Of a stretch of 64,000 nucleotides of DNA, positions 1 to 64,000 are shown piece by piece. Origin of the DNA: Neoechinorhynchus agilis. Its lineage: Eukaryota > Animalia > Acanthocephala. The stretch is from the NCBI GenBank assembly GCA_051530055.1, contig JBMGUZ010000005.1:1-64000 (forward strand). The letters are read 5' to 3'. Position numbers and translations under genes: made by a program. The notes under the pieces are model-generated. The model ran no database searches, had not been told where the DNA came from, and was given only the letters and a program-made list of their open reading frames with translations. Every line of letters starts with the position of its first letter. Positions within the stretch are counted from its first letter, which is position 1.

Positions 1-113
1 CACCAATCTTACTACTCTCATAGCTGTTGAACCCCAAATATGCTAAGATTTTAACACCACTATTGCACATTCTACCCTTTATGTGTTTTCTCTAACCTAT
101 AATTTTAACCACG
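1..113 (-). rRNA. rrnS: 5' portion of mitochondrial small-subunit rRNA (truncated by window edge)
   Basis: Directly downstream of trnM in the expected order. The minus strand ends ...AAGATTGGTG at base 1, where the conserved GTGCCAGC motif would be expected to start. Mainly positional. Confidence 0.5.
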
Positions 114-165
114 TGAGGGTAACATCTCAGAGGCATGAACCCTGCAGCTCCTATCGCCCGCCCTC
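114..165 (-). tRNA. trnM: mt tRNA-Met (CAT)
   Basis: Anticodon arm CAGGG-TTCATGC-CTCTG; acceptor GAGGG/CCCTC. Confidence 0.7.
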
Positions 166-438
166 AAAAAATTCTCTCATTTACCGTGAAAAGTTGGCAC
201 ACACCAAAAACCAGCTCAAAAAAAACTTTTTAAAAAAAACGAGTTTTTTTTAACAGTATATTTTTTTATGAATGTCTGTTTTTAACGCACTAATAATTTA
301 TTAAAAAAATTTTATTTTTAAAATTTGAAAAAAATTTACACTAAATTGACCTTTTGACCCCTAAATCGGCATCATGAATATAAATACTTATAGAAAAATT
401 AGAAAAAATTTCTCTTAATTCACTGCTACTTTGCACAC
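166..438. other. mitochondrial non-coding region between trnI and trnM
   Basis: AT-rich with A/T homopolymer runs, no ORF; position matches the acanthocephalan second NCR. Confidence 0.55.
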
Positions 439-478
439 ACCCTCAGCCAGTTTTGACATCAACAAAAAAAATAGAGAG
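439..478 (-). tRNA. trnI: mt tRNA-Ile (GAT), apparently armless (~40 nt)
   Basis: Anticodon arm TTTTG-TTGATGT-CAAAA; acceptor CTCTC/GAGGG; starts immediately after the nad1 stop. Confidence 0.6.
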
Positions 479-1366
479 TTAAACCAACCCCCACTCTACC
501 AGCATGCTAATCATTACAGCTGGTATCAGAATCTTCCACCTTAAAAGCATCAGTAAATCATACCGAAAACGTGGGAGGGACAACCGCAACCAACTAAAAA
601 CATATACAACTAAAAAAATCAGAACAAATCTAAAAGACCCCAATAGTAAATAACTGATTAAAATACTATACACTCTTATAAAGCCATATTCACCTAAAAA
701 CATAAAAGCAAAAACTAAACCCCCTAACTCAGTAACCCCGCCAGAAACCAACTCAGACTCCCCCTCCATAAAATCAACAGGCGTCCGATTAACCTCTATA
801 ATAACACCAATTAACAACAAGGGAAAATACAAGAAAAGCACTAAACCTACAACGCCTGAGAGGCGAAAAATGCTTACAGAAGAAAACACAACTATAAGCA
901 ACAATAAGCCAATCACTACTTCATAACTGATCATTTGTGCCACAGAACGTAAAACCCCGACAACCCTGTAGACTCCGCCACTAAATAAACCCATAGTAAA
1001 TACCCCCACAACTCTAAACCCCGCCACAAACAAAATAACCAAAACAAAAGGCATCCTCTCCATGCCACCCCTCAGCCTTACCACAATAACCCAAGAAAAA
1101 ATTATACAACAAAAAACAATAACACCGCCCAGCAATACCGAAAAAGAACTAGACATAGCGGGTAGGGCGTAAGACTTTATAAACAACTTAACCCCATCAA
1201 CCAAAGGTTGAACCACCCCGCCGATAAACACCTTATTTGGGCCCTTACGAACTTGCCCGTAAGCCAAAACCTTACGGTCTAATAGAGTAAAAAAGGCAAC
1301 TCTAAGTAAAATCAACAATACTACAACAATAACTCTAAACAACAAACGGATTTCAAGGTTAAACAC
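479..1366 (-). CDS. nad1: NADH dehydrogenase subunit 1
   Basis: RKVLAYGQVRKGPNKV, QPLVDGVKL, NRTPVDFMEGESELVSG and PRFRYD motifs; TAA stop. Confidence 0.97.
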   Translation of the reverse strand: MFNLEIRLLFRVIVVVLLILLRVAFFTLLDRKVLAYGQVRKGPNKVFIGGVVQPLVDGVKLFIKSYALPAMSSSFSVLLGGVIVFCCIIFSWVIVVRLRGGMERMPFVLVILFVAGFRVVGVFTMGLFSGGVYRVVGVLRSVAQMISYEVVIGLLLLIVVFSSVSIFRLSGVVGLVLFLYFPLLLIGVIIEVNRTPVDFMEGESELVSGGVTELGGLVFAFMFLGEYGFIRVYSILISYLLLGSFRFVLIFLVVYVFSWLRLSLPRFRYDLLMLLRWKILIPAVMISMLVEWGLV

Positions 1367-2444
1367 CCACTAAAGCCATAAGTAAAATAACACCAAAATA
1401 AAGACTCATAAAAAGAGGAGACAACTCTCTGTAGGGGTACTCCACCGATTCACCGCCCAAAAAAACTAACATAATAAAACTAACACCTAAAACAACCACC
1501 ATTAGCTTGTACAAAACTCAATAAACTATAGAACCCTTAAACTTAAACCTAAACAAACTAAAAATAGATAAAACCCCTACAGCCCCTAGTATCAAAATAA
1601 CACCGCCTAGCTTCCTATTAACTGACCGTAAAATGCAATAAGCAAATAAAAAATACCACTCAGGTTTGATATGCGAAGGAGTGCTTAAATAGTCAACCTC
1701 CTCAAAATTTGTCTCATCCATAAACCAATACACAGAGACAAACACCCCAAACCAAAAAAGCACTGTAATGCCCCCAAGACCAAACAAGTCTTTTCAAACA
1801 TATAAAGGACTAAACTCCAACTTATCAGACCTGGAAAAAACACCCAGGGGGTTAGAACTACCTTTCTCGTGCAATAAGAATAAATGGATTGCAATAAAAA
1901 ACCCCATAACTAACGATAAAATATAATGTAACCTAAAAAATCGAACCAATCTAACTACCCCCGCAGTTATTGAACCCCACAAAACGCCAGTGATTAAACC
2001 CCCTACCACTGGTATAGCGCCCAATATTCTTGTCACCACAGTCATACCTCAGTAAGATATTTGCCCCCAAGGTAGCACATAGCCCATAAAAGCCACCCCT
2101 ATAACAACCATCATAATAAACACACCACTAAGTCAGACTTTCTTTATTTTAACCCCAGAATAAATAAGCCCCTTAAAAATATGTAAATAAATAAATAAAA
2201 ACATCACCGTAGCCCCAAAGGAGTGTAAAAACCGTACAATTCAACCACAATACACTTCTTTTATAATATACACCACCCTACTATAGCCGCCGTCCAAATC
2301 TACGTAATAAAACAGCCTTAATAAGACACCCGAGACCACTTGCACCCCATAAACAACACCTAAAATAGAACCAAAATTATAACTCGCATTCAAATTTGTT
2401 GGGGTTGGTAAATTTAACAAACTTAACTTAACTATCTTAACCAC
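1359..2444 (-). CDS. cob: cytochrome b
   Basis: One open frame in code 5 (track pieces joined through TGA=Trp). LPTP..NFGSILG, LPWGQMSYWGMTV and [20 protein letters not shown]; TAA at 1359-1361. Confidence 0.97.
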
Positions 2445-2445
2445 C

Positions 2446-2495
2446 CATCAAAAATCTTAGACCCCCAAAGCCCATATTTAAATAAACTTTTTGAT
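2446..2495 (-). tRNA. trnP: mt tRNA-Pro (TGG)
   Basis: Anticodon arm TGGGC-TTTGGGG-GTCTA at 2458-2474; ends approximate. Confidence 0.6.
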
Positions 2496-2555
2496 GTAAA
2501 CAACAGATATTTGAAACTTAAATCCAACTCATCCCATCTGACATTTGTTTAATTA
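2496..2555 (-). tRNA. trnL2: mt tRNA-Leu(UUR) (TAA)
   Basis: Anticodon arm TTGGA-TTTAAGT-TTCAA at 2511-2527; ends approximate. Confidence 0.6.
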
Positions 2556-2561
2556 ACACAT

Positions 2562-4058
2562 CTAAGGCCTTAAAACAAATAAAACTACCATAACAAGCCC
2601 ACTTGCAAATAGACAAAAAAACATAATTCACCGGTACCACATCATAATAACCCTGTAAAACCCCCTGATAATAAGATTCAAACCCCTTATCATAACCCTA
2701 GAATCTAAACCGCTAAACACCCGAATAAATACCCAAACAACTAAGTCTATAAACACGCAGTATAAGCCCCCTAATATACTTAATAGAGAATTCCTATTCA
2801 CCGTAGCCCCGAACACTGCAACTGCAACTATAAACACCCAAAAAATAATAATTCTGGCGGGGTTAACAACACCCGGCCACGCATTTAAAAATCACCCCTC
2901 TACGACCAACCAACCTGAAACAGATATCACAGCCAAAACATACATTATACAATACAAACCCGGCACCCCGGCCACACCTGCGCTAGGGCTGATACCAACC
3001 CCTATTGCACCCTTAACCACTTTTAAAGAATAAATAAGACTAAAAGACAACACAAAATAAACAAAAAAGACCCAAAACAACCCCAAAAAGGAATCATTGA
3101 CCCACCTTAAAAGCACCTCTTTAGCTATAGAACCCCTAGAAAAAGGAACCCCGATTAAACTCACAACCCTAATAACAATAACAGCATAATTAATCTTCAA
3201 TCAAAAAGCAGCCCCCCTCCACAGCATCCGCCTATCCTGATTATGAGACATTAAAAAAACAATAACGCTTACTCTAACAAACAACAACCTCTTAAAAAAC
3301 CCATGTATGTACAAATGCAGATATGCGCAAGCCAAAACTCTACCCCTTAAAAACAAACTCAAAACACCTAAATGAAATAAAGTAGACAAAGCTACAATTT
3401 TCTTAACGTCCCTTTCAACCACACTAGAAAACCCCGCAATAAAAACTGTTAGCACGCCGAGCAGCCCTACGACTAGTAAAGTGTTAACATCCATAATCTC
3501 ATACGCGAATAAAACCATAAAAATACCAGCTGTGACCAGAGTAGAAGAATGAACTAAAGAAGAAACTGGTGTGGGGGCGGCTATCGCCATAGGCAACCAC
3601 ACCCTAAATGGGAACTGGGCCCTCTTACTCACTACACACATTAAAATTATTAGAGCTATATAAAAATCAAAAAGATTAACTCTAAGGCCCCTGAAAGCTA
3701 CAGAAAGATAAATAATAAAACCAATATCGCCAACCCGATTAATAACAATAGTGACTATAGAGCTAACCTTGCTGCCAAAATTACTGTAGTAATAAATCAA
3801 AACTAAGCTCACCACTCCTAAAATCTCCCACCCAATTAAAATTAAAATTCAATCCTTAAACATTAAAAAAATACATATACCTAAAACAAACAAGCCCACT
3901 ATCATATTAAAAGACCACCCATATTTTTCTATGTCCATGTACAACATTGTAAACAACAACACCATACCATAAATTAAAAATAAAACTCCCACTATGATCG
4001 ACTCACCTAGCCTATACGCAACCTCTGCCTCATAGGAAAACCACCACCCGACTATCAA
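2562..4058 (-). CDS. nad5: NADH dehydrogenase subunit 5
   Basis: Four track ORFs share one frame joined by TGA=Trp. NRVGD, [31 protein letters not shown] and KKIVALST; TAG at 2562-2564. Confidence 0.95.
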
Positions 4059-4095
4059 CTCTAATCACCAAATCACACCTCATAAAAACAACCCC
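4059..4095 (-). tRNA. trnH: possible highly reduced mt tRNA-His (GTG)
   Basis: 37-nt gap between nad4 and nad5 containing a GTGTGAT loop with a weak stem; expected position. Confidence 0.3.
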
Positions 4096-5417
4096 CTAAA
4101 AAACAAAATTATCCTTACCACTGATAAGGAGACAAAAATGACTATTCTTAACATACCGATTTACGCCACAAACCACAATTGTTAATCACCGATATACAAT
4201 CAACAATAAACCCATTGAAGCCCACACTACCGACCTGAACAAACCGACTATCAACGATACACTCTCTAGGGGTTTAGGGTCACATAATGCTCGAGAAACA
4301 ACCATTAATAAAACTTCCACATTAACCACTATAGAAAACATTAATATGAAAATAACAAAAATTAACATTATTTTATTAAAATACAACACCCCAAAAACTA
4401 AACCCAACTCGGCCCAAAAAGAACCCGATAAGGGAAATCTAAAATTCAAAATAAACATTAAAAACACTATAAACATCAGACCTGAGCCTCAAACCACCAC
4501 ATTTTTCAATACAAAAAATCTACGCCTCATATAAATGGAGGACAAACACCCTACCAAATAAAACAAACCCGTTGACAAAAATCTGTGAAATAAAACAACT
4601 AGTACTCTTAACATGACCAACCTGGATGAAGAAAACATAAACCCTAGTACCACAAAAGATATATGCACTACAGAGGAGTAAGCAACAAGAACCTTTAAAT
4701 CCCTAGTAAAATACATCTTGCACAAACAAGCCATAAGGCCCACTAACAAGACCCCCACAAAACAACTCAAAAATGCCCCTAGGTACACAATAAACAAGAA
4801 AACCCCATAACCCCCCATCTTAATCAACACTCCGGCTAGTAATATTGACCCCGCCACAGGAGACTCTACATGAACCAGAGGCAACCACTGATGCAGCCCC
4901 CACACCGGCACCTTTATAAAAAAGCCTAATAAGACCAAATAAACTAACCAACTAAAAATTTCTATACCGAGTACACCGCTAAAACCCACGTCAGCCCCAA
5001 AACTGTATAACCCCAATAATAGCAAAAACAGAGGAACAGAAAAAACGACCGTGTAAACAACAAAATTTTTTACAGTAAACAACCGCTCCTGATAACCAGA
5101 CCTACTAATAATAATATACAACAGACCCAATATAACAGACTCATAGCAAACGTAAAACACCAGCAAACTAGACCTCAAGAAAAACCAAACACATAAACCG
5201 ATCGTTACGACCACCACCAAAGCAGAGTAAAAATCCCATGTTTTACAAATAAATAAAGCTAGAAACAACAACACCATTAAAACAACCCACAACCTAAAAG
5301 AGCTAAACTCAACCCTCTCATAACTAAACCCCACCTAACCCCAGACCTTAAAAAACAAACAAATAGCAAGCCATAAAACACAACCAAAACAAAACAAACA
5401 AACCACCTTTCAACCAT
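4096..5417 (-). CDS. nad4: NADH dehydrogenase subunit 4 (5' end has an apparent frameshift or stop near 5330-5337)
   Basis: GYQERL, KVPVWGLHQWLPLVHVESPVAGSILLAGVLIKMGGYG and KVLVAYSSVVH; TAG at 4096-4098. Main frame is open only from GTG 5334. Confidence 0.92.
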
Positions 5418-5495
5418 TAACCCTGCCACTAAAACCCTAATTCTTTGACCTGCAAGCCACCCCTGGAAGAAACCACTTCTACCACTAAAATTAAC

Positions 5496-5687
5496 CTAAC
5501 CAAAGAACTTTAAAACCACTAAACACAACCTGACAGACAAAGAACCCACCCCAAAGACCAATAAAGAACCAAAAAAGGTAACTAAAACGCCCAAAACAAT
5601 AACCTCTATAGAGATAAAAACAGACAACAGCCTCATAGCCCTAAACATCATATATAACCCCAAACAAAACACCACAACAAAGTTCAA
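5496..5687 (-). CDS. nad4L: NADH dehydrogenase subunit 4L
   Basis: Short hydrophobic ORF (LSVFISMEV) between trnS2 and nad4; somewhat short (63 aa). Confidence 0.7.
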   Translation of the reverse strand: MNFVVVFCLGLYMMFRAMRLLSVFISIEVIVLGVLVTFFGSLLVFGVGSLSVRLCLVVLKFFG

Positions 5688-5730
5688 TAAGCTATCTTCA
5701 AAATAACCCCCTCCGGCTTCTTTGCCACCC
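5685..5730 (-). tRNA. trnS2: mt tRNA-Ser(UCN) (TGA)
   Basis: Anticodon arm GTTAT-TTTGAAG-ATAGC at 5691-5707; ends approximate. Confidence 0.55.
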
Positions 5731-5734
5731 CAGA

Positions 5735-5778
5735 CACACCTAACAGCTTAACTACAAAATAAGCCCGCTCATGCCATT
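5735..5778 (-). tRNA. trnT: mt tRNA-Thr (TGT)
   Basis: GCTTA/TAAGC stem around a TTTGTAG loop at 5746-5764; ends approximate. Confidence 0.5.
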
Positions 5779-5825
5779 TTAACCCTAGTCTACGAAAAAA
5801 ACTCGTGCAAAACACCTGAAATAAA
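5779..5825 (-). tRNA. trnE: mt tRNA-Glu (TTC)
   Basis: Anticodon arm AGTTT-TTTTCGT-AGACT at 5787-5803; ends approximate. Confidence 0.55.
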
Positions 5826-5868
5826 CCGAGTAACAAACCTCCTAGCACAAAAAACTATCAATCTTACT
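5826..5868 (-). tRNA. trnK: mt tRNA-Lys (TTT)
   Basis: TAGT-TTTTTGT-GCTA at 5843-5857; expected order V-K-E-T-S2. Confidence 0.45.
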
Positions 5869-5925
5869 CTTTGAGACAACCTGCTTAATGTAAATAAGCC
5901 ATTTTATTCCAACTCCCCCCAAGAT
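5869..5925 (-). tRNA. trnV: mt tRNA-Val (TAC)
   Basis: Anticodon arm GCTTA-TTTACAT-TAAGC at 5883-5899; ends approximate. Confidence 0.6.
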
Positions 5926-6283
5926 AATATATATACATAACATCTCAGAATATGTTACCCTCACCTATAATGTACTACCCCTAATCATATACCCCTATAG
6001 AGAGGGATTCCCATACACTAAACTGACTATCTCTCTTCTTTTTATATATTTTTTTTAATCCGAGATACACACTGGTGTGGTTAGTATTATTATCCTTATA
6101 TCAGCCCCATATATAAGCATAGAAGACTTTACCGCTTCCGGATACTATAAACAACCGCTGCCACTACCCTCTTAATCCTACCCCCATTTAATTTATAGAA
6201 TTAATATTAGGTGTTTTTGTTGTTAGCTCCGCGCTAAAAACATTATCTTCTTCAATCTTACAAATTTTTTGTACAAAAATTAA
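5926..6283. other. mitochondrial non-coding (control-like) region between trnW and trnV
   Basis: No gene; AT runs and short hairpins; position matches the acanthocephalan first NCR. Confidence 0.6.
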
Positions 6284-6344
6284 CGAAAGCCGCTTTAAAC
6301 GCGCCTCAAGTCTTGAAAACTCGTAGTCATATAACCTAGACTTC
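6284..6344 (-). tRNA. trnW: mt tRNA-Trp (TCA)
   Basis: Anticodon arm CGAGT-TTTCAAG-ACTTG; follows the nad3 stop. Confidence 0.7.
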
Positions 6345-6668
6345 CTATAGCGATCAATCGATTCTCCCGATTCACCACTCTCAAATAGTACCAAGTACAA
6401 AGACCCATAAGATCAAAGAAAACTCTAACAAAAACACCCTTCTAGAAGGAATAAGCATTGGCCTAAAAATCAATAGCACTAGCTCAAGGTCTATTAACAA
6501 AAATAACAGACTTAGAATAAAAAATCGTAAAGAAAAATACAGTCCTTTACAGACCATCCGATTTATGCCACACTCGAAAGTTTTCACCCTTCCGAGCTCT
6601 GGCAACGAACGAATAAATAAAATCATACTAGCTAAGACAAAAACCGCAGATATGATAACTATAAACAA
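6345..6668 (-). CDS. nad3: NADH dehydrogenase subunit 3
   Basis: FECG, FSLRFF and DLELVL; in code 5 ends GTIWEWWIGSIDWSL-TAG at 6345-6347. Confidence 0.93.
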
Positions 6669-6670
6669 AT

Positions 6671-7210
6671 CTAGGATCTATATAGCACCAATAAAGACAC
6701 ATAAATATAACCCTGTAAATAACAGACTAAGCACTCTAAAAGCAATACGCTTAGAACTCCTAACATTACAATGAAACTCATGGTTGAGCTAAAAAACAAC
6801 AATATAGCAAACAACACATGCCCCCTTGAGATATTAACCCCCAATCGGACGCCTAAAGTCAAAGGACGAACCGCCCACCTCACTGCCTCTAAAATAGGCA
6901 TAATAAACATGAATGCCCCCTCCAAACCAGCAGGTAAAAAATGTCTTACTAAACAACCAAACCCGATGTTAGAAAACAAAACCACCAAAGAAAACACCCA
7001 CAAAATAAAACTCACACACAAAATGCACCCCATGTGCATCGTGTAACAGGACCCCAGCAATAGGCCAGACACATTAACCATAATTAACGCTAACATAAAA
7101 CCAACCAACGCCACCCTTTTGGGGGAGGTAGAGGGCTGCATACCCCCTGTGCTTAAAGGCAAAACAAAAAACGGTACACACGACATCAAAAACAGAACCA
7201 AAACTATCAA
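6671..7210 (-). CDS. atp6: ATP synthase F0 subunit a
   Basis: RPLTLGVRLGVNIS.GH and LECLVCYLQGYIY; TTG start, TAG stop. Confidence 0.93.
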   Translation of the reverse strand: MIVLVLFLMSCVPFFVLPLSTGGMQPSTSPKRVALVGFMLALIMVNVSGLLLGSCYTMHMGCILCVSFILWVFSLVVLFSNIGFGCLVRHFLPAGLEGAFMFIMPILEAVRWAVRPLTLGVRLGVNISRGHVLFAILLFFSSTMSFIVMLGVLSVLLLECLVCYLQGYIYVSLLVLYRS

Positions 7211-7320
7211 ACCAGCCCACTAAAACTGCCACCCCTGAAAGAACCCCTGGGGGAACAAGCCGCCCAAGTAGAACACACGTAAATTAAAACCCATAACACA
7301 ACAATCAATATAAGAACCAT
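7204..7320 (-). CDS. atp8: putative ATP synthase F0 subunit 8 (38 aa)
   Basis: ATG...TGA TAG in code 5: MVLMLIVVLWVLIYVCSTWAACSPSGSFSGGSFSGLVW. Lies between trnD and atp6 with a 7-nt TTGATAG overlap; lacks MPQL. Confidence 0.55.
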
Positions 7321-7362
7321 TAGGGGGACCGCCGAGGGCTAGACACACCCTTAAAACCCCTA
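7321..7362 (-). tRNA. trnD: mt tRNA-Asp (GTC), apparently armless (~42 nt)
   Basis: Anticodon arm AGGGT-GTGTCTA-GCCCT; acceptor TAGGGG/CCCCTA. Confidence 0.65.
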
Positions 7363-7365
7363 AAC

Positions 7366-7596
7366 CTAGAACGACCGTATGCAAACCCCGTCCTTAGACA
7401 TCCTAAACCTAATAAAAACAAACCCCGCAGCAACTAACACCCTCAGCAGCCCCAAAAACACCCCCACCGATTGAAGCCTTTCCCCTAAAACAGTGTAACT
7501 CAATATGGCCTCTTTAGAAGACCTAGCCCACCTTGATCAGATAAAAACCCCCAAGATAAAATTAAAAAAAGAGCCACCTAACGAAGACCAAAGGTT
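7366..7596 (-). CDS. nad6: NADH dehydrogenase subunit 6, 3' part (cut by the satellite junction)
   Basis: 76 open codons in code 5 ending ...GFVFISFSMSKDGVCMRSF-TAG; expected position upstream of trnD. Confidence 0.7.
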
Positions 7597-10500
7597 CCGT
7601 TTGATGGAATTTTGTAGGGAAAGGACGATTATAAACGGTTAGGCATTAACCTGGAACGGCCCTAGTATCTCTTTATGAGAAAGCTCTTGCCACCCGTTTG
7701 ATAGAATTTTGTAGGGAAAAGGACGTTATAAACGGTTGAGCATTAACCTGGCACGGAGAATTCTTCTCGTAAAAGCCAAAAAGAAGGTGGTCAATTCCTC
7801 CTCAGATCTAAGGCCAATTTCCATTCAGAACGCCCTAGTATCTCTTTATGAGAGAGCTCTTGCCACCCGTTTGATGGAATTTTGTAGGGAAAAGGACGTT
7901 ATAAACGGTTGAGCATTAACCTGGCACGGAGAATTCTTCTCGTAAAAGCCAAAAAGAAGGTGGTCAATTCCTCCTCAGTTCTTAGGCCAATTTCCACTCA
8001 GAACGCCCTAATATCTCTTTATGAGAAAGCTCTTGCCACCCATTTGATGGAATTTTGTAGGGAAAAGGACGTTATACACGGTTGAGCATTAACCTGGCAC
8101 GGAGAATTCTTCTCGTAAAAGCCAAAAAGAAGGTGGTTAATTCCTCCTCAGATCTTAGGCCAATTTATATTCAGAACGCCCTAGTATCTCTTTATGAGAG
8201 AGCTCTTGCCACCCGTTTGATGGAATTTTGTAGGGAAAAGGACGTTATAAACGGTTGAGCATTAACCTGGCACGGAGAATTCTTCTCGTAAAAGCCAAAA
8301 AAGAAGGTAATTCCTCCTCAGATCTTAGGCCGATTTCCATTCTGAACGCCCTAGTATCTCTTTATGAGAGAGCTCTTGCCACCCGTTTGATGGAATTTTG
8401 TAGGGAAAAGGACGTTATAAACGGTTGAGCATTAAACTGGCACGGAGAATTCTTCTCGTAAAAGCCAAAAAGAAGGTGGTCAATTCCTCCTCAGATCTTA
8501 GGCCAGTTTCCATTCTGAACGCCATAGTATCTCTTTATGAGAAAGCTCTTGCCACCCGTTTGATGGAATTTTGTAGGGAAAAGGACGTTATAAACGGTTG
8601 AGCATTAAACTGGCACGGAGAATTCTTCTCGTAAAACAAAAGAAGAATTGGTCAATTCCTTCTCCAACTCTTGAAAACCCGAACCTCCATTCAGAACGCC
8701 CTAGTATCTCCTTATGAGAGCTCTTGCCACCCGTTTGATGGAATTTTGTAGGAAAAGGACGTTATAAACGGTTGAGCATTAACCTGGCGATTCTTCTCGT
8801 AAAAGCCAAAAAGAAGGTGGTCAATTCCTCCTCAGATCTTAGGCCAATTTCCATTCAGAACGCCTTAGTATCTCTTTATGAGAAAGCTCTTGCCACCCGT
8901 TTGATGGAATTTTGTAGGAAACAGTACGTTATAAACGGTTGAGCATTAACCTGGCACGGAGAATTCTTCTCGTAGAAGCCAAAAAGCAGGTGGTCAATTC
9001 CTCCTCAGATCTTAGGCCGATTTCCATTCTGAACGCCCTAGTATCTCTTTATGAGAGAGCTCTTGCCACCCGTTTGATGGAATTTGGCAAGGAAAAGAAC
9101 ATTATAAACGGTTGAGCATTAACCTGGCACGGAGAATTCTTCTCGTAAAAGCCAAAAAGAAGGTGGTCAATTCCTCCTCAGATCTTAGGCCAATTTCCAT
9201 TCAGAACGCCCTAGTATCTCTTTATGAGAGAGCTCTTGCAACCAGTTTGATGGAATTTTGTAGGGAAAAGGACGTTATAAACGGTTGAGCATTAACCTGG
9301 CACGGAGAATTCTTCTCGTAAAAGCCAAAAAGAAGGTGGTCAATTCCTCCTCAGATCTTAGGCCAATTTCCATTCAGAACGCCCTAATATCTCTTTATGA
9401 GAAAGCTCTTGCCACCCATTTGATGGAATTTTGTAGGGAAAAGGACGTTATAAACGGTTGAGCATTAACCTGGCACGGAGAATTCTTTTCGTAAAAGCCA
9501 AAAAGAAGGTGGTCAATTCCTCCTCAGATCTTAGGCCAATTTCCGTTCAAAGGAACACCCTAAGTCTCTTTATGAGAGAGCTCTTGCCACCCGTTTGATG
9601 GAATTTTGTAGGGAAAAGAACGTTATAAACGGTTCAGCATTAACCTGGCACGGAGAATTCTTCTCGTAAAAGCCAAAAAGAAGGTGGTCAATTCCTCCTC
9701 AGATCTTGGGCCAATTTCCATTCAGAACGCCCTAGTATCTCTTTATGAGAGAGCTCTTGCCACCCGTTTGATGGAATTTTGTAGGGAAAAGGACGTTATA
9801 AACGGTTGAGCATTAACCTGGCACGGAGAATTCTTCTCGTAAAAGCCAAAAAGAAGGTGGTCAATTCCTCCTCAGATCTTAGGCCAATTTCCATTCAGAA
9901 CGCCTAGTATCTCTTTATGAGAGAGCTCTTGCCACCCGTTTGATGGAATTTCTTATGGAAAAGGACGTTATAAACGGTTGAGCATTAACCTGGCACGGAG
10001 AATTCTTCTCGTAAAAGCCAAAAACAAGGTGGTCAATTCCTCCTCAGATCTTGGGCCAATTTCCATTCAGAACGCCCTAGTATCTCTATATGAGAAAGCT
10101 CTTGCCACCCGTTTGATGGAATTTTGTAGGGAAAGGGACGTTATAAACGGTTGAGCATTTACCTGGCACGGAGAATTTTTCTCGTAAAAGCCAAAAAGAA
10201 GGTGGTCAATTCCTCCTCAGATCTTAGGCCAATTTCCATTCTGAACGCCCTAGTATCTCTTTATGAGAGAGCTCTTGCCACCCGTTTGATGGAATTTTGT
10301 AGGAAGGGACGTTATAAACGGTTGAGCATTAACCTGGCACGGAGAATTCTTCTCGTAAAAGCCAAAAAGAAGGTGGTCAATTCCTCCTCAGATCTTAGGC
10401 CGATTTTCATTCGTTTCTAGTATCTCTTTATGAGAGAGCTCTTGCCACCCGTTTGATGGAATTTTGTAGGGAAAAGGACGTTATAAACGGTTGAGCATTA

Positions 10501-13500
10501 ACCTGGCACGGAGAATTTTTCTAGTAAAAGCCAAAAAGAAGGTGGTCAATTCCTCCTCAGATCTTAGGCCAATTTCCATTCAGAACGCCCTAGTATCTCT
10601 TTATGAGGAAGCTCTTGCCACCCGTTTGATGGAATTTTGTAGGGAAAAGGACGTTATAAACGGTTGAGCATTAACCTGGCACGGAGAATTCTTCACGTAA
10701 AAGCCAAAAGAAGGTGGTCAATTCCTCCTCAGATCTTAGGCCAATTTCCATTCAGAACGCCCTAGTATCTCTTTATGAGAGAGCTCTTTGTAATTTGATG
10801 GAATTTTGTAGGGAAAAGGACGTTATAAACGGTTGAGCATTAACCTGGCACGGAGAATTCTTCTCGTAAGCCAAAAAGAAGGTGGTCAATTCCTCCTCAG
10901 ATCTTAGGCCAATTTCCATTCAGAACGCCCTAGTATCTCTTTATGAGAGAGCTCTTGCCACCCGTTTGATGGAATTTTGTAGGGAAAAGGACGTTGTAAA
11001 CGGTTGAGCATTAACCTGGCACGGAGAATTCTTCTCGTAAAAGCCAAAAAGAAGGTGGTCAATCCCTCCTCAGATCTTAGGCCAATTTCCATTCAGAACG
11101 CCTTAGTATCTCTTTATGAGAAAGCTCTTGCCACCCATTTGATGGAATTTTGTAGGGAAAAGGACGTTATAAACGGTTGAGCATTAACCTGGCACGGAGA
11201 ATTCTTCCAGTAAAAGCCAAAAAGAAGGTGGTCAATTCCTCCTCAGATCTTAGGCCAATTTCCATTCAGAACGCCTTAGTATCTCTTTATGAGAAAGCTC
11301 TTGCCACCCATTTGATGGAATTTTGTAGGGAAAAGGACGTTATAAACGGTTGAGCATTAACCTGGCACGGAGAATTCTTCTCGTAGAAGCCAAAAAGTAG
11401 GTGGTCAATTCCTCCTCAGATCTTAGGCCAATTTCCATTCAGAACGCCTTAGTATCTCTTTATGAGAAAGCTCTTGCCACACGTTTGATGGAATTTTGTA
11501 GGGAAAAGGACGTTATAAACGGTTGAGCATTAACCTGGCACGGAGAATTCTTCTCGTAAAAGCCAAAAAGAAGGTGGTCAATTCCTCCTCAGATCTTAGG
11601 CCAATTTCCATTCAGAACGCCCTAGTATCTCTTTATGAGAAAGCTCTTGCCACCCGTTTGTAGGAATTTTGTAGGAAAAAGGACGTTATAAACGGTTGAG
11701 CATTAACCTGGCACGGAGAATTCTTCTCGTAAAAGCCAAAAAGAAGGTGGTCAATTCCTCCTCAGATCTTAGGCCAATTTCCATTCAGAACGCCCTAGTA
11801 TCTCTTTATGAGAGAGCTCTTGCAACCCGTTTGATGGAATTTTGTATGGAAAAGGATGTTATAAACGGTTGAGCATTAACCTGGCACGGAGAATTCTTCT
11901 CGTAGAAGCCAAAAAGTAGGTGGTCAATTCCTCCTCAGATCTTAGGCCAATTTCCATTCAGAACGCCTTAGTATCTCTTTATGAGAAAGCTCTTGCCACA
12001 CGTTTGATGGAATTTTGTAGGGAAAAGGACGTTATAAACGGTTGAGCATTAACCTGGCACGGAGAATTCTTCTCGTAAAAGCCAAAAAGAAGGTGGTCAA
12101 TTCCTCCTCAGATCTTAGGCCAATTTCCATTCAGAACGCCCTAGTATCTCTTTATGAGAAAGCTCTTGCCACCCGTTTGATGGAATTTTTGGGAAAAAGG
12201 ACATTTATAAACGGTTGAGCATTAACCTGGCACGGAGAATTCTTCTCGTAAAAGCCAAAAGAAGGTGGTCAATTCCTCCTCAGATCTTAGGCAATTTTCC
12301 ATTCAGAACGCCCTAGTATCTCTTTATGAGAAAGCTCTTGCCACACGTTTGATGGAATTTTGTAGGGAAAAGGACGTTATACACGGTTGAGACTTAACCT
12401 GGAACGGAGAATTCTTCTCGTAAAAGCCAAAAAGAAGGTGGTCAATTCCTCATCAGATCCTAGGCCAGTTTCCATTCTGAACGCCATAGTATCTCTTTAT
12501 GAGAAAGCTCTTGCCACACGTTTGATGGAATTTTGTAGGGAAAAGGACGTTATACACGGTTGAGCATTAACCTGGCACGGAGAATTCTTCTAGTAAAAGC
12601 CAAAAAGAAGGTGGTCAATTCCTCCTCAGATCTTAGGCCAATTTCCATTCAGAACGCCCTTAGTATCTCTTTATGAGAGAGCTCTTGCCACGTTTGATGG
12701 AATTTTGTAGGAAAAGGACGTTATAAACGGTTGAGCATTAACCTGGCACGGAGAATTCTTCTCGTAAAAGCCAAAAAGAAGGTGGTCAATTCCTCCTCAG
12801 ATCTTAGGCCAATTTCCATTCAGAACGCCCTAGTATCTCTTTATGAGAAAGCTCTTGCCACCCGTTTGATGGAATTTTTTAGGAAAAAGGACGTTATAAA
12901 CGGTTGAGCATTAACCTGGCACGGAGAATTCTTCTCGTAAAAGCCAAAAAGAAGGTGGTCAATTCCTCCTCAGATCTTAGGCCAATTTCCATTCAGAACG
13001 CCTTAGTATCTCTTTATGAGAAAGCTCTTGCCACCCGTTTGATGGAATTTTTTAGGAAAAAGGACGTTATAAACGGTTGAGCATTAACCTGGCACGGAGA
13101 ATTCTTCTCGTAGAAGCCAAAAAGTAGGTGGTCAATTCCTCCTCAGATCTTAGGCCAATTTCCATTCAGAACGCCTTAGTATCTCTTTATGAGAAAGCTC
13201 TTGCCACACGTTTGATGGAATTTTGTAGGGAAAAGGACGTTATAAACGGTTGAGCATTAACCTGGCACGGAGAATTCTTCTCGTAAAAGCCAAAGAAGGT
13301 GGTCAATTTCTCACTCAGATCTTAGGCCAATTTCCATTCAGAACGCCTTAGTATCTCTTTATGAAAGCTCTTGCCACCCGTTTGATGGAATTTTTAGGAA
13401 AAAGGACGTTATAAACGGTTGAGCATTAACCTGGCACGGAGAATTCTTCTCGTAAAAGCCAAAAGAAGGTGGTCAATTCCTCCTCAGATCTTAGGCCAAT

Positions 13501-16500
13501 TTCCATTCAGAACGCCTTAGTATCTCTTTATGAGAAAGCTCTTGCCACACGTTTGATGGAATTTTGTAGGGAAAAGGACGTTATAAACGGTTGAGCATTA
13601 ACCTGGCACGGAGAATTCTTCTCGTAAAAGCCAAAAAGAAGGTGGTCAATTCCTCCTCACATCTTAGGCCAATTTCCATTCAGAATGCCCTAGTATCTCT
13701 TTATGAGAAAGCTCTTGCCACCCATTTGATGGAATTTTGTAGGGAAAAGGACGTTATAAACGGTTGAGCATTAACCTGGCACGGAGAATTCTTCTCGTAA
13801 AAGCCAAAATGAAGGTGGTCAATTCCTCCTCAGATCTTAGGCCAATTTCCATTCAGAACGCCCTAGTATCTCTTTATGAGAAAGCTCTTGCCACCCGTTT
13901 GATGGAATTTTTTAGGGAAAAGGACGTTATAAACGGTTGAGCATTAACCTGGCACGGAGAATTCTTCTCGTAAAAGCCAAAAAAGAAGGTGGTCAATTCC
14001 TCCTCAGATCTTAGGCCAATTTCCATTCAGAACGCCTTAGTATCTCTTTATGAGAAAGCTCCTGTTACCTGTTTGATGGAAGTTTGTAGGAAAAGGGCGT
14101 GCCAGGTTAATGCTCAACCGTTTATAACGTCCTTTTCCCTACAAAATTCCATCAAACGTGTGGCAAGAGCTTTCTCATAAAGAGATACTAAGGCGTTCTG
14201 AATGGAAATTGGCCTAAGATCTGAGGAGGAATTGACCACCTACTTTTTGGCTTCTACGAGAAGAATTCTCCGTGCCAGGTTAATGCTCAACCGTTTATAA
14301 CGTCCTTTTTCCTAAAAAATTCCATCAAACGGGTGGCAAGAGCTTTCTCATAAAGAGATACTAAGGCGTTCTGAATGGAAATTGGCCTAAGATCTGAGGA
14401 GGAATTGACCACCTTCTTTTTGGCTTTTACGAGAAGAATTCTCCGTGCCAGGTTAATGCTCAACCGTTTATAACGTCCTTTTTCCTAAAAAATTCCATCA
14501 AACGGGTGGCAAGAGCTTTCTCATAAAGAGATACTAGGGCGTTCTGAATGGAAATTGGCCTAAGATCTGAGGAGGAATTGACCACCTTCTTTTTGGCTTT
14601 TACGAGAAGAATTCTCCGTGCCAGGTTAATGCTCAACCGTTTATAACGTCCTTTTCCTACAAAATTCCATCAAACGTGGCAAGAGCTCTCTCATAAAGAG
14701 ATACTAAGGGCGTTCTGAATGGAAATTGGCCTAAGATCTGAGGAGGAATTGACCACCTTCTTTTTGGCTTTTACTAGAAGAATTCTCCGTGCCAGGTTAA
14801 TGCTCAACCGTGTATAACGTCCTTTTCCCTACAAAATTCCATCAAACGTGTGGCAAGAGCTTTCTCATAAAGAGATACTATGGCGTTCAGAATGGAAACT
14901 GGCCTAGGATCTGATGAGGAATTGACCACCTTCTTTTTGGCTTTTACGAGAAGAATTCTCCGTTCCAGGTTAAGTCTCAACCGTGTATAACGTCCTTTTC
15001 CCTACAAAATTCCATCAAACGTGTGGCAAGAGCTTTCTCATAAAGAGATACTAGGGCGTTCTGAATGGAAAATTGCCTAAGATCTGAGGAGGAATTGACC
15101 ACCTTCTTTTGGCTTTTACGAGAAGAATTCTCCGTGCCAGGTTAATGCTCAACCGTTTATAAATGTCCTTTTTCCCAAAAATTCCATCAAACGGGTGGCA
15201 AGAGCTTTCTCATAAAGAGATACTAGGGCGTTCTGAATGGAAATTGGCCTAAGATCTGAGGAGGAATTGACCACCTTCTTTTTGGCTTTTACGAGAAGAA
15301 TTCTCCGTGCCAGGTTAATGCTCAACCGTTTATAACGTCCTTTTCCCTACAAAATTCCATCAAACGTGTGGCAAGAGCTTTCTCATAAAGAGATACTAAG
15401 GCGTTCTGAATGGAAATTGGCCTAAGATCTGAGGAGGAATTGACCACCTACTTTTTGGCTTCTACGAGAAGAATTCTCCGTGCCAGGTTAATGCTCAACC
15501 GTTTATAACATCCTTTTCCATACAAAATTCCATCAAACGGGTTGCAAGAGCTCTCTCATAAAGAGATACTAGGGCGTTCTGAATGGAAATTGGCCTAAGA
15601 TCTGAGGAGGAATTGACCACCTTCTTTTTGGCTTTTACGAGAAGAATTCTCCGTGCCAGGTTAATGCTCAACCGTTTATAACGTCCTTTTTCCTACAAAA
15701 TTCCTACAAACGGGTGGCAAGAGCTTTCTCATAAAGAGATACTAGGGCGTTCTGAATGGAAATTGGCCTAAGATCTGAGGAGGAATTGACCACCTTCTTT
15801 TTGGCTTTTACGAGAAGAATTCTCCGTGCCAGGTTAATGCTCAACCGTTTATAACGTCCTTTTCCCTACAAAATTCCATCAAACGTGTGGCAAGAGCTTT
15901 CTCATAAAGAGATACTAAGGCGTTCTGAATGGAAATTGGCCTAAGATCTGAGGAGGAATTGACCACCTACTTTTTGGCTTCTACGAGAAGAATTCTCCGT
16001 GCCAGGTTAATGCTCAACCGTTTATAACGTCCTTTTCCCTACAAAATTCCATCAAATGGGTGGCAAGAGCTTTCTCATAAAGAGATACTAAGGCGTTCTG
16101 AATGGAAATTGGCCTAAGATCTGAGGAGGAATTGACCACCTTCTTTTTGGCTTTTACTGGAAGAATTCTCCGTGCCAGGTTAATGCTCAACCGTTTATAA
16201 CGTCCTTTTCCCTACAAAATTCCATCAAATGGGTGGCAAGAGCTTTCTCATAAAGAGATACTAAGGCGTTCCAGGTTAATGCTCAACCGTTTATAACGTA
16301 TTTTCCCTACAAAATTCCATCAAACGGGTGGCAAGAGCTTTCTCATAAAGAGATACTAAGGCGTTCTGAATGGAAATTGACCTAAGATCTGAGGAGGAAT
16401 TGACCACCTTCTTTTTGGCTTTTACGAGAAGAATTCTCCGTGCCAGGTTAATGCTCAACCGTTTATAACGTATTTTCCCTACAAAATTCCATCAAACGGG

Positions 16501-19500
16501 TGGCAAGAGCTATCTCATAAAGAGATACTGGGGCGTTCTGAATGGAAATTGGCCTAAGATCTGAGGAGGAATTGACCACCTTCTTTTTGGCTTTTACGAG
16601 AAGAATTCTCCGTGCCAGGTTAATGCTCAACCGTTTATAACGTATTTTCCCTACAAAATTCCATCAAACGGGTGGCAAGAGCTTTCTCATAAAGAGATAC
16701 TAGGGCGTTCTGAATGGAAATTGGCCTAAGATCTGAGGAGGAATTGACCACCTTCTTTTTGGCTTTTACGAGAAGAATTCTCCGTGCCAGGTTAATGCTC
16801 AACCGTGTATAACGTCCTTTTCCCTACAAAATTCCATCAAACGGGTGGCAAGAGCTTTCTCATAAAGAGATACTAGGGCGTTCTGAATGGAAATTGGCCT
16901 AAGATCTGAGGAGGAATTGACCACCTTCTTTTTGGCTTTTACGAGAAGAATTCTCCGTGCCAGGTTAATGCTCAACCGTTTATAACGTCATTTTTCCTAC
17001 AAAATTCCATCAAACGGGTGGCAAGAGCTTTCTCATAAAGAGATACTAGGGCGTTCTGAATGGAAATTGGCCTAAGATCTGAGGAGGAATTGACCACCTT
17101 CTTTTTGGCTTTTACGAGAAGAATTCTCCGTGCCAGGTTAATGCTCAACCGTTTATAACGTCCTTTTTCCTACAAAATTCCATCAAACGGGTGGCAAGAG
17201 CTTTCTCATAAAGAGATACTAAGGCGTTCTGAATGGAAATTGGCCTAAGATCTGAGGAGGAATTGACCACCTTCTTTTTGGCTTTTACGAGAAGAATTCT
17301 CCGTTCCAGGTTAATGCTCAACCGTTTATAACGTCCTTTTCCCTACAAAATTCCATCAAACGGGCGGCAAGAGCTTTCTCATAAAGAGATACTAGGGCGT
17401 TCTGAATGGAAATTGGCCTAAGATCTGAGGAGGAATTGACCACCTTCTTTTTGGCTTTCACGAGAAGAATCCTCCCTCCGTGCCAGGTTAATGCTCAACC
17501 GTTTATAACGTCCTTTTCCCTACAAAATTCCATAAAACGGGTGGCAAGAGCTCTCTCATAAAGAGATACTAGGGCGTTCTGAATGGAAATTGGCCTAAGA
17601 TCTGAGGAGGAATTGACCACCTTCTCTTTGGCTTTTACGAGAAGAATTCTCCGTGCCAGGTTAATGCTCAACCGTTTATAACGTCCTTTTCCCTACAAAA
17701 TTCCATCAAACGGAAGCAAGAGCTCTCTCATAAAGAGATACTAGGGCGTTCTGAATGGAAATTGGCCTAAGATCTGAGGAGGAATTGACCACCTTCTTTT
17801 TGGCTTTTACGAGAAGAATTCTCCGTGCCAGGTTAATGCTCAACCGTTTATAACGTCCTTTTCTCACAAAATTCCATCAAACGGGTGCCAAGAGCTCTCT
17901 CATAAAGAGATACTAAGGCGTTCTGAATGGAAATTGGCCTAAGATCTGAGGAGGAATTGACCACCTTCTTTTTGGCTTTTTACGAGAAGAATTCTCCGTG
18001 CCAGGTTAATGCTCAACCGTTTATAACGTATTTTCCCTACAAAATTCCATCAAACGGGTGGCAAGAGTTTAAGCAATAATGAGATACTAAGGCGTTCTGA
18101 ATGGAAATTGGCCTAAGATCTGAGGAGGAATTGACCACCTTCTTTTTGGCTTTTACGAGAAGAATTCTCCGTGCCAGGTTAATGCTCAACCGTTTATAAC
18201 GTCCTTTTTCCTACAAAATTCCATCAAACGGTGGCAAGAGCTTTCTCATAAAGAGATACTAGGGCGTTCTGAATGGAAATTGGCCTAAGATCTGAGGAGG
18301 AATTCACCTTCTTCTTGGCTTTTACGAGAAGAATTCTCCGTGCCAGGTTAATGCTCAACCGTTTATAACGTATTTTCCCTACAAAATTCCATCAAACGGG
18401 TGGCAAGAGCTTTCTCATAAAGAGATACTAAGGCGTTCTGAATGGAAATTGACCTAAGATCCGAGGAGGAATTGACCACCTTCTTTTTGGCTTTTACGAG
18501 AAGAATTCTCCGTGCCAGCTTAATGCTCAACCGTTTATAACGTCCTTTTCCCTACAAAATTCCATCAAACGGGTGGCAAGAGCTATCTCATAAAGAGATA
18601 CTAGGGCGTTCTGAATGGAAATTGGCCTAAGATCTGAGGAGGAATTGACCACCTTCTTTTTGGCTTTTACGAGAAGAATTCTCCGTGCCAGGTTAATGCT
18701 CAACCGTTTATAACGTCCTTTTCCCTACAAAATTCCATCAAACGGGTGGCAAGAGCTCTCTCATAAAGAGATACTAGGGCGTTCTGAATGGAAATTGGCC
18801 TAAGATCTGAGGAGGAATTGACCACCTTCTTTTGGCTTTTACGAGAAGAATTCTCCGTGCCAGGTTAATGCTCAACCGTTTATAACGTCCTTTTCCCTAC
18901 AAAATTCCATCAAACGGGTGGCAATGGCTTTCTCATAAAGAGATACTAAGGCGTTCCAGGTTAATGCTCAACCGTTTATAACGTCCTTTTCCCTACAAAA
19001 TCTCCATCAAACGGGTGGCAAGAGCTTTCATAAAGAGATACTAGGGCGTTCTGAATGGAAATTGGCTCAAGATCTGAGGAGGAATTGACCACCTTCTTTG
19101 GCTTTTACGAGAAGAATTCTCCGTGCCAGGTTAATGCTCAACCGTTTATAACGTCCTTTTCCCTACAAAATTCCATCAAACGGGTGGCAAGAGCTCTCTC
19201 ATAAAGAGATACTAGGGCGTTCTGAATGGAAATTGGCTCAAGATCTGAGGAGGAATTGACTACCTTCTTTTTGGCTTTTACGAGAAGAATTCTCCGTGCC
19301 AGGTTAATGCTCAACCGTTTATAACGTCCTTTTCCCTACAAAAATTCCATCAAACGGGGTGGCAAGAGCTTTCTCATAAAGAGATACTAGGGCGTCTCCA
19401 GGTTAATGCTCAACCGTTTATAACGTCCTTTTCCTACAAAATTCCATCAAACGGGTGGCAAGAGCTTTCTCATAAAGAGATACTAGGGCGTTCTGAATGG

Positions 19501-22500
19501 AAATTGGCCTAAGATCTGAGGAGGAATTGACCACCTTCTTTTTGGCTTGTACGAGAAGAATCTCTCGTGCCAGGTTAATGCTCAACCGTTTATAACGTCC
19601 TTTCCCTACAAAATTCCAGGCATCAAACTGGTGGCAAGAGCTCTCTCATAAAGAGATACTAGGGCGTGCCAGGTTAATGCTCAACCGTTTATAACGTCCT
19701 TTTCCCTACAAAATTCCATCAAACGGGTGGCAAGAGCTTTCTCATAAAGAGATACAAGGGCGTTCTGAATGGAAATTGGCCTAAGATCTGAGGAGGAATT
19801 GACCACCTTCTTTTTGGCTTTTACGAGAAGAATTCTCCGTGCCAGGTTAATGCTCAACCGTTTATAACGTCCTTTTTCCTAAAAAATTCCATCCAAACGG
19901 GTGGCAAGAGCTTTCTCATAAAGAGATACTAGGGCGTTCTGAATGGAAATTGGCCTAAGATCTGAGGAGGGATTGACCACCTTCTTTTTGGCTTTTACGA
20001 GAAGAATTCTCCGTTCCAGGTTAATGCTCAACCGTTTATAACGTCCTTTTCCCTACAAAATTCCATCAAACTGGTGGCAAGAGCTTTCTCATAAAGAGAT
20101 ACTAAGGCGTTCTGAATGGAAATTGGCCTAAGATCTGAGGAGGAATTGACCACCTTCTTTTTGGCTTTTACGAGAAGAATTCTCCGTGCCAGGTTAATGC
20201 TCAACCGTTTATAACGTCCTTTTCCCTACAAAATTCCATCAAACGGGTGGCAAGAGCTCTCTCATAAAGAGATACTAGGGCGTTCTGAATGGAAATTGGC
20301 CTAAGATCTGAGGAGGAATTGACCACCTTCTTTTTGGCTTTTACGAGAAGAATTCTCGTGCCAGGTTAATGCTCAACCGTTTATAACGTCCTTTTCCCTA
20401 CAAAATTCCATCAAACGGGTGGCAAGAGCTTTCTCATAAATAGATACTAGGGCGTTCAGAATGGAAATTGGCCTAAGATCTGAGGAGGAATTGACCACCT
20501 TCTTTTTGGCTTTTACGAGAAGAATTCTCCGTGCCAGGTTAATGCTCAACCGTTTATAACGTCCTTTTCCCTACAAAATTCCATAAAACGGGTGGCAAGA
20601 GCTCTCTCATAAAGAGATACTAGGGCGTTCTGAATGGAAATTGGCCTAAGATCTGAGGAGGAATTGACCACCTTCTCTTTGGCTTTTACGAGAAGAATTC
20701 TCCGTGCCAGGTTAATGCTCAACCGTTTATAACGTCCTTTTCCCTACAAAATTCCATCAAACGGAAGCAAGAGCTCTCTCATAAAGAGATACTAGGGCGT
20801 TCTGAATGGAAATTGGCCTAAGATCTGAGGAGGAATTGACCACCTTCTTTTTGGCTTTTACGAGAAGAATTCTCCGTGCCAGGTTAATGCTCAACCGTTT
20901 ATAACGTCCTTTTCTCACAAAATTCCATCAAACGGGTGCCAAGAGCTCTCTCATAAAGAGATACTAAGGCGTTCTGAATGGAAATTGGCCTAAGATCTGA
21001 GGAGGAATTGACCACCTTCTTTTTGGCTTTTTACGAGAAGAATTCTCCGTGCCAGGTTAATGCTCAACCGTTTATAACGTATTTTCCCTACAAAATTCCA
21101 TCAAACGGGTGGCAAGAGTTTAAGCAATAATGAGATACTAAGGCGTTCTGAATGGAAATTGGCCTAAGATCTGAGGAGGAATTGACCACCTTCTTTTTGG
21201 CTTTTACGAGAAGAATTCTCCGTGCCAGGTTAATGCTCAACCGTTTATAACGTCCTTTTTCCTACAAAATTCCATCAAACGGTGGCAAGAGCTTTCTCAT
21301 AAAGAGATACTAGGGCGTTCTGAATGGAAATTGGCCTAAGATCTGAGGAGGAATTCACCTTCTTCTTGGCTTTTACGAGAAGAATTCTCCGTGCCAGGTT
21401 AATGCTCAACCGTTTATAACGTATTTTCCCTACAAAATTCCATCAAACGGGTGGCAAGAGCTTTCTCATAAAGAGATACTAAGGCGTTCTGAATGGAAAT
21501 TGACCTAAGATCCGAGGAGGAATTGACCACCTTCTTTTTGGCTTTTACGAGAAGAATTCTCCGTGCCAGCTTAATGCTCAACCGTTTATAACGTCCTTTT
21601 CCCTACAAAATTCCATCAAACGGGTGGCAAGAGCTATCTCATAAAGAGATACTAGGGCGTTCTGAATGGAAATTGGCCTAAGATCTGAGGAGGAATTGAC
21701 CACCTTCTTTTTGGCTTTTACGAGAAGAATTCTCCGTGCCAGGTTAATGCTCAACCGTTTATAACGTCCTTTTCCCTACAAAATTCCATCAAACGGGTGG
21801 CAAGAGCTCTCTCATAAAGAGATACTAGGGCGTTCTGAATGGAAATTGGCCTAAGATCTGAGGAGGAATTGACCACCTTCTTTTGGCTTTTACGAGAAGA
21901 ATTCTCCGTGCCAGGTTAATGCTCAACCGTTTATAACGTCCTTTTCCCTACAAAATTCCATCAAACGGGTGGCAATGGCTTTCTCATAAAGAGATACTAA
22001 GGCGTTCTGAATGGAAATTGGCCTAAGATCTGAGGAGGAATTGACCACCTACTTTTTGGTTTTACGAGAAGAATTCTCCGTGCCAGGTTAATGCTCAACC
22101 GTTTATAACGTCCTTTTTCCTACAAAATTCCATCAAACGGGTGGCAAGAGCTTTCTCATAAAGAGATACTAGGGCGTTCTGAATGGAAATTGGCCTAAGA
22201 TCTGAGGAGGAATTGACCACCTTCTTTTTGGCTTTTACGAGAAGAATTCTCCGTGCCAGGTTAATGCTCAACCGTTTATAACGTATTTTCCCTACAAAAT
22301 TCCATCAAACGGGTGGCAAGAGCTTTCTCATAAAGAGATACTAAGGCGTTCTGAATGGAAATTGACCTAAGATCTGAGGAGGAATTGACCACCTTCTTTT
22401 TGGCTTTTACGAGAAGAATTCTCCGTGCCAGGTTAATGCTCAACCGTTTATAACGTATTTTCCCTACAAAATTCCATCAAACGGGTGGCAAGAGCTATCT

Positions 22501-24593
22501 CATAAAGAGATACTGGGGCGTTCTGAATGGAAATTGGCCTAAGATCTGAGGAGGAATTGACCACCTTCTTTTTGGCTTTTACGAGAAGAATTCTCCGTGC
22601 CAGGTTAATGCTCAACCGTTTATAACGTATTTTCCCTACAAAATTCCATCAAACGGGTGGCAAGAGCTTTCTCATAAAGAGATACTAGGGCGTTCTGAAT
22701 GGAAATTGGCCTAAGATCTGAGGAGGAATTGACCACCTTCTTTTTGGCTTTTACGAGAAGAATTCTCCGTGCCAGGTTAATGCTCAACCGTGTATAACGT
22801 CCTTTTCCCTACAAAATTCCATCAAACGGGTGGCAAGAGCTTTCTCATAAAGAGATACTAGGGCGTTCTGAATGGAAATTGGCCTAAGATCTGAGGAGGA
22901 ATTGACCACCTTCTTTTTGGCTTTTACGAGAAGAATTCTCCGTGCCAGGTTAATGCTCAACCGTTTATAACGTCATTTTTCCTACAAAATTCCATCAAAC
23001 GGGTGGCAAGAGCTTTCTCATAAAGAGATACTAGGGCGTTCTGAATGGAAATTGGCCTAAGATCTGAGGAGGAATTGACCACCTTCTTTTTGGCTTTTAC
23101 GAGAAGAATTCTCCGTGCCAGGTTAATGCTCAACCGTTTATAACGTCCTTTTTCCTACAAAATTCCATCAAACGGGTGGCAAGAGCTTTCTCATAAAGAG
23201 ATACTAAGGCGTTCTGAATGGAAATTGGCCTAAGATCTGAGGAGGAATTGACCACCTTCTTTTTGGCTTTTACGAGAAGAATTCTCCGTTCCAGGTTAAT
23301 GCTCAACCGTTTATAACGTCCTTTTCCCTACAAAATTCCATCAAACGGGCGGCAAGAGCTTTCTCATAAAGAGATACTAGGGCGTTCTGAATGGAAATTG
23401 GCCTAAGATCTGAGGAGGAATTGACCACCTTCTTTTTGGCTTTCACGAGAAGAATCCTCCGTGCCAGGTTAATGCTCAACCGTTTATAACGTCCTTTTCC
23501 CTACAAAATTCCATCAAACGGGTGGCAAGAGCTTTCTCATAAAGAGATACAAGGGCGTTCTGAATGGAAATTGGCCTAAGATCTGAGGAGGAATTGACCA
23601 CCTTCTTTTTGGCTTTTACGAGAAGAATTCTCCGTGCCAGGTTAATGCTCAACCGTTTATAACGTCCTTTTTCCTAAAAAATTCCATCAAACGGGTGGCA
23701 AGCTCTCTCATAAAGAGATACAAGGGCGTTCTGAATGGAAATTGGCCTAAGATCTGAGGAGGAATTGACCACCTTCTTTTTGGCTTTTACGAGAAGAATT
23801 CTCCGTGCCAGGTTAATGCTCAACCGTTTATAACGTCCTTTTCCCTAAAAAATTCCATCAAACGGGTGGCAAGAGCTTTCTCATAAAGAGATACAAGGGC
23901 GTTCTGAATGGAAATTGGCCTAAGATCTGAGGAGGAATTGACCACCTTCTTTTTGGCTTTTACGAGAAGAATTCTCCGTGCCAGGTTAATGCTCAACCGT
24001 TTATAACGTCCTTTTTCCTAAAAAATTCCATCAAACGGGTGGCAAGAGCTTTCTCATAAAGAGATACTAGGGCGTTCTGAATGGAAATTGGCCTAAGATC
24101 TGAGGAGGAATTGACCACCTTCTTTTTGGCTTTTACGAGAATTCTCCGTGCCAGGTTAATGCTCAACCGTTTATAACGTCCTTTTCCCTACAAAATTCCA
24201 TCAAACGGGTGGCAAGAGCTTTCTCATAAAGAGATACTAGGGCGTTCTGAATGGAAATTGGCCTAACATCTGAGGAGGAATTGACCACCTTCTTTTTGGC
24301 TTTTACGAGAAGAATTCTCCGTGCCAGGTTAATGCTCAACCGTTTATAACGTCCTTTTCCCTACAAAATTCCATCAAACGCGTGGCAAGAGCTCTCTCGT
24401 AAAGAGATACTAGGGCGTTCTGAATGGAAATTGGCCTAAGATCTGAGGAGGAATTGACCACCTTCTTTTTGGCTTTTACGAGAAGAATTCTCCGTGCCAG
24501 GTTAATGCTCAACCGTTTATTACGTCCTTTTCCCTACAAAATTCCATCAAACGGGTGGCAAAAGCTTTCTCATAAAGAGATACTAGGGCGTTC
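7597..24593. repeat. 173-bp tandem satellite, ~98 copies, forward to ~14098 then reverse
   Basis: Period measured 7867->8040->8213. Consensus CCGTTTGATGGAATTTTGTAGGGAAAAGGACG...GAGCTCTTGCCAC; no unique spacers. Confidence 0.99.
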
Positions 24594-27137
24594 GATTATA
24601 ATTGCAAGCCCAGTATTTGTTGGACCAAAACTTTTGCATGGGGCATCCTGATGCAAGTTAGCTTTTTTAATTTGGGATGCACAGTACTTAAGACAGCTTG
24701 AGGTAACTGCTCCTCTTGAAAAATGATTGGGAATAGATAAAAATTTGTTTGAGAGATTAAAAAGTTAAGAATTCCATTCCTGGAGATTCAGAAATTCGTG
24801 AAGGGAGCGTTTAATGGCGAAATTGAAAAAAGCTACGGCGAAAACCGGAATCTGCGGCTTAAAGACTTGTCGCTGGATAAGTACCATGTTATCAGATCAT
24901 GATAGCATGCTTCCGATAAATCGCATTGTTTTGCAACTGTAATGCCTTCCTGTCGGTTGGATGGGACATAGCAGATTCGAATTCGCCTCCGCTTCTTCGA
25001 GCTTTAACTAAGAACGAATAGTTGATATTTAGCAAAATTCTGTACTTGAACAACACAGAGTTCGTAAAGATATTCTCAAGCGCCAAGATGGACACTTTTT
25101 TTATAATTTAGATAACATTCAGTAATCGCCGAATGAAGTTGACCCAATGGTGAATGTTTAATATAGTAAAACTAATTGAAGATAATGTTGAAGAAATATT
25201 TATTATTTAACTTTGGGTATTAAGAGCATCGATTGATTGAGATATTAGAAAACGTTTCTGAGAAATCCTGTTCAGGGCAAGAATTTGTTATTGAAAAAGA
25301 GAATGAAATATGGTCGTGCATTTAGAATTGTTCAAGAAATGTTTAACTAGTTGCTTAATTTTTTGGGATTCGGGTGTTTCTTGTGTTTAAAATTTAATGG
25401 CTTTTCACTATACTCGATTTCGAACTTTGGACATAAAAGACGTATAGTTTCGTAAATAAGCGGCTTTCCGATTATGTTATTCGCTTATTCGCATCAAACG
25501 TATTTAATAACCCATATAAAATGCATTCGCTTAAACTTCATTTGTAAGCTAGAAACGTACTCAACGCCCTCAAGGATCAAGAGTTTCTGTTTCAACTTTT
25601 TAATTTTACGTCTATAATTCGACCTTTATAAGTCTTGAAACTAAAATAAGAATGAAGCTTTTAATTATTTGTTATGAAGAGTTTGCCCTTTATACTGTGG
25701 GGAAACACATTTGCGGTTTTATACTAAAAAATAGTAGAAATATCTTCAAGTCTAGCGTTTTCGAAACAGTTTTATCAAAAACGACTTTTTTGCACTAACG
25801 GAGCATTTATGTCCACGTGCATTCGCGTGTTCGACTAATTGAAGAAAGGCAAGGATATTCGCCATGTTGAACTTGATTTCGAAGCGATGTGAGAATTCGA
25901 GTCCATGATTCGTTATTAAGCGATCCATAAAATACGTATGTATTAAACGATAACAACTTCAGGAAACCACCACGTTCTATTCAATGATTGGGCATAGGGT
26001 TTAAGCATCAAAGAACCCAATTGGCGGGAGGGCCTTTACAAGAACCAACCAGAAAAATCATGTACCAACATCCTCTCGACAGGATAATAAATTAATTGAC
26101 TTGTTGAATCAGCTTCAAATCCAAGCCTATCTTCGAAATTAAATCATTTTATTCTTGATTGCCGAATGTGTTTTCGAGGTTTCCATTGCAAGCATTTAAT
26201 CGGTCTTTATACTTAGTGAAAATTCGATGCATTTTGATCCTCGTCGGGCACTGTGCCATCTTTTGCCAAGAAAAAAGGAGTGCCGCGTGACTAAATGCAC
26301 ATTGGAAGATGGCGGATTTATCGAGGGGAGATATGGTATTGTGGAGTGTAGGTTTCGCGGCAGGAACCAACGAAGAATGCAGCCAAGAGCATTATGTTCA
26401 ACTTGTGGAGCTGTTGAAAGATAGGCGACCTTCACTTATAACCAATCAAATTAATTGAGATTCTTGTGAATATTTATATACTTAGAATTTGAATAACTTT
26501 GATTGTATGAAATATTTGTTGCACTTTTTTCTCGCAAATCGTTAATATTTAACGCATCGATGCCTAGGGAGAAACGAACACTGTAAACGGAAGTTAAGAA
26601 AATGAGAAATATGAAATGTAAAAGTGCGATCGACATTTCAATGGCGCTGTAAAAGGGAAGTCCGAATTTAACATTTATGAGCTCACTTCACTTGTTAGAG
26701 ACGTAGATCACATTTAAAGCAAAAATTTGTCGTCGAATCTTTTTTGGTAATATGCAGGGATTTTTTTGCGTCCGAATAAATGCAAATTTTATTTCATTTA
26801 AAGGAGGCTTTAGTTATAACAAGACAGAAAATGCGTTCCAGTGTCCGAAACAATTCGCTAAATGAATGCGCAATTCCTGAGATCTTCACAGATCCAACAT
26901 AATGAAATACAATAAAATGTTTAACTTTGCTTGAAAATTCATCGAGGACTATTAATCGGTGACATTCGCGAATTCCCTCACTGTATACAATTAGATTCTT
27001 AATTTGCACAGACTTTGCTGCATCCGTGGGGGGGGAGGGAATAAAAGATTTTATATCAATCAAAAGTTAGTCTTTTTAGAGTAGTAACTAAACACTAAAA
27101 TCATGACTCTCAAAAACACAAAAAATTAAATTGATGC

Positions 27138-27772
27138 TCAAATACAAATCACCTGAGTGCCATACAAAAGCATGGAATTTATCCACTTTCTTTTCAAAAC
27201 CACTACATTTACGAGTTTTCCAGCAAATGGGTTAGAAGATTTGACTGCTGCCAACGCCTCCAATATTGTGTCCCCTTCTCCAAAGTCGTCAACTGCTTTA
27301 ATGTGCCAGTTGAGGATTAGAAGTGGCACGACCCCTCGATAAATCACCAACTCTCTTGCCAAACTTTCAGAATTCGTGACGCAGATTATTGGGCATTCGA
27401 GTCGATACCGACTCAAACGTTTAGCAATATTTCCAGTGTTGCATGAAACGACTATCGCGATCGCCCCAGAAAGTAAAGCAATATGAGCGATACTGATAAT
27501 TGCCACATCAAGTCCTGAGATCGATGAACGTTTCTGTAGGAACTGTATTTCGAAATCTCTGATAGTTTTGAAAGTCGGAAGTGTCCTTTCAGTTGCACTT
27601 AGGATATTGATCTAGCAATAAATTCACACGAGGCATTAAAATTTACCAAATGACCTTTTTCGAAAATCTATTTTCGTTTGACTCTTTAGTATCATTAGAG
27701 AGAACTATTGCATCCACCAAATCGATCGGTTCACATCTTGTCAAGTGAGAACTTTTCTTGGAAAGAATAATC
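27138..27772 (-). pseudogene. divergent pyruvate kinase-like gene, 3' part (C-terminal alpha/beta domain)
   Basis: AIAIVVSCNTGNIAKRLSRYRLECPIICVTNSESLARELVIYRGVVPL matches PK AIIVLT.SG..A...RYRP..PIIAVT...ARQ..L.RG..P. Upstream LTRCE...VDAIVLSNDT resembles PTRAE...DCIMLSGET, in a different frame. Confidence 0.7.
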
Positions 27773-29332
27773 GTGGGGGTCTTGTTAGTGGGCCTCATGG
27801 CTTGTTTGTGCAAGATGTATTTTACTAGAGATTTAAAGGTTCTTGTTGCTTATTCTTCTGTAGTGCATATATCTTTTGTGGTGCTAGGGTTTATGTTCTC
27901 TTCATCCAGGTTGGTCCTGTTAAGAGTGCTGGTTGTTTTATTTCACAGATTTTTGTCAACGGGTTTGTTTTATTTGGTAGGGTGTTTGTCCTCCATTTAT
28001 ATGAGGCGTAGATTTTTTGTATTGAAAAATGTGGTGGTGTGAGGCTCAGGTCTGATGTTTATAGTATTTTTAATGTTTATTTTAAATTTTAGATTTCCCT
28101 TGTCGGGTTCTTTTTGGGCCGAGTTGGGTTTAGTTTTTGGGGTGTTGTATTTTAATAAAATAATGTTAATTTTTGTTATTTTCATATTAATGTTTTCTAT
28201 AGTGGTTAATGTGGAAGTTTTATTAATGGTTGTTTCTCGAGCATTATGTGACTCTAAACCCCTAGAGAGTGTATCGTTAATAGTCGGTTTGTTCAGGTCG
28301 GTAGTGTGGGCTTCAATAGGTTTATTGTTGATTGTATATCGGTGATTAACAATTGTGGTTTGTGGCGTAAATCGGTATGTTAAGAATAGTCATTTTTGTC
28401 TCCTTATCAGTGGTAAGGATAATTTTGTTTTTTAGGGGGTTGTTTTTATGAGGTGTGATTGGGTGATTAGAGTTGATAGTCGGGTGGTGGTTTTCCTATG
28501 AGGCAGAGGTTGCTTTTAGGCCAGGTGAGTCGATCATAGTGGGGGTTTTATTTTTAATTTATGGTATGGTGTTGTTGTTTACAATGTTGTACATGGACAT
28601 AGAAAAATATGGGTGGTCTTTTAATATGATAGTGGGTTTGTTTGTTTTAGGTATATGTATTTTTTTAACGTTTAAGGATTGAATTTTAATTTTAATTGGA
28701 TGGGAGATTTTAGGTGTGGTGAGTTTAGTTTTGATTTATTATTACAGTAATTTTGGCAGCAAGGTTAGCTCTATAGTCACTATTGTTATTAATCGGGTTG
28801 GCGATATTGGTTTTATTATCTATCTTTCTGTAGCTTTCAGGGGTCTTAGAGTTAGTTTTTTTGATTTTTATATGGCTTTAATAATTTTAATGTGTGTAGT
28901 TAGTAAGAGGGCCCAGTTCCCCTTTAGGGTGTGGCTGCCTATGGCGATAGCAGCCCCCACACCGGTTTCCTCTTTGGTCCATTCTTCTACTCTGGTTACA
29001 GCTGGTATTTTTATGGTTTTATTCGCGTATGAGATTATGGATGTTAACACTTTATTAGTTGTAGGGCTGCTCGGCGTGCTAACAGTTTTTATTGCGGGGT
29101 TTTCTAGTGTGGTTGAAAGGGACGTTAAGAAAATTGTAGCTTTGTCTACTTTATTCCATTTAGGTGTTTTGAGTTTGTTTTTAAGGGGTAGAGTTTTGGC
29201 TTGCGCATACCTGCATTTGTACATACATGGGTTTTTTAAGAGGTTGTTGTTTGTTAGAGTTGGCGTTATTATTTTTTTAATGTCTCATAATCAGGATAGG
29301 CGGATACTGTGAAGGGGGGCCGTTTTTTGATT
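27773..29332 (+). pseudogene. NUMT: nad4 3' part - trnH region - nad5 5' part
   Basis: Colinear with the reverse complement of 3199-4758 (both 1560 bp); about 4% divergent in the first 330 nt I aligned. Confidence 0.95.
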
Positions 29333-29669
29333 TTTCCTAACAGGACGCTTAAACCTTGATGCGTCGATAGAATGTTCCATCTGATCCCCTATGGAAACTT
29401 GTGCACAATCATTCAAAACTTCACAATCACTCGGGGGGAGGGGGATAGTAGGAACAAACCTTAATCTAGACATGTCGGAAATAGGGTTTACCTGATTGCT
29501 GATATTCGAAGCGCAATTTTGCATCACGAAACAGCGCTTTTGTACGTTTTTCGACTTGGTACAAATCTACCACCAGCTCCAAAGCAGCTCGATTCGCCGG
29601 AGAACAAAAAAGAGCGATGTGACGAACACGAATGTCAATGCATAGAATTATCATTATAGCACCAAGCAT
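29333..29669 (-). pseudogene. possible upstream part of the pyruvate kinase-like gene
   Basis: DL-x23-GKP spacing identical to PK DLGIEIP...GKP; continues toward the NUMT junction. Weak similarity. Confidence 0.35.
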
Positions 29670-29869
29670 CCTGTTTTAGTTTTCAAAATTTACTAATTAT
29701 AAACGGCGCGTTTTTAGTCACATTAAATTTGCATGCGCTTTTAAGTCCCGATTGATTCCTTTATTCTAGCAAAAATATAACATATTTGGAAATTATCGAT
29801 AGAAAATCCTTCGGGTTAGCCATAGTATAATTTTGGTGAAAATGCTCCCGGTAACAGCATATTTGATCG

Positions 29870-30900
29870 ATTGGCGATATTTCGAAGGAGTTAACCTCGC
29901 CTCATCAGTCATCTAAAAATATATTTTTCCCGTTCAGGTTTTACGCTCGATTGCGCGGGATCGCCAAACTCAAATTTCGGGGCCAATTATCCGTTCGAAC
30001 ACGTTTTTTTCATGATTTTAGCATTGATTTTTAACACGTCGCTGGCTGGAAGTTTTAAGCTAAAATTAGCTTTATTTCCTTCCATTGCGTTGGACACAGC
30101 GATGTGCAAGGCCTCCAAAATAAGCCGTCTTTTTAAGTTTTGCTCTATTTCTATAATGTTGGTGCCACCAAAATCCGCTCGATACTTACGTGTCTCTTGA
30201 TGATTGGAGGTTGCTGACGAATGTTCAAATCGACTGCGGGCTTGCTTATGTTGAGCGACCCTCTTCTCAATGCCTTGCATCGTTTGTCTGATATAAGCTT
30301 TCTCACACTTTTCACAGTACATTCTATAAATCCCATTGGTCGGCTCAGTTTTACCCTTCTTGAATGTGCTTCTGAGAGCGTTTCCTTTAGTTTTGTATAG
30401 ACAAATTCCAACCTTCTTTCTCCAAATGGAATAGATCATTTGATCTGTGTCGTCATCAATGAAGTGCACCCTTTCGAAGCGTACAGGCTTTGCAGACGAT
30501 TTTTTTGTTATGCGGATGGTAGTTACTGCCTCTGATTCCTCGGTCTATAATCGATTTGGGATATCCCCTAATTTTCAGCTCCTGTACTATCATCTCCCTT
30601 TTCCTACTCCATGCAAATTGAGTAGATGAAATAAGAGAAGCTCATCGGAAGTACGAAGTGACAGCCAAGATTTTATACCTCATCGGTTGGTGACTTGTCC
30701 AGTGTGATGATCCCCATGATAATTTCTCCTTGCGATAAAGTGAAGCTTCTAACTTTGCCTTGTACAAAACGCTTGACAAGGATGTTTGTAGCAGATGTAA
30801 GGAAGTTGTTCACTGTAGATGTGGGTGTATCATCCATAGCTCTCTATTGGTTTTTTATAATCAGGCAACACTAACACACTCAACAACATCAAGATTTATT
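29870..30900 (-). mobile_element. Penelope-like element remnant (RT thumb + GIY-YIG endonuclease)
   Basis: NGIYRMYCEKCEKAYIRQT...RVAQHK...RRLILEALHI (29987-30469); HPHNKK thumb-like motif upstream; 3' hammerhead. Confidence 0.8.
29873..29911 (-). ncRNA. minimal hammerhead ribozyme motif (PLE-type)
   Basis: CTGATGA-G..GAG/CTC..C-GAAA-TAT-C with palindromic ATAT; ~80 nt downstream of the GIY-YIG ORF; stem I degenerate. Confidence 0.6.
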
Positions 30901-30949
30901 CGTCAAGAGTCCATTTTTAAATAATTGAGCTACTTATCAACCTAAATCC

Positions 30950-33900
30950 TGTAAGCATGACATTACTTAGATCAGTGAGTTAAGTCGATCCATTTAAAGC
31001 TCCCTTCTGCCCAGTTAGAGGAGTGTGCCCATGGGTAAGGGAGGTTATCAAGGTTCGATAAGAAAATGCGTTGAAAGGTTAGTCGCTGTTCGGGTGGTCG
31101 ACCACGTGAGAAAAAAACTAGGCCAGCGATTGCCCAGGAATTCCATACAACCCGAGTGGACTTATCGTTCAGACCGAGACGATTGGCTCGTTTTGCCTTC
31201 GCGCCAGCGATCTTTAGCAGGCGTTTAAGCTTTAAGAGGTCGCGGGTGGGTGAGCAATATTGGGTGAAGGTGTATCCTAAAATGTTGATTGATAATCGGG
31301 CGGGGCTCGTCTCCTGATTTAAAATTCATAAAATGCGTTCCTCAGCGCAATTTTACAATTAACTGGGATTTGAGTGGATTCAGCTCGAGGCATATGTGAG
31401 GTAGAACGTTTGGTAGAAAGGACAGGAGAGAAGCCATTTCCTTTCTCACCATCAAATAGTTGCATTCTTTAATGACTGCGGTGATATCATCAGCGTAGAG
31501 GGTAATAGCTTTGCCGACATTGCTATATTGTGTTGCCAAGCAAAAAAGAATTGGAGACAGTGGTGAGCCTTGAGGCACGCCCTTGGTCTGATGAAATGTT
31601 TTTCGAAGAGGGTCGTTTTGGAAAAAGAAGGACTTTGAAACGAGTGTGTTATTGACCCGGGCGATTATGTTGTGTGGATAGTTAAAAAATTTCATTATCT
31701 TAATAATAAAATCGATATCGATGTTATCGAATGCCTTTGAAATGTCGAAAGAAGTTAGGACATTTGTTGGATTGGGGTTTCTAGAAATTATCCATTATTT
31801 CTCGGATGTTGGGTAAGAAACCATGGCAGCGCGGATCAATGCAATTGTGTTTCAATGCAAATTGCAAAATAGAACGAGCTAATGCTCTCTCGTAGATGGA
31901 GACCAGAGAGTTTTGGATTGCAATTTGTCTAACTTCGTTCGATGATCTAACCTTACGGCGCTTGTTTTTGACCAGAAAAATCCGCTTGGCTGTGTTAATA
32001 GATACCCATTCATGTGGATGCGCACGAATCATAGCTTCTGCCAAAAGACCAATGTTGATACTGGATAAAACATTGGTGGCCTTGAAGGAAGCAGAGGGGT
32101 CGTTAGATGAGACCTTATTCTTGGAACCCCAGTGCGTAATAACATCACTGACCAATAAATCAAATCTGCGTCGCTTAATGGGTAAAAAGATGAGGTTAGT
32201 AGTGGACAAAGAGCATCCCGAGGAGTGGTCAAGACATAGGGAAGTGACCACTGCATTGAGCCCATCTTCTTTAATCCATGCAGCAGCGGCACTGCGCCAG
32301 GGAATAAACTTCTTTTTGGCAACGATATTCCACCAAGACGACGAGTTGGGGAATTCATTTGAAGGCGAGCTCGGCATGGCCAGTGCAATGCTGACCATAG
32401 TTTAGCAAGTTCAGAGTTTCCTTCATTATTGGCTCTAAAGAGTTCTCTACCGTAGAGGGAACGAAGATTGGATTTGCCCCTGCCCCATGCTTGCTTAATG
32501 ACCGTCGATAGAAAGGAATCGCTTGAATTTGCCAGAAATTCGTTGATTTCCTTAAGAGACGGCTTACTACTGCACTCGAAGAAGAGTGATGTGGAGTTAT
32601 TAGAAAGTTGGATATTGAAGGAGGATAAGATGAATTTTCGATTTAAAAGGATGTTTCTTGAGAGAAGCCAAATAAGAGTGTTGTGACCAGACGTTCGAAA
32701 AAACGCCGATTGGGAGCTAACTCTTGGTTTGATAGAAGACAATTTCCTTGCTAGACACAGGTCTAATGCTGAATTGTAGTTTGGAGCAGTGAACGTCGGG
32801 AAGGGAGGGTAGATAATTTCGTGTGAGTCCGATGCACGAGATATCGCGCGAATCCATTTTCCCGAGGGGTCATTAAAGTGCCCGAATAGAAAATCAACTC
32901 CAGCAAATAGTAAATTCTTGATAATTGTTTTGTTATTCTTCAGATGAATCTTCTTAGGGCGAACGTATATAATACCTAATAAGAATTTCTTATCATCATA
33001 ACGGATGGAGAATATGGCGTAGGAGAGGGCTGATGAAATAAAATTGGAGATAGGACAAGGTCAGAGGTTAGAATTAAAGATGGATAGTAGACGCTAAGAA
33101 TTTGAGCTAGCTGGAGGAGTAATAAATATAGATGAGAATTGGTTAAGTTTTTTGATACCTTCGGGTAAGTCATAAAACGTGTGAATGCTTTTCGTTTCTT
33201 GGATAAAAACCACCTAGCAATTCTCTACTTCGGTTAAAATATTTGGAATTCCTAAGCGACCACTCGAGTTCCACTGGACTAACCTTAACTCGTTCATGAG
33301 CCGGCCTTTCTCCTTTTAATAAGATCCACTACACCCTCGGAGCACATTTGTTTCTGTTCTTCGATTATCTGCCGAACGAAGACTTCTTCATCCATCATTT
33401 CTGTGTCCGAAGCATCAATCTCTATTGGTTCGTCCTTGTTATGGAAAAACGACCTTTTAACGGGAGCCCCAGCAACTGCTGACGGAATCACTCGAGTGAG
33501 GCCATTAGAAATAGAGGTAGTAAAAGCCTCAAGAAGCCTCTCCAATAGTTTTTCCATATGCTGTATCGCGGTAGCGATTCTCAAGTCCACCATTCTCAAA
33601 ATGTTTGTTGAAAAGTCGCTCAAAATCTTGTCCATATTTTTCCCCTCGTTACAGCTTGAGACGGCCTCCAAGTGAATGCGAGAATGGGGTTGGTCTGTAT
33701 TCGAATTATTTCCCAAGAAAGATGGCCGAGACTCCAAGTTCTTTTTTTGTTGGATCGGTGGGGCTTTATTTTGAGCCCAAGCAACATATTGTTTGAGGAC
33801 GGAGCAATTTTTCGCGAAAGCGCAATGACCAATTTGTCCACAGTTTGCACATTTTTTAATTCCTTTTGAACAATTTGAGCTACAGTGTTGTTCGCCACAA
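30950..33900 (-). mobile_element. decayed APE-type LINE (ORF1 + endonuclease-RT ORF2)
   Basis: ORF2 starts at ATG 33297, overlapping the ORF1 TGA (ATGA). APE motifs QWNSSG, IQET, GIIYVRP, G(H)FN, PTF, SALDL. RT motifs RQIAIQ, HGF, DISKAFD, GVPQGSPLSPILF, LYADD, ILGYTF. Several stops and frameshifts. Confidence 0.9.
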
Positions 33901-34124
33901 TACGCGCATTTGGTTATCTTAGATGGGCAACGTTGAATCCAATGGCCTCACTCCTGACAACCTGCGCATCGAGGAAAAGTGAAATCGTCCATTCTAGAGA
34001 TTTCGTTGGCAATAAAAGAGATTTCCATTGACTGAAAAATACCTCTTGGATATCAGGGAATTTCTCGTCACTATATCGGCTTTCAGGGCTGCCCTCGGAA
34101 TAGGTTTACCGTTGTTTCGGGCCT

Positions 34125-35395
34125 TCAAAAAAATAGAATTTTGCATCCGAATTTGGATTCAAATAACCTTTTGTCATCCGATTCGATGTCCGGAGAAAGA
34201 CCCGACACAATAAAAGTCGACATGTATAAAGAGTTCTCGAAGACAACACCCTGCTCGTTGAACGAATGCAGGAAAGTTTGATCGAGACGTCTGTTCGATT
34301 CATTTTTAAGGTAAACCTTAAGCTTGCACCCGAAGTATGTGAGCTTTAGGATACGTTGGATGTTGTCATTGAACGATCGGAGCCACGGAATGAGAAATTT
34401 TTTATACAAGGTTTCCCTTGGTTGAATTGGATGATATAGAGATGGAATATGGCCATCTCTTTATCGGACTCTCCAGAAAATTTGGAGTGACGGATTGTAT
34501 GCTGTCTGCTTTATCGATGGGAAGAGTTTGATTTTTTTGTTCCGGAGACAAAGGGGTCTTCAGAAAGTTGGGTGGCCGTACGCCACCCTCCGCCGCAACG
34601 TTCGGTTGCGAAAACATTGCTATTGCACTTTGTTGAATGCTTTGGGACGCGAATTGGCAATTTCGTGTTTCATCGATCAAAATCCAAAACCTGTGTAATT
34701 TGAGTCGACGGCGCGACCTTTATTGAACACTGTACCAATCAGACGGGAATTAAGATTTGAGAATTGAGCTCCTGAGTTTTTGAGGACTTCGTCTCCACCA
34801 ACAGCGTCCAACAGGCTCATTTTGACTAATCCTCTTAGGTCCTCCTCTTTGACCTCCTTAACAGAGTCAATCAGCTCCGACCAGCTCGTTCCACTAAATG
34901 TAGCAAACATCGCCCCGTTTTTCGTTCGATCAAGTTCTCCCATATACCTTTTCTCAATTTCACTTTTTCAGATACAGACATGTTGCTCATCATTGTTCAC
35001 TGTCAGATCGCTGGGTGTAAGGGACAAACTTAATGATGATATAAAACAAACCGGCTTGCTAGCAAAAACCTTAAAATAGAATACAGCGCTCACACTGAGT
35101 CAAAAAAATTGGCTGGGATTGTACATTCCGTAGTTGTGTCGATGTGGTCAAGTTGGCTCTCCTCGACTTTGATTGAAACGTCTTTGTTTGTAAACTTACT
35201 TCGCCCTTTATAAACCGTTCCGAACTTTTTACTGTAAATAACCGTCGCTATATCGTATTCCTCGCCCAGCCCAAATTTAATTTCTAACCTTCCATTTTTG
35301 CCTATTAAATGGTGAACCATTGTTCTCCCGATCGTTTTAAAATTCGAGCATCTTGGAGTTATAACATTGTGATGAATTTGCCGTGTCAATGACAT
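34125..35395 (-). pseudogene. degenerate CK1/TTBK-like kinase
   Basis: EYDIATVIYSKKFGTVYKG..TNKDVSIKVEE (N-lobe), GTSWSEL (cf. GPSLEDL), LIG...YTGFG (cf. IG...YLIDFG). Broken frames, no HRD. Confidence 0.4.
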
Positions 35396-35525
35396 GGCGA
35401 TTGTGTTGTACTGTGTTTAGGAGTTCATCTTTGGGCGATTTCGTTGCTTTGGTTATGCGTTCATCATTCGTCTCCGATGGATTTCACTGAGCCGATGATT
35501 ACTTTTCATATTGACGCTGCAAATC

Positions 35526-37147
35526 AGCGTATGATATGGCGAGTTTTGAAAAAGCTCATACTATATTTCGGAGCTACATACATAAATTCGCAAGGACCGG
35601 AAAGTAGTAGATTGTACAACTCTTGATCGCTCATCCACAATGCTAATGAATTCTTAGTCTTAGGCAGAGCTTCGTTCATATATCCATTCACATTGTTACA
35701 CTCATAACGGTCAGAATTACCCAATATTGCCCAAATCCGAGACACTAAGAAATTCGACCATATCACATCGAACGATTAATTCAACTTAAGTCTTACCCTT
35801 TCGAAGCTCAACTTATTGCGGAAACCTTAATCTGCCCGAACCACTCACGAGTAGAGGACGACACCTCGGATTGAGGCAGAAAGGGAAAATGACCCAATTA
35901 TCAATTTAGGTCTACAAACATTGGGTAAAATGATATTAATTTAGGCATGAGCCTTGGCGATAGCCGACACTCGTCGCATCCACGCAAGACTGTATTGCAA
36001 ATATAAATTTTATTAGCAACGTTAGACGTCTAAAATCCAATTAGTTAGGACGCAACGTAGTGACCAAAGTTTAAGTTTTGATGAAGTCCGATTTAAATCG
36101 GTTATAGAATTTGCTAGTTAAAAATCTCGTAGACTACTGGGATTTGGAATTAACTTTATTTCTCGTGAAAAATACTGAAGCCAATCCCCTGCACATATCT
36201 TTTGCTTTTCTTACTTAAAACAGCGCTTTAGAAAGGCCAACTAATTCTTTGGGTTCACTCGAATACGGACGTTTGCTGATAAATACCGTGATTTGCCGGA
36301 AAGCAAATCGAGTTGTTTACAAAACATTTCAATGTTACGCTCTAATTATTATTTTATGTTCCGCCAATTTTCCCGATTGATGGGTTCTTAGACTCACAAT
36401 CTCTCGCCGATGCATTTTTGTAATCCTTATTTGGTGCTATATCCGCCTTCAATGACAAACGTTACGATGTCGGAGGTCCTTACTCATCCGAGATCATACT
36501 TCCATCTTTGTGATCAACAATATTCATTTCAAGCGATGCCACAATTTAATTACGAAATCCAAGCGAATCAACAAAATTTTGAGCCAAGAGTCTTCAATGG
36601 GTTCGTGAATTCCAGTCTCATTGGACTTTGTTTGCAGTTTTATAAGGGTGTATTCGCCGATCTTTTGAAAAAGGAGGAACTTTGCATACATTATCTCCTT
36701 GAAGTTGCTCACAATTCTCGAATACTCGGTACGGCGGAAGGTAATAAAAATGCCGACATTATTACAAAATACGTTAACGACTACTGCGAACGGAGCGCAA
36801 ATCGCTTTAATGAAAATAATGACGAGAAACCAAGACGAAAAAAGCACCACAGTAGAAGACGCAATAGACAAGGACGGTCGACCGAGAGTGGAAATTGAAT
36901 GTAATACGGTAATCGATAGGCGTGATACTTTCATAATTTTTTCTAAAATAAAGCATAGTCGCAATTTGAGTATGTATGGCGGTACCATGTTGAAACATTT
37001 ATTTCGCAGACGACTCTCGGATGCTCGAATCAAGTAAGCATTGCACATGAGTATCTCGGCTCATCAAGTAAGATAAAAATTGAAATCGGTAAGCGTTAAC
37101 TAGGAAAAATGACACATACAAAAATCAAAGGTTAATATATCCTCCGC
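35526..37147 (+). repeat. segmental duplication A, copy 1 (direct copy at 46887-48511)
   Basis: Near-identical 1.62-kb sequences with shared ORFs. Confidence 0.95.
36410..36898 (+). CDS. unassigned 162-aa protein with basic C-terminus
   Basis: ATG-TGA ORF preserved in both duplicates (3-nt indel keeps frame); KPRRKKHHSRRRNR tail; no recognised domain. Confidence 0.4.
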   Translation: MHFCNPYLVLYPPSMTNVTMSEVLTHPRSYFHLCDQQYSFQAMPQFNYEIQANQQNFEPRVFNGFVNSSLIGLCLQFYKGVFADLLKKEELCIHYLLEVAHNSRILGTAEGNKNADIITKYVNDYCERSANRFNENNDEKPRRKKHHSRRRNRQGRSTESGN

Positions 37148-38599
37148 TTTCAGTCCCTAACTTTCTTTCACGATGGTCGGACTTGATGTTACTGATTCTT
37201 GTCGGTCACGTAAAAGAAGCAGCTCCGGCGGCCAGACAGCTACTGATAGCAGCCTGTCAACGCGGGGTCGGTGTGCTGCTCCACTTGGTTATGCGGCAGC
37301 GAACGGGAGCAACAAAATACACCAGTGCAACGGGAAAAAGCGAGTGCGTCGAAGCTCTCGCCGACGACTTGAGCGTCGAAATGAGCGAAACTGTCGCCGG
37401 AGGCAACGAAAGCGTCAGTCGAAGCTCATCACCGTAGTGGGTACAGACTGTTCAAGTGGCGCTGACAGCCGTGAGCCCTTTGGCCCAGCTATTTCAAATA
37501 GAGGAACACTCACATCCACCTTATGTCGAATTGCATGCTGCATCATACTCCGTTGATCCTCACTTCAATTTCCATTTTCTTATTCTTTGATCGATTTGGT
37601 TGATTTACCTTATCTATGCCGAACATATCGCTCTCGCTTTCTTCTCCTTTCCCCCTCCCCCGAGGATGTGTAAAAGTGAGCTCTGCTGTTTTTGCCCTAG
37701 AGCTTACAGAAATAACAACTACCGAATCTTTAAGAACGACCGATGTACCAATCGAGAAAATGGAAATTACGACTGAAGCTTCTAAGACGCCAATAGCCTT
37801 GGAACCTTGCCTTGTTGCTCAAAATGGTTCAGTATCGCGGAACTGGCATTGGTGCCTCTCCTTAGGGCTTATTTGCGTTCTTTGGTTCTTATTTCAAATT
37901 TGTTTGGTTGGCAAACATTCGGTGAGGGTAATTCTGTTAGCTTTCATATTAATCTCGTTTCTTCACCATGGAGCTAATGATTCAGCTTTCGTCGTGTAGA
38001 TACAAAAATTTAGGCCTCTGAACGGAGCTCCTTTTATGGGATTTAATAAAACTCCTTCACAATTTCCACCATAAACAAACATAACGATAAAAAACCGGAA
38101 GCAATAAATTATTTATCCAGTTCAAAAGATTTCACCATTAATTTTGGATCGTTAAACGGACGAAGAATATTGCACTGTTGTTCTATTTTATTTGCTGGTG
38201 TAAATGGGAAGAAAAAGTCAATAAAACCCGAAACGTCGAATTTGGCATAACGGCCCGTATTTACCCTTTAAACTTATTCGGCATTCAAAGAATAAAACAT
38301 CGATTCTCGCTTTGAAATTAGCCAAATGCAATGCGCCTGAATGTTACGTAAAGAACATAATTATGTTAAGGTTTGAACTGACAAAAAAATTAAAAATCAA
38401 AACGTAAACGCTTATTTCTTGGTTATTAGAATCTAAAAACGATTCCGAAGTTCTTCAAAAGCGCATACGACGACTAACAATAGGTTTTTAAAAAATAAAA
38501 AAAATGGATAATGCGTCCAAAATTCATATTTTTGAGAAGAAAGCAAGCGCTGAAAGTTTGAAAAGTTCACTAACAGTTAGTTTTCGACCACGATGTAAA

Positions 38600-39710
38600 G
38601 TCCGATAACGACAAACGTGGCAGCAATATTTCTGGACGATTTTAAAATACTTGTGGAAAAAACCATAGAACTGGGGTTGCAACTCAATTTCGCAAAGTGC
38701 CAAATTCTGCTGCTAAACATGAAGGGAAAAAACGAGTCAAATATATTGGATGAGTTTTCATCGGTTGCACTAGGAATAGAAACCATTAATCTTAGTAAGC
38801 TTCGTCTATTGGGATCTTGCGTGATGAAGGAGAATCTGCCAAAGGATATTGAAACGACCGCTTCAGAGCTAAAGCTGATATGCAAGAGAACATCGGATTT
38901 GAAGAGCCATGAAGCAATCTTTTTGGTAAAGAACTGCCTCTTCATGCCTAAGCTCCTGCACAAACTAAGGACTGTTCCTGCCTTCGACAACACGGACGAC
39001 CTCGATAAATTGGACTGCCTATTGCGCGATGAGCTGGAGAAAATGCTAAACATCGCCTTTGACGATACATCATGGAGACAAGCTACATTACCGACATTAA
39101 GTGGGGGTTCCGGACTACTACAGACTAAAGATGTCGCTTTACCGGTTTTCCTTGCCTCCATTTGTGCTAGTCTTAAGTACTCAACTAATATTTTTCCTGA
39201 GGTCAACGCGGAGCATTTCGATCGAGCCTTTGTGAAATTGGACAACATTAAGCTGGCAAACACAGATACCTAGAGAAAGCAACGAACCGCAAGCGTAAGA
39301 TTCTCCACTCGTTCATCGGGTTCAATCTCAATTACAAGACAAGATAGATGAAATGGCTGGGATCCGTCTCGCTGCTTGTTCGACCAATGAATCTGGAGCC
39401 TGGTTTGATGCTCTACCATCCTCAAATTTGGGCACTTTGCTGGATGATGAGACCTTCCGTATTGCTTACTGTCTCAGATTCGGAATGGACATTTGCGTCG
39501 CTCATAAATGTCGATGTGGTGTCACAGTGGACAGCAAGGGACTCCCATGTAAACGGTCCCCAGGACGTTTTCCCCGCTATGCTGAAATCAATGCCATCAT
39601 AAGTCGAGCGCTGAGATCGATTCATGTGCCCTGCATCCTAGAGCCAAATAATCTCACGCAGCCCACCGATATAAACCGTAAAAAGGCCCCACATAAATAC
39701 TGGATATAAG
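38600..39710 (+). mobile_element. decayed CRE-like RLE non-LTR retrotransposon
   Basis: IFLDD, HEAIFLVKNCLFMPKLLHKLRT, WRQATLP..GGSG, ESGAWF..LP, CRCG...GRFPRYAEIN. Confidence 0.85.
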
Positions 39711-40146
39711 TTACCGGCTGACCAGCCTTCAAAAAAATAAAATAATTGCAGTATCTATGATAAGGGGACACAAGATTTTCTAACGGTTCTACAAAAATTT
39801 AATTTTTAAATTACTTGACATTCCGCGCACGTTTTGTTATAAAAAGGCAACGCCGTCCTCCAAGCACGACAAAGCTGTAAATTAGAATTACTTTGTTCTA
39901 CATCTTAATTTATCATTTGATACGTTTTAATCATTTGCAACTATAATTGTGATCGTATAATTTTTACAGCCTTTTAAAATTACACAAACAATATTGTAAT
40001 ATTTCCAATATTTTGTACCATGGTCAACCTATAAACGTCGAATAAAAACTATTTAATATAAATTATTTTTTAAAGATGACCGGATCGTTTGGTAATTCTT
40101 GATCATTAAATCACTTTAAGTATTACCAGTAAATAAGGATAGGACG

Positions 40147-40468
40147 ATGCTTGAAATCTCCATTCAACACTTTAGGGCATCGAATACGAATTTTGATGGT
40201 AGCAATAATATCTCCCTGAGCTTTTTATTGCTCATCCATCCTTTCATTCTTCGAACAAAAAGTCTCTATCGATTTTTAATAAAATGCTGTCCAACGACCG
40301 TAGAAAAAGATTTTCAAGCTTTCGTGCTTCGCTGTGAAATATTCTGATGTCTAAAAAAGCGGTATTGTAGTTATTTATCATTGACCTGAAATGACCTGAA
40401 GAATATAGTTAACTCTTTTTATTGCCTCGAAAAAGCATAGGCGTGGTATATTAAGTAGAGTTTGCGAT
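40147..40468 (+). repeat. dispersed ~330-bp repeat (second copy 43502-43851)
   Basis: Direct alignment; paralogous track ORFs MLEISIQHFRASN / MLETSIHHDRASN. Confidence 0.85.
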
Positions 40469-41559
40469 GGAAACTCTTGACTATTTTAACGACTTTTATA
40501 TTTCACTTCCTTTGGTTTTTAGCAAAGATTCAAATAGACTTCTATTGAAGGGTAAAAATTAAGTATAATTTTAGTCTTTTAAGCTCTGTTGGATTCGTCG
40601 CAACTTTCAAAGTAAGGTGTTTATTGACGAGATCATAGATAGCGAAGAGCGCAAGAAGTTTTTCTCCGTGAGTTAAGGTAAGGCTCACTTTTCAAAGAAC
40701 ATCAAAAGAGTATCGATTTTCGCTAACGAACTCTCACTGCGAAAAACAGCTTTCTAACTTTCACTTCAATCTCGAAACAATTTACAGTAAGTTGCGGCCT
40801 CAGGCCAAAGCCCAATGACGAGTACAGTGTCCGCTCGGACGCTTCAGAGGGCAACGGAAAAAATTAAAGAAAATTTTCGTATTCATCGATGAAGATTTCT
40901 GTTTGTTTCAATTCCACAATTCTGGATGAAAACGGACAGTGAAGATGTCAATGTGACCGCGAAGCATCGACATCCTGAAGGAAATGAATTCATATTTCCA
41001 AAAACCAATTCTAGCGTTTTTGCAAAAGGTTTTATGACTTTAGCTTTTCGCTAGAAAGATTACATTAACGTTTCATTTGACTTTGTTTCTTCAACAAACT
41101 CTAAAGGCCTATACAATTTAGTGCTAAAGTTATTTATTGCTGTTAAAAACTACATTATTTCAACCGGTCGAACACTTTTTAGTGTACCCATGAACTAAAA
41201 GTTATGCCAATTTGAACGCATTATTAAAATAACGCGTAATGTTCCTTCTACAAATCGAAACCTAATCAACAACAAATCAATATTTTTGCATTTTTTCATA
41301 TCGACCAGAAATTAATGTTAAGACGATGGGGAATTTACTTTCGCGACATTAAGTGCGGAAAACGTTATTGCAGATGAGGAGGTCAGATTTTATTGAAAAT
41401 CGCGAAATCGAATAGTTTTGGGAAGCAATGTCATGAACAATTTTAATTATTTTATTTTGTGTCCGGGTAGCCATTACTCCTGAATACTAAAATATCATGT
41501 CCTGCCGCCTGTTTTGTCAGTCGCATGTTTTTATTATTATATTCAGTTTTCCCTTGACA

Positions 41560-41911
41560 AACAACGACGACCGATTTATTGTTTTTTGCTCAAGCTTTAA
41601 CCGTTTAACGGCTTCTTCAGGGGGCTTTTACAATATGTTGAGGGGAGAAAAGGTCAAAGCAAGTTCATCGAGGCAGAAAGTTCATCCCTCTTGTTGATGA
41701 GCTGGCTGGTCGTCCCCTCGCCATTCACATTCACACCGGTCACGCCCCTTAACTTCCGCGAAATCGGGAGCGCTTCCGCGATCGACAGCTCCAGTGGATC
41801 GCGCGCAATGTACCTGATTTGCGTGGAGAATCGGACCTCTCGGCCACACAGCTTGTCGTCTCCATTGCATCCCCTCCCGTCCACCTTCCCACCTTGCGAG
41901 TACCTGCACAT
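41560..41911 (-). mobile_element. Penelope-like 3' remnant (GIY-YIG C-terminus, hammerhead-like motif, AATAAA)
   Basis: LSIAEAL.I...VNVNGEG resembles the PLE endonuclease C-terminus; hammerhead-like motif at 41589-41623 followed by AATAAA. Confidence 0.55.
41589..41623 (-). ncRNA. degenerate minimal hammerhead motif (G12 mutated)
   Basis: CTGAAGA-A-G-CCGT-TAA-ACGG-T-(T)AAA-GCT-T; same family as 50739-50773. Confidence 0.5.
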
Positions 41912-42389
41912 TAAGCAAGATCTCGGACACTCTCCTGGCGATTCGTGATGCTCCGTGCTTGTTAGAAGTAATTAACAAATTCTCTTAATTTTTAAGCAAT
42001 AAACAAACATTTTTTGAACATTGAACTTTTATCTTGCCTTCCAGCTTTCTCATTCTAATATCCTAATACACGAAATCGAAGTTAACATTTTCCAATCATT
42101 CTCCATGACGCAGAAATGTCGCAAACTGCGGAGAAATCGACAATGACTACCGTACATGAAAATTGAAGGACAAAGTTAAAAAAATCCCTCACTTTTTTTC
42201 GAACTTTAACAGCATAAGAAAAAAATTTTCATATAAATTTTTTTGAGATAACCGGATCGTTTGGTAATTCTTGATCATTAAGTAACTGATATTGTAATAT
42301 CTCCAATATTTTATATCGTAGTCAAACTAAAAAACGTCGAATAGAAACTATTTACGTTTTGTAAGAAAAATGTTTCATATAATAATAAC

Positions 42390-43400
42390 AACACGTTTTA
42401 TTAAAGCCAAAAGAATAGAATCTATATACCTTCGGGTCCTCATGAACACTCGAGTTCTGATTTTTTAATGAATGTGGCAGTTGATTTTGGAATCTCTAAC
42501 AGGTCTGGTCGGGCGGGGAAATACTTCATCAGGTTAGGAAGGTTGGTGGTTGAAAATACAAAAGGTTAGGGGGGTCCATGTACCTTTGGTTCCTCATCCG
42601 TTAATATGGTATATGCAGTCGAGGGGTGTCCGTTCGGGAGGTAATATCTGATCGGAGGGATGTCTATTCGGGTTGGAACTATCTAGTCGGAGACGGTTCG
42701 TTCGGGTGGGGATGTGTCCGTTCGATTGAAAATATCCGGTTATGTTGAAGATCTGTTCTGGTGGGAATTGGAGTTTATTGCTTGCAGAAGCGCTTGTACG
42801 GTTGGCTTTTCCTAAGGTTCATTTCGGGTTATGATATCCGAGAAGATTGGCAGCATGGAAAAAGGAGCGTCGATATAGTGAGGTGCGAGGTATTGGAGGG
42901 TGAAACGAATTAGGATAACGAGTGTTGTGCTCGCGTGAAAATGGGGCGATATGTGGAAGAAATTTTGGTGGTAGGATCGAGAGGCGTTTTGTTCGTTTTA
43001 TGAAATAGCATCAAATCATTTGGTGAGTAGGGGAAAGTAAGTTGTGCAAATTTTAGATGCTCTTTTGTGAAGAATTTCAAGACGGTAGATTAGCGATTTG
43101 GAAAGGTAGTAAAATACGGGGTAACCGTAGGTGAGGAATGGTAAGATAAAGAAGAAGTAAAATTTGTAGAGGTCGAGTGAAGGTATTCCTAAATGTCGGA
43201 GGCGTTTGAGGAGATAAATTTTAAGGGTCTTCAGCTTGAGGGAGAGAATGATGTACGAATCCCATTCCAAATTTGATTGAAATTGGATACCCGGAATTCT
43301 TAGGTACGTTTCTCATAGGATGTCATTTAGAAGCTCAGGGGACGATGTGGGGTTGCGGGAGAGAGGGGATCATTTCGACGCATTTGGAGAAATTGAGATG
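42390..43400 (-). mobile_element. L2/CR1-type LINE 3' fragment
   Basis: LKRLR...LYKFYFFFILPFLTYG..VF...LEILHKRASKI, then HNTR...PRT..YRRSFF; AATAAA near the 3' end. Confidence 0.8.
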
Positions 43401-44238
43401 GAATTTGTGATTAGTGCAGAAAATCTGGGTCGGAAGCCAAATTGCAGGGGCGATAATTTTTCGGGAGAAGTGAAAGGGGGCTGGTAAAAAGGGACACGGT
43501 TATGCTCGAAACCTCCATTCATCACGATAGGGCATCGAATGCGAATTTTGATGGTAGCAATAATATTTTCCAGCCATTGTTTTTGGAAAAAGCTTCTTAT
43601 TGCTCATCCATCATTTCATTCTTCGAACAAGAAGTCTATCGATTTTTAATAAAATGCTGTCCAACGACCGTAGAAACAGATTTTCAAGCTTTGGTGTTTC
43701 GCTGTGAAATATTCTGATATGTCTAAAAAAGCGGCCTTGTAGTTATTTTCCTTAAAAGACCATTGGCCTGAAATGACCTGAAGAATATCGTTAACTCTTT
43801 TTATTGCCTCAAAAAAGCATAAGCGTTGTATACTAAGTAGAGTTTGCGATGAGGCATCATATTGCTTATAGCAGAGCTCTTCCCGAACCTGTCGCGATCC
43901 TTCCACTAAGGCAATCGAAATCGGAAGACCATTTTTTCGAGATTTTAGAAGAAGTTTGATCTTAATGTCAAAACGACGCTCAAATTCGTTTCTAGTCCCA
44001 TCGCTGATTGTGGGCTTAACGCCACTAGCCCAAAATTAAACCTTCTGATACGATTTAGATATTTGAAAGATTTCATTGGACAAGTGAGACTGCGAACAAT
44101 TCCAATTTATTGAGCCACTTCTGATCTCTAAGATAAATCCTTAATGTTCCACCGAAATAGGTTACTCCATCTATGTGCTTTATTTCTTCGTTATGGAATG
44201 ATCGAATGCAAGGAGTTAGAGATTGTGAAATTATCGCA

Positions 44239-44655
44239 AGATGCCAGCAGGCCCGCGTTCAACCAAGCATCTGATTCTCTAGTGGAGACTGCCAACAACC
44301 TGGCACGGACAACGTCGTCGCTCTAATCTGATAAGAGAGCTTTGAACTCTTGCGACGAGAGGTCGATCCAACACAGATTGCTTTTGGCCATTCACAGGTA
44401 TTTGATCGGAGTTAGTCAGTGTACACCACTCACTGATTCCCTCTTCAAAATGCCTATCAAGACGATACGTATCTTTCAAAATGCGCTGAACTGCGCTTCT
44501 GCTTCCCTCGTTGGAGTCGAAAAGTGCGGGCGGATGCCCAAACGGCCAGAAGATACAAGCAAAGATGCTTGTCGCCATACTTCTTCTGACAGCTGGAAAT
44601 TTAAAACTTGCTTGAGACGGTCTTTCAATCTGTCATCTATCTTGCGTAGCTGAAC
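44239..44655 (-). mobile_element. CRE-like fragment
   Basis: QLSEEVWRQASL..SSG.LGIR ... ARLLAVSTRES.AWLNA. Confidence 0.8.
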
Positions 44656-44658
44656 CTT

Positions 44659-45060
44659 GTGCTTGAAAAACGGACAACGATGCTCTCTATGTCCTTCCTA
44701 ATCAAATGGACATTGTTTGCGATTTTTATGGCTCGTTTGAAGATGTTTCCTGCAAACCTACAAAGCAGGTTGATAAAAGAGGCTTTGCTCATTGGCATGG
44801 AGGACACAATGGAAGGGAACAAGAGCAATCATGCTCTAAGACTTCCAACGAGGAATCTCCATGGGTCGTCCGCGCAGGGGATGAAACATCACCTCGGGAA
44901 TCGACGGTCCAGCGCACCCGAGTCAAGGCAACCAACTTAGGTACCCCCACCACATCCATTTTTAGATGCTTGAGAAGGAGGCTGAGGCTTTGAAAATTCG
45001 CAATGAAGAGTAAAATAAAGCTCGAGTGTGTTACAATTCGCCATTGAGAATAAGTTTTCA
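44659..45060 (+). mobile_element. Penelope-like 3' remnant
   Basis: SRLIKEALLI...MEGNKSNHALRLP matches the endonuclease C-terminus at 29987; hammerhead and AATAAA follow. Confidence 0.7.
44967..45002 (+). ncRNA. minimal hammerhead variant (U3:A8 core)
   Basis: TGC-TTGAGAA-G-GAGGC-TGAG-GCTTT-GAAA-ATT-C-GCA; palindromic AATT; 3-bp stem I. Confidence 0.55.
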
Positions 45061-45737
45061 TGTGATTGGTTTATTAAAACTAAAGTATTTGTAATTTTAT
45101 AATCTCATTGGATGGTGTAATTTTTAACAATTCGTTTAAAAATATACATTCGTATGATATATTTCCCGAGATAACGGTGGGCTGGGTTCTACATGTTATT
45201 GTTTAATTTTTATGAATTTTTAGTACCTTTCCAGGTCGACAATCGAAGGCTCCTGAAGATTTTCTATTAGTACGCAAAATGACTCAGACTACTTTGTTGC
45301 AATTTTTAGCTTCAATTCAGTATCATTAACCCCGTCTCCCGACGTATCGTTGATCTGTACGAAATGCAGTCGAAATGGAAATAACCCTTCAATCGTTCAT
45401 CTTTGGCAATAACGTGGACAACATCTTCTATAAGCAGTTTCAATTACCACTGAATGATGAAAATGCTGCGTTTCATAAACTGTACTATCAAGTGGCTTAA
45501 TTTCTAAAAGACCATATCAGTTTATTCGATTTCCACTCTACAGGACGATGCAACTCAAATTTTAACGCCTATTTAACTAACCAGAAGGATAGTGGTTTGA
45601 CGGTATACCAATTTATAAATTGAGCGTGGATGCGACGTCCAAATGACTTTGTACACAGGCGTTTTCAATCTATTAAGACAGGTTGATTTTTGCCGAAATT
45701 GAAAATTTCTTGATGATAATACGACTAAATACGAAAT

Positions 45738-46520
45738 TTACTTCCCTTTAATGGCAAACATTCCTGGGAACAACTTCCACCAGTCAATAACTTCAAAGAA
45801 CTTATGAGCCTTTACCAGATCAGTTCCACTTTTTCCGCATCCATATCGCTTATCTGGATTGAGTTTCAATAGTCGACTTAAGAGATAGTTAAGCTCGGCT
45901 GAGAAATGGTCAGGAACTTTAAACCTTCCGGATTGAACTTTCGCCAAAATTCTCGCTTCATCTGATGCCACAAAGGGCGTGTATGCTACATCGAGATCGT
46001 TGGCCAAAACCCCGAGTGCTCATCAATCTCAACTTGAGGGTTTATTTAAGCCGTCCGATCACTTTTGGAGCCATTTATTCTGCAGTTCCACAAGCATTCA
46101 TCGTATTCCCGTTTAAGAATTTAGCGAATCCGAAGTCGCTTACTTTTACTTTGCCGTTGTCTTGGACCAAAATATTCTTAGGCTTTATTTCTCTGCGAGC
46201 AACCTTAATCCGATGCAAATAATCAGAAACGACGACAATTTGAGCTATGATAAATCTATTTTATTCTTCACTAAATCGTCGTTTTGCACGCAAATGTTCA
46301 TACAAATCTCCGGTTGGCATTAATTTGATCACAATGTACAAATTGCTGTTATACTTATACGATCCCTAGAAATCCACAATATTTTAAAGAAATATATTAC
46401 TCAGCATTGCCTTTTCGTCAACTGTTCGCTTTGTTTGTCTAGTTTTTAAGAAATGGAGCTTTTCATATATTTTTAACGCAAAATGATCGTGATGTGAGTT
46501 TCATCAAAAACCTTCTTTGG
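45738..46520 (-). pseudogene. PKA catalytic subunit-like kinase pseudogene (copy 1)
   Basis: EIKPKNIL, DFGFAK, CGT, GYTPF, KVQSG.FKVP..FS.EL..LLK....RYG; disrupted frames. Confidence 0.85.
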
Positions 46521-46886
46521 ATGGTCATTGAATGAATCAAAAGAATCAATTTTTGTTTCGTCAGAGGGACGAAAACGAAAGAATGCTAAAGACATGGATT
46601 TTGATATAAACATTTAATTTAAGTTAATTTTTTTGAGCTCGCTGATCTGTTGCCTTGTCTATGCGAGTAAATCAAATGTCGAGATGTTCAATGCGTTGCG
46701 GAAAGTTGTCTTGGGCAAATTAAAGGTTTGTCCATAGTTTTCTATACGAATATTTAATAGTCCAACTCAAATCAATTAACTTGCTAATTCGTTGCAATCG
46801 TGGTGTTAATATATATTGATTTATTGTGTGAATATGATTATCCATTTATCCCAATATAATAATAAGATCCGTTGGAGAATCGTCAG

Positions 46887-48511
46887 AGCGTATGATATGG
46901 CGAGTTTTGAAAAAGCTCATACTATATTTCGGAGCGACATACATAAATTCGCGAGGACCGGAAAGTAGTAGATTATACAACTCTTGATCGCTCATCCACA
47001 ATGCTAATGAATTCTTAGTCTTAGGCAGAGCTTCGTTCATATATCCATTCACATTGTTACACTCATAACGGTCAGAGGAACCCAATATTGCCCAAATCCG
47101 AGACACTAAGAAATTCGACCATATCACATCGAACGATTAATTCAACTTAAGTCTCACCCTTTCGAAGCTCAACTTATTGCGGAAACCTTAATCTGCCCGA
47201 ACCACTCACGAGTAGAGGACGACACCTCGGATTGAGGCAGAAAGGGAAAATGACCCAATTATCAATTTAGGTCTACAAACATTGGGTAAAATGATATTAA
47301 TTTAGGCATGAGCCTTGGCGATAGCCGACACTCGTCGCATCCACGCAAGACTATATTGCAATGATAAATTTTATTAGCAACGTTAGACGTCTAAAATTCA
47401 ATTAGTTAGGACGCAACGTAGTGATCAAAGTTTAAGTTTTGATGAAATCCGATTTAAATCGGTTATAGAATTTGCTAGTTAAAAATCTCGTAGACTACTG
47501 GGATTTGGAATTAACTTTATTTCTCGTGAAAAATACTGAAGCAAATCCCCTGCACATATCTTTTGCTTTTCTTACTTAAAACAGCGCTTTAGAAAGGCCA
47601 ACTAATTCTTTGGGTTCACTCGAATACGGACGTTTGCTGATAAATACCGTGATTTGCCGGAAAGCAAATCGAGTTGTTTACAAAACATTTCAATGTTACG
47701 CTCTAATTATTATTTTATGTTCCGCCAATTTTCCCGATTGATGGGTTCTTAGACTCACAATCTCTCGCCGATGCATTTTTGTAATCCTTATTTGGTGCTA
47801 TATCCGCCTTCAATGACAAACGTTACGATGTCGGAGGTCCTTACTCATCCGAGATCATACTTCCATCTTTGTGATCAACAATATTCATTTCAAGCGATGC
47901 CACAATTTAATTTCAAAATCCAAGCGAATCAGCAAAACAATCTTGAGCCAAGAGTCTTCAATGGGTTCGTGAATTCCAGTCTCATTGGACTTTGTTTGCA
48001 GTTTTATAAGGGTGTATTCGCCGATCTTTTGAAAAAGGAGGAACTTTGCATACATTATCTCCTTGAAGTTGCTCACAATTCTCGAATACTCGGTACGGCG
48101 GAAGGTAATAAAAATGCCGACATTATTACAAAATACGTTAACGATTACTGCGAACGGAGCGCAAATCGCTTTAATGAAAATAATGACGAGAAACCAAGAC
48201 GAAAAAAGCACCACAGTAGAAGACGCAATAGACAAGGACGGTCGACCGAGAGTGGAAATTGAATGTAATACGGTAATCGATAGGCGTGATACTTTCATAA
48301 TTTTTTCTAAAATAAAGCATAGTCGCAATTTGAGTATGTATGGCGGTACCATGTCGAAACATTTATTTCGCAGACGACTCTCGGATGCTCGAATCAAGTA
48401 AGCATTGCACATGAGTATCTCGGCTCATCAAGTAAGATAAAAATTGAAATCGGTAAGCGTTAACTAGGAAAAATGACACATACAAAAATCAAAGGTTAAT
48501 ATATCCTCCGC
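46887..48511 (+). repeat. segmental duplication A, copy 2
   Basis: Direct repeat of 35526-37147; starts 15 bp after the end of block B. Confidence 0.95.
47771..48262 (+). CDS. unassigned 163-aa protein (paralog of 36410-36898)
   Basis: Frame preserved; differs by FNFKIQANQQNNL versus FNYEIQANQQNF. Confidence 0.4.
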   Translation: MHFCNPYLVLYPPSMTNVTMSEVLTHPRSYFHLCDQQYSFQAMPQFNFKIQANQQNNLEPRVFNGFVNSSLIGLCLQFYKGVFADLLKKEELCIHYLLEVAHNSRILGTAEGNKNADIITKYVNDYCERSANRFNENNDEKPRRKKHHSRRRNRQGRSTESGN

Positions 48512-48829
48512 GAATTTCTTGTTCATGACTGTTGTGCAGATGACTAGGCGAATCGTGCTCGCTACTTTATCGCCGTCAAAGTTAAAAAGTGCAACCCTTT
48601 TCGTTGTTTTTAAGAGAACTGTATCGACTTTAATGACACTTACGACTAATCGATCACTTTTTGTCTCGTTTATGATGTCGGATCTTTTTTGATTTCCTTA
48701 TTGTTCTAAACAGTTTAAGCTTTCGCTTTAAAACTCGTTTGTCGTTTTTACTCAGTGCACCAATTGTTCTCAATGCATCCTTCGTACTTCTCATTTGAAC
48801 AATTCTTCTAATATGTTTAAACAAGCGAT

Positions 48830-49570
48830 GATAGCACTTGGTCGATATTATGCATATGGGCCGAAAAATGGAGGATGCTATCAAAAGCAAGATAGGAACA
48901 TGTTCGATATGTCAAGCGAATCAACCGAATAAACCGTTGGGCCAGCGAGGTCCACGTGTACACGCTTCCATGGATTCGTTGGCCAATCCCAACTCCCATT
49001 GCTCGAAGCTTCAACTTAGCTTTGGTGAACCTAATTGTGACCATAATTTCTCTGATATTATCGATATAGCCGCATACGTATCGTACTCCATTGTCACGAA
49101 TCGTCCATTTACTTCCAGACTGATGCTTTCTGCTACCGCATGTATTGATCCTTCCATATCCTCAATATTGTTAATCGTAATATCGTCCTCCATGGAACCA
49201 TTGATTTTACCTAATGATCTTTTTCGATTTCGGCAACAACGTCTGATATGTCCTTTTTGATTGTAACCATAACATTTCACATCTCTTGCCCAACATTCCC
49301 AAGGTTTCATGTGCGTAAAGCTTCCGCATCTTTCACAACTCGCGTTCGTATTTTGAACCCTCGGGCTTCGATTTCCTGTTCTGGTCCTCGCGATTCGATC
49401 GACATTCGATTCCTGATGACTCGTGTGACCTTCAACCCCAAGCTCTTGTATCACTCCTTTCGTCCTCTGAGCTATCTCAAATGTCGTGGCTAACTTTAAC
49501 ACTTGCTCAAATGTTGGGTACCTCACCGTTGATGCTCTCTTCATTAACTGTCCACTGTATGTGTGGATCT
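48830..49570. mobile_element. Ty3/Gypsy remnant: gag zinc knuckles + protease (minus), integrase Zn finger (plus)
   Basis: CERCGSFTH and CYGYNQKGHIRRCC knuckles; VNGRFVTMEYDTYAAISI protease; plus-strand RYYAY.PKMED.I...CSICQANQP. Confidence 0.8.
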
Positions 49571-49574
49571 TGAC

Positions 49575-49830
49575 TGTTAAGTTCAGCATTTAGTGAATCT
49601 CTGTTGTTGTTTGAATCAGTCAGAATGAATACATCGTCCACATAACGCCACCACCGATTTACATGACTATGAAGCTCCAAGATAGTAGACTCCCAATCTC
49701 GTATGTAGATGTTGCCCAAGGTTGGGGCTAATGGCGATCCCATGGCTACACCATCTTTTTGATCGTAGAAGGCACCGTCAAATTCAAAGGCAGTCAAACT
49801 CGTGCACCATGGAATTAAGGACTGCCACGT
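49575..49830 (-). mobile_element. Penelope-like RT fragment
   Basis: FEFDGAFYDQKDGVAMGSPLAPTLGNIY...WWRYVDDVF. Confidence 0.9.
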
Positions 49831-50149
49831 ACAGTGATCCAGACGCGGTTCACTACAATTCTTAGATATAGTAACTTAGCCGATAATTCGAAGTAAATCC
49901 ATATTGCATCTTAAGTCTTGAAATTCCTGTAAATATCCTTCACGATAACATTCGGGTGAAAAGTAATCCTCTTGTGGCGATTCACATATTGAGAATCAGT
50001 TTTATTTTGTAATATTTCGTGGGCAACCGCGTAAGTACGTGACGCACACCTTTATCAGCGAAACGGCAACGAACAAACTACGACCGTTGGTTCGAAGCTC
50101 CCCCCAACCAGGATTGTGTGTCGAAAAGGGGTTTCTTTAGCCGGTTTGT

Positions 50150-50800
50150 GAGTGAAGAATTGTGGGGTTTACAAAATCGATTGCCTTAAGTGTGGAAAAC
50201 AATATATAAGGCAAACTAAGCAAGATTTGCACAAACGAGTGACCCAACGTAAGAGTACCTGCTGACGATTCGATCATTCTTCCGCCATTTCGAATCACGA
50301 ACAAACACCCAACACACAGGGTCGATTTTGAGGGCGCTCTGGCCACGGAACGACTTCTCTCGCGGAGATTGGTCTTAGAGGTGGTATACATTGATTCCGT
50401 GGATACAATGGAAGGCAATAAAGGTAATTTTGCACTGCGATTGTCATCAAGGATATCAACGTAAGGAGGAAAGGCGGATACCCAATCGTAGGGGGTTCGT
50501 GCGGCAGGGAGGATGAGATCTGGGTTGATTTTCAAGGGGCTGTGGAAAGATTTTGTGATGAGTTTTTATGTTTAGATACGAAAGGAAAGTTGTGAAGGAG
50601 TTTTCATCTCCTCTTAAAAAGGGAAGGCTACAAGCAGTGATAGACAAAGCCCTAAAACTGCTAAACAGACGGGACGAACTTTCCACACGTCGATGTCGCT
50701 ACTTTAACAAACTTTACAACTCCACGCGCCTTTGTAGATTCCTGAAGAAGCCGTAAGACGGTGAAAGCTCGGAAATAAAGGTTTTCTTTATTATTACACC
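50150..50800 (+). mobile_element. Penelope-like GIY-YIG and 3' region
   Basis: GVYKIDCLKCGKQYIRQT...RRLVLEVVYI...MEGNKGNFALRL; hammerhead and AATAAA (50774-50779). Confidence 0.8.
50739..50773 (+). ncRNA. minimal hammerhead ribozyme motif (PLE-type)
   Basis: TTC-CTGAAGA-A-G-CCGT-AAG-ACGG-T-GAAA-GCT-C-GGA; palindromic AGCT. Confidence 0.65.
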
Positions 50801-53339
50801 AGTCCGTTTCAGTGTTAATTCAAAAACAAAACTCCAAAAAAAGGTATAGATGTAAGCCCATTTTATGGAAAGGATTTTCTTTAGACTGTAACTCTTTATG
50901 TTATTAGAATTTTTAACCAGGAACGGTGGTATATTAGTCTCTAGTTCTTTTTGGTGCACTTTCACTCACGTTTACATTACAATCACATGGAAGTGTTCAT
51001 TTACATTAACCTAAAGATTTCCCGGTTCATTTGGAGGATATGTCGTCTTAAATCTACCGACCTTATTTCGAATATGGTGAATGCGGTGTGCTCTTGAGTC
51101 AATGTGCGGTCAAAAATGAACATTTCATTTTATACGCTTAACAAAGCAAGCTAATCAAGTTTGACGGATGACCGTATTTATGAACAAATGTCGTTCAGTT
51201 TGTGCATGAACATTTAGAAAAGATGTACATTTCTGCTTGTGTTTTTGAAAAAATGCTTCATCAATCTCAATGATTTTGTTCGTACCACTTTTTATAACAA
51301 CAAATCAATTACAGTATTCGGATCTCTTACTGCCAGTTGCTAGTTTTATAGAAGACTATTCAATTTCTAAAAAAGTCAACTTTTCCTCTTGAAAGTTTGC
51401 TACCCCTATAAACTGGGAATCCGTTGACTGCTGAAACTGTCAATAACCACCATTTTTCCAAATTCAGGTTTTGCCATGAACTATTTATACTTCCGAACGA
51501 GCAATTGGATATGGGTCCATGCTAGCCGATCTCAGTAACACGCGCGTACCCGATATTCTCGTTTGCTCTCATTCAGCATAATAATTAATAAATTCTTTTA
51601 ATTTTTTACCCTATAAACAAGCACGAATTTTTTAATCGAAAAATGGGATCTTTTCTCTAGCGATCCGTCACTGAAGTCGACAATCTACAGTTGATTCGCT
51701 TGTCATTTTACGAATTCTATTGATTCTCGTTTGTCAATAAAGTCGCACGAGATGTCTGTTTTGTGATTGAACACGGGTGGAAATTTTTGGCTTCAAATTG
51801 TTACGGATTTATAGTTCTGAACGATTATTTAAAAAACTTTCACCGCCAAAAAAGTGTACATTAAAGTTCGCTGAAATGTGCTAAATAGAATAGTTGAGTT
51901 TTGTGAAAGTCGTGACAATGACTACTTTGCTTTCGACAACGATGAAATTTATCTTATAGAAGATGATGTTACTGTAATCATCAGGAATTCACTAGAGTAA
52001 AAAGCTTTAAAACTTTATCGTTCTAACCTGTTTTAGGTGGTATTGAAGCAAGTAAATGAACGGAACCCCGTCATTTTTAGCCATTTAACAATTAGAAACT
52101 TCATCAGAATAATCGTGATCATTCAATTTCCAACACAACGCTGACATTTATTCTTACGGTCGTGTAATTTTCGCCTTCTATTTTACACTTGCCATTTGGC
52201 CGATATCCGATCTTTCAATAAAAAGGTGAGCGATTTTAATAAATTGTTTTAGTGCAACCAAACTTTCATTACTAAAAATGCTTAACTACTACAAGTTCGA
52301 ATCAAAACTACTTGATTGGAAGCTTAAAAAGAACTTGTCATTTATATTAAATAGATGTAAGAATTACTTTAACGAGCAAAATAATAAATTTAAAATAATA
52401 ATATTTAAATATATGTTTTCAATCTTGAATGAATTTTTCTATAAAGGTTCCAGAAACTTTTAAAAGATCGCACCACGCACGATGTTGAAATAAATGTAAT
52501 TTTTGTATTGGGATAACATGCGCGTTAATAATAATAATTTAATATGACAAAATTAAATAACTGACAACAAAAATTAAAGATTTTAAACGAAAATCCCTCC
52601 TAATTTGTGCATTAAATTTACTCATAGAAAATATGTCCGTAAAAGAAAAACAGTTTGACGAGTTAAGTTCTAAGAAAATGTTTTTTTAACTGCTAAAAAT
52701 TACAAGGCGAAAGCGTTCTTGCGTAAGGTTTCTGTATATATTCATTTTCTGAAACCCAGCAATTGGCTTGATAGACCACCACAAGCCAGTACAAAACAAT
52801 TCAAAAGTAAAAAATCAATTTAAGTTTCAATAGCAACTAATACTTGCTATTTTTGAAAAAATTGTTTTGTATATTTTGCCATAGCAACCGCATGAGTTCT
52901 AACTTCATTTGTATAATACAAACCAGTACAAAAACTCTCTTATTTTCTTCTTTTTTTAACTTTGATAAACGTTTACATATAAATTGTTCTCGAAAATGGC
53001 CAAAACATCAAAACTGGAAAAGAAAACAAAAGGCAGTTAGGACAAGAAGCAGGGAACAAGTGAGTCGAATGTAGAGAAATCAATTATTGCTCTACACGAA
53101 GTCTCACCAATTGACACGGTGGTCTATAGCAGAAGATCGGTATCGCGGAATTGCACAATGTGCCAAGGACTGGATTACACGGTTAAACGAGTCGCTCATG
53201 AAGATGCGGATATTTTTTTAAAATCATATGTACTGCATTGATCGTTTTATTCATATTTTTCCGCAATGAATTAAAACGTTGCAAAATTTCAGTGCAGTCT
53301 AAGAATTCTTAATCCTAAAATCCCTTTATTCGACTTCTT

Positions 53340-53668
53340 TTAGAACTTGGACATTTTGTGGCACTCCGAATTACCTTGCAATCGAAATTTTGAGGTAAAG
53401 GGCTTGCAAAAACAAAGTCGATTTGTGGTCATTAGGAATACAGGCATACGAGATACTGACCGGATCAACCCCGTTAAACGGCTCGTCGTTTGAAGAAATT
53501 TCAAGACAAATTTTGTGTGGAGTGATTTGTTATCCGCCGAATATAGATGTAAAAGTAAAAGATTTCATTCAAAGGTTGTTAGTACGCGAATCTCACAGGC
53601 AGCTTGGCCCCGCCAATTATGGATCAACTGAAGTCAAGCGACACCCATTTATCCGGAATTCATTTTGA
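53340..53668 (+). pseudogene. PKA/PRKX-like kinase C-lobe fragment
   Basis: RTWTFCGTPNYLAIEI, WSLGIQAYEILTG.TP, VKDFIQRLL...LG...GSTEVKRHPF; frameshifted. Confidence 0.8.
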
Positions 53669-53744
53669 TATAATAGATTTCTGATAGCAGGATCGATGGT
53701 TTTGAATGGAATGGTCTTCAATATACAAATATCTAAGAATTTGA

Positions 53745-56580
53745 GGATAGCCGCGCAAATAAACATAACAAAAACAACTGGTACGTATAATGTTCCAAAT
53801 GCGCGAGATATTTACGTAGAATGCCACACTCGATAAAAAAACGCATGGGTATTCCAATGTGTATTCATGGAAATTAACAAACAATTACCGCTTGGATAAA
53901 TTTGTCCAAAAGCGTGCCCCTTCAGATTTATAAAATAATAACAAATTTGATCATTTGTTGTCATTATGGGAAAAGGACAACAATTCGTAAAAAACATATA
54001 TACAAATACATACGAAGTCAAAGATAGCACCGCATATAAGAATAATCAAAACAACTGTTGTGTATAATGTTCCTACTGCGAAAGATATATACGTACCATG
54101 CCGCAGTCGATTAAAAAAACAACGCATGGATATTCTAATGTGTATTCATATAAATAAACAGAAAAGTACCGCTTAGATAAAGTGATCCAAAAGCGTGCCC
54201 TTTACATTGATAAAATAAAAACAAAGATGATTTGATGTCATTATAAATAAAAGCACGAGCATTCGTACCCAACATATATACAAATACCTAAGAAATTGGA
54301 TATTGCCGCGCAGAAAAGCAAAAATAAAAACAACTGGCGTGCATAATGTTATTAATGCGACAGATATATACGTAGTATACCGCATTGCATAAAAACAACA
54401 ACGCATGGATATATTTACGCTTGTGCAATCCCCTGTTTACAAATGTATTCAATCAATCTTCATTTCTCGACAATTAACACACCCACCACCTCCCGCCGAA
54501 TTCCAGCTTTTGTCCTTCCTCGACCGTCGCCATCACGCTGGCAGCATTGCCCCGTTGTACTGCTAGTGAGATATTTTGTCGAAGGAATACGCCTCCTCTT
54601 GAGTCTCCGGTTGCCTCTCTCAATTTCTTCGAGAGATCCTGGAGCAGAGAGAGTGCCGAGCTGCCGAGCACTCCATACGTCTCTACCCCAAAGGGGACAA
54701 AATAGTGAGCCCTCGATAAGTGAAGATATTTCCGTATTTTCCTCCCTTCCGCTGCACTAACGGCACCACCGGCGATTTCGAGGGAGTAGGGGATGTTGCT
54801 TTCTGCGAGGGTATCCACACACGTGGCGTCCCAGAGAAGGCATTTGCCCTCCCGCCACGGGAAGACCGAAATTCCATCGGGCCTACGGCCGTCTTGTCTA
54901 CAAAGGTGGGCGAGTTCCAGGATGTTGGGGAAGTTCGCCGTTCTCAACGTTCGAGAAATTGCGTCATTGATTTCAGAATGGCGTGAGAACCTTCCTGCTG
55001 ACCTTCTGCAGACGAGACCGTGTCGCCCGAAAGCATCAACCAAAGACCCACATCGACAGCGAAGGGGCGTGCATATCGGGAGACCAAGTCTTAAGGATAC
55101 TGCGATACTCGTTACCTCGTCAGTAAGAAGAGTTCCCACTGATGCCAGAGGAACAGCCTCCAACCACGCCCCAGATTCTCGTGTTGAAACTGCCCATAGT
55201 CTAGATCGGACGACCCCATCGCGAGAACCGGAAAGTTGAGAGCTGTGAGCTCTCGCGACAAGAGGTCCGTCCCAGATCGACTGTCTGAGGCCATTCACGG
55301 GAACATGGTTAGCGCCTGTCTGCTGGCACCATTCCTCAACCGCCACCACGAAATCCCGGTCAAGACAGAACTTTTCCTTTAAAATGTTCTTCGAGACTGG
55401 TAGGCTCCCCTCAAACGATCCAAGAAATGCCGGCAAAGCAAGGTCGACTAGTGCCCGAATTCCCAATCCCCCAGATGACACAGGCAAAGAAGCTTGTCGC
55501 CACGCCTCATCTGAGAGCTGGACATTTAAAATACGCTCGAGGCATGCCCTCACCTTATCGTCCAGCTTTGCCAATCCTTTTTTGTGTTTGAAAAATGTTG
55601 CTGTGCGAACCTTGTACAATAATTTGGGGATGAAGAGCGCGTTCTTTATGAGAAACAAGGCTTCATGAGCCGAGAGAGCGCACACCCTATCGCACAGCAA
55701 CGAAAGTTTCGGTATGATATGGCCGATCTCATCTTCCACATTGGAATCGAAGACGCAACTGCCCAGAAGGCTGAGTTGTTCCCGAGTCACGAGTTTCAGG
55801 TCTGGAGCTACGGCCGCGAACCCAGCCATTAATTCTTTTACTTTGGCGGCGTCTCCAATATTCAGTACAAGGAGCTCACATTTTCCAGCATTGAGCTCAA
55901 TGTCCATCTTCGAGGTCTCCCTAATCAGCGTCTCCAAATCGCGCAGTACAACGGAAGGATCACCTCCGAGCGTAGCGTCACCCAAGTACCAAGCGTTGAA
56001 GCTGGAATGGAGAGAATGCGATTGGACCGAGGGGATCTCCTTGCTGCACTCCTCTTTCGGACCAAATGAGGTGGTCTTCGAAAAGCAAAGGAGTCGCCGT
56101 CCCGTAGGCATTGAGAAAATACTGCAAAACTTCTGGTGCGTGATCCCTAATTGCGACGAACATACTTTCTCTATTGAGAGAGTTAAGGGCGTGCCGAAAA
56201 TCGATCCTAAGAATCACGCACGGCTCTGAGCAAATAAATAAACAATTACCGCTTAGATAAAATGATCAAAAAGCGTTCGCCTATACATAGATAAAATATA
56301 AAAAAAGTGATGATTCATGTCGTTATGAATAAAAGCACGAGCATTCGTACCCAACATATATACAAATACCTAAGAATTAGAGATAGCCGTGTAGAAAAGC
56401 AAAAATAAAAACAACTGGCGTGTATAATGTTCCTACTGCGAAAGATATATACGTACCATGCCGCATTCGATTAAAAAAACAACGCATGGACATTTTTATG
56501 TGTATGCATGTAAATAAATAAACATATACCGCTTAGAGCAAATGGTCAAAGCGCGTGCCAGTTTACATTTATACAATATG
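53745..56580. repeat. diverged ~279-bp tandem repeat (about 4 units) interrupted by a CRE-like element
   Basis: Anchor AAAACAACTG(G/T) recurs at ~53771, ~54048, ~54328 and ~56408; phase continues across the insert. Confidence 0.85.
54440..56229 (-). mobile_element. 5'-truncated CRE-like RLE non-LTR retrotransposon (RT + CCHC + PD-(D/E)XK endonuclease)
   Basis: IDFRHALNSL, GVQQGDPLGP, WYLGD (catalytic D lost), PKLLYKVRT, LPVSSGGLG, CRCG...GRHGLVC, RHSEIN, RPDG, PW..G..LLWDAT, FVPFGVETYG. Confidence 0.92.
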
Positions 56581-56624
56581 AAAAAAGTACAACACAGAGA
56601 AAACTGTAGCATAGCTACGATGAA

Positions 56625-56910
56625 ACAAATTTTACATTAACGAACGTGAAGGACATCCACGAACTTTAACTGGAGAGCAATATGCGATTCGCGTGAAGGC
56701 ATTGATTGAAGAGGATCATCGTCAAGTAATCAGTTCAATGTCTTACTGACTCACAATGGATTAGGTCTCAGCGACGTCCAATTCTTCATTGTTTGTTTTT
56801 CTCCGGAACACAGTTGAACGATCCGGAGTTTCACCTCCGACATGTTTTTTCATTCTTAGCAAAAACTCATTTGCACTGCGGCTTTTCGCGACCTCACACC
56901 GGAAAATGTC
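56625..56910. mobile_element. mariner-type transposase HTH remnant in two oppositely oriented pieces
   Basis: Minus strand: KSRSANEFLLRMKKHVGGETPDRSTVFR. Plus strand: NEREGHPRT....RVKALIEEDHR (cf. D..R.GRP...V...I..D.R). Confidence 0.55.
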
Positions 56911-57899
56911 GAAAAAGCGCAACCGCAACAGTTTTACGTATAAACATCTGAACGTATACAAAACACCTCGTGAACATTTTGCGTAACAACGAAAAGGAAC
57001 AGTTAGCATATTACTTGGTTGTTGTTTCCTTGACGCGTGTAAGTGTCTTCCGTGTATGTTATGTGACGTAATAGCATTTTCACTACGTGACGTGTAGTCA
57101 ACGAAAGACGGTGCACTCTTGTGTCCCATTAAGTATATTTGTTTTGAGTTCAAAACGCAACATGAATACCGAGCTAAGAAATGCTTTGATTGAGCACTTA
57201 GAGGTTGTCGCCTTTCGTGTGCAGGGAATGTTGGTCCTCGTTCAGTTTTGCACCGGCTACAAAAATAAGCTACAATCAACAAGGAAATTCGGTTTTTGAG
57301 GTCGCCTGCGAAGATTTATTTTTATGTCTCTACCTTTCAAAATCGGTTGATTGAATGATAACAGACATATTTTCTGATCAATTTGCCTGCTAGTCCATTA
57401 AAACGAAATCCTCAAATGTGATCGGCAAATTCAAAGGTGATAAATCGGTCTGAGTTTAGCGGCGTTAAGGATGAGGTCCCATGAGTCTTTAAAAACGTAA
57501 ATCGAAAAATTCAAAACATAAATTTTGGCGGATCTTATTATCTTGGGATAAATGGATAATCATATTAACACAATAAATCAATATATATTAACACCACGAT
57601 TGCAACGAATTAGCAAATTAATCGATTTGAGTTGGACTATTAATATTCGTATAGAAAACTATGGACAAACCTTTAATTTGTCCAAGATTACTTTTCGTAA
57701 TACATTGAACATCTCGATATTTGATTTACTCGCATAAGCAAGGCAACAGATCAGCGAGCTCACAAAAATTAACTTAAATTAAATCTTGATATCAAAATCC
57801 ACTTCTTGAGCATTCTTTCGTTTTCGTCCCTCTGACGAAACAAAAATTGATCCTTTTGATTCATTCAATGACCATCCAAAGAAGGTTTTTGATGAAACT

Positions 57900-58754
57900 C
57901 ACAACACGATCATTTTGCGTTAAAAATATATGAAAAGCCCCACTTCTTCCAAACTAGATAAACAAAGCGAACAGTTAACGAAAAGGCAATGCTGAGTAAT
58001 ATATTTCTTTAAAATATTGTGGATTTCTAGGCATCGTATAAGTATAACGGCCATTTGTACATTGTGATCAAATTAATGCCAACCGGAGATTTGTATGAAC
58101 ATTTGCGTGCAAAACGACGATTTAGTGAAGAATAAAATAGATTTATCATAGCTCAAATTGTCGTCGTTTTTGATTATTTGCATCGGATTAAGGTTGCTCG
58201 CAGAGAAATAAAGCCTAAGAATATTTTGGTCCAAGACAACGGCTAAGTAAAAGTAAGCGACTTCGGATTCGCTAAATTCTTAAACGGGAATACGATGAAT
58301 GCTTGTGGAACTGCTGAATAAATGGCTACAAAAGTGATCTCACGGCTTGGATATACCCTCAAGTGGAGATTGGTGAGCACTTGAAGTTTTGGCCTACGAT
58401 CTCGATGTAGGATACACGCCCTTTGTGGCATCAGATGAAGCGAGAATTTTGGCCAAAGTTCAATCAGGAAAGTTTAAAGTTCCTGACAATTTCTCAGCCG
58501 AGCTTAAGTATGTCGTAAGCCGGCTATTGAAATTCAATCCAGATAAGCGATATGGATGCGGGAAAAGTGGAACTGATCAGGTAAAGGCTCTTAAGTTCTT
58601 TGAAGTTAATGACTATTGGAAGTTGTTCCGAGGAAAGTTTGCCATTATCTATAAATCTGGTAATGATCAAATCGAAAACAAACTAAAGGAACCGTTCATT
58701 TCATCGACTAATCCATCTTTTGATCACTACCCTCACGTATTTTATGAACTTTGA
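57900..58754 (+). pseudogene. PKA catalytic subunit-like kinase pseudogene (copy 2)
   Basis: LYIVIKLMPTGDLYEHLRAKRRFSE, FIIAQIV..FDYLH, EIKPKNIL, DFGFAK, CGTAE; in-frame stops; no introns evident. Confidence 0.88.
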
Positions 58755-59082
58755 ACAGTAAAGCTTTTCCATTGTTTTCCGATCGTGCGAAGGGAAGTAA
58801 ATTTCGTATTTAGTCGTATTATCATTAATAAATTTTCAATTTCGACAAAAATTAACCTGTGTTAAAAGCCTGAAAACGCTTGTGTACATATTGTAAAACC
58901 CAGCCCACCGTTATCTCGGGAAAAATCTAATACGAATGTATATTTTTAAAAGAATTGTTAAAAATTACATCATCCAATGAGATTATAAAATTACAAATAC
59001 TTTAGTTTTAATAAACCAATCACATTAAAAGTTATTCTCAATGGCGAATTGTAACACACTCGGGCTTTATTTTACTCTTCAT

Positions 59083-59118
59083 TGCGAATTTTCAAAGCCT
59101 CAGCCTCCTTCTCAAGCA
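59083..59118 (-). ncRNA. minimal hammerhead variant (duplicate of 44967-45002)
   Basis: Exact reverse complement of the 44967 motif. Confidence 0.55.
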
Positions 59119-59399
59119 TCTAAAAATTGATGTGGTGGGGGTACCTAAGTTGGTTGCCTTGACTCGGGTGCGCTGGACCGTCGATTCCCGAGGTGATGTC
59201 TCACCCCTGCGCAGACGACCCATGGAGATTCCTCGTTGGAAGTCTTAGAGCATGATTGCTCTTCTTCCTTTCAACTGTGTCCTCCATGCCAATGAGCAAA
59301 GCCTCTTTTATCAACCTGCTTTGTAGGTTTGCAGGAAACATCTTCAAACGAGCCATAAAAATCGCAAACAATGTCCATTTGATTAGGAAGGACATAGAG

Positions 59400-59900
59400 A
59401 GCATCGTTGTCCGTTTTTCAAGCACAAGGTTCAGCTACGCAAGATAGATGACAGATTGAAAGACCGTCTCAAGCAAGTTTTAAATTTCCAGCTGTCAGAA
59501 GAAGTATGGCGACAAGCATCTTTGCTTGTATCTTCTGGCCGTTTGGGCATCCGCCCGCACTTTTCGACTCCAATGAGGGAAGCAGAAGCGCAGTTCAGCG
59601 CATTTTGAAGGATACGTATCGTCTTGATAGGCATTTTGAAGAGGGAATCAGTGAGTGGTGACACTGACTAACTCCGATCAAATACCTGTGAATGGATAAA
59701 AACAATCTGTGTTGGATCGACCTCTCGTCGGAAGAGTTCAAAGCTCTCTTTCTTATCAGATTCAAGCGACGACGTTGTCCGTGCCAGGTTGTTGGCAGTC
59801 TCCACTAGAGAATCAGGTGCTTGGTTGAACGCGGTCCTGCTGGCATCTGTGGGTACTCTCTCCGACGACGCAGTTCGGGTCACCGACGACACCGATGCCG
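59400..59900 (+). mobile_element. CRE-like fragment
   Basis: QLSEEVWRQAS...RARLLAVSTRESGAWLNA. Confidence 0.8.
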
Positions 59901-59949
59901 TCTCGGGACGCTCCGGCAGTTTATCACCAATAGTTCAACGCCGTGTGTG

Positions 59950-61600
59950 ATTTTGAGGTGCGCCTTTACAAATGCTTTCAATTCCATTAACTGTACCGCT
60001 CTGTTTGAGGCACTCAAAAAGTCACGGACCAGAAGCTCTTCCTTATTTTCTCAACGCATACGGCACCCAGCCTCCTTTGCTGTTTAATGAACAACTCATT
60101 TGGTTTGAAAGAGGAGTACAGCAGGGAGACCCTCTCGGTCCAATCGATTTCTCACTTGCAGCGAATTCAATAGCGCCCTCTCTCCAGCTTTAACGCTTGG
60201 TACCTGGATGACGCTACGCTCGGAGGTGAACCCTTCGTAGTACTGCGCGATCTGGAGACACTCGTAAGGGAGACTGCGAGATTGGGAATTGAGCTTAATA
60301 CAGGGAAATGCGAACTGTTGGTAATGAACATCGAAGATGAGTCAGCGCAGAGCGAACTCGTCAAAGGTTTTAGAAATCTGGCACCTAGCGGCTGAGTTTT
60401 CTTGGGAGCTGCGTTTTTTATTCTAATGTGGAAAATGAAATCGACCATCTACTCCCGAACACCACGATGCTGTGCGATAAAGTCCCGGAACTTTCGTCAC
60501 ACGAAGCTCTATTCCTGACGAAGAATACCCTCTTCATCCCGAAACAACTTTATAAACTGCGTACGGCTTCATTCTTCAAGCACGTCGATAAGTTAAAACA
60601 AGCTCGATGACATTGTGAAGGCGTGTTTCGACCACATTTTAAATATTCAGCTATCAGACGAGGCCTGGCGATAAGTTTCATTGCATGTATCGTCCGGTGT
60701 GTGTCGTTGCCCACATTTTTGGGATCACTCAAAGGTAGTCGGGATCTGGTAAAACGTACATTGGGACCCATGTTCTGTTTAGCGGACGAATTTCTAGTAG
60801 CGGCCAAGGAATGATGGAAGAACACGGGTTACAACCAAGTTCTCGTGAATGACCTAAAGCAGTCTATTTGAGATATACCTTTTGTCGCCTGAGCTCATAG
60901 TTCTCTAATTTCAGGCTCTCGCGACGAAGGTCGACCGGGCTAGATTGCTGGCAGTCTCTACAAGAGAATCGGGAGCATGGTTAGAAGCCGTACCCATTGC
61001 ATCCGTGGGAACACTCCTCATAGACGAAGCAGTTCGGATCGGAGTTTCCCTTAGATTAGGCCTACCGATTTGTGTCGAACAGCCTTGCCGGTGTCTAATG
61101 ATCGTGGATCCACTGGGGAGACATGGTCTTGTTTGCAACAAAACAGCGGGTCGTTTCTCGCGGTGTGCAGAATTGAACGACGTAATTTCGCGTGCCCTAA
61201 ATACGGTGAACGTCCAAAACATTTTAGAGCTAAGCAACCGTCCGGATGGCGTCGCCGTATTCCCGTGGCGAGAAGACAAATGACTTCTGTGGGACGCCAC
61301 GTGGTTAGACACGTTCGCGGCAAGTAACAGGAGGTTTGTGGTGCAAGTTCCAGGGGGAGCGGCTACTGCCGCGAGTCTCACGTTTTTGTACCCTTTGGAG
61401 TGGAGACTCTTGGTGCGCTCGCTAACTCGGCACTACAAAGGAGTTATCGAGAAGACAAGAAATACAAGAGCTGGTACCTTCATGCGCCAAACCATTGGTC
61501 TCGCGATCCAAAGAGGAAACGCAGCGAGTGCGGTCGCGACCACTGAGGGGAGAGCGATGCCTCTTCTTCGTGGACGGTGGTGATTGTTGAAACGTTTTGT
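59950..61600 (+). mobile_element. decayed 5'-truncated CRE-like RLE non-LTR retrotransposon
   Basis: GVQQGDPLGP, WYLDD, SHEALFL, STRESGAWLEAVP, CRC...DPLGRHGLVC, RPDG..FPW, QTIGLAIQRGNAAS; many stops. Confidence 0.9.
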
Positions 61601-61941
61601 TGTTGTGTTTGAAACAAAAAGTGTAATAAAATAAACTGTTTCAACAGAAAATTTTATTTTGAAACTAATAAAAATTAAAATGTTGTTTTACTGCTAAGTG
61701 GTTTTTCATTTTTTAACTTTCGTTATAGAACGATAAAATCCGATTAAATTGTTTAATTTACCTTACGTGATTGGGATAATGCATCGCCCGTTTCCGTAAA
61801 ATCTGTAGTCAAAAGTTCAAGAAAAACACAAGGGGAAATAAGCATGAATCTCTGTTAATCGAAGCTCCGTCGACAATCGAATCATAGAAACGGAACTTAA
61901 AGCCCATCGAAATTTTTTTTTGATTTTCATTCTGTCTTTCA

Positions 61942-63795
61942 TCAATCAGTTGACGAGATGTGCTTCTTAGCGCACGCCTCCTTCGCATTGGATACTTCGG
62001 CATTAGCCATAGCAATAACCTGCATGAAATCGGACGGATCCCTGTGAGCCTCAAAACGAAGACAAAACTTCTCGATTAATCCGTGCTGATTTGTTGCAAC
62101 CCACGAGAAGCAATTCGGTCGCTTTTCACGTGCTACGAACTTAACGCTCGAATCAATTGCATGATTGACTATGATTTGTCGATCATTTTCTTTTTTAAAA
62201 ATAAGTCGGTATATCTTATCCTTGTCAGTACTCAATGTAACAATTCCACGTCCGCACTCTTTCCATTCTGCTTTGAGAGATCCATCGAATCTATATAATA
62301 TGCTGCATTGGCTCTTAAAAAGTATGTCGTCGATATCATCGTCGGTAGATTTTGCAGGTTCATATAATGGCTTGAGATCGGAACTAGGCATAGAAAAGTC
62401 TTTTTCTCTTTGCGAAATCGAGTTCGGTTGATTGGCTGATAATTTATTGCTCGCGAGGCACTTTTGCTTAATATCTTCTTCAACGGTGTCCTCATCAACA
62501 GAGCTTGCTACCTGGTTTCCAGTAACCGAGCTAGAACTTGATTTAGTATCAAATTGCCTTTGAAAGGCATTGAACGGCGGCAATGAAATCGATTCTTCAG
62601 CTAGAGATTCATGACTGAGCTCGGATTGATCATGATTCACGTCCGTGCGAAAATCCAATGAGCTACTTCTAATGGAAACTGGAGCAGATTTCAGATCGGT
62701 CTTTTTGGGTTCTTGATCAATGATTGTGGGTTCAAAACATCTATGATTAGATTTCACAATGGGTTTTATCGTCACCTCCTCGGCGACTGAATTTTCTACA
62801 CATGATATTTTATACACTTTAGACGAATTCTCCTCTGTTGCATTCGATTGCTCCGATGATACCAATTGTTCGTCACTTTCACGTTCAGGGATTCCATTGT
62901 CATTATGATTTTCAATCAATAGATCCTCGGTTTCAGTTGAGACGTCATGTTTGATCATTTCCCAACCTCCACCGGCCTTAGGCTTAATTATATGTGCGAA
63001 CGGCATCGTTGCGTTGATTACTTCATTCGTAGAAGAGTATTGATTAAAACTCATTAACGGTTGATTATCCTGTGGATGCGATGGTGGAAGAAGACTATCA
63101 GGGACCAAAAAGGGCAAATCATTTTCCGTTGGTTGCAATGGTTGACAAAATGGCATCGTGGTTTGGTAGAAATAATTCGGTGGATTAGTCGCCATACAGA
63201 ATGGAGGAGGCGGATGTGCATTCGGTTGTTCGTACGTTGCTGGAATAGAAAGATTAGTCAATGCATAATCGATTTCTCGGACCTTCAACGTCATTTGATC
63301 GTAGATTGAATTTAAGTTCACTTTACGCTCATACGATTTCATTCGATCCATAAACGACGTATTTGCCATTGATTGCATAGCTCGCTGATTCGAGACCGAT
63401 TCAAACCGCATATCACTCAATAGAGTCGTTATTCGACGAACTGAATTTGTGAACGACGATATGGATGCTCCAATCTGATTGCCCAGTACGTCCGTGAATT
63501 GGTCCAATTTATAGTTGATATCGTCCATGAAGTAAGCCATCGATCGGTTGGACGTCTTATTGTAGGTGGTGTTAAAATAATCAACTTGCGGAACATCGCC
63601 ATCATCATCATCATCATTGCCGTGCCATGCTTCGGGCGCTTGGTTGGATCGCTGTTGGCTGTCCGGACCAAAATAATAAGTTTTGTGTTCATTGGAAGCC
63701 ATCTGAAAAGTTGAGAAAATCTCATAAGAAAACTCACAATTGAGACCGACGGAAAGGCGCGGCATCTGAAAAGATCGGGCGCGTGCCTCGCTCAT
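61942..63795 (-). CDS. RanBP1-domain (RanBD) protein, intronless, 617 aa (alternative start at 63702)
   Basis: C-terminal LFKSQCSILYRFD...EWKECGRG.V...YRLIF...VNHAI...FSW.A...EKFCLRF matches RanBD; long low-complexity N-terminus; uninterrupted ORF. Confidence 0.85.
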   Translation of the reverse strand: MSEARARSFQMPRLSVGLNCEFSYEIFSTFQMASNEHKTYYFGPDSQQRSNQAPEAWHGNDDDDDGDVPQVDYFNTTYNKTSNRSMAYFMDDINYKLDQFTDVLGNQIGASISSFTNSVRRITTLLSDMRFESVSNQRAMQSMANTSFMDRMKSYERKVNLNSIYDQMTLKVREIDYALTNLSIPATYEQPNAHPPPPFCMATNPPNYFYQTTMPFCQPLQPTENDLPFLVPDSLLPPSHPQDNQPLMSFNQYSSTNEVINATMPFAHIIKPKAGGGWEMIKHDVSTETEDLLIENHNDNGIPERESDEQLVSSEQSNATEENSSKVYKISCVENSVAEEVTIKPIVKSNHRCFEPTIIDQEPKKTDLKSAPVSIRSSSLDFRTDVNHDQSELSHESLAEESISLPPFNAFQRQFDTKSSSSSVTGNQVASSVDEDTVEEDIKQKCLASNKLSANQPNSISQREKDFSMPSSDLKPLYEPAKSTDDDIDDILFKSQCSILYRFDGSLKAEWKECGRGIVTLSTDKDKIYRLIFKKENDRQIIVNHAIDSSVKFVAREKRPNCFSWVATNQHGLIEKFCLRFEAHRDPSDFMQVIAMANAEVSNAKEACAKKHISSTD

Positions 63796-63889
63796 TCAAC
63801 GGACACATCTACCAAAAATGAAGATGCGCGCCGTCAGAAACGAGTGGACAGTGCGCGCGCACAAAGTCGAGTGGTGCTTCATCCGACGA

Positions 63890-63897
63890 TGACGTCA
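63890..63897. promoter_or_regulatory. palindromic TGACGTCA (CRE/ATF-type) site ~95 bp upstream of the RanBD ORF
   Basis: Exact 8-mer in a GC-richer stretch upstream of the ATG; motif match only. Confidence 0.3.
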
Positions 63898-64000
63898 CTC
63901 GGAAAAATACGTACTCATTTGTTAAACGGCGCCCACAATCAACGTTGGTTGGAAAGGTAATTAAGAAAACCAATTAATGGAAAACTAAGAAGTGAGCTAG

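What the first reader, a model, noticed from the sequence alone, without database searches (positions are those of the whole stretch)
7204..7320. Hidden atp8 candidate in a lineage usually annotated as lacking atp8
Seen: a 38-codon ATG-started ORF with an N-terminal hydrophobic helix sits exactly between trnD and atp6. It ends ...T TGA TAG, overlapping the atp6 start TTG ATA G by 7 nt. Established: trnD-atp8-atp6 with a 7-nt ATGATAA overlap is a widespread animal arrangement, and atp8 is commonly reported missing from acanthocephalan mitogenomes. The ORF track misses it because it is short and needs TGA=Trp. It lacks the MPQL motif, so homology searches may fail.
Basis: partly seen in the sequence, partly recalled or inferred. 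Interest (0 to 1): 0.7.

Follow-up and report, generated by a model that had tools for sequence, protein, structure and literature searches.

The report
Small conserved gene before atp6
A 38-codon reading frame between the tRNA-Asp gene and atp6 recurs in the same place and frame in every thorny-headed worm and bdelloid rotifer mitochondrial sequence I could fetch, so it is probably a very short, overlooked atp8-like gene in animals said to lack atp8, although the copy in this window is a mitochondrial fragment inside nuclear DNA.

Summary
The ORF is real. It lies on the minus strand (ATG 7320 to TGA-TAG 7204), starts at the 3' end of a 44-nt armless trnD(GTC), and overlaps a TTG-started atp6 by 7 nt. 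On this G/T-rich strand 38 open codons are expected 20-40% of the time, so the ORF alone proves nothing. The comparison with relatives does. The same layout (trnD, a start codon at once, an open frame, a stop 7-13 nt inside atp6) is present in Acanthogyrus (38 codons), another eoacanthocephalan (37), Pomphorhynchus (33) and a marine acanthocephalan-type transcript (42). Four bdelloid rotifer lineages have it too (30 codons each), which explains the 76-nt gap in the published Rotaria annotation. Joint chance of these open frames is about 3e-4 (acanthocephalans) to 1e-8 (all nine). Codon usage is coding-like in the ORF frame in all eight ORFs scored correctly. Against an ATP8 assignment: no similarity to known ATP8, no MPQL motif, no basic tail, very short, and pN/pS about 1 where measurable. 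I conclude it is a translated, fast-evolving ORF at the atp8 position and most likely a miniaturised atp8. A translational-coupling leader is the main rival. The window is a nuclear contig carrying NUMTs (or a chimeric assembly), not a mitogenome.

The parts
7204..7320 (-). 38-codon ORF plus TAG stop (ATG 7320-7318 ... TGA(W) 7209-7207, TAG 7206-7204): the atp8 candidate, an N-terminal hydrophobic helix followed by a Ser/Gly-rich uncharged tail
   Evidence: Translation; hydropathy; codon-frame score D=+5.6, within the range of real in-frame windows and above all off-frame windows; positional orthologues in L016, L001, L007 and L008
7320..7363 (-). trnD (anticodon GTC), 44 nt, lacking both D and T arms; its last base is the A of the ORF's ATG
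   Evidence: Manual stem search; RNA fold gives acceptor and anticodon arms; loop GTGTCTA is identical in Acanthogyrus L016; a 44-nt armless trnD is published for Pseudoacanthocephalus bufonis. ARAGORN does not call it. Alternative 3' ends at 7311-7315 are possible.
6671..7210 (-). atp6 (TTG start 7210-7208, TAG stop 6673-6671), 179 codons, in the -1 frame relative to the ORF
   Evidence: ORF map; 60% identity to Hebesoma violentum ATP6, Pfam PF00119 on hits; N-terminal alignment
7204..7210 (-). 7-nt overlap TTGATAG between the end of the ORF and the atp6 start
   Evidence: Sequence. Same 7-nt geometry in L016 (TTGGTAA), L001 and L008 (ATGGTAG); 13 nt in Pomphorhynchus
7366..7596 (-). 3' fragment of nad6 (about 75 codons at most, stop TAG 7368-7366), truncated where the 173-bp satellite begins
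   Evidence: C-terminus ...SMSKDGVCMRSF* is alignable with L001 ...ISQEGVSVRSC*; satellite similarity starts at 7597

Best explanation
The ORF is the nuclear-inserted (or mis-joined) copy of a real mitochondrial gene. That gene is a very short, fast-evolving protein gene occupying the trnD-atp6 gap in Acanthocephala and bdelloid rotifers, and it is most likely a miniaturised atp8. Proposed mechanism in the mitochondrion: (1) The polycistronic transcript is cut at trnD. This leaves an mRNA whose 5' end is the ORF's start codon and which continues through atp6 (inferred from the tRNA punctuation model; consistent with the metatranscriptome contig L008, which begins 7 nt before the ORF start and runs through atp6 into nad3). 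(2) The mitoribosome starts at this 5'-terminal codon and makes a 30-42-residue peptide with one N-terminal transmembrane helix and a short polar tail (the frame, length and codon usage are shown; translation itself is inferred). (3) It terminates 7-13 nt inside atp6 and re-initiates at the atp6 start, as in the overlapping atp8/atp6 bicistron of other animals (geometry shown; coupling inferred). (4) The peptide sits next to subunit a in the Fo sector as subunit 8 does (inferred from position and architecture only).
For: The architecture recurs in every relative retrieved. Acanthogyrus L016: trnD, then GTG, 38 codons, TTGGTAA overlap. Eoacanthocephalan L001: GTG, 37 codons, ATGGTAG overlap. 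Pomphorhynchus L003/L004/L007: trnD ends at 2222, ATG at 2223, 33 codons, 13-nt overlap. Acanthocephalan-type marine transcript L008: 42 codons, ATGGTAG overlap. Four bdelloid lineages: trnD, ATG, exactly 30 codons, 17-nt overlap. These match the unannotated 76-nt trnD-atp6 gap in the published Rotaria rotatoria table. Published acanthocephalan tables also show unexplained trnD-atp6 gaps of 59-129 nt in otherwise compact genomes. Open-frame probability per lineage from interval shuffles is 0.07-0.40, with a product of about 3e-4 for the five acanthocephalan-type loci and about 1e-8 for all nine. Codon-frame likelihood: the ORF frame scores as in-frame coding in all eight ORFs scored at the right coordinates, and each shifted frame is best fitted by its shifted model. 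Conditioned on being stop-free, p is about 0.05-0.14 (window), 0.02-0.03 (L001), 0.01 (L016), 0.10-0.13 (Pomphorhynchus), 0.001 (L008), and 0.01, 0.03 and 0.2 (bdelloids L010, L015, L005). Weak but non-random residue conservation among the three eoacanthocephalans: W19, S23 and L36 invariant without gaps, sum-of-pairs p=0.01, stricter null p=0.05. Only the ORF frame gives a positive ungapped BLOSUM score between window and Acanthogyrus. Bdelloids share M1, V2, W13, F28 and F30. All nine peptides have a hydrophobic N-half and a less hydrophobic C-half. The interval is less structured than shuffles, z=+1.96. From established knowledge (not tested here): atp8 lies directly upstream of and overlaps atp6 in most animals, trnD-atp8-atp6 is an old block, and the classic ATGATAA overlap also makes atp8 end in Trp-stop.
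Against: No similarity to ATP8. Pfam gave nothing at E<=10 for the four peptides scanned. PDB profile searches returned no ATP synthase chain. phmmer of the window peptide against 1.84 billion proteins gave one spurious hit. There is no MPQL motif. The window peptide has no charged residue, and relatives have only 0-3 basic residues. At 30-42 residues it is shorter than typical animal ATP8 (about 50-70, own knowledge). Acanthocephalan and bdelloid profiles do not match each other (hhalign probability 7%). The window-L001 pair alone is not above shuffles (z=0.7). pN/pS is about 1 in bdelloids. On a G/T-rich strand any frame tends to be open and hydrophobic. Translation and presence in complex V are untested. 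The copy in this window is in a NUMT or chimeric context and may not be expressed at all.
Confidence: 0.55

Rival explanations
1. The ORF is translated, but the peptide is not ATP synthase subunit 8. It could be a relic or leader ORF kept only because mitoribosomes load at the 5' end of the trnD-cleaved mRNA and must read through to the overlap to re-initiate on atp6. It could also be a lineage-specific small membrane protein with another role.
For: What is conserved is the frame, the length, the start at the tRNA boundary and the stop inside atp6, not the residues. pN/pS is about 1 in bdelloids. Amino-acid identity is about 22% between window and Acanthogyrus, against 57% for atp6. No ATP8 motif or profile hit, and no basic tail.
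Against: Exact length constancy (30 codons in four bdelloids at 47-69% nucleotide identity; 38/38/37 in eoacanthocephalans) and invariant Trp positions suggest some constraint on the peptide itself. A consistent helix-plus-tail layout is seen in all nine peptides. atp8 is known to be the fastest-evolving mitochondrial gene (own knowledge), so weak conservation is expected of a true atp8 as well.
Confidence: 0.22
2. The interval is a non-coding spacer (5' leader or processing spacer) and the open frame is a by-product of the A-poor, G/T-rich strand.
For: P(open) for the window interval alone is 0.2-0.4. Hydrophobic translations are the default on this strand. Sequence conservation is near noise.
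Against: The same frame is open in all nine lineages (joint probability about 1e-8; about 3e-4 for acanthocephalans alone), while the other frames carry 0-11 stops. Codon periodicity is significant after conditioning on being stop-free. Start codons sit exactly at the trnD boundary. There is no length variation among bdelloids despite about 50% nucleotide divergence.
Confidence: 0.1
3. The interval hides a tRNA or another structured RNA. Some published annotations place trnS2 between trnD and atp6.
For: Pseudoacanthocephalus bufonis and Micracanthorhynchina hemirhamphi are annotated with trnS2 in this interval. Acanthocephalan tRNAs are truncated and hard to detect.
Against: ARAGORN (mitochondrial mode, default and -ps) and Rfam find nothing in 7204-7320. 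The interval folds worse than shuffles, z=+1.96. trnS2(TGA) anticodon arms lie at the canonical site before nad4L in the window (about 5700) and in L001 (about 2720), and no TGA arm lies in the interval.
Confidence: 0.03
4. The ORF is the true N-terminus of atp6, joined to the annotated atp6 by a programmed -1 frameshift at the overlap.
For: atp6 is in the -1 frame relative to the ORF in all five acanthocephalan-type loci (overlaps 7, 7, 7, 13, 7). Acanthocephalan atp6 is short (about 170-190 aa).
Against: atp6 has its own start codon at the overlap (ATG in L001, Pomphorhynchus and L008; TTG in window and Acanthogyrus). It already begins with a hydrophobic helix that aligns with the first helix of relatives. 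There is no slippery heptamer at the site. Bdelloids use a different frame relation (17-nt overlap).
Confidence: 0.03

Closest known systems
Animal mitochondrial atp8 (ATP synthase subunit 8 / A6L) in the overlapping atp8-atp6 bicistron
   Same: Same strand and position directly upstream of atp6, preceded by trnD. Short overlap with the atp6 start in a different frame. The 7-nt geometry ends the upstream protein in Trp-stop. Single N-terminal transmembrane helix. Very fast sequence evolution.
   Different: 30-42 residues instead of about 50-70. N-terminus MV.../MM... instead of MPQ(L/M). No lysine/arginine-rich C-terminal tail. No Pfam ATP-synt_8 match.
Cryptic atp8 genes recovered in lineages once said to lack them (for example flatworms: Egger, Bachmann & Fromm 2017, cited in PMC9979467; Trichinella among nematodes, cited in PMC2784805)
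   Same: A short unannotated ORF in a lineage routinely annotated as 'lacking atp8', recognised by position, hydropathy and conservation among relatives rather than by BLAST.
   Different: I did not read those papers' criteria here. Those candidates are reported to keep more of the canonical features (own recollection, untested). The Syndermata ORF is shorter and motif-less.
The 'two putative atp8 genes' suggested for Leptorhynchoides thecatus (Steinauer et al. 2005), as cited in PMC6656981 and PMC10093747
   Same: An earlier suggestion that an acanthocephalan mitogenome may carry atp8 after all.
   Different: The paper is not held, so I could not check whether either candidate lies between trnD and atp6. 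Later acanthocephalan papers ignore it and annotate atp8 as lacking.
NUMTs (nuclear insertions of mitochondrial DNA)
   Same: The window has two mitochondrial-type blocks in nuclear-type DNA. One of 7.6 kb or more is truncated in nad6 against a satellite array. One of 1.56 kb has nuclear flanks on both sides.
   Different: All seven protein genes of the large block are intact under the mitochondrial code, so a recent insertion and an assembly chimera cannot be told apart from the sequence alone.

Membership tests
ATP synthase subunit 8 (atp8; Pfam ATP-synt_8) | Significant match to the family profile | tested here: not met
   hmmscan against Pfam-A at E<=10: no family for the window, L001, Pomphorhynchus or bdelloid L005 peptides. 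PDB profile searches gave no ATP synthase chain.
ATP synthase subunit 8 (atp8; Pfam ATP-synt_8) | N-terminal MPQ(L/M) motif | tested here: not met
   N-termini are MVLM (window), MFSV, MLVV, MMTL, MVMV and MV(C/M/F).
ATP synthase subunit 8 (atp8; Pfam ATP-synt_8) | Single N-terminal transmembrane helix | tested here: met
   Best 15-residue Kyte-Doolittle window starts at residue 1-6 in all nine peptides, mean 2.2-3.2. Caveat: hydrophobic translations are the default on this strand.
ATP synthase subunit 8 (atp8; Pfam ATP-synt_8) | Positively charged C-terminal extension | tested here: not met
   K+R+H is 0 in the window peptide and 0-3 in relatives.
ATP synthase subunit 8 (atp8; Pfam ATP-synt_8) | Gene directly upstream of atp6 on the same strand, overlapping its start | tested here: met
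   7-nt overlap in window, L016, L001 and L008; 13 nt in Pomphorhynchus; 17 nt in bdelloids.
ATP synthase subunit 8 (atp8; Pfam ATP-synt_8) | Reading frame conserved among relatives | tested here: met
   Open in 9 of 9 lineages, joint shuffle probability about 1e-8. Coding-like codon-frame scores in the ORF frame.
ATP synthase subunit 8 (atp8; Pfam ATP-synt_8) | Purifying selection on the protein (dN/dS < 1) | tested here: inconclusive
   Bdelloid pairs give pN 0.32-0.57 against pS 0.24-0.61 on 25 codons, near saturation. No close species pairs with differences were available for acanthocephalans; L003 and L004 are identical in the interval.
ATP synthase subunit 8 (atp8; Pfam ATP-synt_8) | Physical subunit of the Fo sector / peripheral stalk | not testable with these tools
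   Needs proteomics or a structure of purified complex V.
Mitochondrial tRNA-Asp | Anticodon GTC in a 7-nt loop closed by a 5-bp stem, plus a 7-bp acceptor stem | tested here: met
   Window 7363-7320: AGGGT/GTGTCTA/GCCCT and TTAGGGG/CCCCTAA. Equivalent arms in L016, L001, L003 and L005.
Mitochondrial tRNA-Asp | Recognition by a tRNA finder / cloverleaf with D and T arms | tested here: not met
   ARAGORN -mt does not call it and both arms are absent. The literature reports armless, hard-to-fold trnD in acanthocephalans.
NUMT | Mitochondrial-type sequence bounded by nuclear-type sequence, with gene truncation at the boundary | tested here: met
   nad6 is cut and satellite similarity begins at 7597. 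The second fragment 27773-29332 has non-mitochondrial flanks on both sides. An assembly chimera is not excluded for the large block.

The most novel reading that the evidence does not exclude
Rotifers and acanthocephalans (Syndermata) never lost atp8. They keep a miniaturised 30-42-residue subunit 8 in the trnD-atp6 gap. This would be the shortest animal ATP8, reduced to one transmembrane helix plus a stub, and translated from a leaderless bicistronic mRNA coupled to atp6. If so, the routine statement that atp8 is lacking in these phyla would be an annotation artefact.
Probability: 0.5. Interest if true: 0.7.

Novelty: new variant of a known kind. Interest (0 to 1): 0.62.

Why it matters
Every acanthocephalan and rotifer mitogenome paper I could read states that atp8 is absent, and gene-loss tallies for Bilateria inherit that statement. 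Many of the same papers leave an unexplained 59-129-nt hole between trnD and atp6. If that hole is a gene, several things follow. Gene content for two phyla needs correcting. A few 'trnS2' and over-long or over-short atp6 annotations at this spot may need revisiting. The supposed loss of a core Fo subunit in these animals disappears. ATP synthase biology would also gain a natural minimal subunit 8 showing how little of the protein is indispensable. The claim can be tested directly with existing Pomphorhynchus laevis transcriptome and proteome data and with cultured bdelloid rotifers.

Tried and rejected
(1) Reading the plus strand at the given coordinates: no ORF there; the feature is on the minus strand.
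(2) ARAGORN in bacterial mode found no tRNAs in the window. In mitochondrial mode it found W, V, L and P but not D. At -ps80 it calls tRNAs everywhere, which is uninformative.
(3) Rfam at E<=10 on 5400-7700: only a chance RNA-OUT hit inside atp6.
(4) Pairwise peptide similarity between window and L001: not above shuffles, z=0.7. The MAFFT nucleotide alignment of the two intervals was unreliable.
(5) Pfam scan of four of the peptides: nothing.
(6) phmmer of the window peptide against 1.84 billion representatives: one repetitive 409-aa hit, judged spurious.
(7) PDB profile searches and hhalign between the eoacanthocephalan and bdelloid profiles: nothing meaningful.
(8) Nei-Gojobori pN/pS on bdelloid ORFs: saturated, about 1, not informative in favour.
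(9) L002/L017 (Acanthogyrus contigs) and P0001 (Hebesoma) did not give the interval.
(10) My first reading of Pomphorhynchus, that the 82-nt gap left no room for an ORF, was wrong. trnD lies inside the apparent nad6 tail.
(11) The codon-frame run for L014 used wrong coordinates and should be ignored. Its ORF was located correctly afterwards.
(12) Steinauer et al. 2005 could not be read.
(13) Structure prediction was not attempted. A 38-residue single helix would not discriminate between the hypotheses.
Full report
**What is at the coordinates.** The plus strand of 7204-7320 holds no ATG-started ORF. The reverse complement does: ATG at 7320, 38 sense codons, then TAG at 7206-7204. Under the invertebrate mitochondrial code this translates to MVLMLIVVLWVLIYVCSTWAACSPSGSFSGGSFSGLVW. 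The penultimate codon is TGA, so a standard-code ORF finder stops one codon early.

The first ~7.6 kb of the window is strongly G/T-rich on the minus strand (T 0.42, G 0.27, A 0.21, C 0.11). On that strand it carries intact genes in the usual acanthocephalan order: a nad6 3' end, the interval in question, atp6, nad3, trnW, trnV, nad4L, nad4, nad5, trnL, trnP, cob and nad1. The best protein matches are Eoacanthocephala: atp6 is 60% identical to Hebesoma violentum, and cob is 63-68% identical to Hebesoma, Pallisentis and Acanthogyrus.

**The neighbours of the ORF.** The atp6 frame is open only from 7219. A TTG at 7210 followed by ATA gives an N-terminus of the same length as in relatives, and produces the 7-nt overlap TTGATAG with the ORF's TGA TAG.

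ARAGORN does not call a trnD, but a 44-nt armless tRNA is present at 7363-7320. It has the acceptor stem TTAGGGG/CCCCTAA, the anticodon stem AGGGT/GCCCT and the loop GTGTCTA with GTC, and it folds that way. The same loop sequence occurs in Acanthogyrus. A 44-nt trnD lacking both arms is published for Pseudoacanthocephalus bufonis.

**Is the ORF more than chance?** On its own it is not. Stop codons need A, which is rare on this strand. The per-codon stop probability is 0.041, so 38 open codons are expected with p = 0.20. Shuffling the interval itself gives 0.40, and 26% of off-frame codons inside the real genes lie in open stretches of at least 38 codons. Hydrophobic translations are likewise the default here. 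The question has to be settled by comparison with relatives.

**Relatives.** No nucleotide collection of animal mitogenomes was on hand, so I recovered contigs through atp6 and cob homologues.

| Locus | What it is | ORF start | Codons | Overlap with atp6 |
|---|---|---|---|---|
| L001 | Unnamed eoacanthocephalan, Logan assembly | GTG directly after trnD(GTC) | 37 (ends TTA TGG TAG) | 7 nt (ATG GTA G) |
| L016 | Acanthogyrus; its cob clusters with A. cheni | GTG directly after trnD | 38 (ends ATT TGG TAA) | 7 nt (TTG GTA A) |
| L003/L004/L007 | Pomphorhynchus-type mitogenomes | ATG at 2223; trnD ends at 2222 | 33 | 13 nt |
| L008/L009 | 978-nt marine metatranscriptome contig | GTG, 7 nt from the contig start | 42 (ends AGA TGG TAG) | 7 nt (ATG GTA G) |

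- In Pomphorhynchus I first thought the 82-nt nad6-atp6 gap left no room for an ORF. In fact the trnD anticodon arm (CGAGC/ATGTCTA/GCTTG) lies inside the apparent tail of nad6.
- The atp6 of L008 is closest to polymorphid acanthocephalans. The contig runs on through atp6 into nad3.
- In all five acanthocephalan-type lineages atp6 is in the -1 frame relative to the ORF.

**Bdelloid rotifers show the same thing.** A family of atp6 hits from environmental assemblies (L005/6, L010-13, L014, L015) has the gene order and gene sizes of the published Rotaria rotatoria mitogenome: nad6 129 aa, trnD, atp6 198 aa, nad1, cob 361 aa, nad4L 90 aa. Each locus has trnD(GTC), an ATG directly after it, exactly 30 codons, and a stop 17 nt inside atp6. 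The peptides are:

- MVCMLLFFLGLLWVYGMFSEVEIKGYEFNF
- MVMIFLMVVLFSWLNWVYGSVMNYNYDFTF
- MVFLLFFMIYLLWDLKLFMSLKFFMKNFNF
- MVCILLMVVLLLWNNWVQGKVSNSINDFIF

M1, V2, W13, F28 and F30 are invariant. The non-overlapping part is 93 - 17 = 76 nt, which is exactly the unannotated trnD-atp6 gap in the Rotaria table.

Published acanthocephalan tables show the same unexplained hole: Brentisentis 104 nt, Bolbosoma 82, Corynosoma 129, Moniliformis 59, and Pseudoacanthocephalus 85 followed by a 'trnS2' that overlaps atp6.

**Statistics across lineages.**

- *Open frames.* Shuffling each interval gives probabilities of 0.40, 0.21, 0.21, 0.19 and 0.08 that this frame is open in the five acanthocephalan-type loci, and 0.07-0.11 in the bdelloids. 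The product is about 3e-4 for the acanthocephalans and about 1e-8 for all nine, though not all are independent. The other two frames carry 0-11 stops.
- *Codon usage.* I built codon tables for frames 0, +1 and +2 from each genome's own genes and scored D = logL(frame 0) - max(logL of the other frames). Real 38-codon windows give D of about +8 to +9, and off-frame windows about -14 to -20. The ORFs give +5.6 (window), +8.1 (L001), +10.1 (Acanthogyrus), +6.2 (Pomphorhynchus), +18 to +19 (L008), and +9.9, +11.3 and +4.6 (bdelloids). When the intervals are read in shifted frames, the matching shifted model fits best.
- *Control for the stop-free bias.* Choosing a stop-free frame inflates D, so I conditioned the null models on having no stops. 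The nulls were RNA-gene and non-coding windows, Markov sequences and shuffles. This gives p of about 0.05-0.14, 0.02-0.03, 0.01, 0.10-0.13 and 0.001 for the acanthocephalan-type loci, and 0.01, 0.03 and 0.2 for the bdelloids. My own post-hoc Fisher combination for the five acanthocephalan-type loci is of the order of 1e-4 to 1e-5.
- *Residue conservation.* It is weak. Window against Acanthogyrus is about 22% identical, compared with 57% for atp6, but only the ORF frame gives a positive ungapped BLOSUM score (+25 against +5 and -38). The three eoacanthocephalan peptides share W19, S23 and L36 without gaps (sum-of-pairs p = 0.01; p = 0.05 under a within-halves shuffle).
- *Hydropathy.* All nine peptides have a hydrophobic N-half and a less hydrophobic C-half.

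**Rivals tested.**

- *A hidden tRNA or structured RNA.* Nothing was found by ARAGORN at default or -ps settings or by Rfam. The interval folds worse than its shuffles (z = +1.96). trnS2(TGA) anticodon arms sit at the canonical place before nad4L in the window and in L001, and none lies in the interval.
- *An atp6 N-terminal extension.* atp6 has its own start codon and its own first hydrophobic helix. The bdelloids use a different frame relation.
- *A nad6 continuation.* Three further stops lie between nad6's TAG and the ATG (sequence).

**What speaks against calling it atp8.** No profile or sequence similarity to ATP8 was found. There is no MPQL motif and no basic tail; the window peptide has no charged residue at all. 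The length is 30-42 residues. The eoacanthocephalan and bdelloid profiles do not match each other. In the bdelloids pN/pS is about 1: the closest pair has pN 0.32 and pS 0.24 over 25 codons, whereas atp6 has pN 0.10 and pS 0.52. Those values are near saturation and come from few sites, so they do not refute coding. What selection visibly preserves is the frame, the length, the start at the tRNA cut site and the stop inside atp6.

**Interpretation.** The best reading (confidence 0.55) is a translated, very fast-evolving small gene at the ancestral atp8 position. It would be expressed from a trnD-cleaved, leaderless bicistronic mRNA and translationally coupled to atp6, that is, a miniaturised atp8.

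The main rival (0.22) is that the ORF is translated only as a leader needed to deliver ribosomes to atp6, or that it encodes some other small membrane peptide. A chance spacer (0.10), a hidden RNA gene (0.03) and a frameshifted atp6 (0.03) are disfavoured.

The atp8 assignment rests on position, geometry and architecture. The family's sequence-defined features were tested and not met, so I describe it as working like atp8/atp6 rather than as a proven member.

**Context of this particular copy.** The window is not a mitogenome. The mitochondrial-type block ends inside nad6, where similarity to a 173-bp satellite begins at 7597. The array runs to 24593 and inverts near 14100.

A second mitochondrial fragment at 27773-29332 is 96.6% identical to 3199-4758 and has nuclear-type flanks. 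It differs by 53 substitutions and no indels, of which 39 are at third codon positions and 43 are transitions. So the contig is nuclear with NUMTs, or the large block is an assembly chimera. All seven genes of the large block are intact, so it is a faithful recent copy and a good proxy for the mitochondrial sequence. The ORF at 7204-7320 itself may never be expressed.

**Novelty.** All open papers I could search state that atp8 is lacking in acanthocephalans, bdelloids, monogononts and Seison. One notes that atp8 can be hard to identify. The only earlier hint is the 'two putative atp8 genes' of Leptorhynchoides thecatus (Steinauer et al. 2005), cited. I could not read that paper, so I cannot say whether it anticipates this position. 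Cryptic atp8 genes in 'atp8-less' lineages are a known kind of finding; this would be a new and unusually reduced variant spanning two phylum-level groups.

Noticed in passing
window 7597-24593: A 173-bp satellite array of about 17 kb (about 98 units, 91-96% matches) that switches orientation near 14100. It abuts the truncated nad6 end of the mitochondrial block directly.
   Followed up: partly
window 27773-29332: A second mitochondrial-derived fragment (nad4/nad5) in the opposite orientation, 96.6% identical to 3199-4758, with nuclear-type flanks. It has 53 substitutions and no indels; 39 are at third codon positions and 43 are transitions. Most of the divergence therefore arose under mitochondrial purifying selection, which suggests an older NUMT.
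   Followed up: partly
window 1-7596: All seven mitochondrial protein genes are intact under code 5, although the block is cut inside nad6 and joined to satellite DNA. This is either a very recent NUMT of 7.6 kb or more (the left end is beyond the window) or an assembly chimera.
   Followed up: partly
window 42001-44000 and 54001-56000: Local composition anomalies (GC skew +0.23 at 42-44 kb; GC 0.48 at 54-56 kb). They are not mitochondrial by blastn/tblastx against the mitochondrial block and L001.
   Followed up: no
L016:11650-12192 (Acanthogyrus) versus protein P0002: The published A. cheni ATP6 (163 aa) starts at an internal Met (MGFYVSV...). A TTG 18 codons upstream gives a protein of the usual length and the 7-nt overlap with the upstream ORF, so the deposited annotation is probably 5'-truncated.
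   Followed up: partly
proteins P0133 (Polyacanthorhynchus caballeroi, 230 aa) and P0129 (Pomphorhynchus bulbocolli, 209 aa): These deposited ATP6 proteins have N-terminal extensions of 20-50 residues compared with relatives. They probably read the trnD-atp6 interval in the atp6 frame, which would be annotation over-extension.
   Followed up: no
published tables read: In Pseudoacanthocephalus bufonis a 'trnS2' is annotated inside the trnD-atp6 interval, overlapping atp6 by 22 nt. Micracanthorhynchina hemirhamphi also has trnS2 there. These calls may be forced into the same unexplained gap and are worth re-examining.
   Followed up: no
protein P0138: A 'hypothetical protein GJ496_009066' of Pomphorhynchus laevis on a 111-kb nuclear contig is an atp6-derived ORF. 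Mitochondrial insertions therefore also occur in the other published acanthocephalan nuclear assembly.
   Followed up: no
window 5925-6283: About 360 nt between trnW and trnV has no assigned gene. This is the position of the non-coding region reported in most acanthocephalan mitogenomes. trnK, trnE and trnT were not located by ARAGORN.
   Followed up: no
L003 versus L004, 2170-2324: The trnD-ORF interval is identical in two Pomphorhynchus-type samples (SRR6218648 and SRR6218649), which do differ at a few sites in the flanking nad6 and atp6. There are too few differences for a test.
   Followed up: partly

Follow-up and report, generated by a model that had tools for sequence, protein, structure and literature searches.

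The tandem array in the window, by which we mean the whole 64,000-nt stretch of Neoechinorhynchus agilis DNA analysed here, is very probably a non-coding satellite derived from a retrotransposon gene. Specifically, one frame of its 173-bp monomer (57 codons plus 2 nt, just as the first-pass annotation had quoted it) corresponds to motifs 1 and 2 of the reverse transcriptase (RT) of an APE-type LINE, a segment of the fingers immediately before the QxGF-type motif, and a donor LINE family carrying this segment once per copy was found.

Monomer, donor and coding status

In an exhaustive phmmer search of 1.84 billion proteins, the top matches of the monomer were all LINE-type proteins (P0121, E 1.8e-22), and the longer family relatives P0127 (APE and the start of the RT) and P0128 (RT) were matched with E-values of 1.6e-4 and 6.7e-4, respectively. 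An RT profile built without the donor family was aligned by hhalign with a probability of 99.5% (E 3.8e-22), and tblastn matched the monomer to an ORF in the window (E 4e-15), making the homology to an internal region of a transposable element (TE) significant by three methods. Pfam gave no match for the 58-aa monomer alone or for the 205-aa in-window ORF because the segment is too short and too N-terminal, a null result resolved by the joined RT, exhaustive phmmer and hhalign, which all match. For both the in-window RT and P0128, the Pfam RVT_1 alignment starts inside the monomer-homologous stretch. The central claim of the first-pass annotation, that the monomer is a tandemly amplified slice of LINE RT coding DNA, thus stands (phmmer and hhalign E ~1e-22), having passed the profile comparison that it had proposed as a check.

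The high-identity donor LINE that the same annotation suggested looking for was also found. The satellite consensus matches positions 10443-10615 of an N. agilis locus (L001, on CM121343.1) at 168 of 173 nt (97.1%), over exactly one monomer length. In L001 the segment is single copy, its homology to the satellite stops sharply at both ends, and it is embedded in a LINE (9497-11470) that extends from the APE to the RT C-terminus. The other copies of this dispersed family (family A) likewise carry the segment once, at 83-84% identity in L003 and L004 and at 68% in L002, and no dimer intermediates were found in the four loci. The family A copies seen are already degenerate, that in L001 being frameshifted. 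Family A proteins matched RVT_1 (P0128, E 4.9e-30), Exo_endo_phos_2 (P0123, E 5e-4) and, slightly below the cut-off of 24.5 bits, Exo_endo_phos (P0127, E 8e-5, 22.9 bits); an apurinic-like endonuclease and RVT_1 occur within one ORF2 in both the donor and the LINE present in the window. Judged by sequence comparison, the donor is a second LINE family, distinct from the in-window element, and a family A remnant occurs in the window itself, besides the four N. agilis loci. Given that the window is only 82-93% identical to the collinear block of GCA_051530055.1 in the regions compared, the 97% donor locus may belong to a paralogous region or to a sister genome and not to the very same genome; the window ORFs at 61942-63795 and 54474-56111 gave no record in sequence look-ups, and the nearest gene models are 89-90% identical.

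The in-window LINE (family B), to which the first-pass annotation had aligned the monomer, belongs to an anciently diverged family and is not the parent of the satellite. The gapless alignment of the monomer to its ORF2 at 31832-32008 holds, with 29/57 identical residues for the quoted monomer and 28/57 for the consensus, and a Smith-Waterman score of 144 against 28 +/- 4.8 in 2000 shuffles. The many synonymous differences noted earlier are equally real: 20 of the 28 shared residues are encoded by different codons, nucleotide identity is 53% and synonymous sites are saturated, which makes this LINE a distant relative and not the source. The degenerate copy spans roughly 34600-30975 and includes CCHC knuckles, an APE-like region spotted by eye (GHFND; no Pfam hit) and RT motifs 3-5 (RVT_1, E 1.1e-21). 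A Penelope-like element (PLE) was considered for this RT and rejected: the GIY-YIG match of the tail is weak (E 0.005-0.014, below cut-off), and it starts only past the end of an ORF2 of LINE type, in which the APE-like region and the CHGF and YADD motifs are present. With GIY-YIG paralogues occurring separately at 50164-50443 and 44755-44901, the tail is best read as a separate PLE fragment.

The array itself encodes nothing. Its period is not a multiple of 3, stops occur in the other two frames, and the variation is neutral to the old frame: substitutions at the three codon positions number 114, 92 and 62, synonymous changes make up 26% (24% expected at random), indels are present in 40 of 82 monomers and the open frame is kept in 38 of 82. 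The array is thus free of protein constraint, and any role that it has now would act through DNA, chromatin or RNA. A sequence look-up of the monomer ORF gave no record, and a 33-mer was absent from metagenome contigs.

Array architecture and assembly

TRF detected 173-bp arrays at 7654-24593 of the window (matches 91-96%), and 107 blastn HSPs of a single monomer query tile 7597-24593 (identity 86.5-100%, mostly 93-99%), confirming a 173-bp satellite of ~98 monomer-equivalents. The monomers are head to tail and of uniform length, in two opposed arms with five 96-nt variants. The 87 near-full monomers comprise 61 distinct sequences with variants common to several of them (A122G in 27, C103T in 23), and monomer divergence is still only 2-3%. 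A search for a regular higher-order repeat in the array revealed only irregular block duplications. Across the window, no telomeric repeats were found, and Rfam and tRNA scans gave no match.

Table 1 Coordinates of the satellite arms, their neighbours and the in-window LINE segment
Feature	Position	Strand	Evidence
Mitochondrial-type DNA abutting the left edge of the array, outside the satellite	1..7596	-	ORFs and ARAGORN
Plus arm of the satellite	7597..14100	+	blastn tiling, TRF, junction sequences
Exact inverted duplicate of 11096-13269 (100%, 2174 bp, gapless)	14098..16271	-	megablast self-comparison, junction view
Minus arm, block patchwork, ending at monomer position 96/97	16267..24593	-	blastn, self-comparison, junctions
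Family A remnant, ORF2 linker between APE and RT	24594..24973	-	megablast/blastn against L001; tblastn with P0121 and P0123
RT motif 1-2 segment of the degenerate family B LINE	31835..32005	-	ORF alignment, tblastn, Pfam

The plus arm (Table 1) opens with a partial monomer (positions 135-173), followed by a 96-nt variant (7636-7732) and ~36 full monomers, and stops at monomer position ~166. Contrary to the earlier description of a uniform head-to-tail run, orientation flips at 14098-14100, where the exact inverted duplicate meets the plus arm via a 2-3 nt CG overlap; the spacer is 828 bp. Two origins are conceivable for this duplicate, a very recent fold-back or an artefact of assembly. In the minus arm, block borders coincide with 96-nt variants (~16194-16289, 18879-18974, 19318-19416 and 19589-19687), and long blocks recur: 16267-18611 resembles 22252-24593 (97.5%) and 16611-18956 resembles 19665-22007 (98.9%). 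An extent of at least 17 kb, as first estimated, leans on the assembly through the exact inverted duplicate, the block duplicates and the mitochondrial-type junction; the non-redundant length is ~14.8 kb, in two opposed arms.

The left neighbour contains atp6, nad3, trnW, trnV, nad4, nad5, trnL2, trnP, cob and nad1, all open in code 5, with the tRNAs appearing only in the -mt mode of ARAGORN. The flatworm/echinoderm code was rejected for this DNA, since AAA reads as Lys at a KK motif of nad5 that we take to be conserved, and the invertebrate code 5 fits. A second, older NUMT lies 3 kb from the array, which indicates that mitochondrial DNA does integrate in this region.

It is an evenly balanced question whether the arrangement alone is artefactual, with a real satellite in which the inversion at 14100, the exact 2.2-kb copy and/or the mitochondrial junction are misjoins; in that case, the locus would in reality represent two distinct arrays or ends of contigs. 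For the public assembly of N. agilis, ~4 Gb of ONT R9.4 reads were combined with Illumina data from a pool of ~50 worms, using MaSuRCA/Flye and instaGRAAL (PMC12690905), a design that, together with the 100% identity of the inverted copy and the intact mitochondrial neighbour, speaks for misjoining. So do the ends of the exact copy, at monomer positions ~19-23 and 96-97, where variant junctions give ambiguous paths. Conversely, the CG/ACG microhomology and the spacer are also left by real fold-back or template-switch repair, and the older NUMT shows mitochondrial DNA integration nearby. For genome curators, an exact fold-back and intact mitochondrial DNA joined to a satellite mark this locus as a likely problem region.

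Site of origin and possible roles

Our results suggest the following steps for a satellite arising from a LINE gene. Initially, 173 bp from within the ORF2 of a family A LINE would have been duplicated head to tail, most probably inside a 5'-truncated genomic family A copy at this locus, creating a founding junction between ...TTATAAAC and GGTTGAGC... with microhomology of at most 1 nt. Unequal exchange, replication slippage and segmental duplication of multi-monomer blocks would then have amplified it to about a hundred copies. Later events would include the recurrent loss of 77 nt between two short direct repeats, GCACG and GAACG, yielding the 96-nt variants, a ~490-bp deletion at the LINE/array boundary and, provided that the assembly is correct, a fold-back mediated by microhomology, which produced the opposed arms. 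We infer these amplification mechanisms from the pattern of the array, and the origin in place and the order of events likewise. The monomer length, for its part, is fully explained as the distance between the two founding breakpoints.

An origin of the array in place, within a truncated LINE copy, is probable, given that the right flank of the array is a remnant of the donor family in the same orientation. This 380-bp remnant, read from 24973 to 24594, corresponds to L001 9659-10046 at 95.9% and is collinear and co-oriented with the adjacent monomers; the L001 copy reaches 160 bp further 5'. Where the remnant joins the array, ~490 bp of the LINE (L001 10047-10538) are missing and the junction is out of register, LINE position 10046 meeting monomer position 96/97, so that an origin in place requires a further, later deletion. 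The same junction would result if an array that already existed had recombined into a LINE copy, and the 3' LINE flank expected at the opposite end of the array is absent, the inversion and then mitochondrial-type DNA being found there. These features would suit a satellite born elsewhere and spread here by recombination or gene conversion with the single homologous segment of the LINE, a scenario that we consider unlikely: besides the collinearity and shared orientation of remnant and array, their divergence from L001 is similar, no other arrays of the satellite are known and no invasion is seen in the L001-L004 copies.

Source loci of small RNAs, of the inverted-repeat (hairpin RNA) and dual-strand types, are known in Drosophila and other animals, and the present locus, as assembled, resembles such loci of TE fragments in holding TE-homologous sequence in both orientations. 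Small RNAs against the parent LINE, as raised in the first-pass annotation, are plausible, since N. agilis has PIWI, ping-pong piRNAs and clustered piRNA loci, and small-RNA-seq data exist for it (PMC12256650). That transcripts of the opposed arms or of the perfect 2174-bp inverted repeat feed dsRNA or piRNA silencing of family A, whose RT the monomer matches at ~97%, is nevertheless quite unlikely: the inverted repeat may be an artefact, and the family A copies seen are already degenerate. Such a role would be compatible with the origin from a LINE gene, as an addition to it. A bolder version, in which the opposed arms and the perfect repeat would form a self-made small-RNA trap whose read-through yields dsRNA or piRNA precursors ~97% identical to the catalytic core of family A, is a long shot. 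If true, a LINE fragment amplified a hundredfold would have become a host silencer of family A in an animal that keeps PIWI and ping-pong and is without Dnmt1/Dnmt3.

It is decidedly improbable that the assembly created the array, or its length, inversion and mitochondrial neighbour, from a smaller or differently arranged repeat. An assembly graph edge used twice gives exactly the kind of perfect copy found at 14098-16271, against 97.5-98.9% in all other block duplicates; a chimeric join would fit the adjoining mitochondrial-type DNA, which runs to at least 7.6 kb and has all its ORFs intact; the public assembly drew on ONT R9.4 reads and a pool of worms (PMC12690905); and deletions are mildly enriched at homopolymer sites (56% versus 38% expected). 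However, 61 distinct monomers with shared, patterned variants cannot stem from a few copies, the right junction to the LINE remnant is unique, clean sequence, the fold-back, with its 828-bp spacer and an offset that is not a whole number of monomers, is no simple chimera of template and complement reads, and the window may not come from that public assembly. Moreover, GATC/GANTC is absent from all four array junctions (mtDNA/array, inversion point, end of the exact copy and array/LINE). Hi-C enzyme sites were accordingly rejected as the cause of the junctions, the only coincidence being a HinfI site 0-4 nt from the 5' end of the remnant (24974; chance expectation ~8%).

A functional centromeric or pericentromeric satellite, selected for a nucleosome-sized period, is very unlikely. 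Monomers of 173 bp lie in the usual length range of centromeric satellites. A satellitome study describes acanthocephalans as monocentric, with centromeric locations for some of their satellites (PMC11758010). Against this reading, the array is small (15-17 kb), its monomer length needs only the two founding breakpoints, and a RanBP1-domain gene lies in the same window. The centromere or heterochromatin candidacy advanced earlier finds no support, with a pyruvate-kinase (PK_C) exon-like ORF 2.5 kb from the array and the N. agilis collinear block within ~54 kb of the start of chromosome scaffold CM121343.1, a placement that suggests a terminal and not a central location. Finally, chance resemblance or capture of a satellite monomer by a LINE, which only the short length of the match could favour, is refuted by E-values of 1e-22 and by a segment that occurs once in each of the LINE copies examined, falls within the RVT_1 alignment and encodes RT motifs kept in distant LINE families; this conservation, with saturated synonymous divergence and 20 synonymous codon replacements in family B, sets the direction from TE to satellite.

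Satellite birth from coding sequence

The locus is a clear example of a known route of satellite birth and not a new class of phenomenon. The first-pass view that TE satellites come mostly from non-coding parts is fair as a generalization, yet ORF2-derived cases are already published (PMC9659126). As summarised in that review, these include PROsat of Phodopus roborovskii and Pvc20 of the harbour seal, both from L1 ORF2, and the chicken HinfI/SCR1 repeat, from the CR1 3'UTR and partial ORF2 (PMC9659126); in all three, the monomer or part of it comes from a non-LTR ORF2 coding region, with the TE giving rise to the tandem repeat as here. By contrast, the present monomer consists entirely of a continuous RT segment whose two breakpoints are defined at base resolution, its donor is known at 97%, the array retains a flanking remnant of the parent LINE, it occurs in an acanthocephalan and the LINE has no established affinity to L1 or CR1.

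In Lathyrus, tandem repeats internal to retrotransposons reportedly expand into satellites. The common cetacean satellite stems from the 3'-terminal part of L1, and PisTR-A from the 3'UTR of Ogre, according to the same review (PMC9659126). All of these share with the present array a route from a short tandem duplication in a retroelement copy to a long array. Their sources are non-coding or hypervariable TE regions, often already repetitive, whereas here the source is a conserved coding segment of a catalytic domain, with no internal repeat in the donor copies examined. Within the phylum, the Acanthocephalus satellitome also features satellites clustered at specific chromosomal sites; it concerns Palaeacanthocephala, was obtained by read clustering and FISH, and no TE-coding origin is mentioned in the available passages (PMC11758010).

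Most TE-derived satellites come from non-coding TE parts and are recognised long after the traces of their birth have vanished. The present locus offers a base-resolved picture of that birth, with both founding breakpoints, a donor family at 97% and a remnant of the parent element visible together. Our literature search revealed no satellite described for Eoacanthocephala; as far as that search shows, this is the first satellite characterised for an eoacanthocephalan, and it could serve as a cytogenetic marker.

A 173-bp satellite of reverse transcriptase coding sequence

In TRF, 173-bp arrays cover 7654-24593 of the window, and a blastn query of one monomer tiles 7597-24593 in contiguous units without gaps. 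Among the 87 near-full monomers, 61 are distinct in sequence, and the mean identity to their own consensus is 97.4%. A single monomer reads as 57 codons plus 2 nt, RLSINLARRILLVKAKKKVVNSSSDLRPISIQNALVSLYE(K/R)ALATRLMEFCREKDVIN, and this frame has an ungapped alignment to an ORF (31835-32005, minus strand) of a degenerate in-window LINE (family B), with a Smith-Waterman score of 144 (shuffles 28 +/- 4.8) and a tblastn E value of 4e-15. By these measures, the array coordinates, period and LINE alignment of the first-pass annotation are all correct.

Its derivation of the monomer from the reverse transcriptase (RT) coding segment of a LINE is likewise upheld, with three independent tests (phmmer, hhalign and Pfam RVT_1) in agreement. 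The 58-aa monomer peptide alone has no Pfam match. phmmer, run exhaustively over 1.84 billion representative proteins, returned nine matches, the best of them LINE proteins: P0121 (91%, E 1.8e-22), P0122 (84%) and P0123 (72%), with lower matches to P0124 (59%) and to P0127 and P0128 (54%), of which P0127 carries an APE domain and the start of an RT, and P0128 an RT. In hhalign, the monomer scores significantly (probability 99.5%, E 3.8e-22) against a profile built from six RT N-terminal regions with the donor family left out. Pfam RVT_1 alignments to the joined in-window RT (E 1.1e-21) and to P0128 (E 4.9e-30) begin within the monomer-homologous stretch. The segment comprises RT motifs 1-2 and lies directly before the QxGF-type motif, at which the in-window LINE has CHGF and the donor family NCHGF. 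P0125, a tandem-repeat protein of 328 aa in which the motif RPLGLKNALAS recurs, matches the monomer peptide in four stretches (E 3e-5) and could be an analogous RT-derived repeat of another genome, or a chance match.

The satellite itself is non-coding. Its period is not divisible by three, and the other two frames contain stops. Across 82 non-redundant monomers, substitutions at codon positions 1, 2 and 3 number 114, 92 and 62, the synonymous share of codon changes is 26% (random expectation 24%), indels occur in 40 of the 82 and the frame is open in only 38. Divergence between LINE families, unlike that among monomers, is strongly constrained.

Internally, the array is non-uniform (see table). 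The minus arm opens with 2174 bp (14098-16271) that match 11096-13269 in reverse complement at 100.0% and are joined through a 2-3 nt CG overlap that leaves a spacer of 828 bp, and the remainder of this arm is a patchwork of blocks repeated at 97.5-98.9%; no regular higher-order repeat was found within the array. Both a recent microhomology-mediated fold-back and an assembly-graph edge used twice would fit the exact inverted copy. Five 96-nt variant monomers fuse positions 1-19 to 97-173 through a deletion between GCACG and GAACG, with slight differences among their junction sequences. These two monomer positions also mark the right terminus of the array (24593) and the two ends of the exact inverted copy (one of them 14098), a coincidence that suggests either a breakage or template-switch hotspot at the short repeats, or assembly-graph ambiguity there.

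Features of the window
Feature	Position	Strand	Remarks
Mitochondrial-type DNA	1-7596	-	atp6, nad3, trnW, trnV, nad4, nad5, trnL2, trnP, cob, nad1
Plus arm of array	7597-14100	+	meets minus arm tail to tail
Minus arm of array	14098-24593	-	opposed to plus arm
96-nt variant monomers	7636-7732, 16194-16289, 18879-18974, 19318-19416, 19589-19687
Family A remnant	24594-24973	-	380 bp directly right of array; 95.9% to L001 9659-10046
Pyruvate kinase C-terminal (PK_C) exon-like ORF	27141-27611	-	157 aa, E 2.8e-14
Second, older NUMT	27773-29332	+	nad4 3' part to ~2/3 of nad5
GIY-YIG endonuclease-like fragments	29990-30544 (-), 50164-50443 (+), 44755-44901 (+)		CxxC inside motif
Family B LINE	~34600 to 30975	-	CCHC knuckles, APE-like region, RT motifs 3-5, several frameshifts

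Donor LINE and origin of the array

The in-window LINE is ruled out as the parent of the satellite: nucleotide identity to the consensus is 53% over 171 aligned nt, codons differ at 20 of the 28 residues common to both, and dS is saturated. A search for a high-identity donor, as the first-pass annotation had proposed, found one in another, APE-type LINE family (family A). The gene models P0121-P0123 and P0130 belong to Neoechinorhynchus agilis (GCA_051530055.1), and at the P0121 locus (L001, CM121343.1:206646-227823) the consensus corresponds to a single non-tandem segment of exactly one monomer length, L001 10443-10615, at 97.1% identity (168/173). Homology breaks sharply at the edges of this segment (left ...GAGGATT|GGTTGAGC, right TTATAAAC|CGAAAC...), which sits in a degenerate copy of the LINE that extends from 9497 (APE domain) to ~11470 (RT C-terminus). 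The founding head-to-tail junction of the satellite is TTATAAAC|GGTTGAGC, with microhomology of at most 1 nt. Further family A copies carry the segment once each, at 83-84% (L003 and L004) and 68% (L002).

The remnant bordering the array corresponds to the family A ORF2 linker, which precedes the amplified segment, and shares its orientation with the neighbouring monomers. It is joined directly, without microhomology, to monomer position 96/97, and ~490 bp of LINE (L001 10047-10538) are therefore missing. Since the L001 copy reaches 160 bp further 5', the remnant represents an independently truncated copy. The most economical reading places the birth, or at least the growth, of the satellite within the LINE copy of this remnant, with a later deletion that would have trimmed the boundary between LINE and array; alternatively, the array may have been born elsewhere and then recombined into that copy. 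At 24974, the remnant's 5' end has a HinfI site (GAATC) at a distance of 0-4 nt, and HinfI is among the Hi-C enzymes for the scaffolder of the public assembly; because the chance expectation is ~8%, the site hints only weakly at a scaffolding join.

Neighbouring elements and assembly caveats

The mitochondrial-type block to the left is at least 7.6 kb long. It continues beyond the start of the window and, at 7596/7597, borders the satellite with nothing in between. Its genes follow the order standard in acanthocephalans, all its ORFs are open in code 5 (invertebrate mitochondrial), and its cob finds its best matches in Eoacanthocephala at only 61-63%. Either the block is a very young large NUMT or its junction with the array is a chimeric assembly join. 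The second NUMT, 3 kb right of the array edge, aligns to the first over 1560 bp at 96.6% identity, ungapped and in opposite orientation. The stretch 55892-64000, including a RanBP1-domain ORF at 61942-63795, matches in collinear order the very beginning of an N. agilis chromosome scaffold (L005, CM121343.1:42489-64243) and L006 (JBMGUZ010000033.1), at an identity of only 82-93%. The window would therefore be a diverged paralogous block or come from a closely related (sister) genome; the N. agilis copies L005 and L006 are 99.4% identical to each other. The public N. agilis assembly, from which the window may not derive, is a hybrid that MaSuRCA/Flye built from low-coverage ONT R9.4 and Illumina reads of pooled worms, scaffolded with instaGRAAL (PMC12690905). 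These caveats leave the core finding untouched: its basis is the monomer sequences, together with the donor match and the junction on the right.

The family B LINE is followed directly by a weak GIY-YIG match that could be taken for a part of it, an assignment disfavoured by separate paralogues elsewhere in the window; GIY-YIG domains with an internal CxxC are typical of Penelope-like elements, and the match is best read as a putative fragment of one. A dispersed 1.4-1.6-kb repeat (window 35526-37147 and 46887-48511; L001 14448-15868; L003 19386-20069) is 98.6% identical between window copies and ~96% to the N. agilis loci, with overlapping 162-175-aa ORFs on both strands that have no Pfam match. 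An intact 545-aa ORF (54474-56111, -) and a 218-aa ORF (38617-39273, +), also without Pfam matches, resemble the C-terminal portions of a further LINE-type ORF2 family, and a short 277-bp tandem repeat lies at 53721-54412 (2.5 copies, 77% matches).

Relation to known satellites and candidate roles

Satellites derived from transposable elements are well documented, more usually from non-coding parts, in a 2022 review (PMC9659126), whose examples include the ORF2-derived PROsat, Pvc20 and chicken HinfI/CR1 repeat. Like these, the N. agilis satellite derives from ORF2; because such satellites are already published, it is not a novel type, and represents an unusually well-resolved case. Among acanthocephalans, the literature searched describes satellites for Acanthocephalus only (PMC11758010).

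Two hypothetical roles were considered, one at the centromere and one as a source of small RNAs. Nothing was found in support of the centromere idea: the PK_C ORF, an exon or gene fragment, lies between the array and the second NUMT, 2.5 kb from the array, a RanBP1-domain gene is present in the window, and in N. agilis the collinear block falls in the opening ~54 kb of a chromosome scaffold. As for the 173-bp length, it simply reflects how far apart the two founding breakpoints lie. The small-RNA idea leans partly on the inversion, which may not be real. Family A-like sequence is present at the locus in both orientations, and N. agilis keeps PIWI, ping-pong piRNAs and piRNA clusters (PMC12256650); it is reasonable to suppose that the locus could yield small RNAs against family A.
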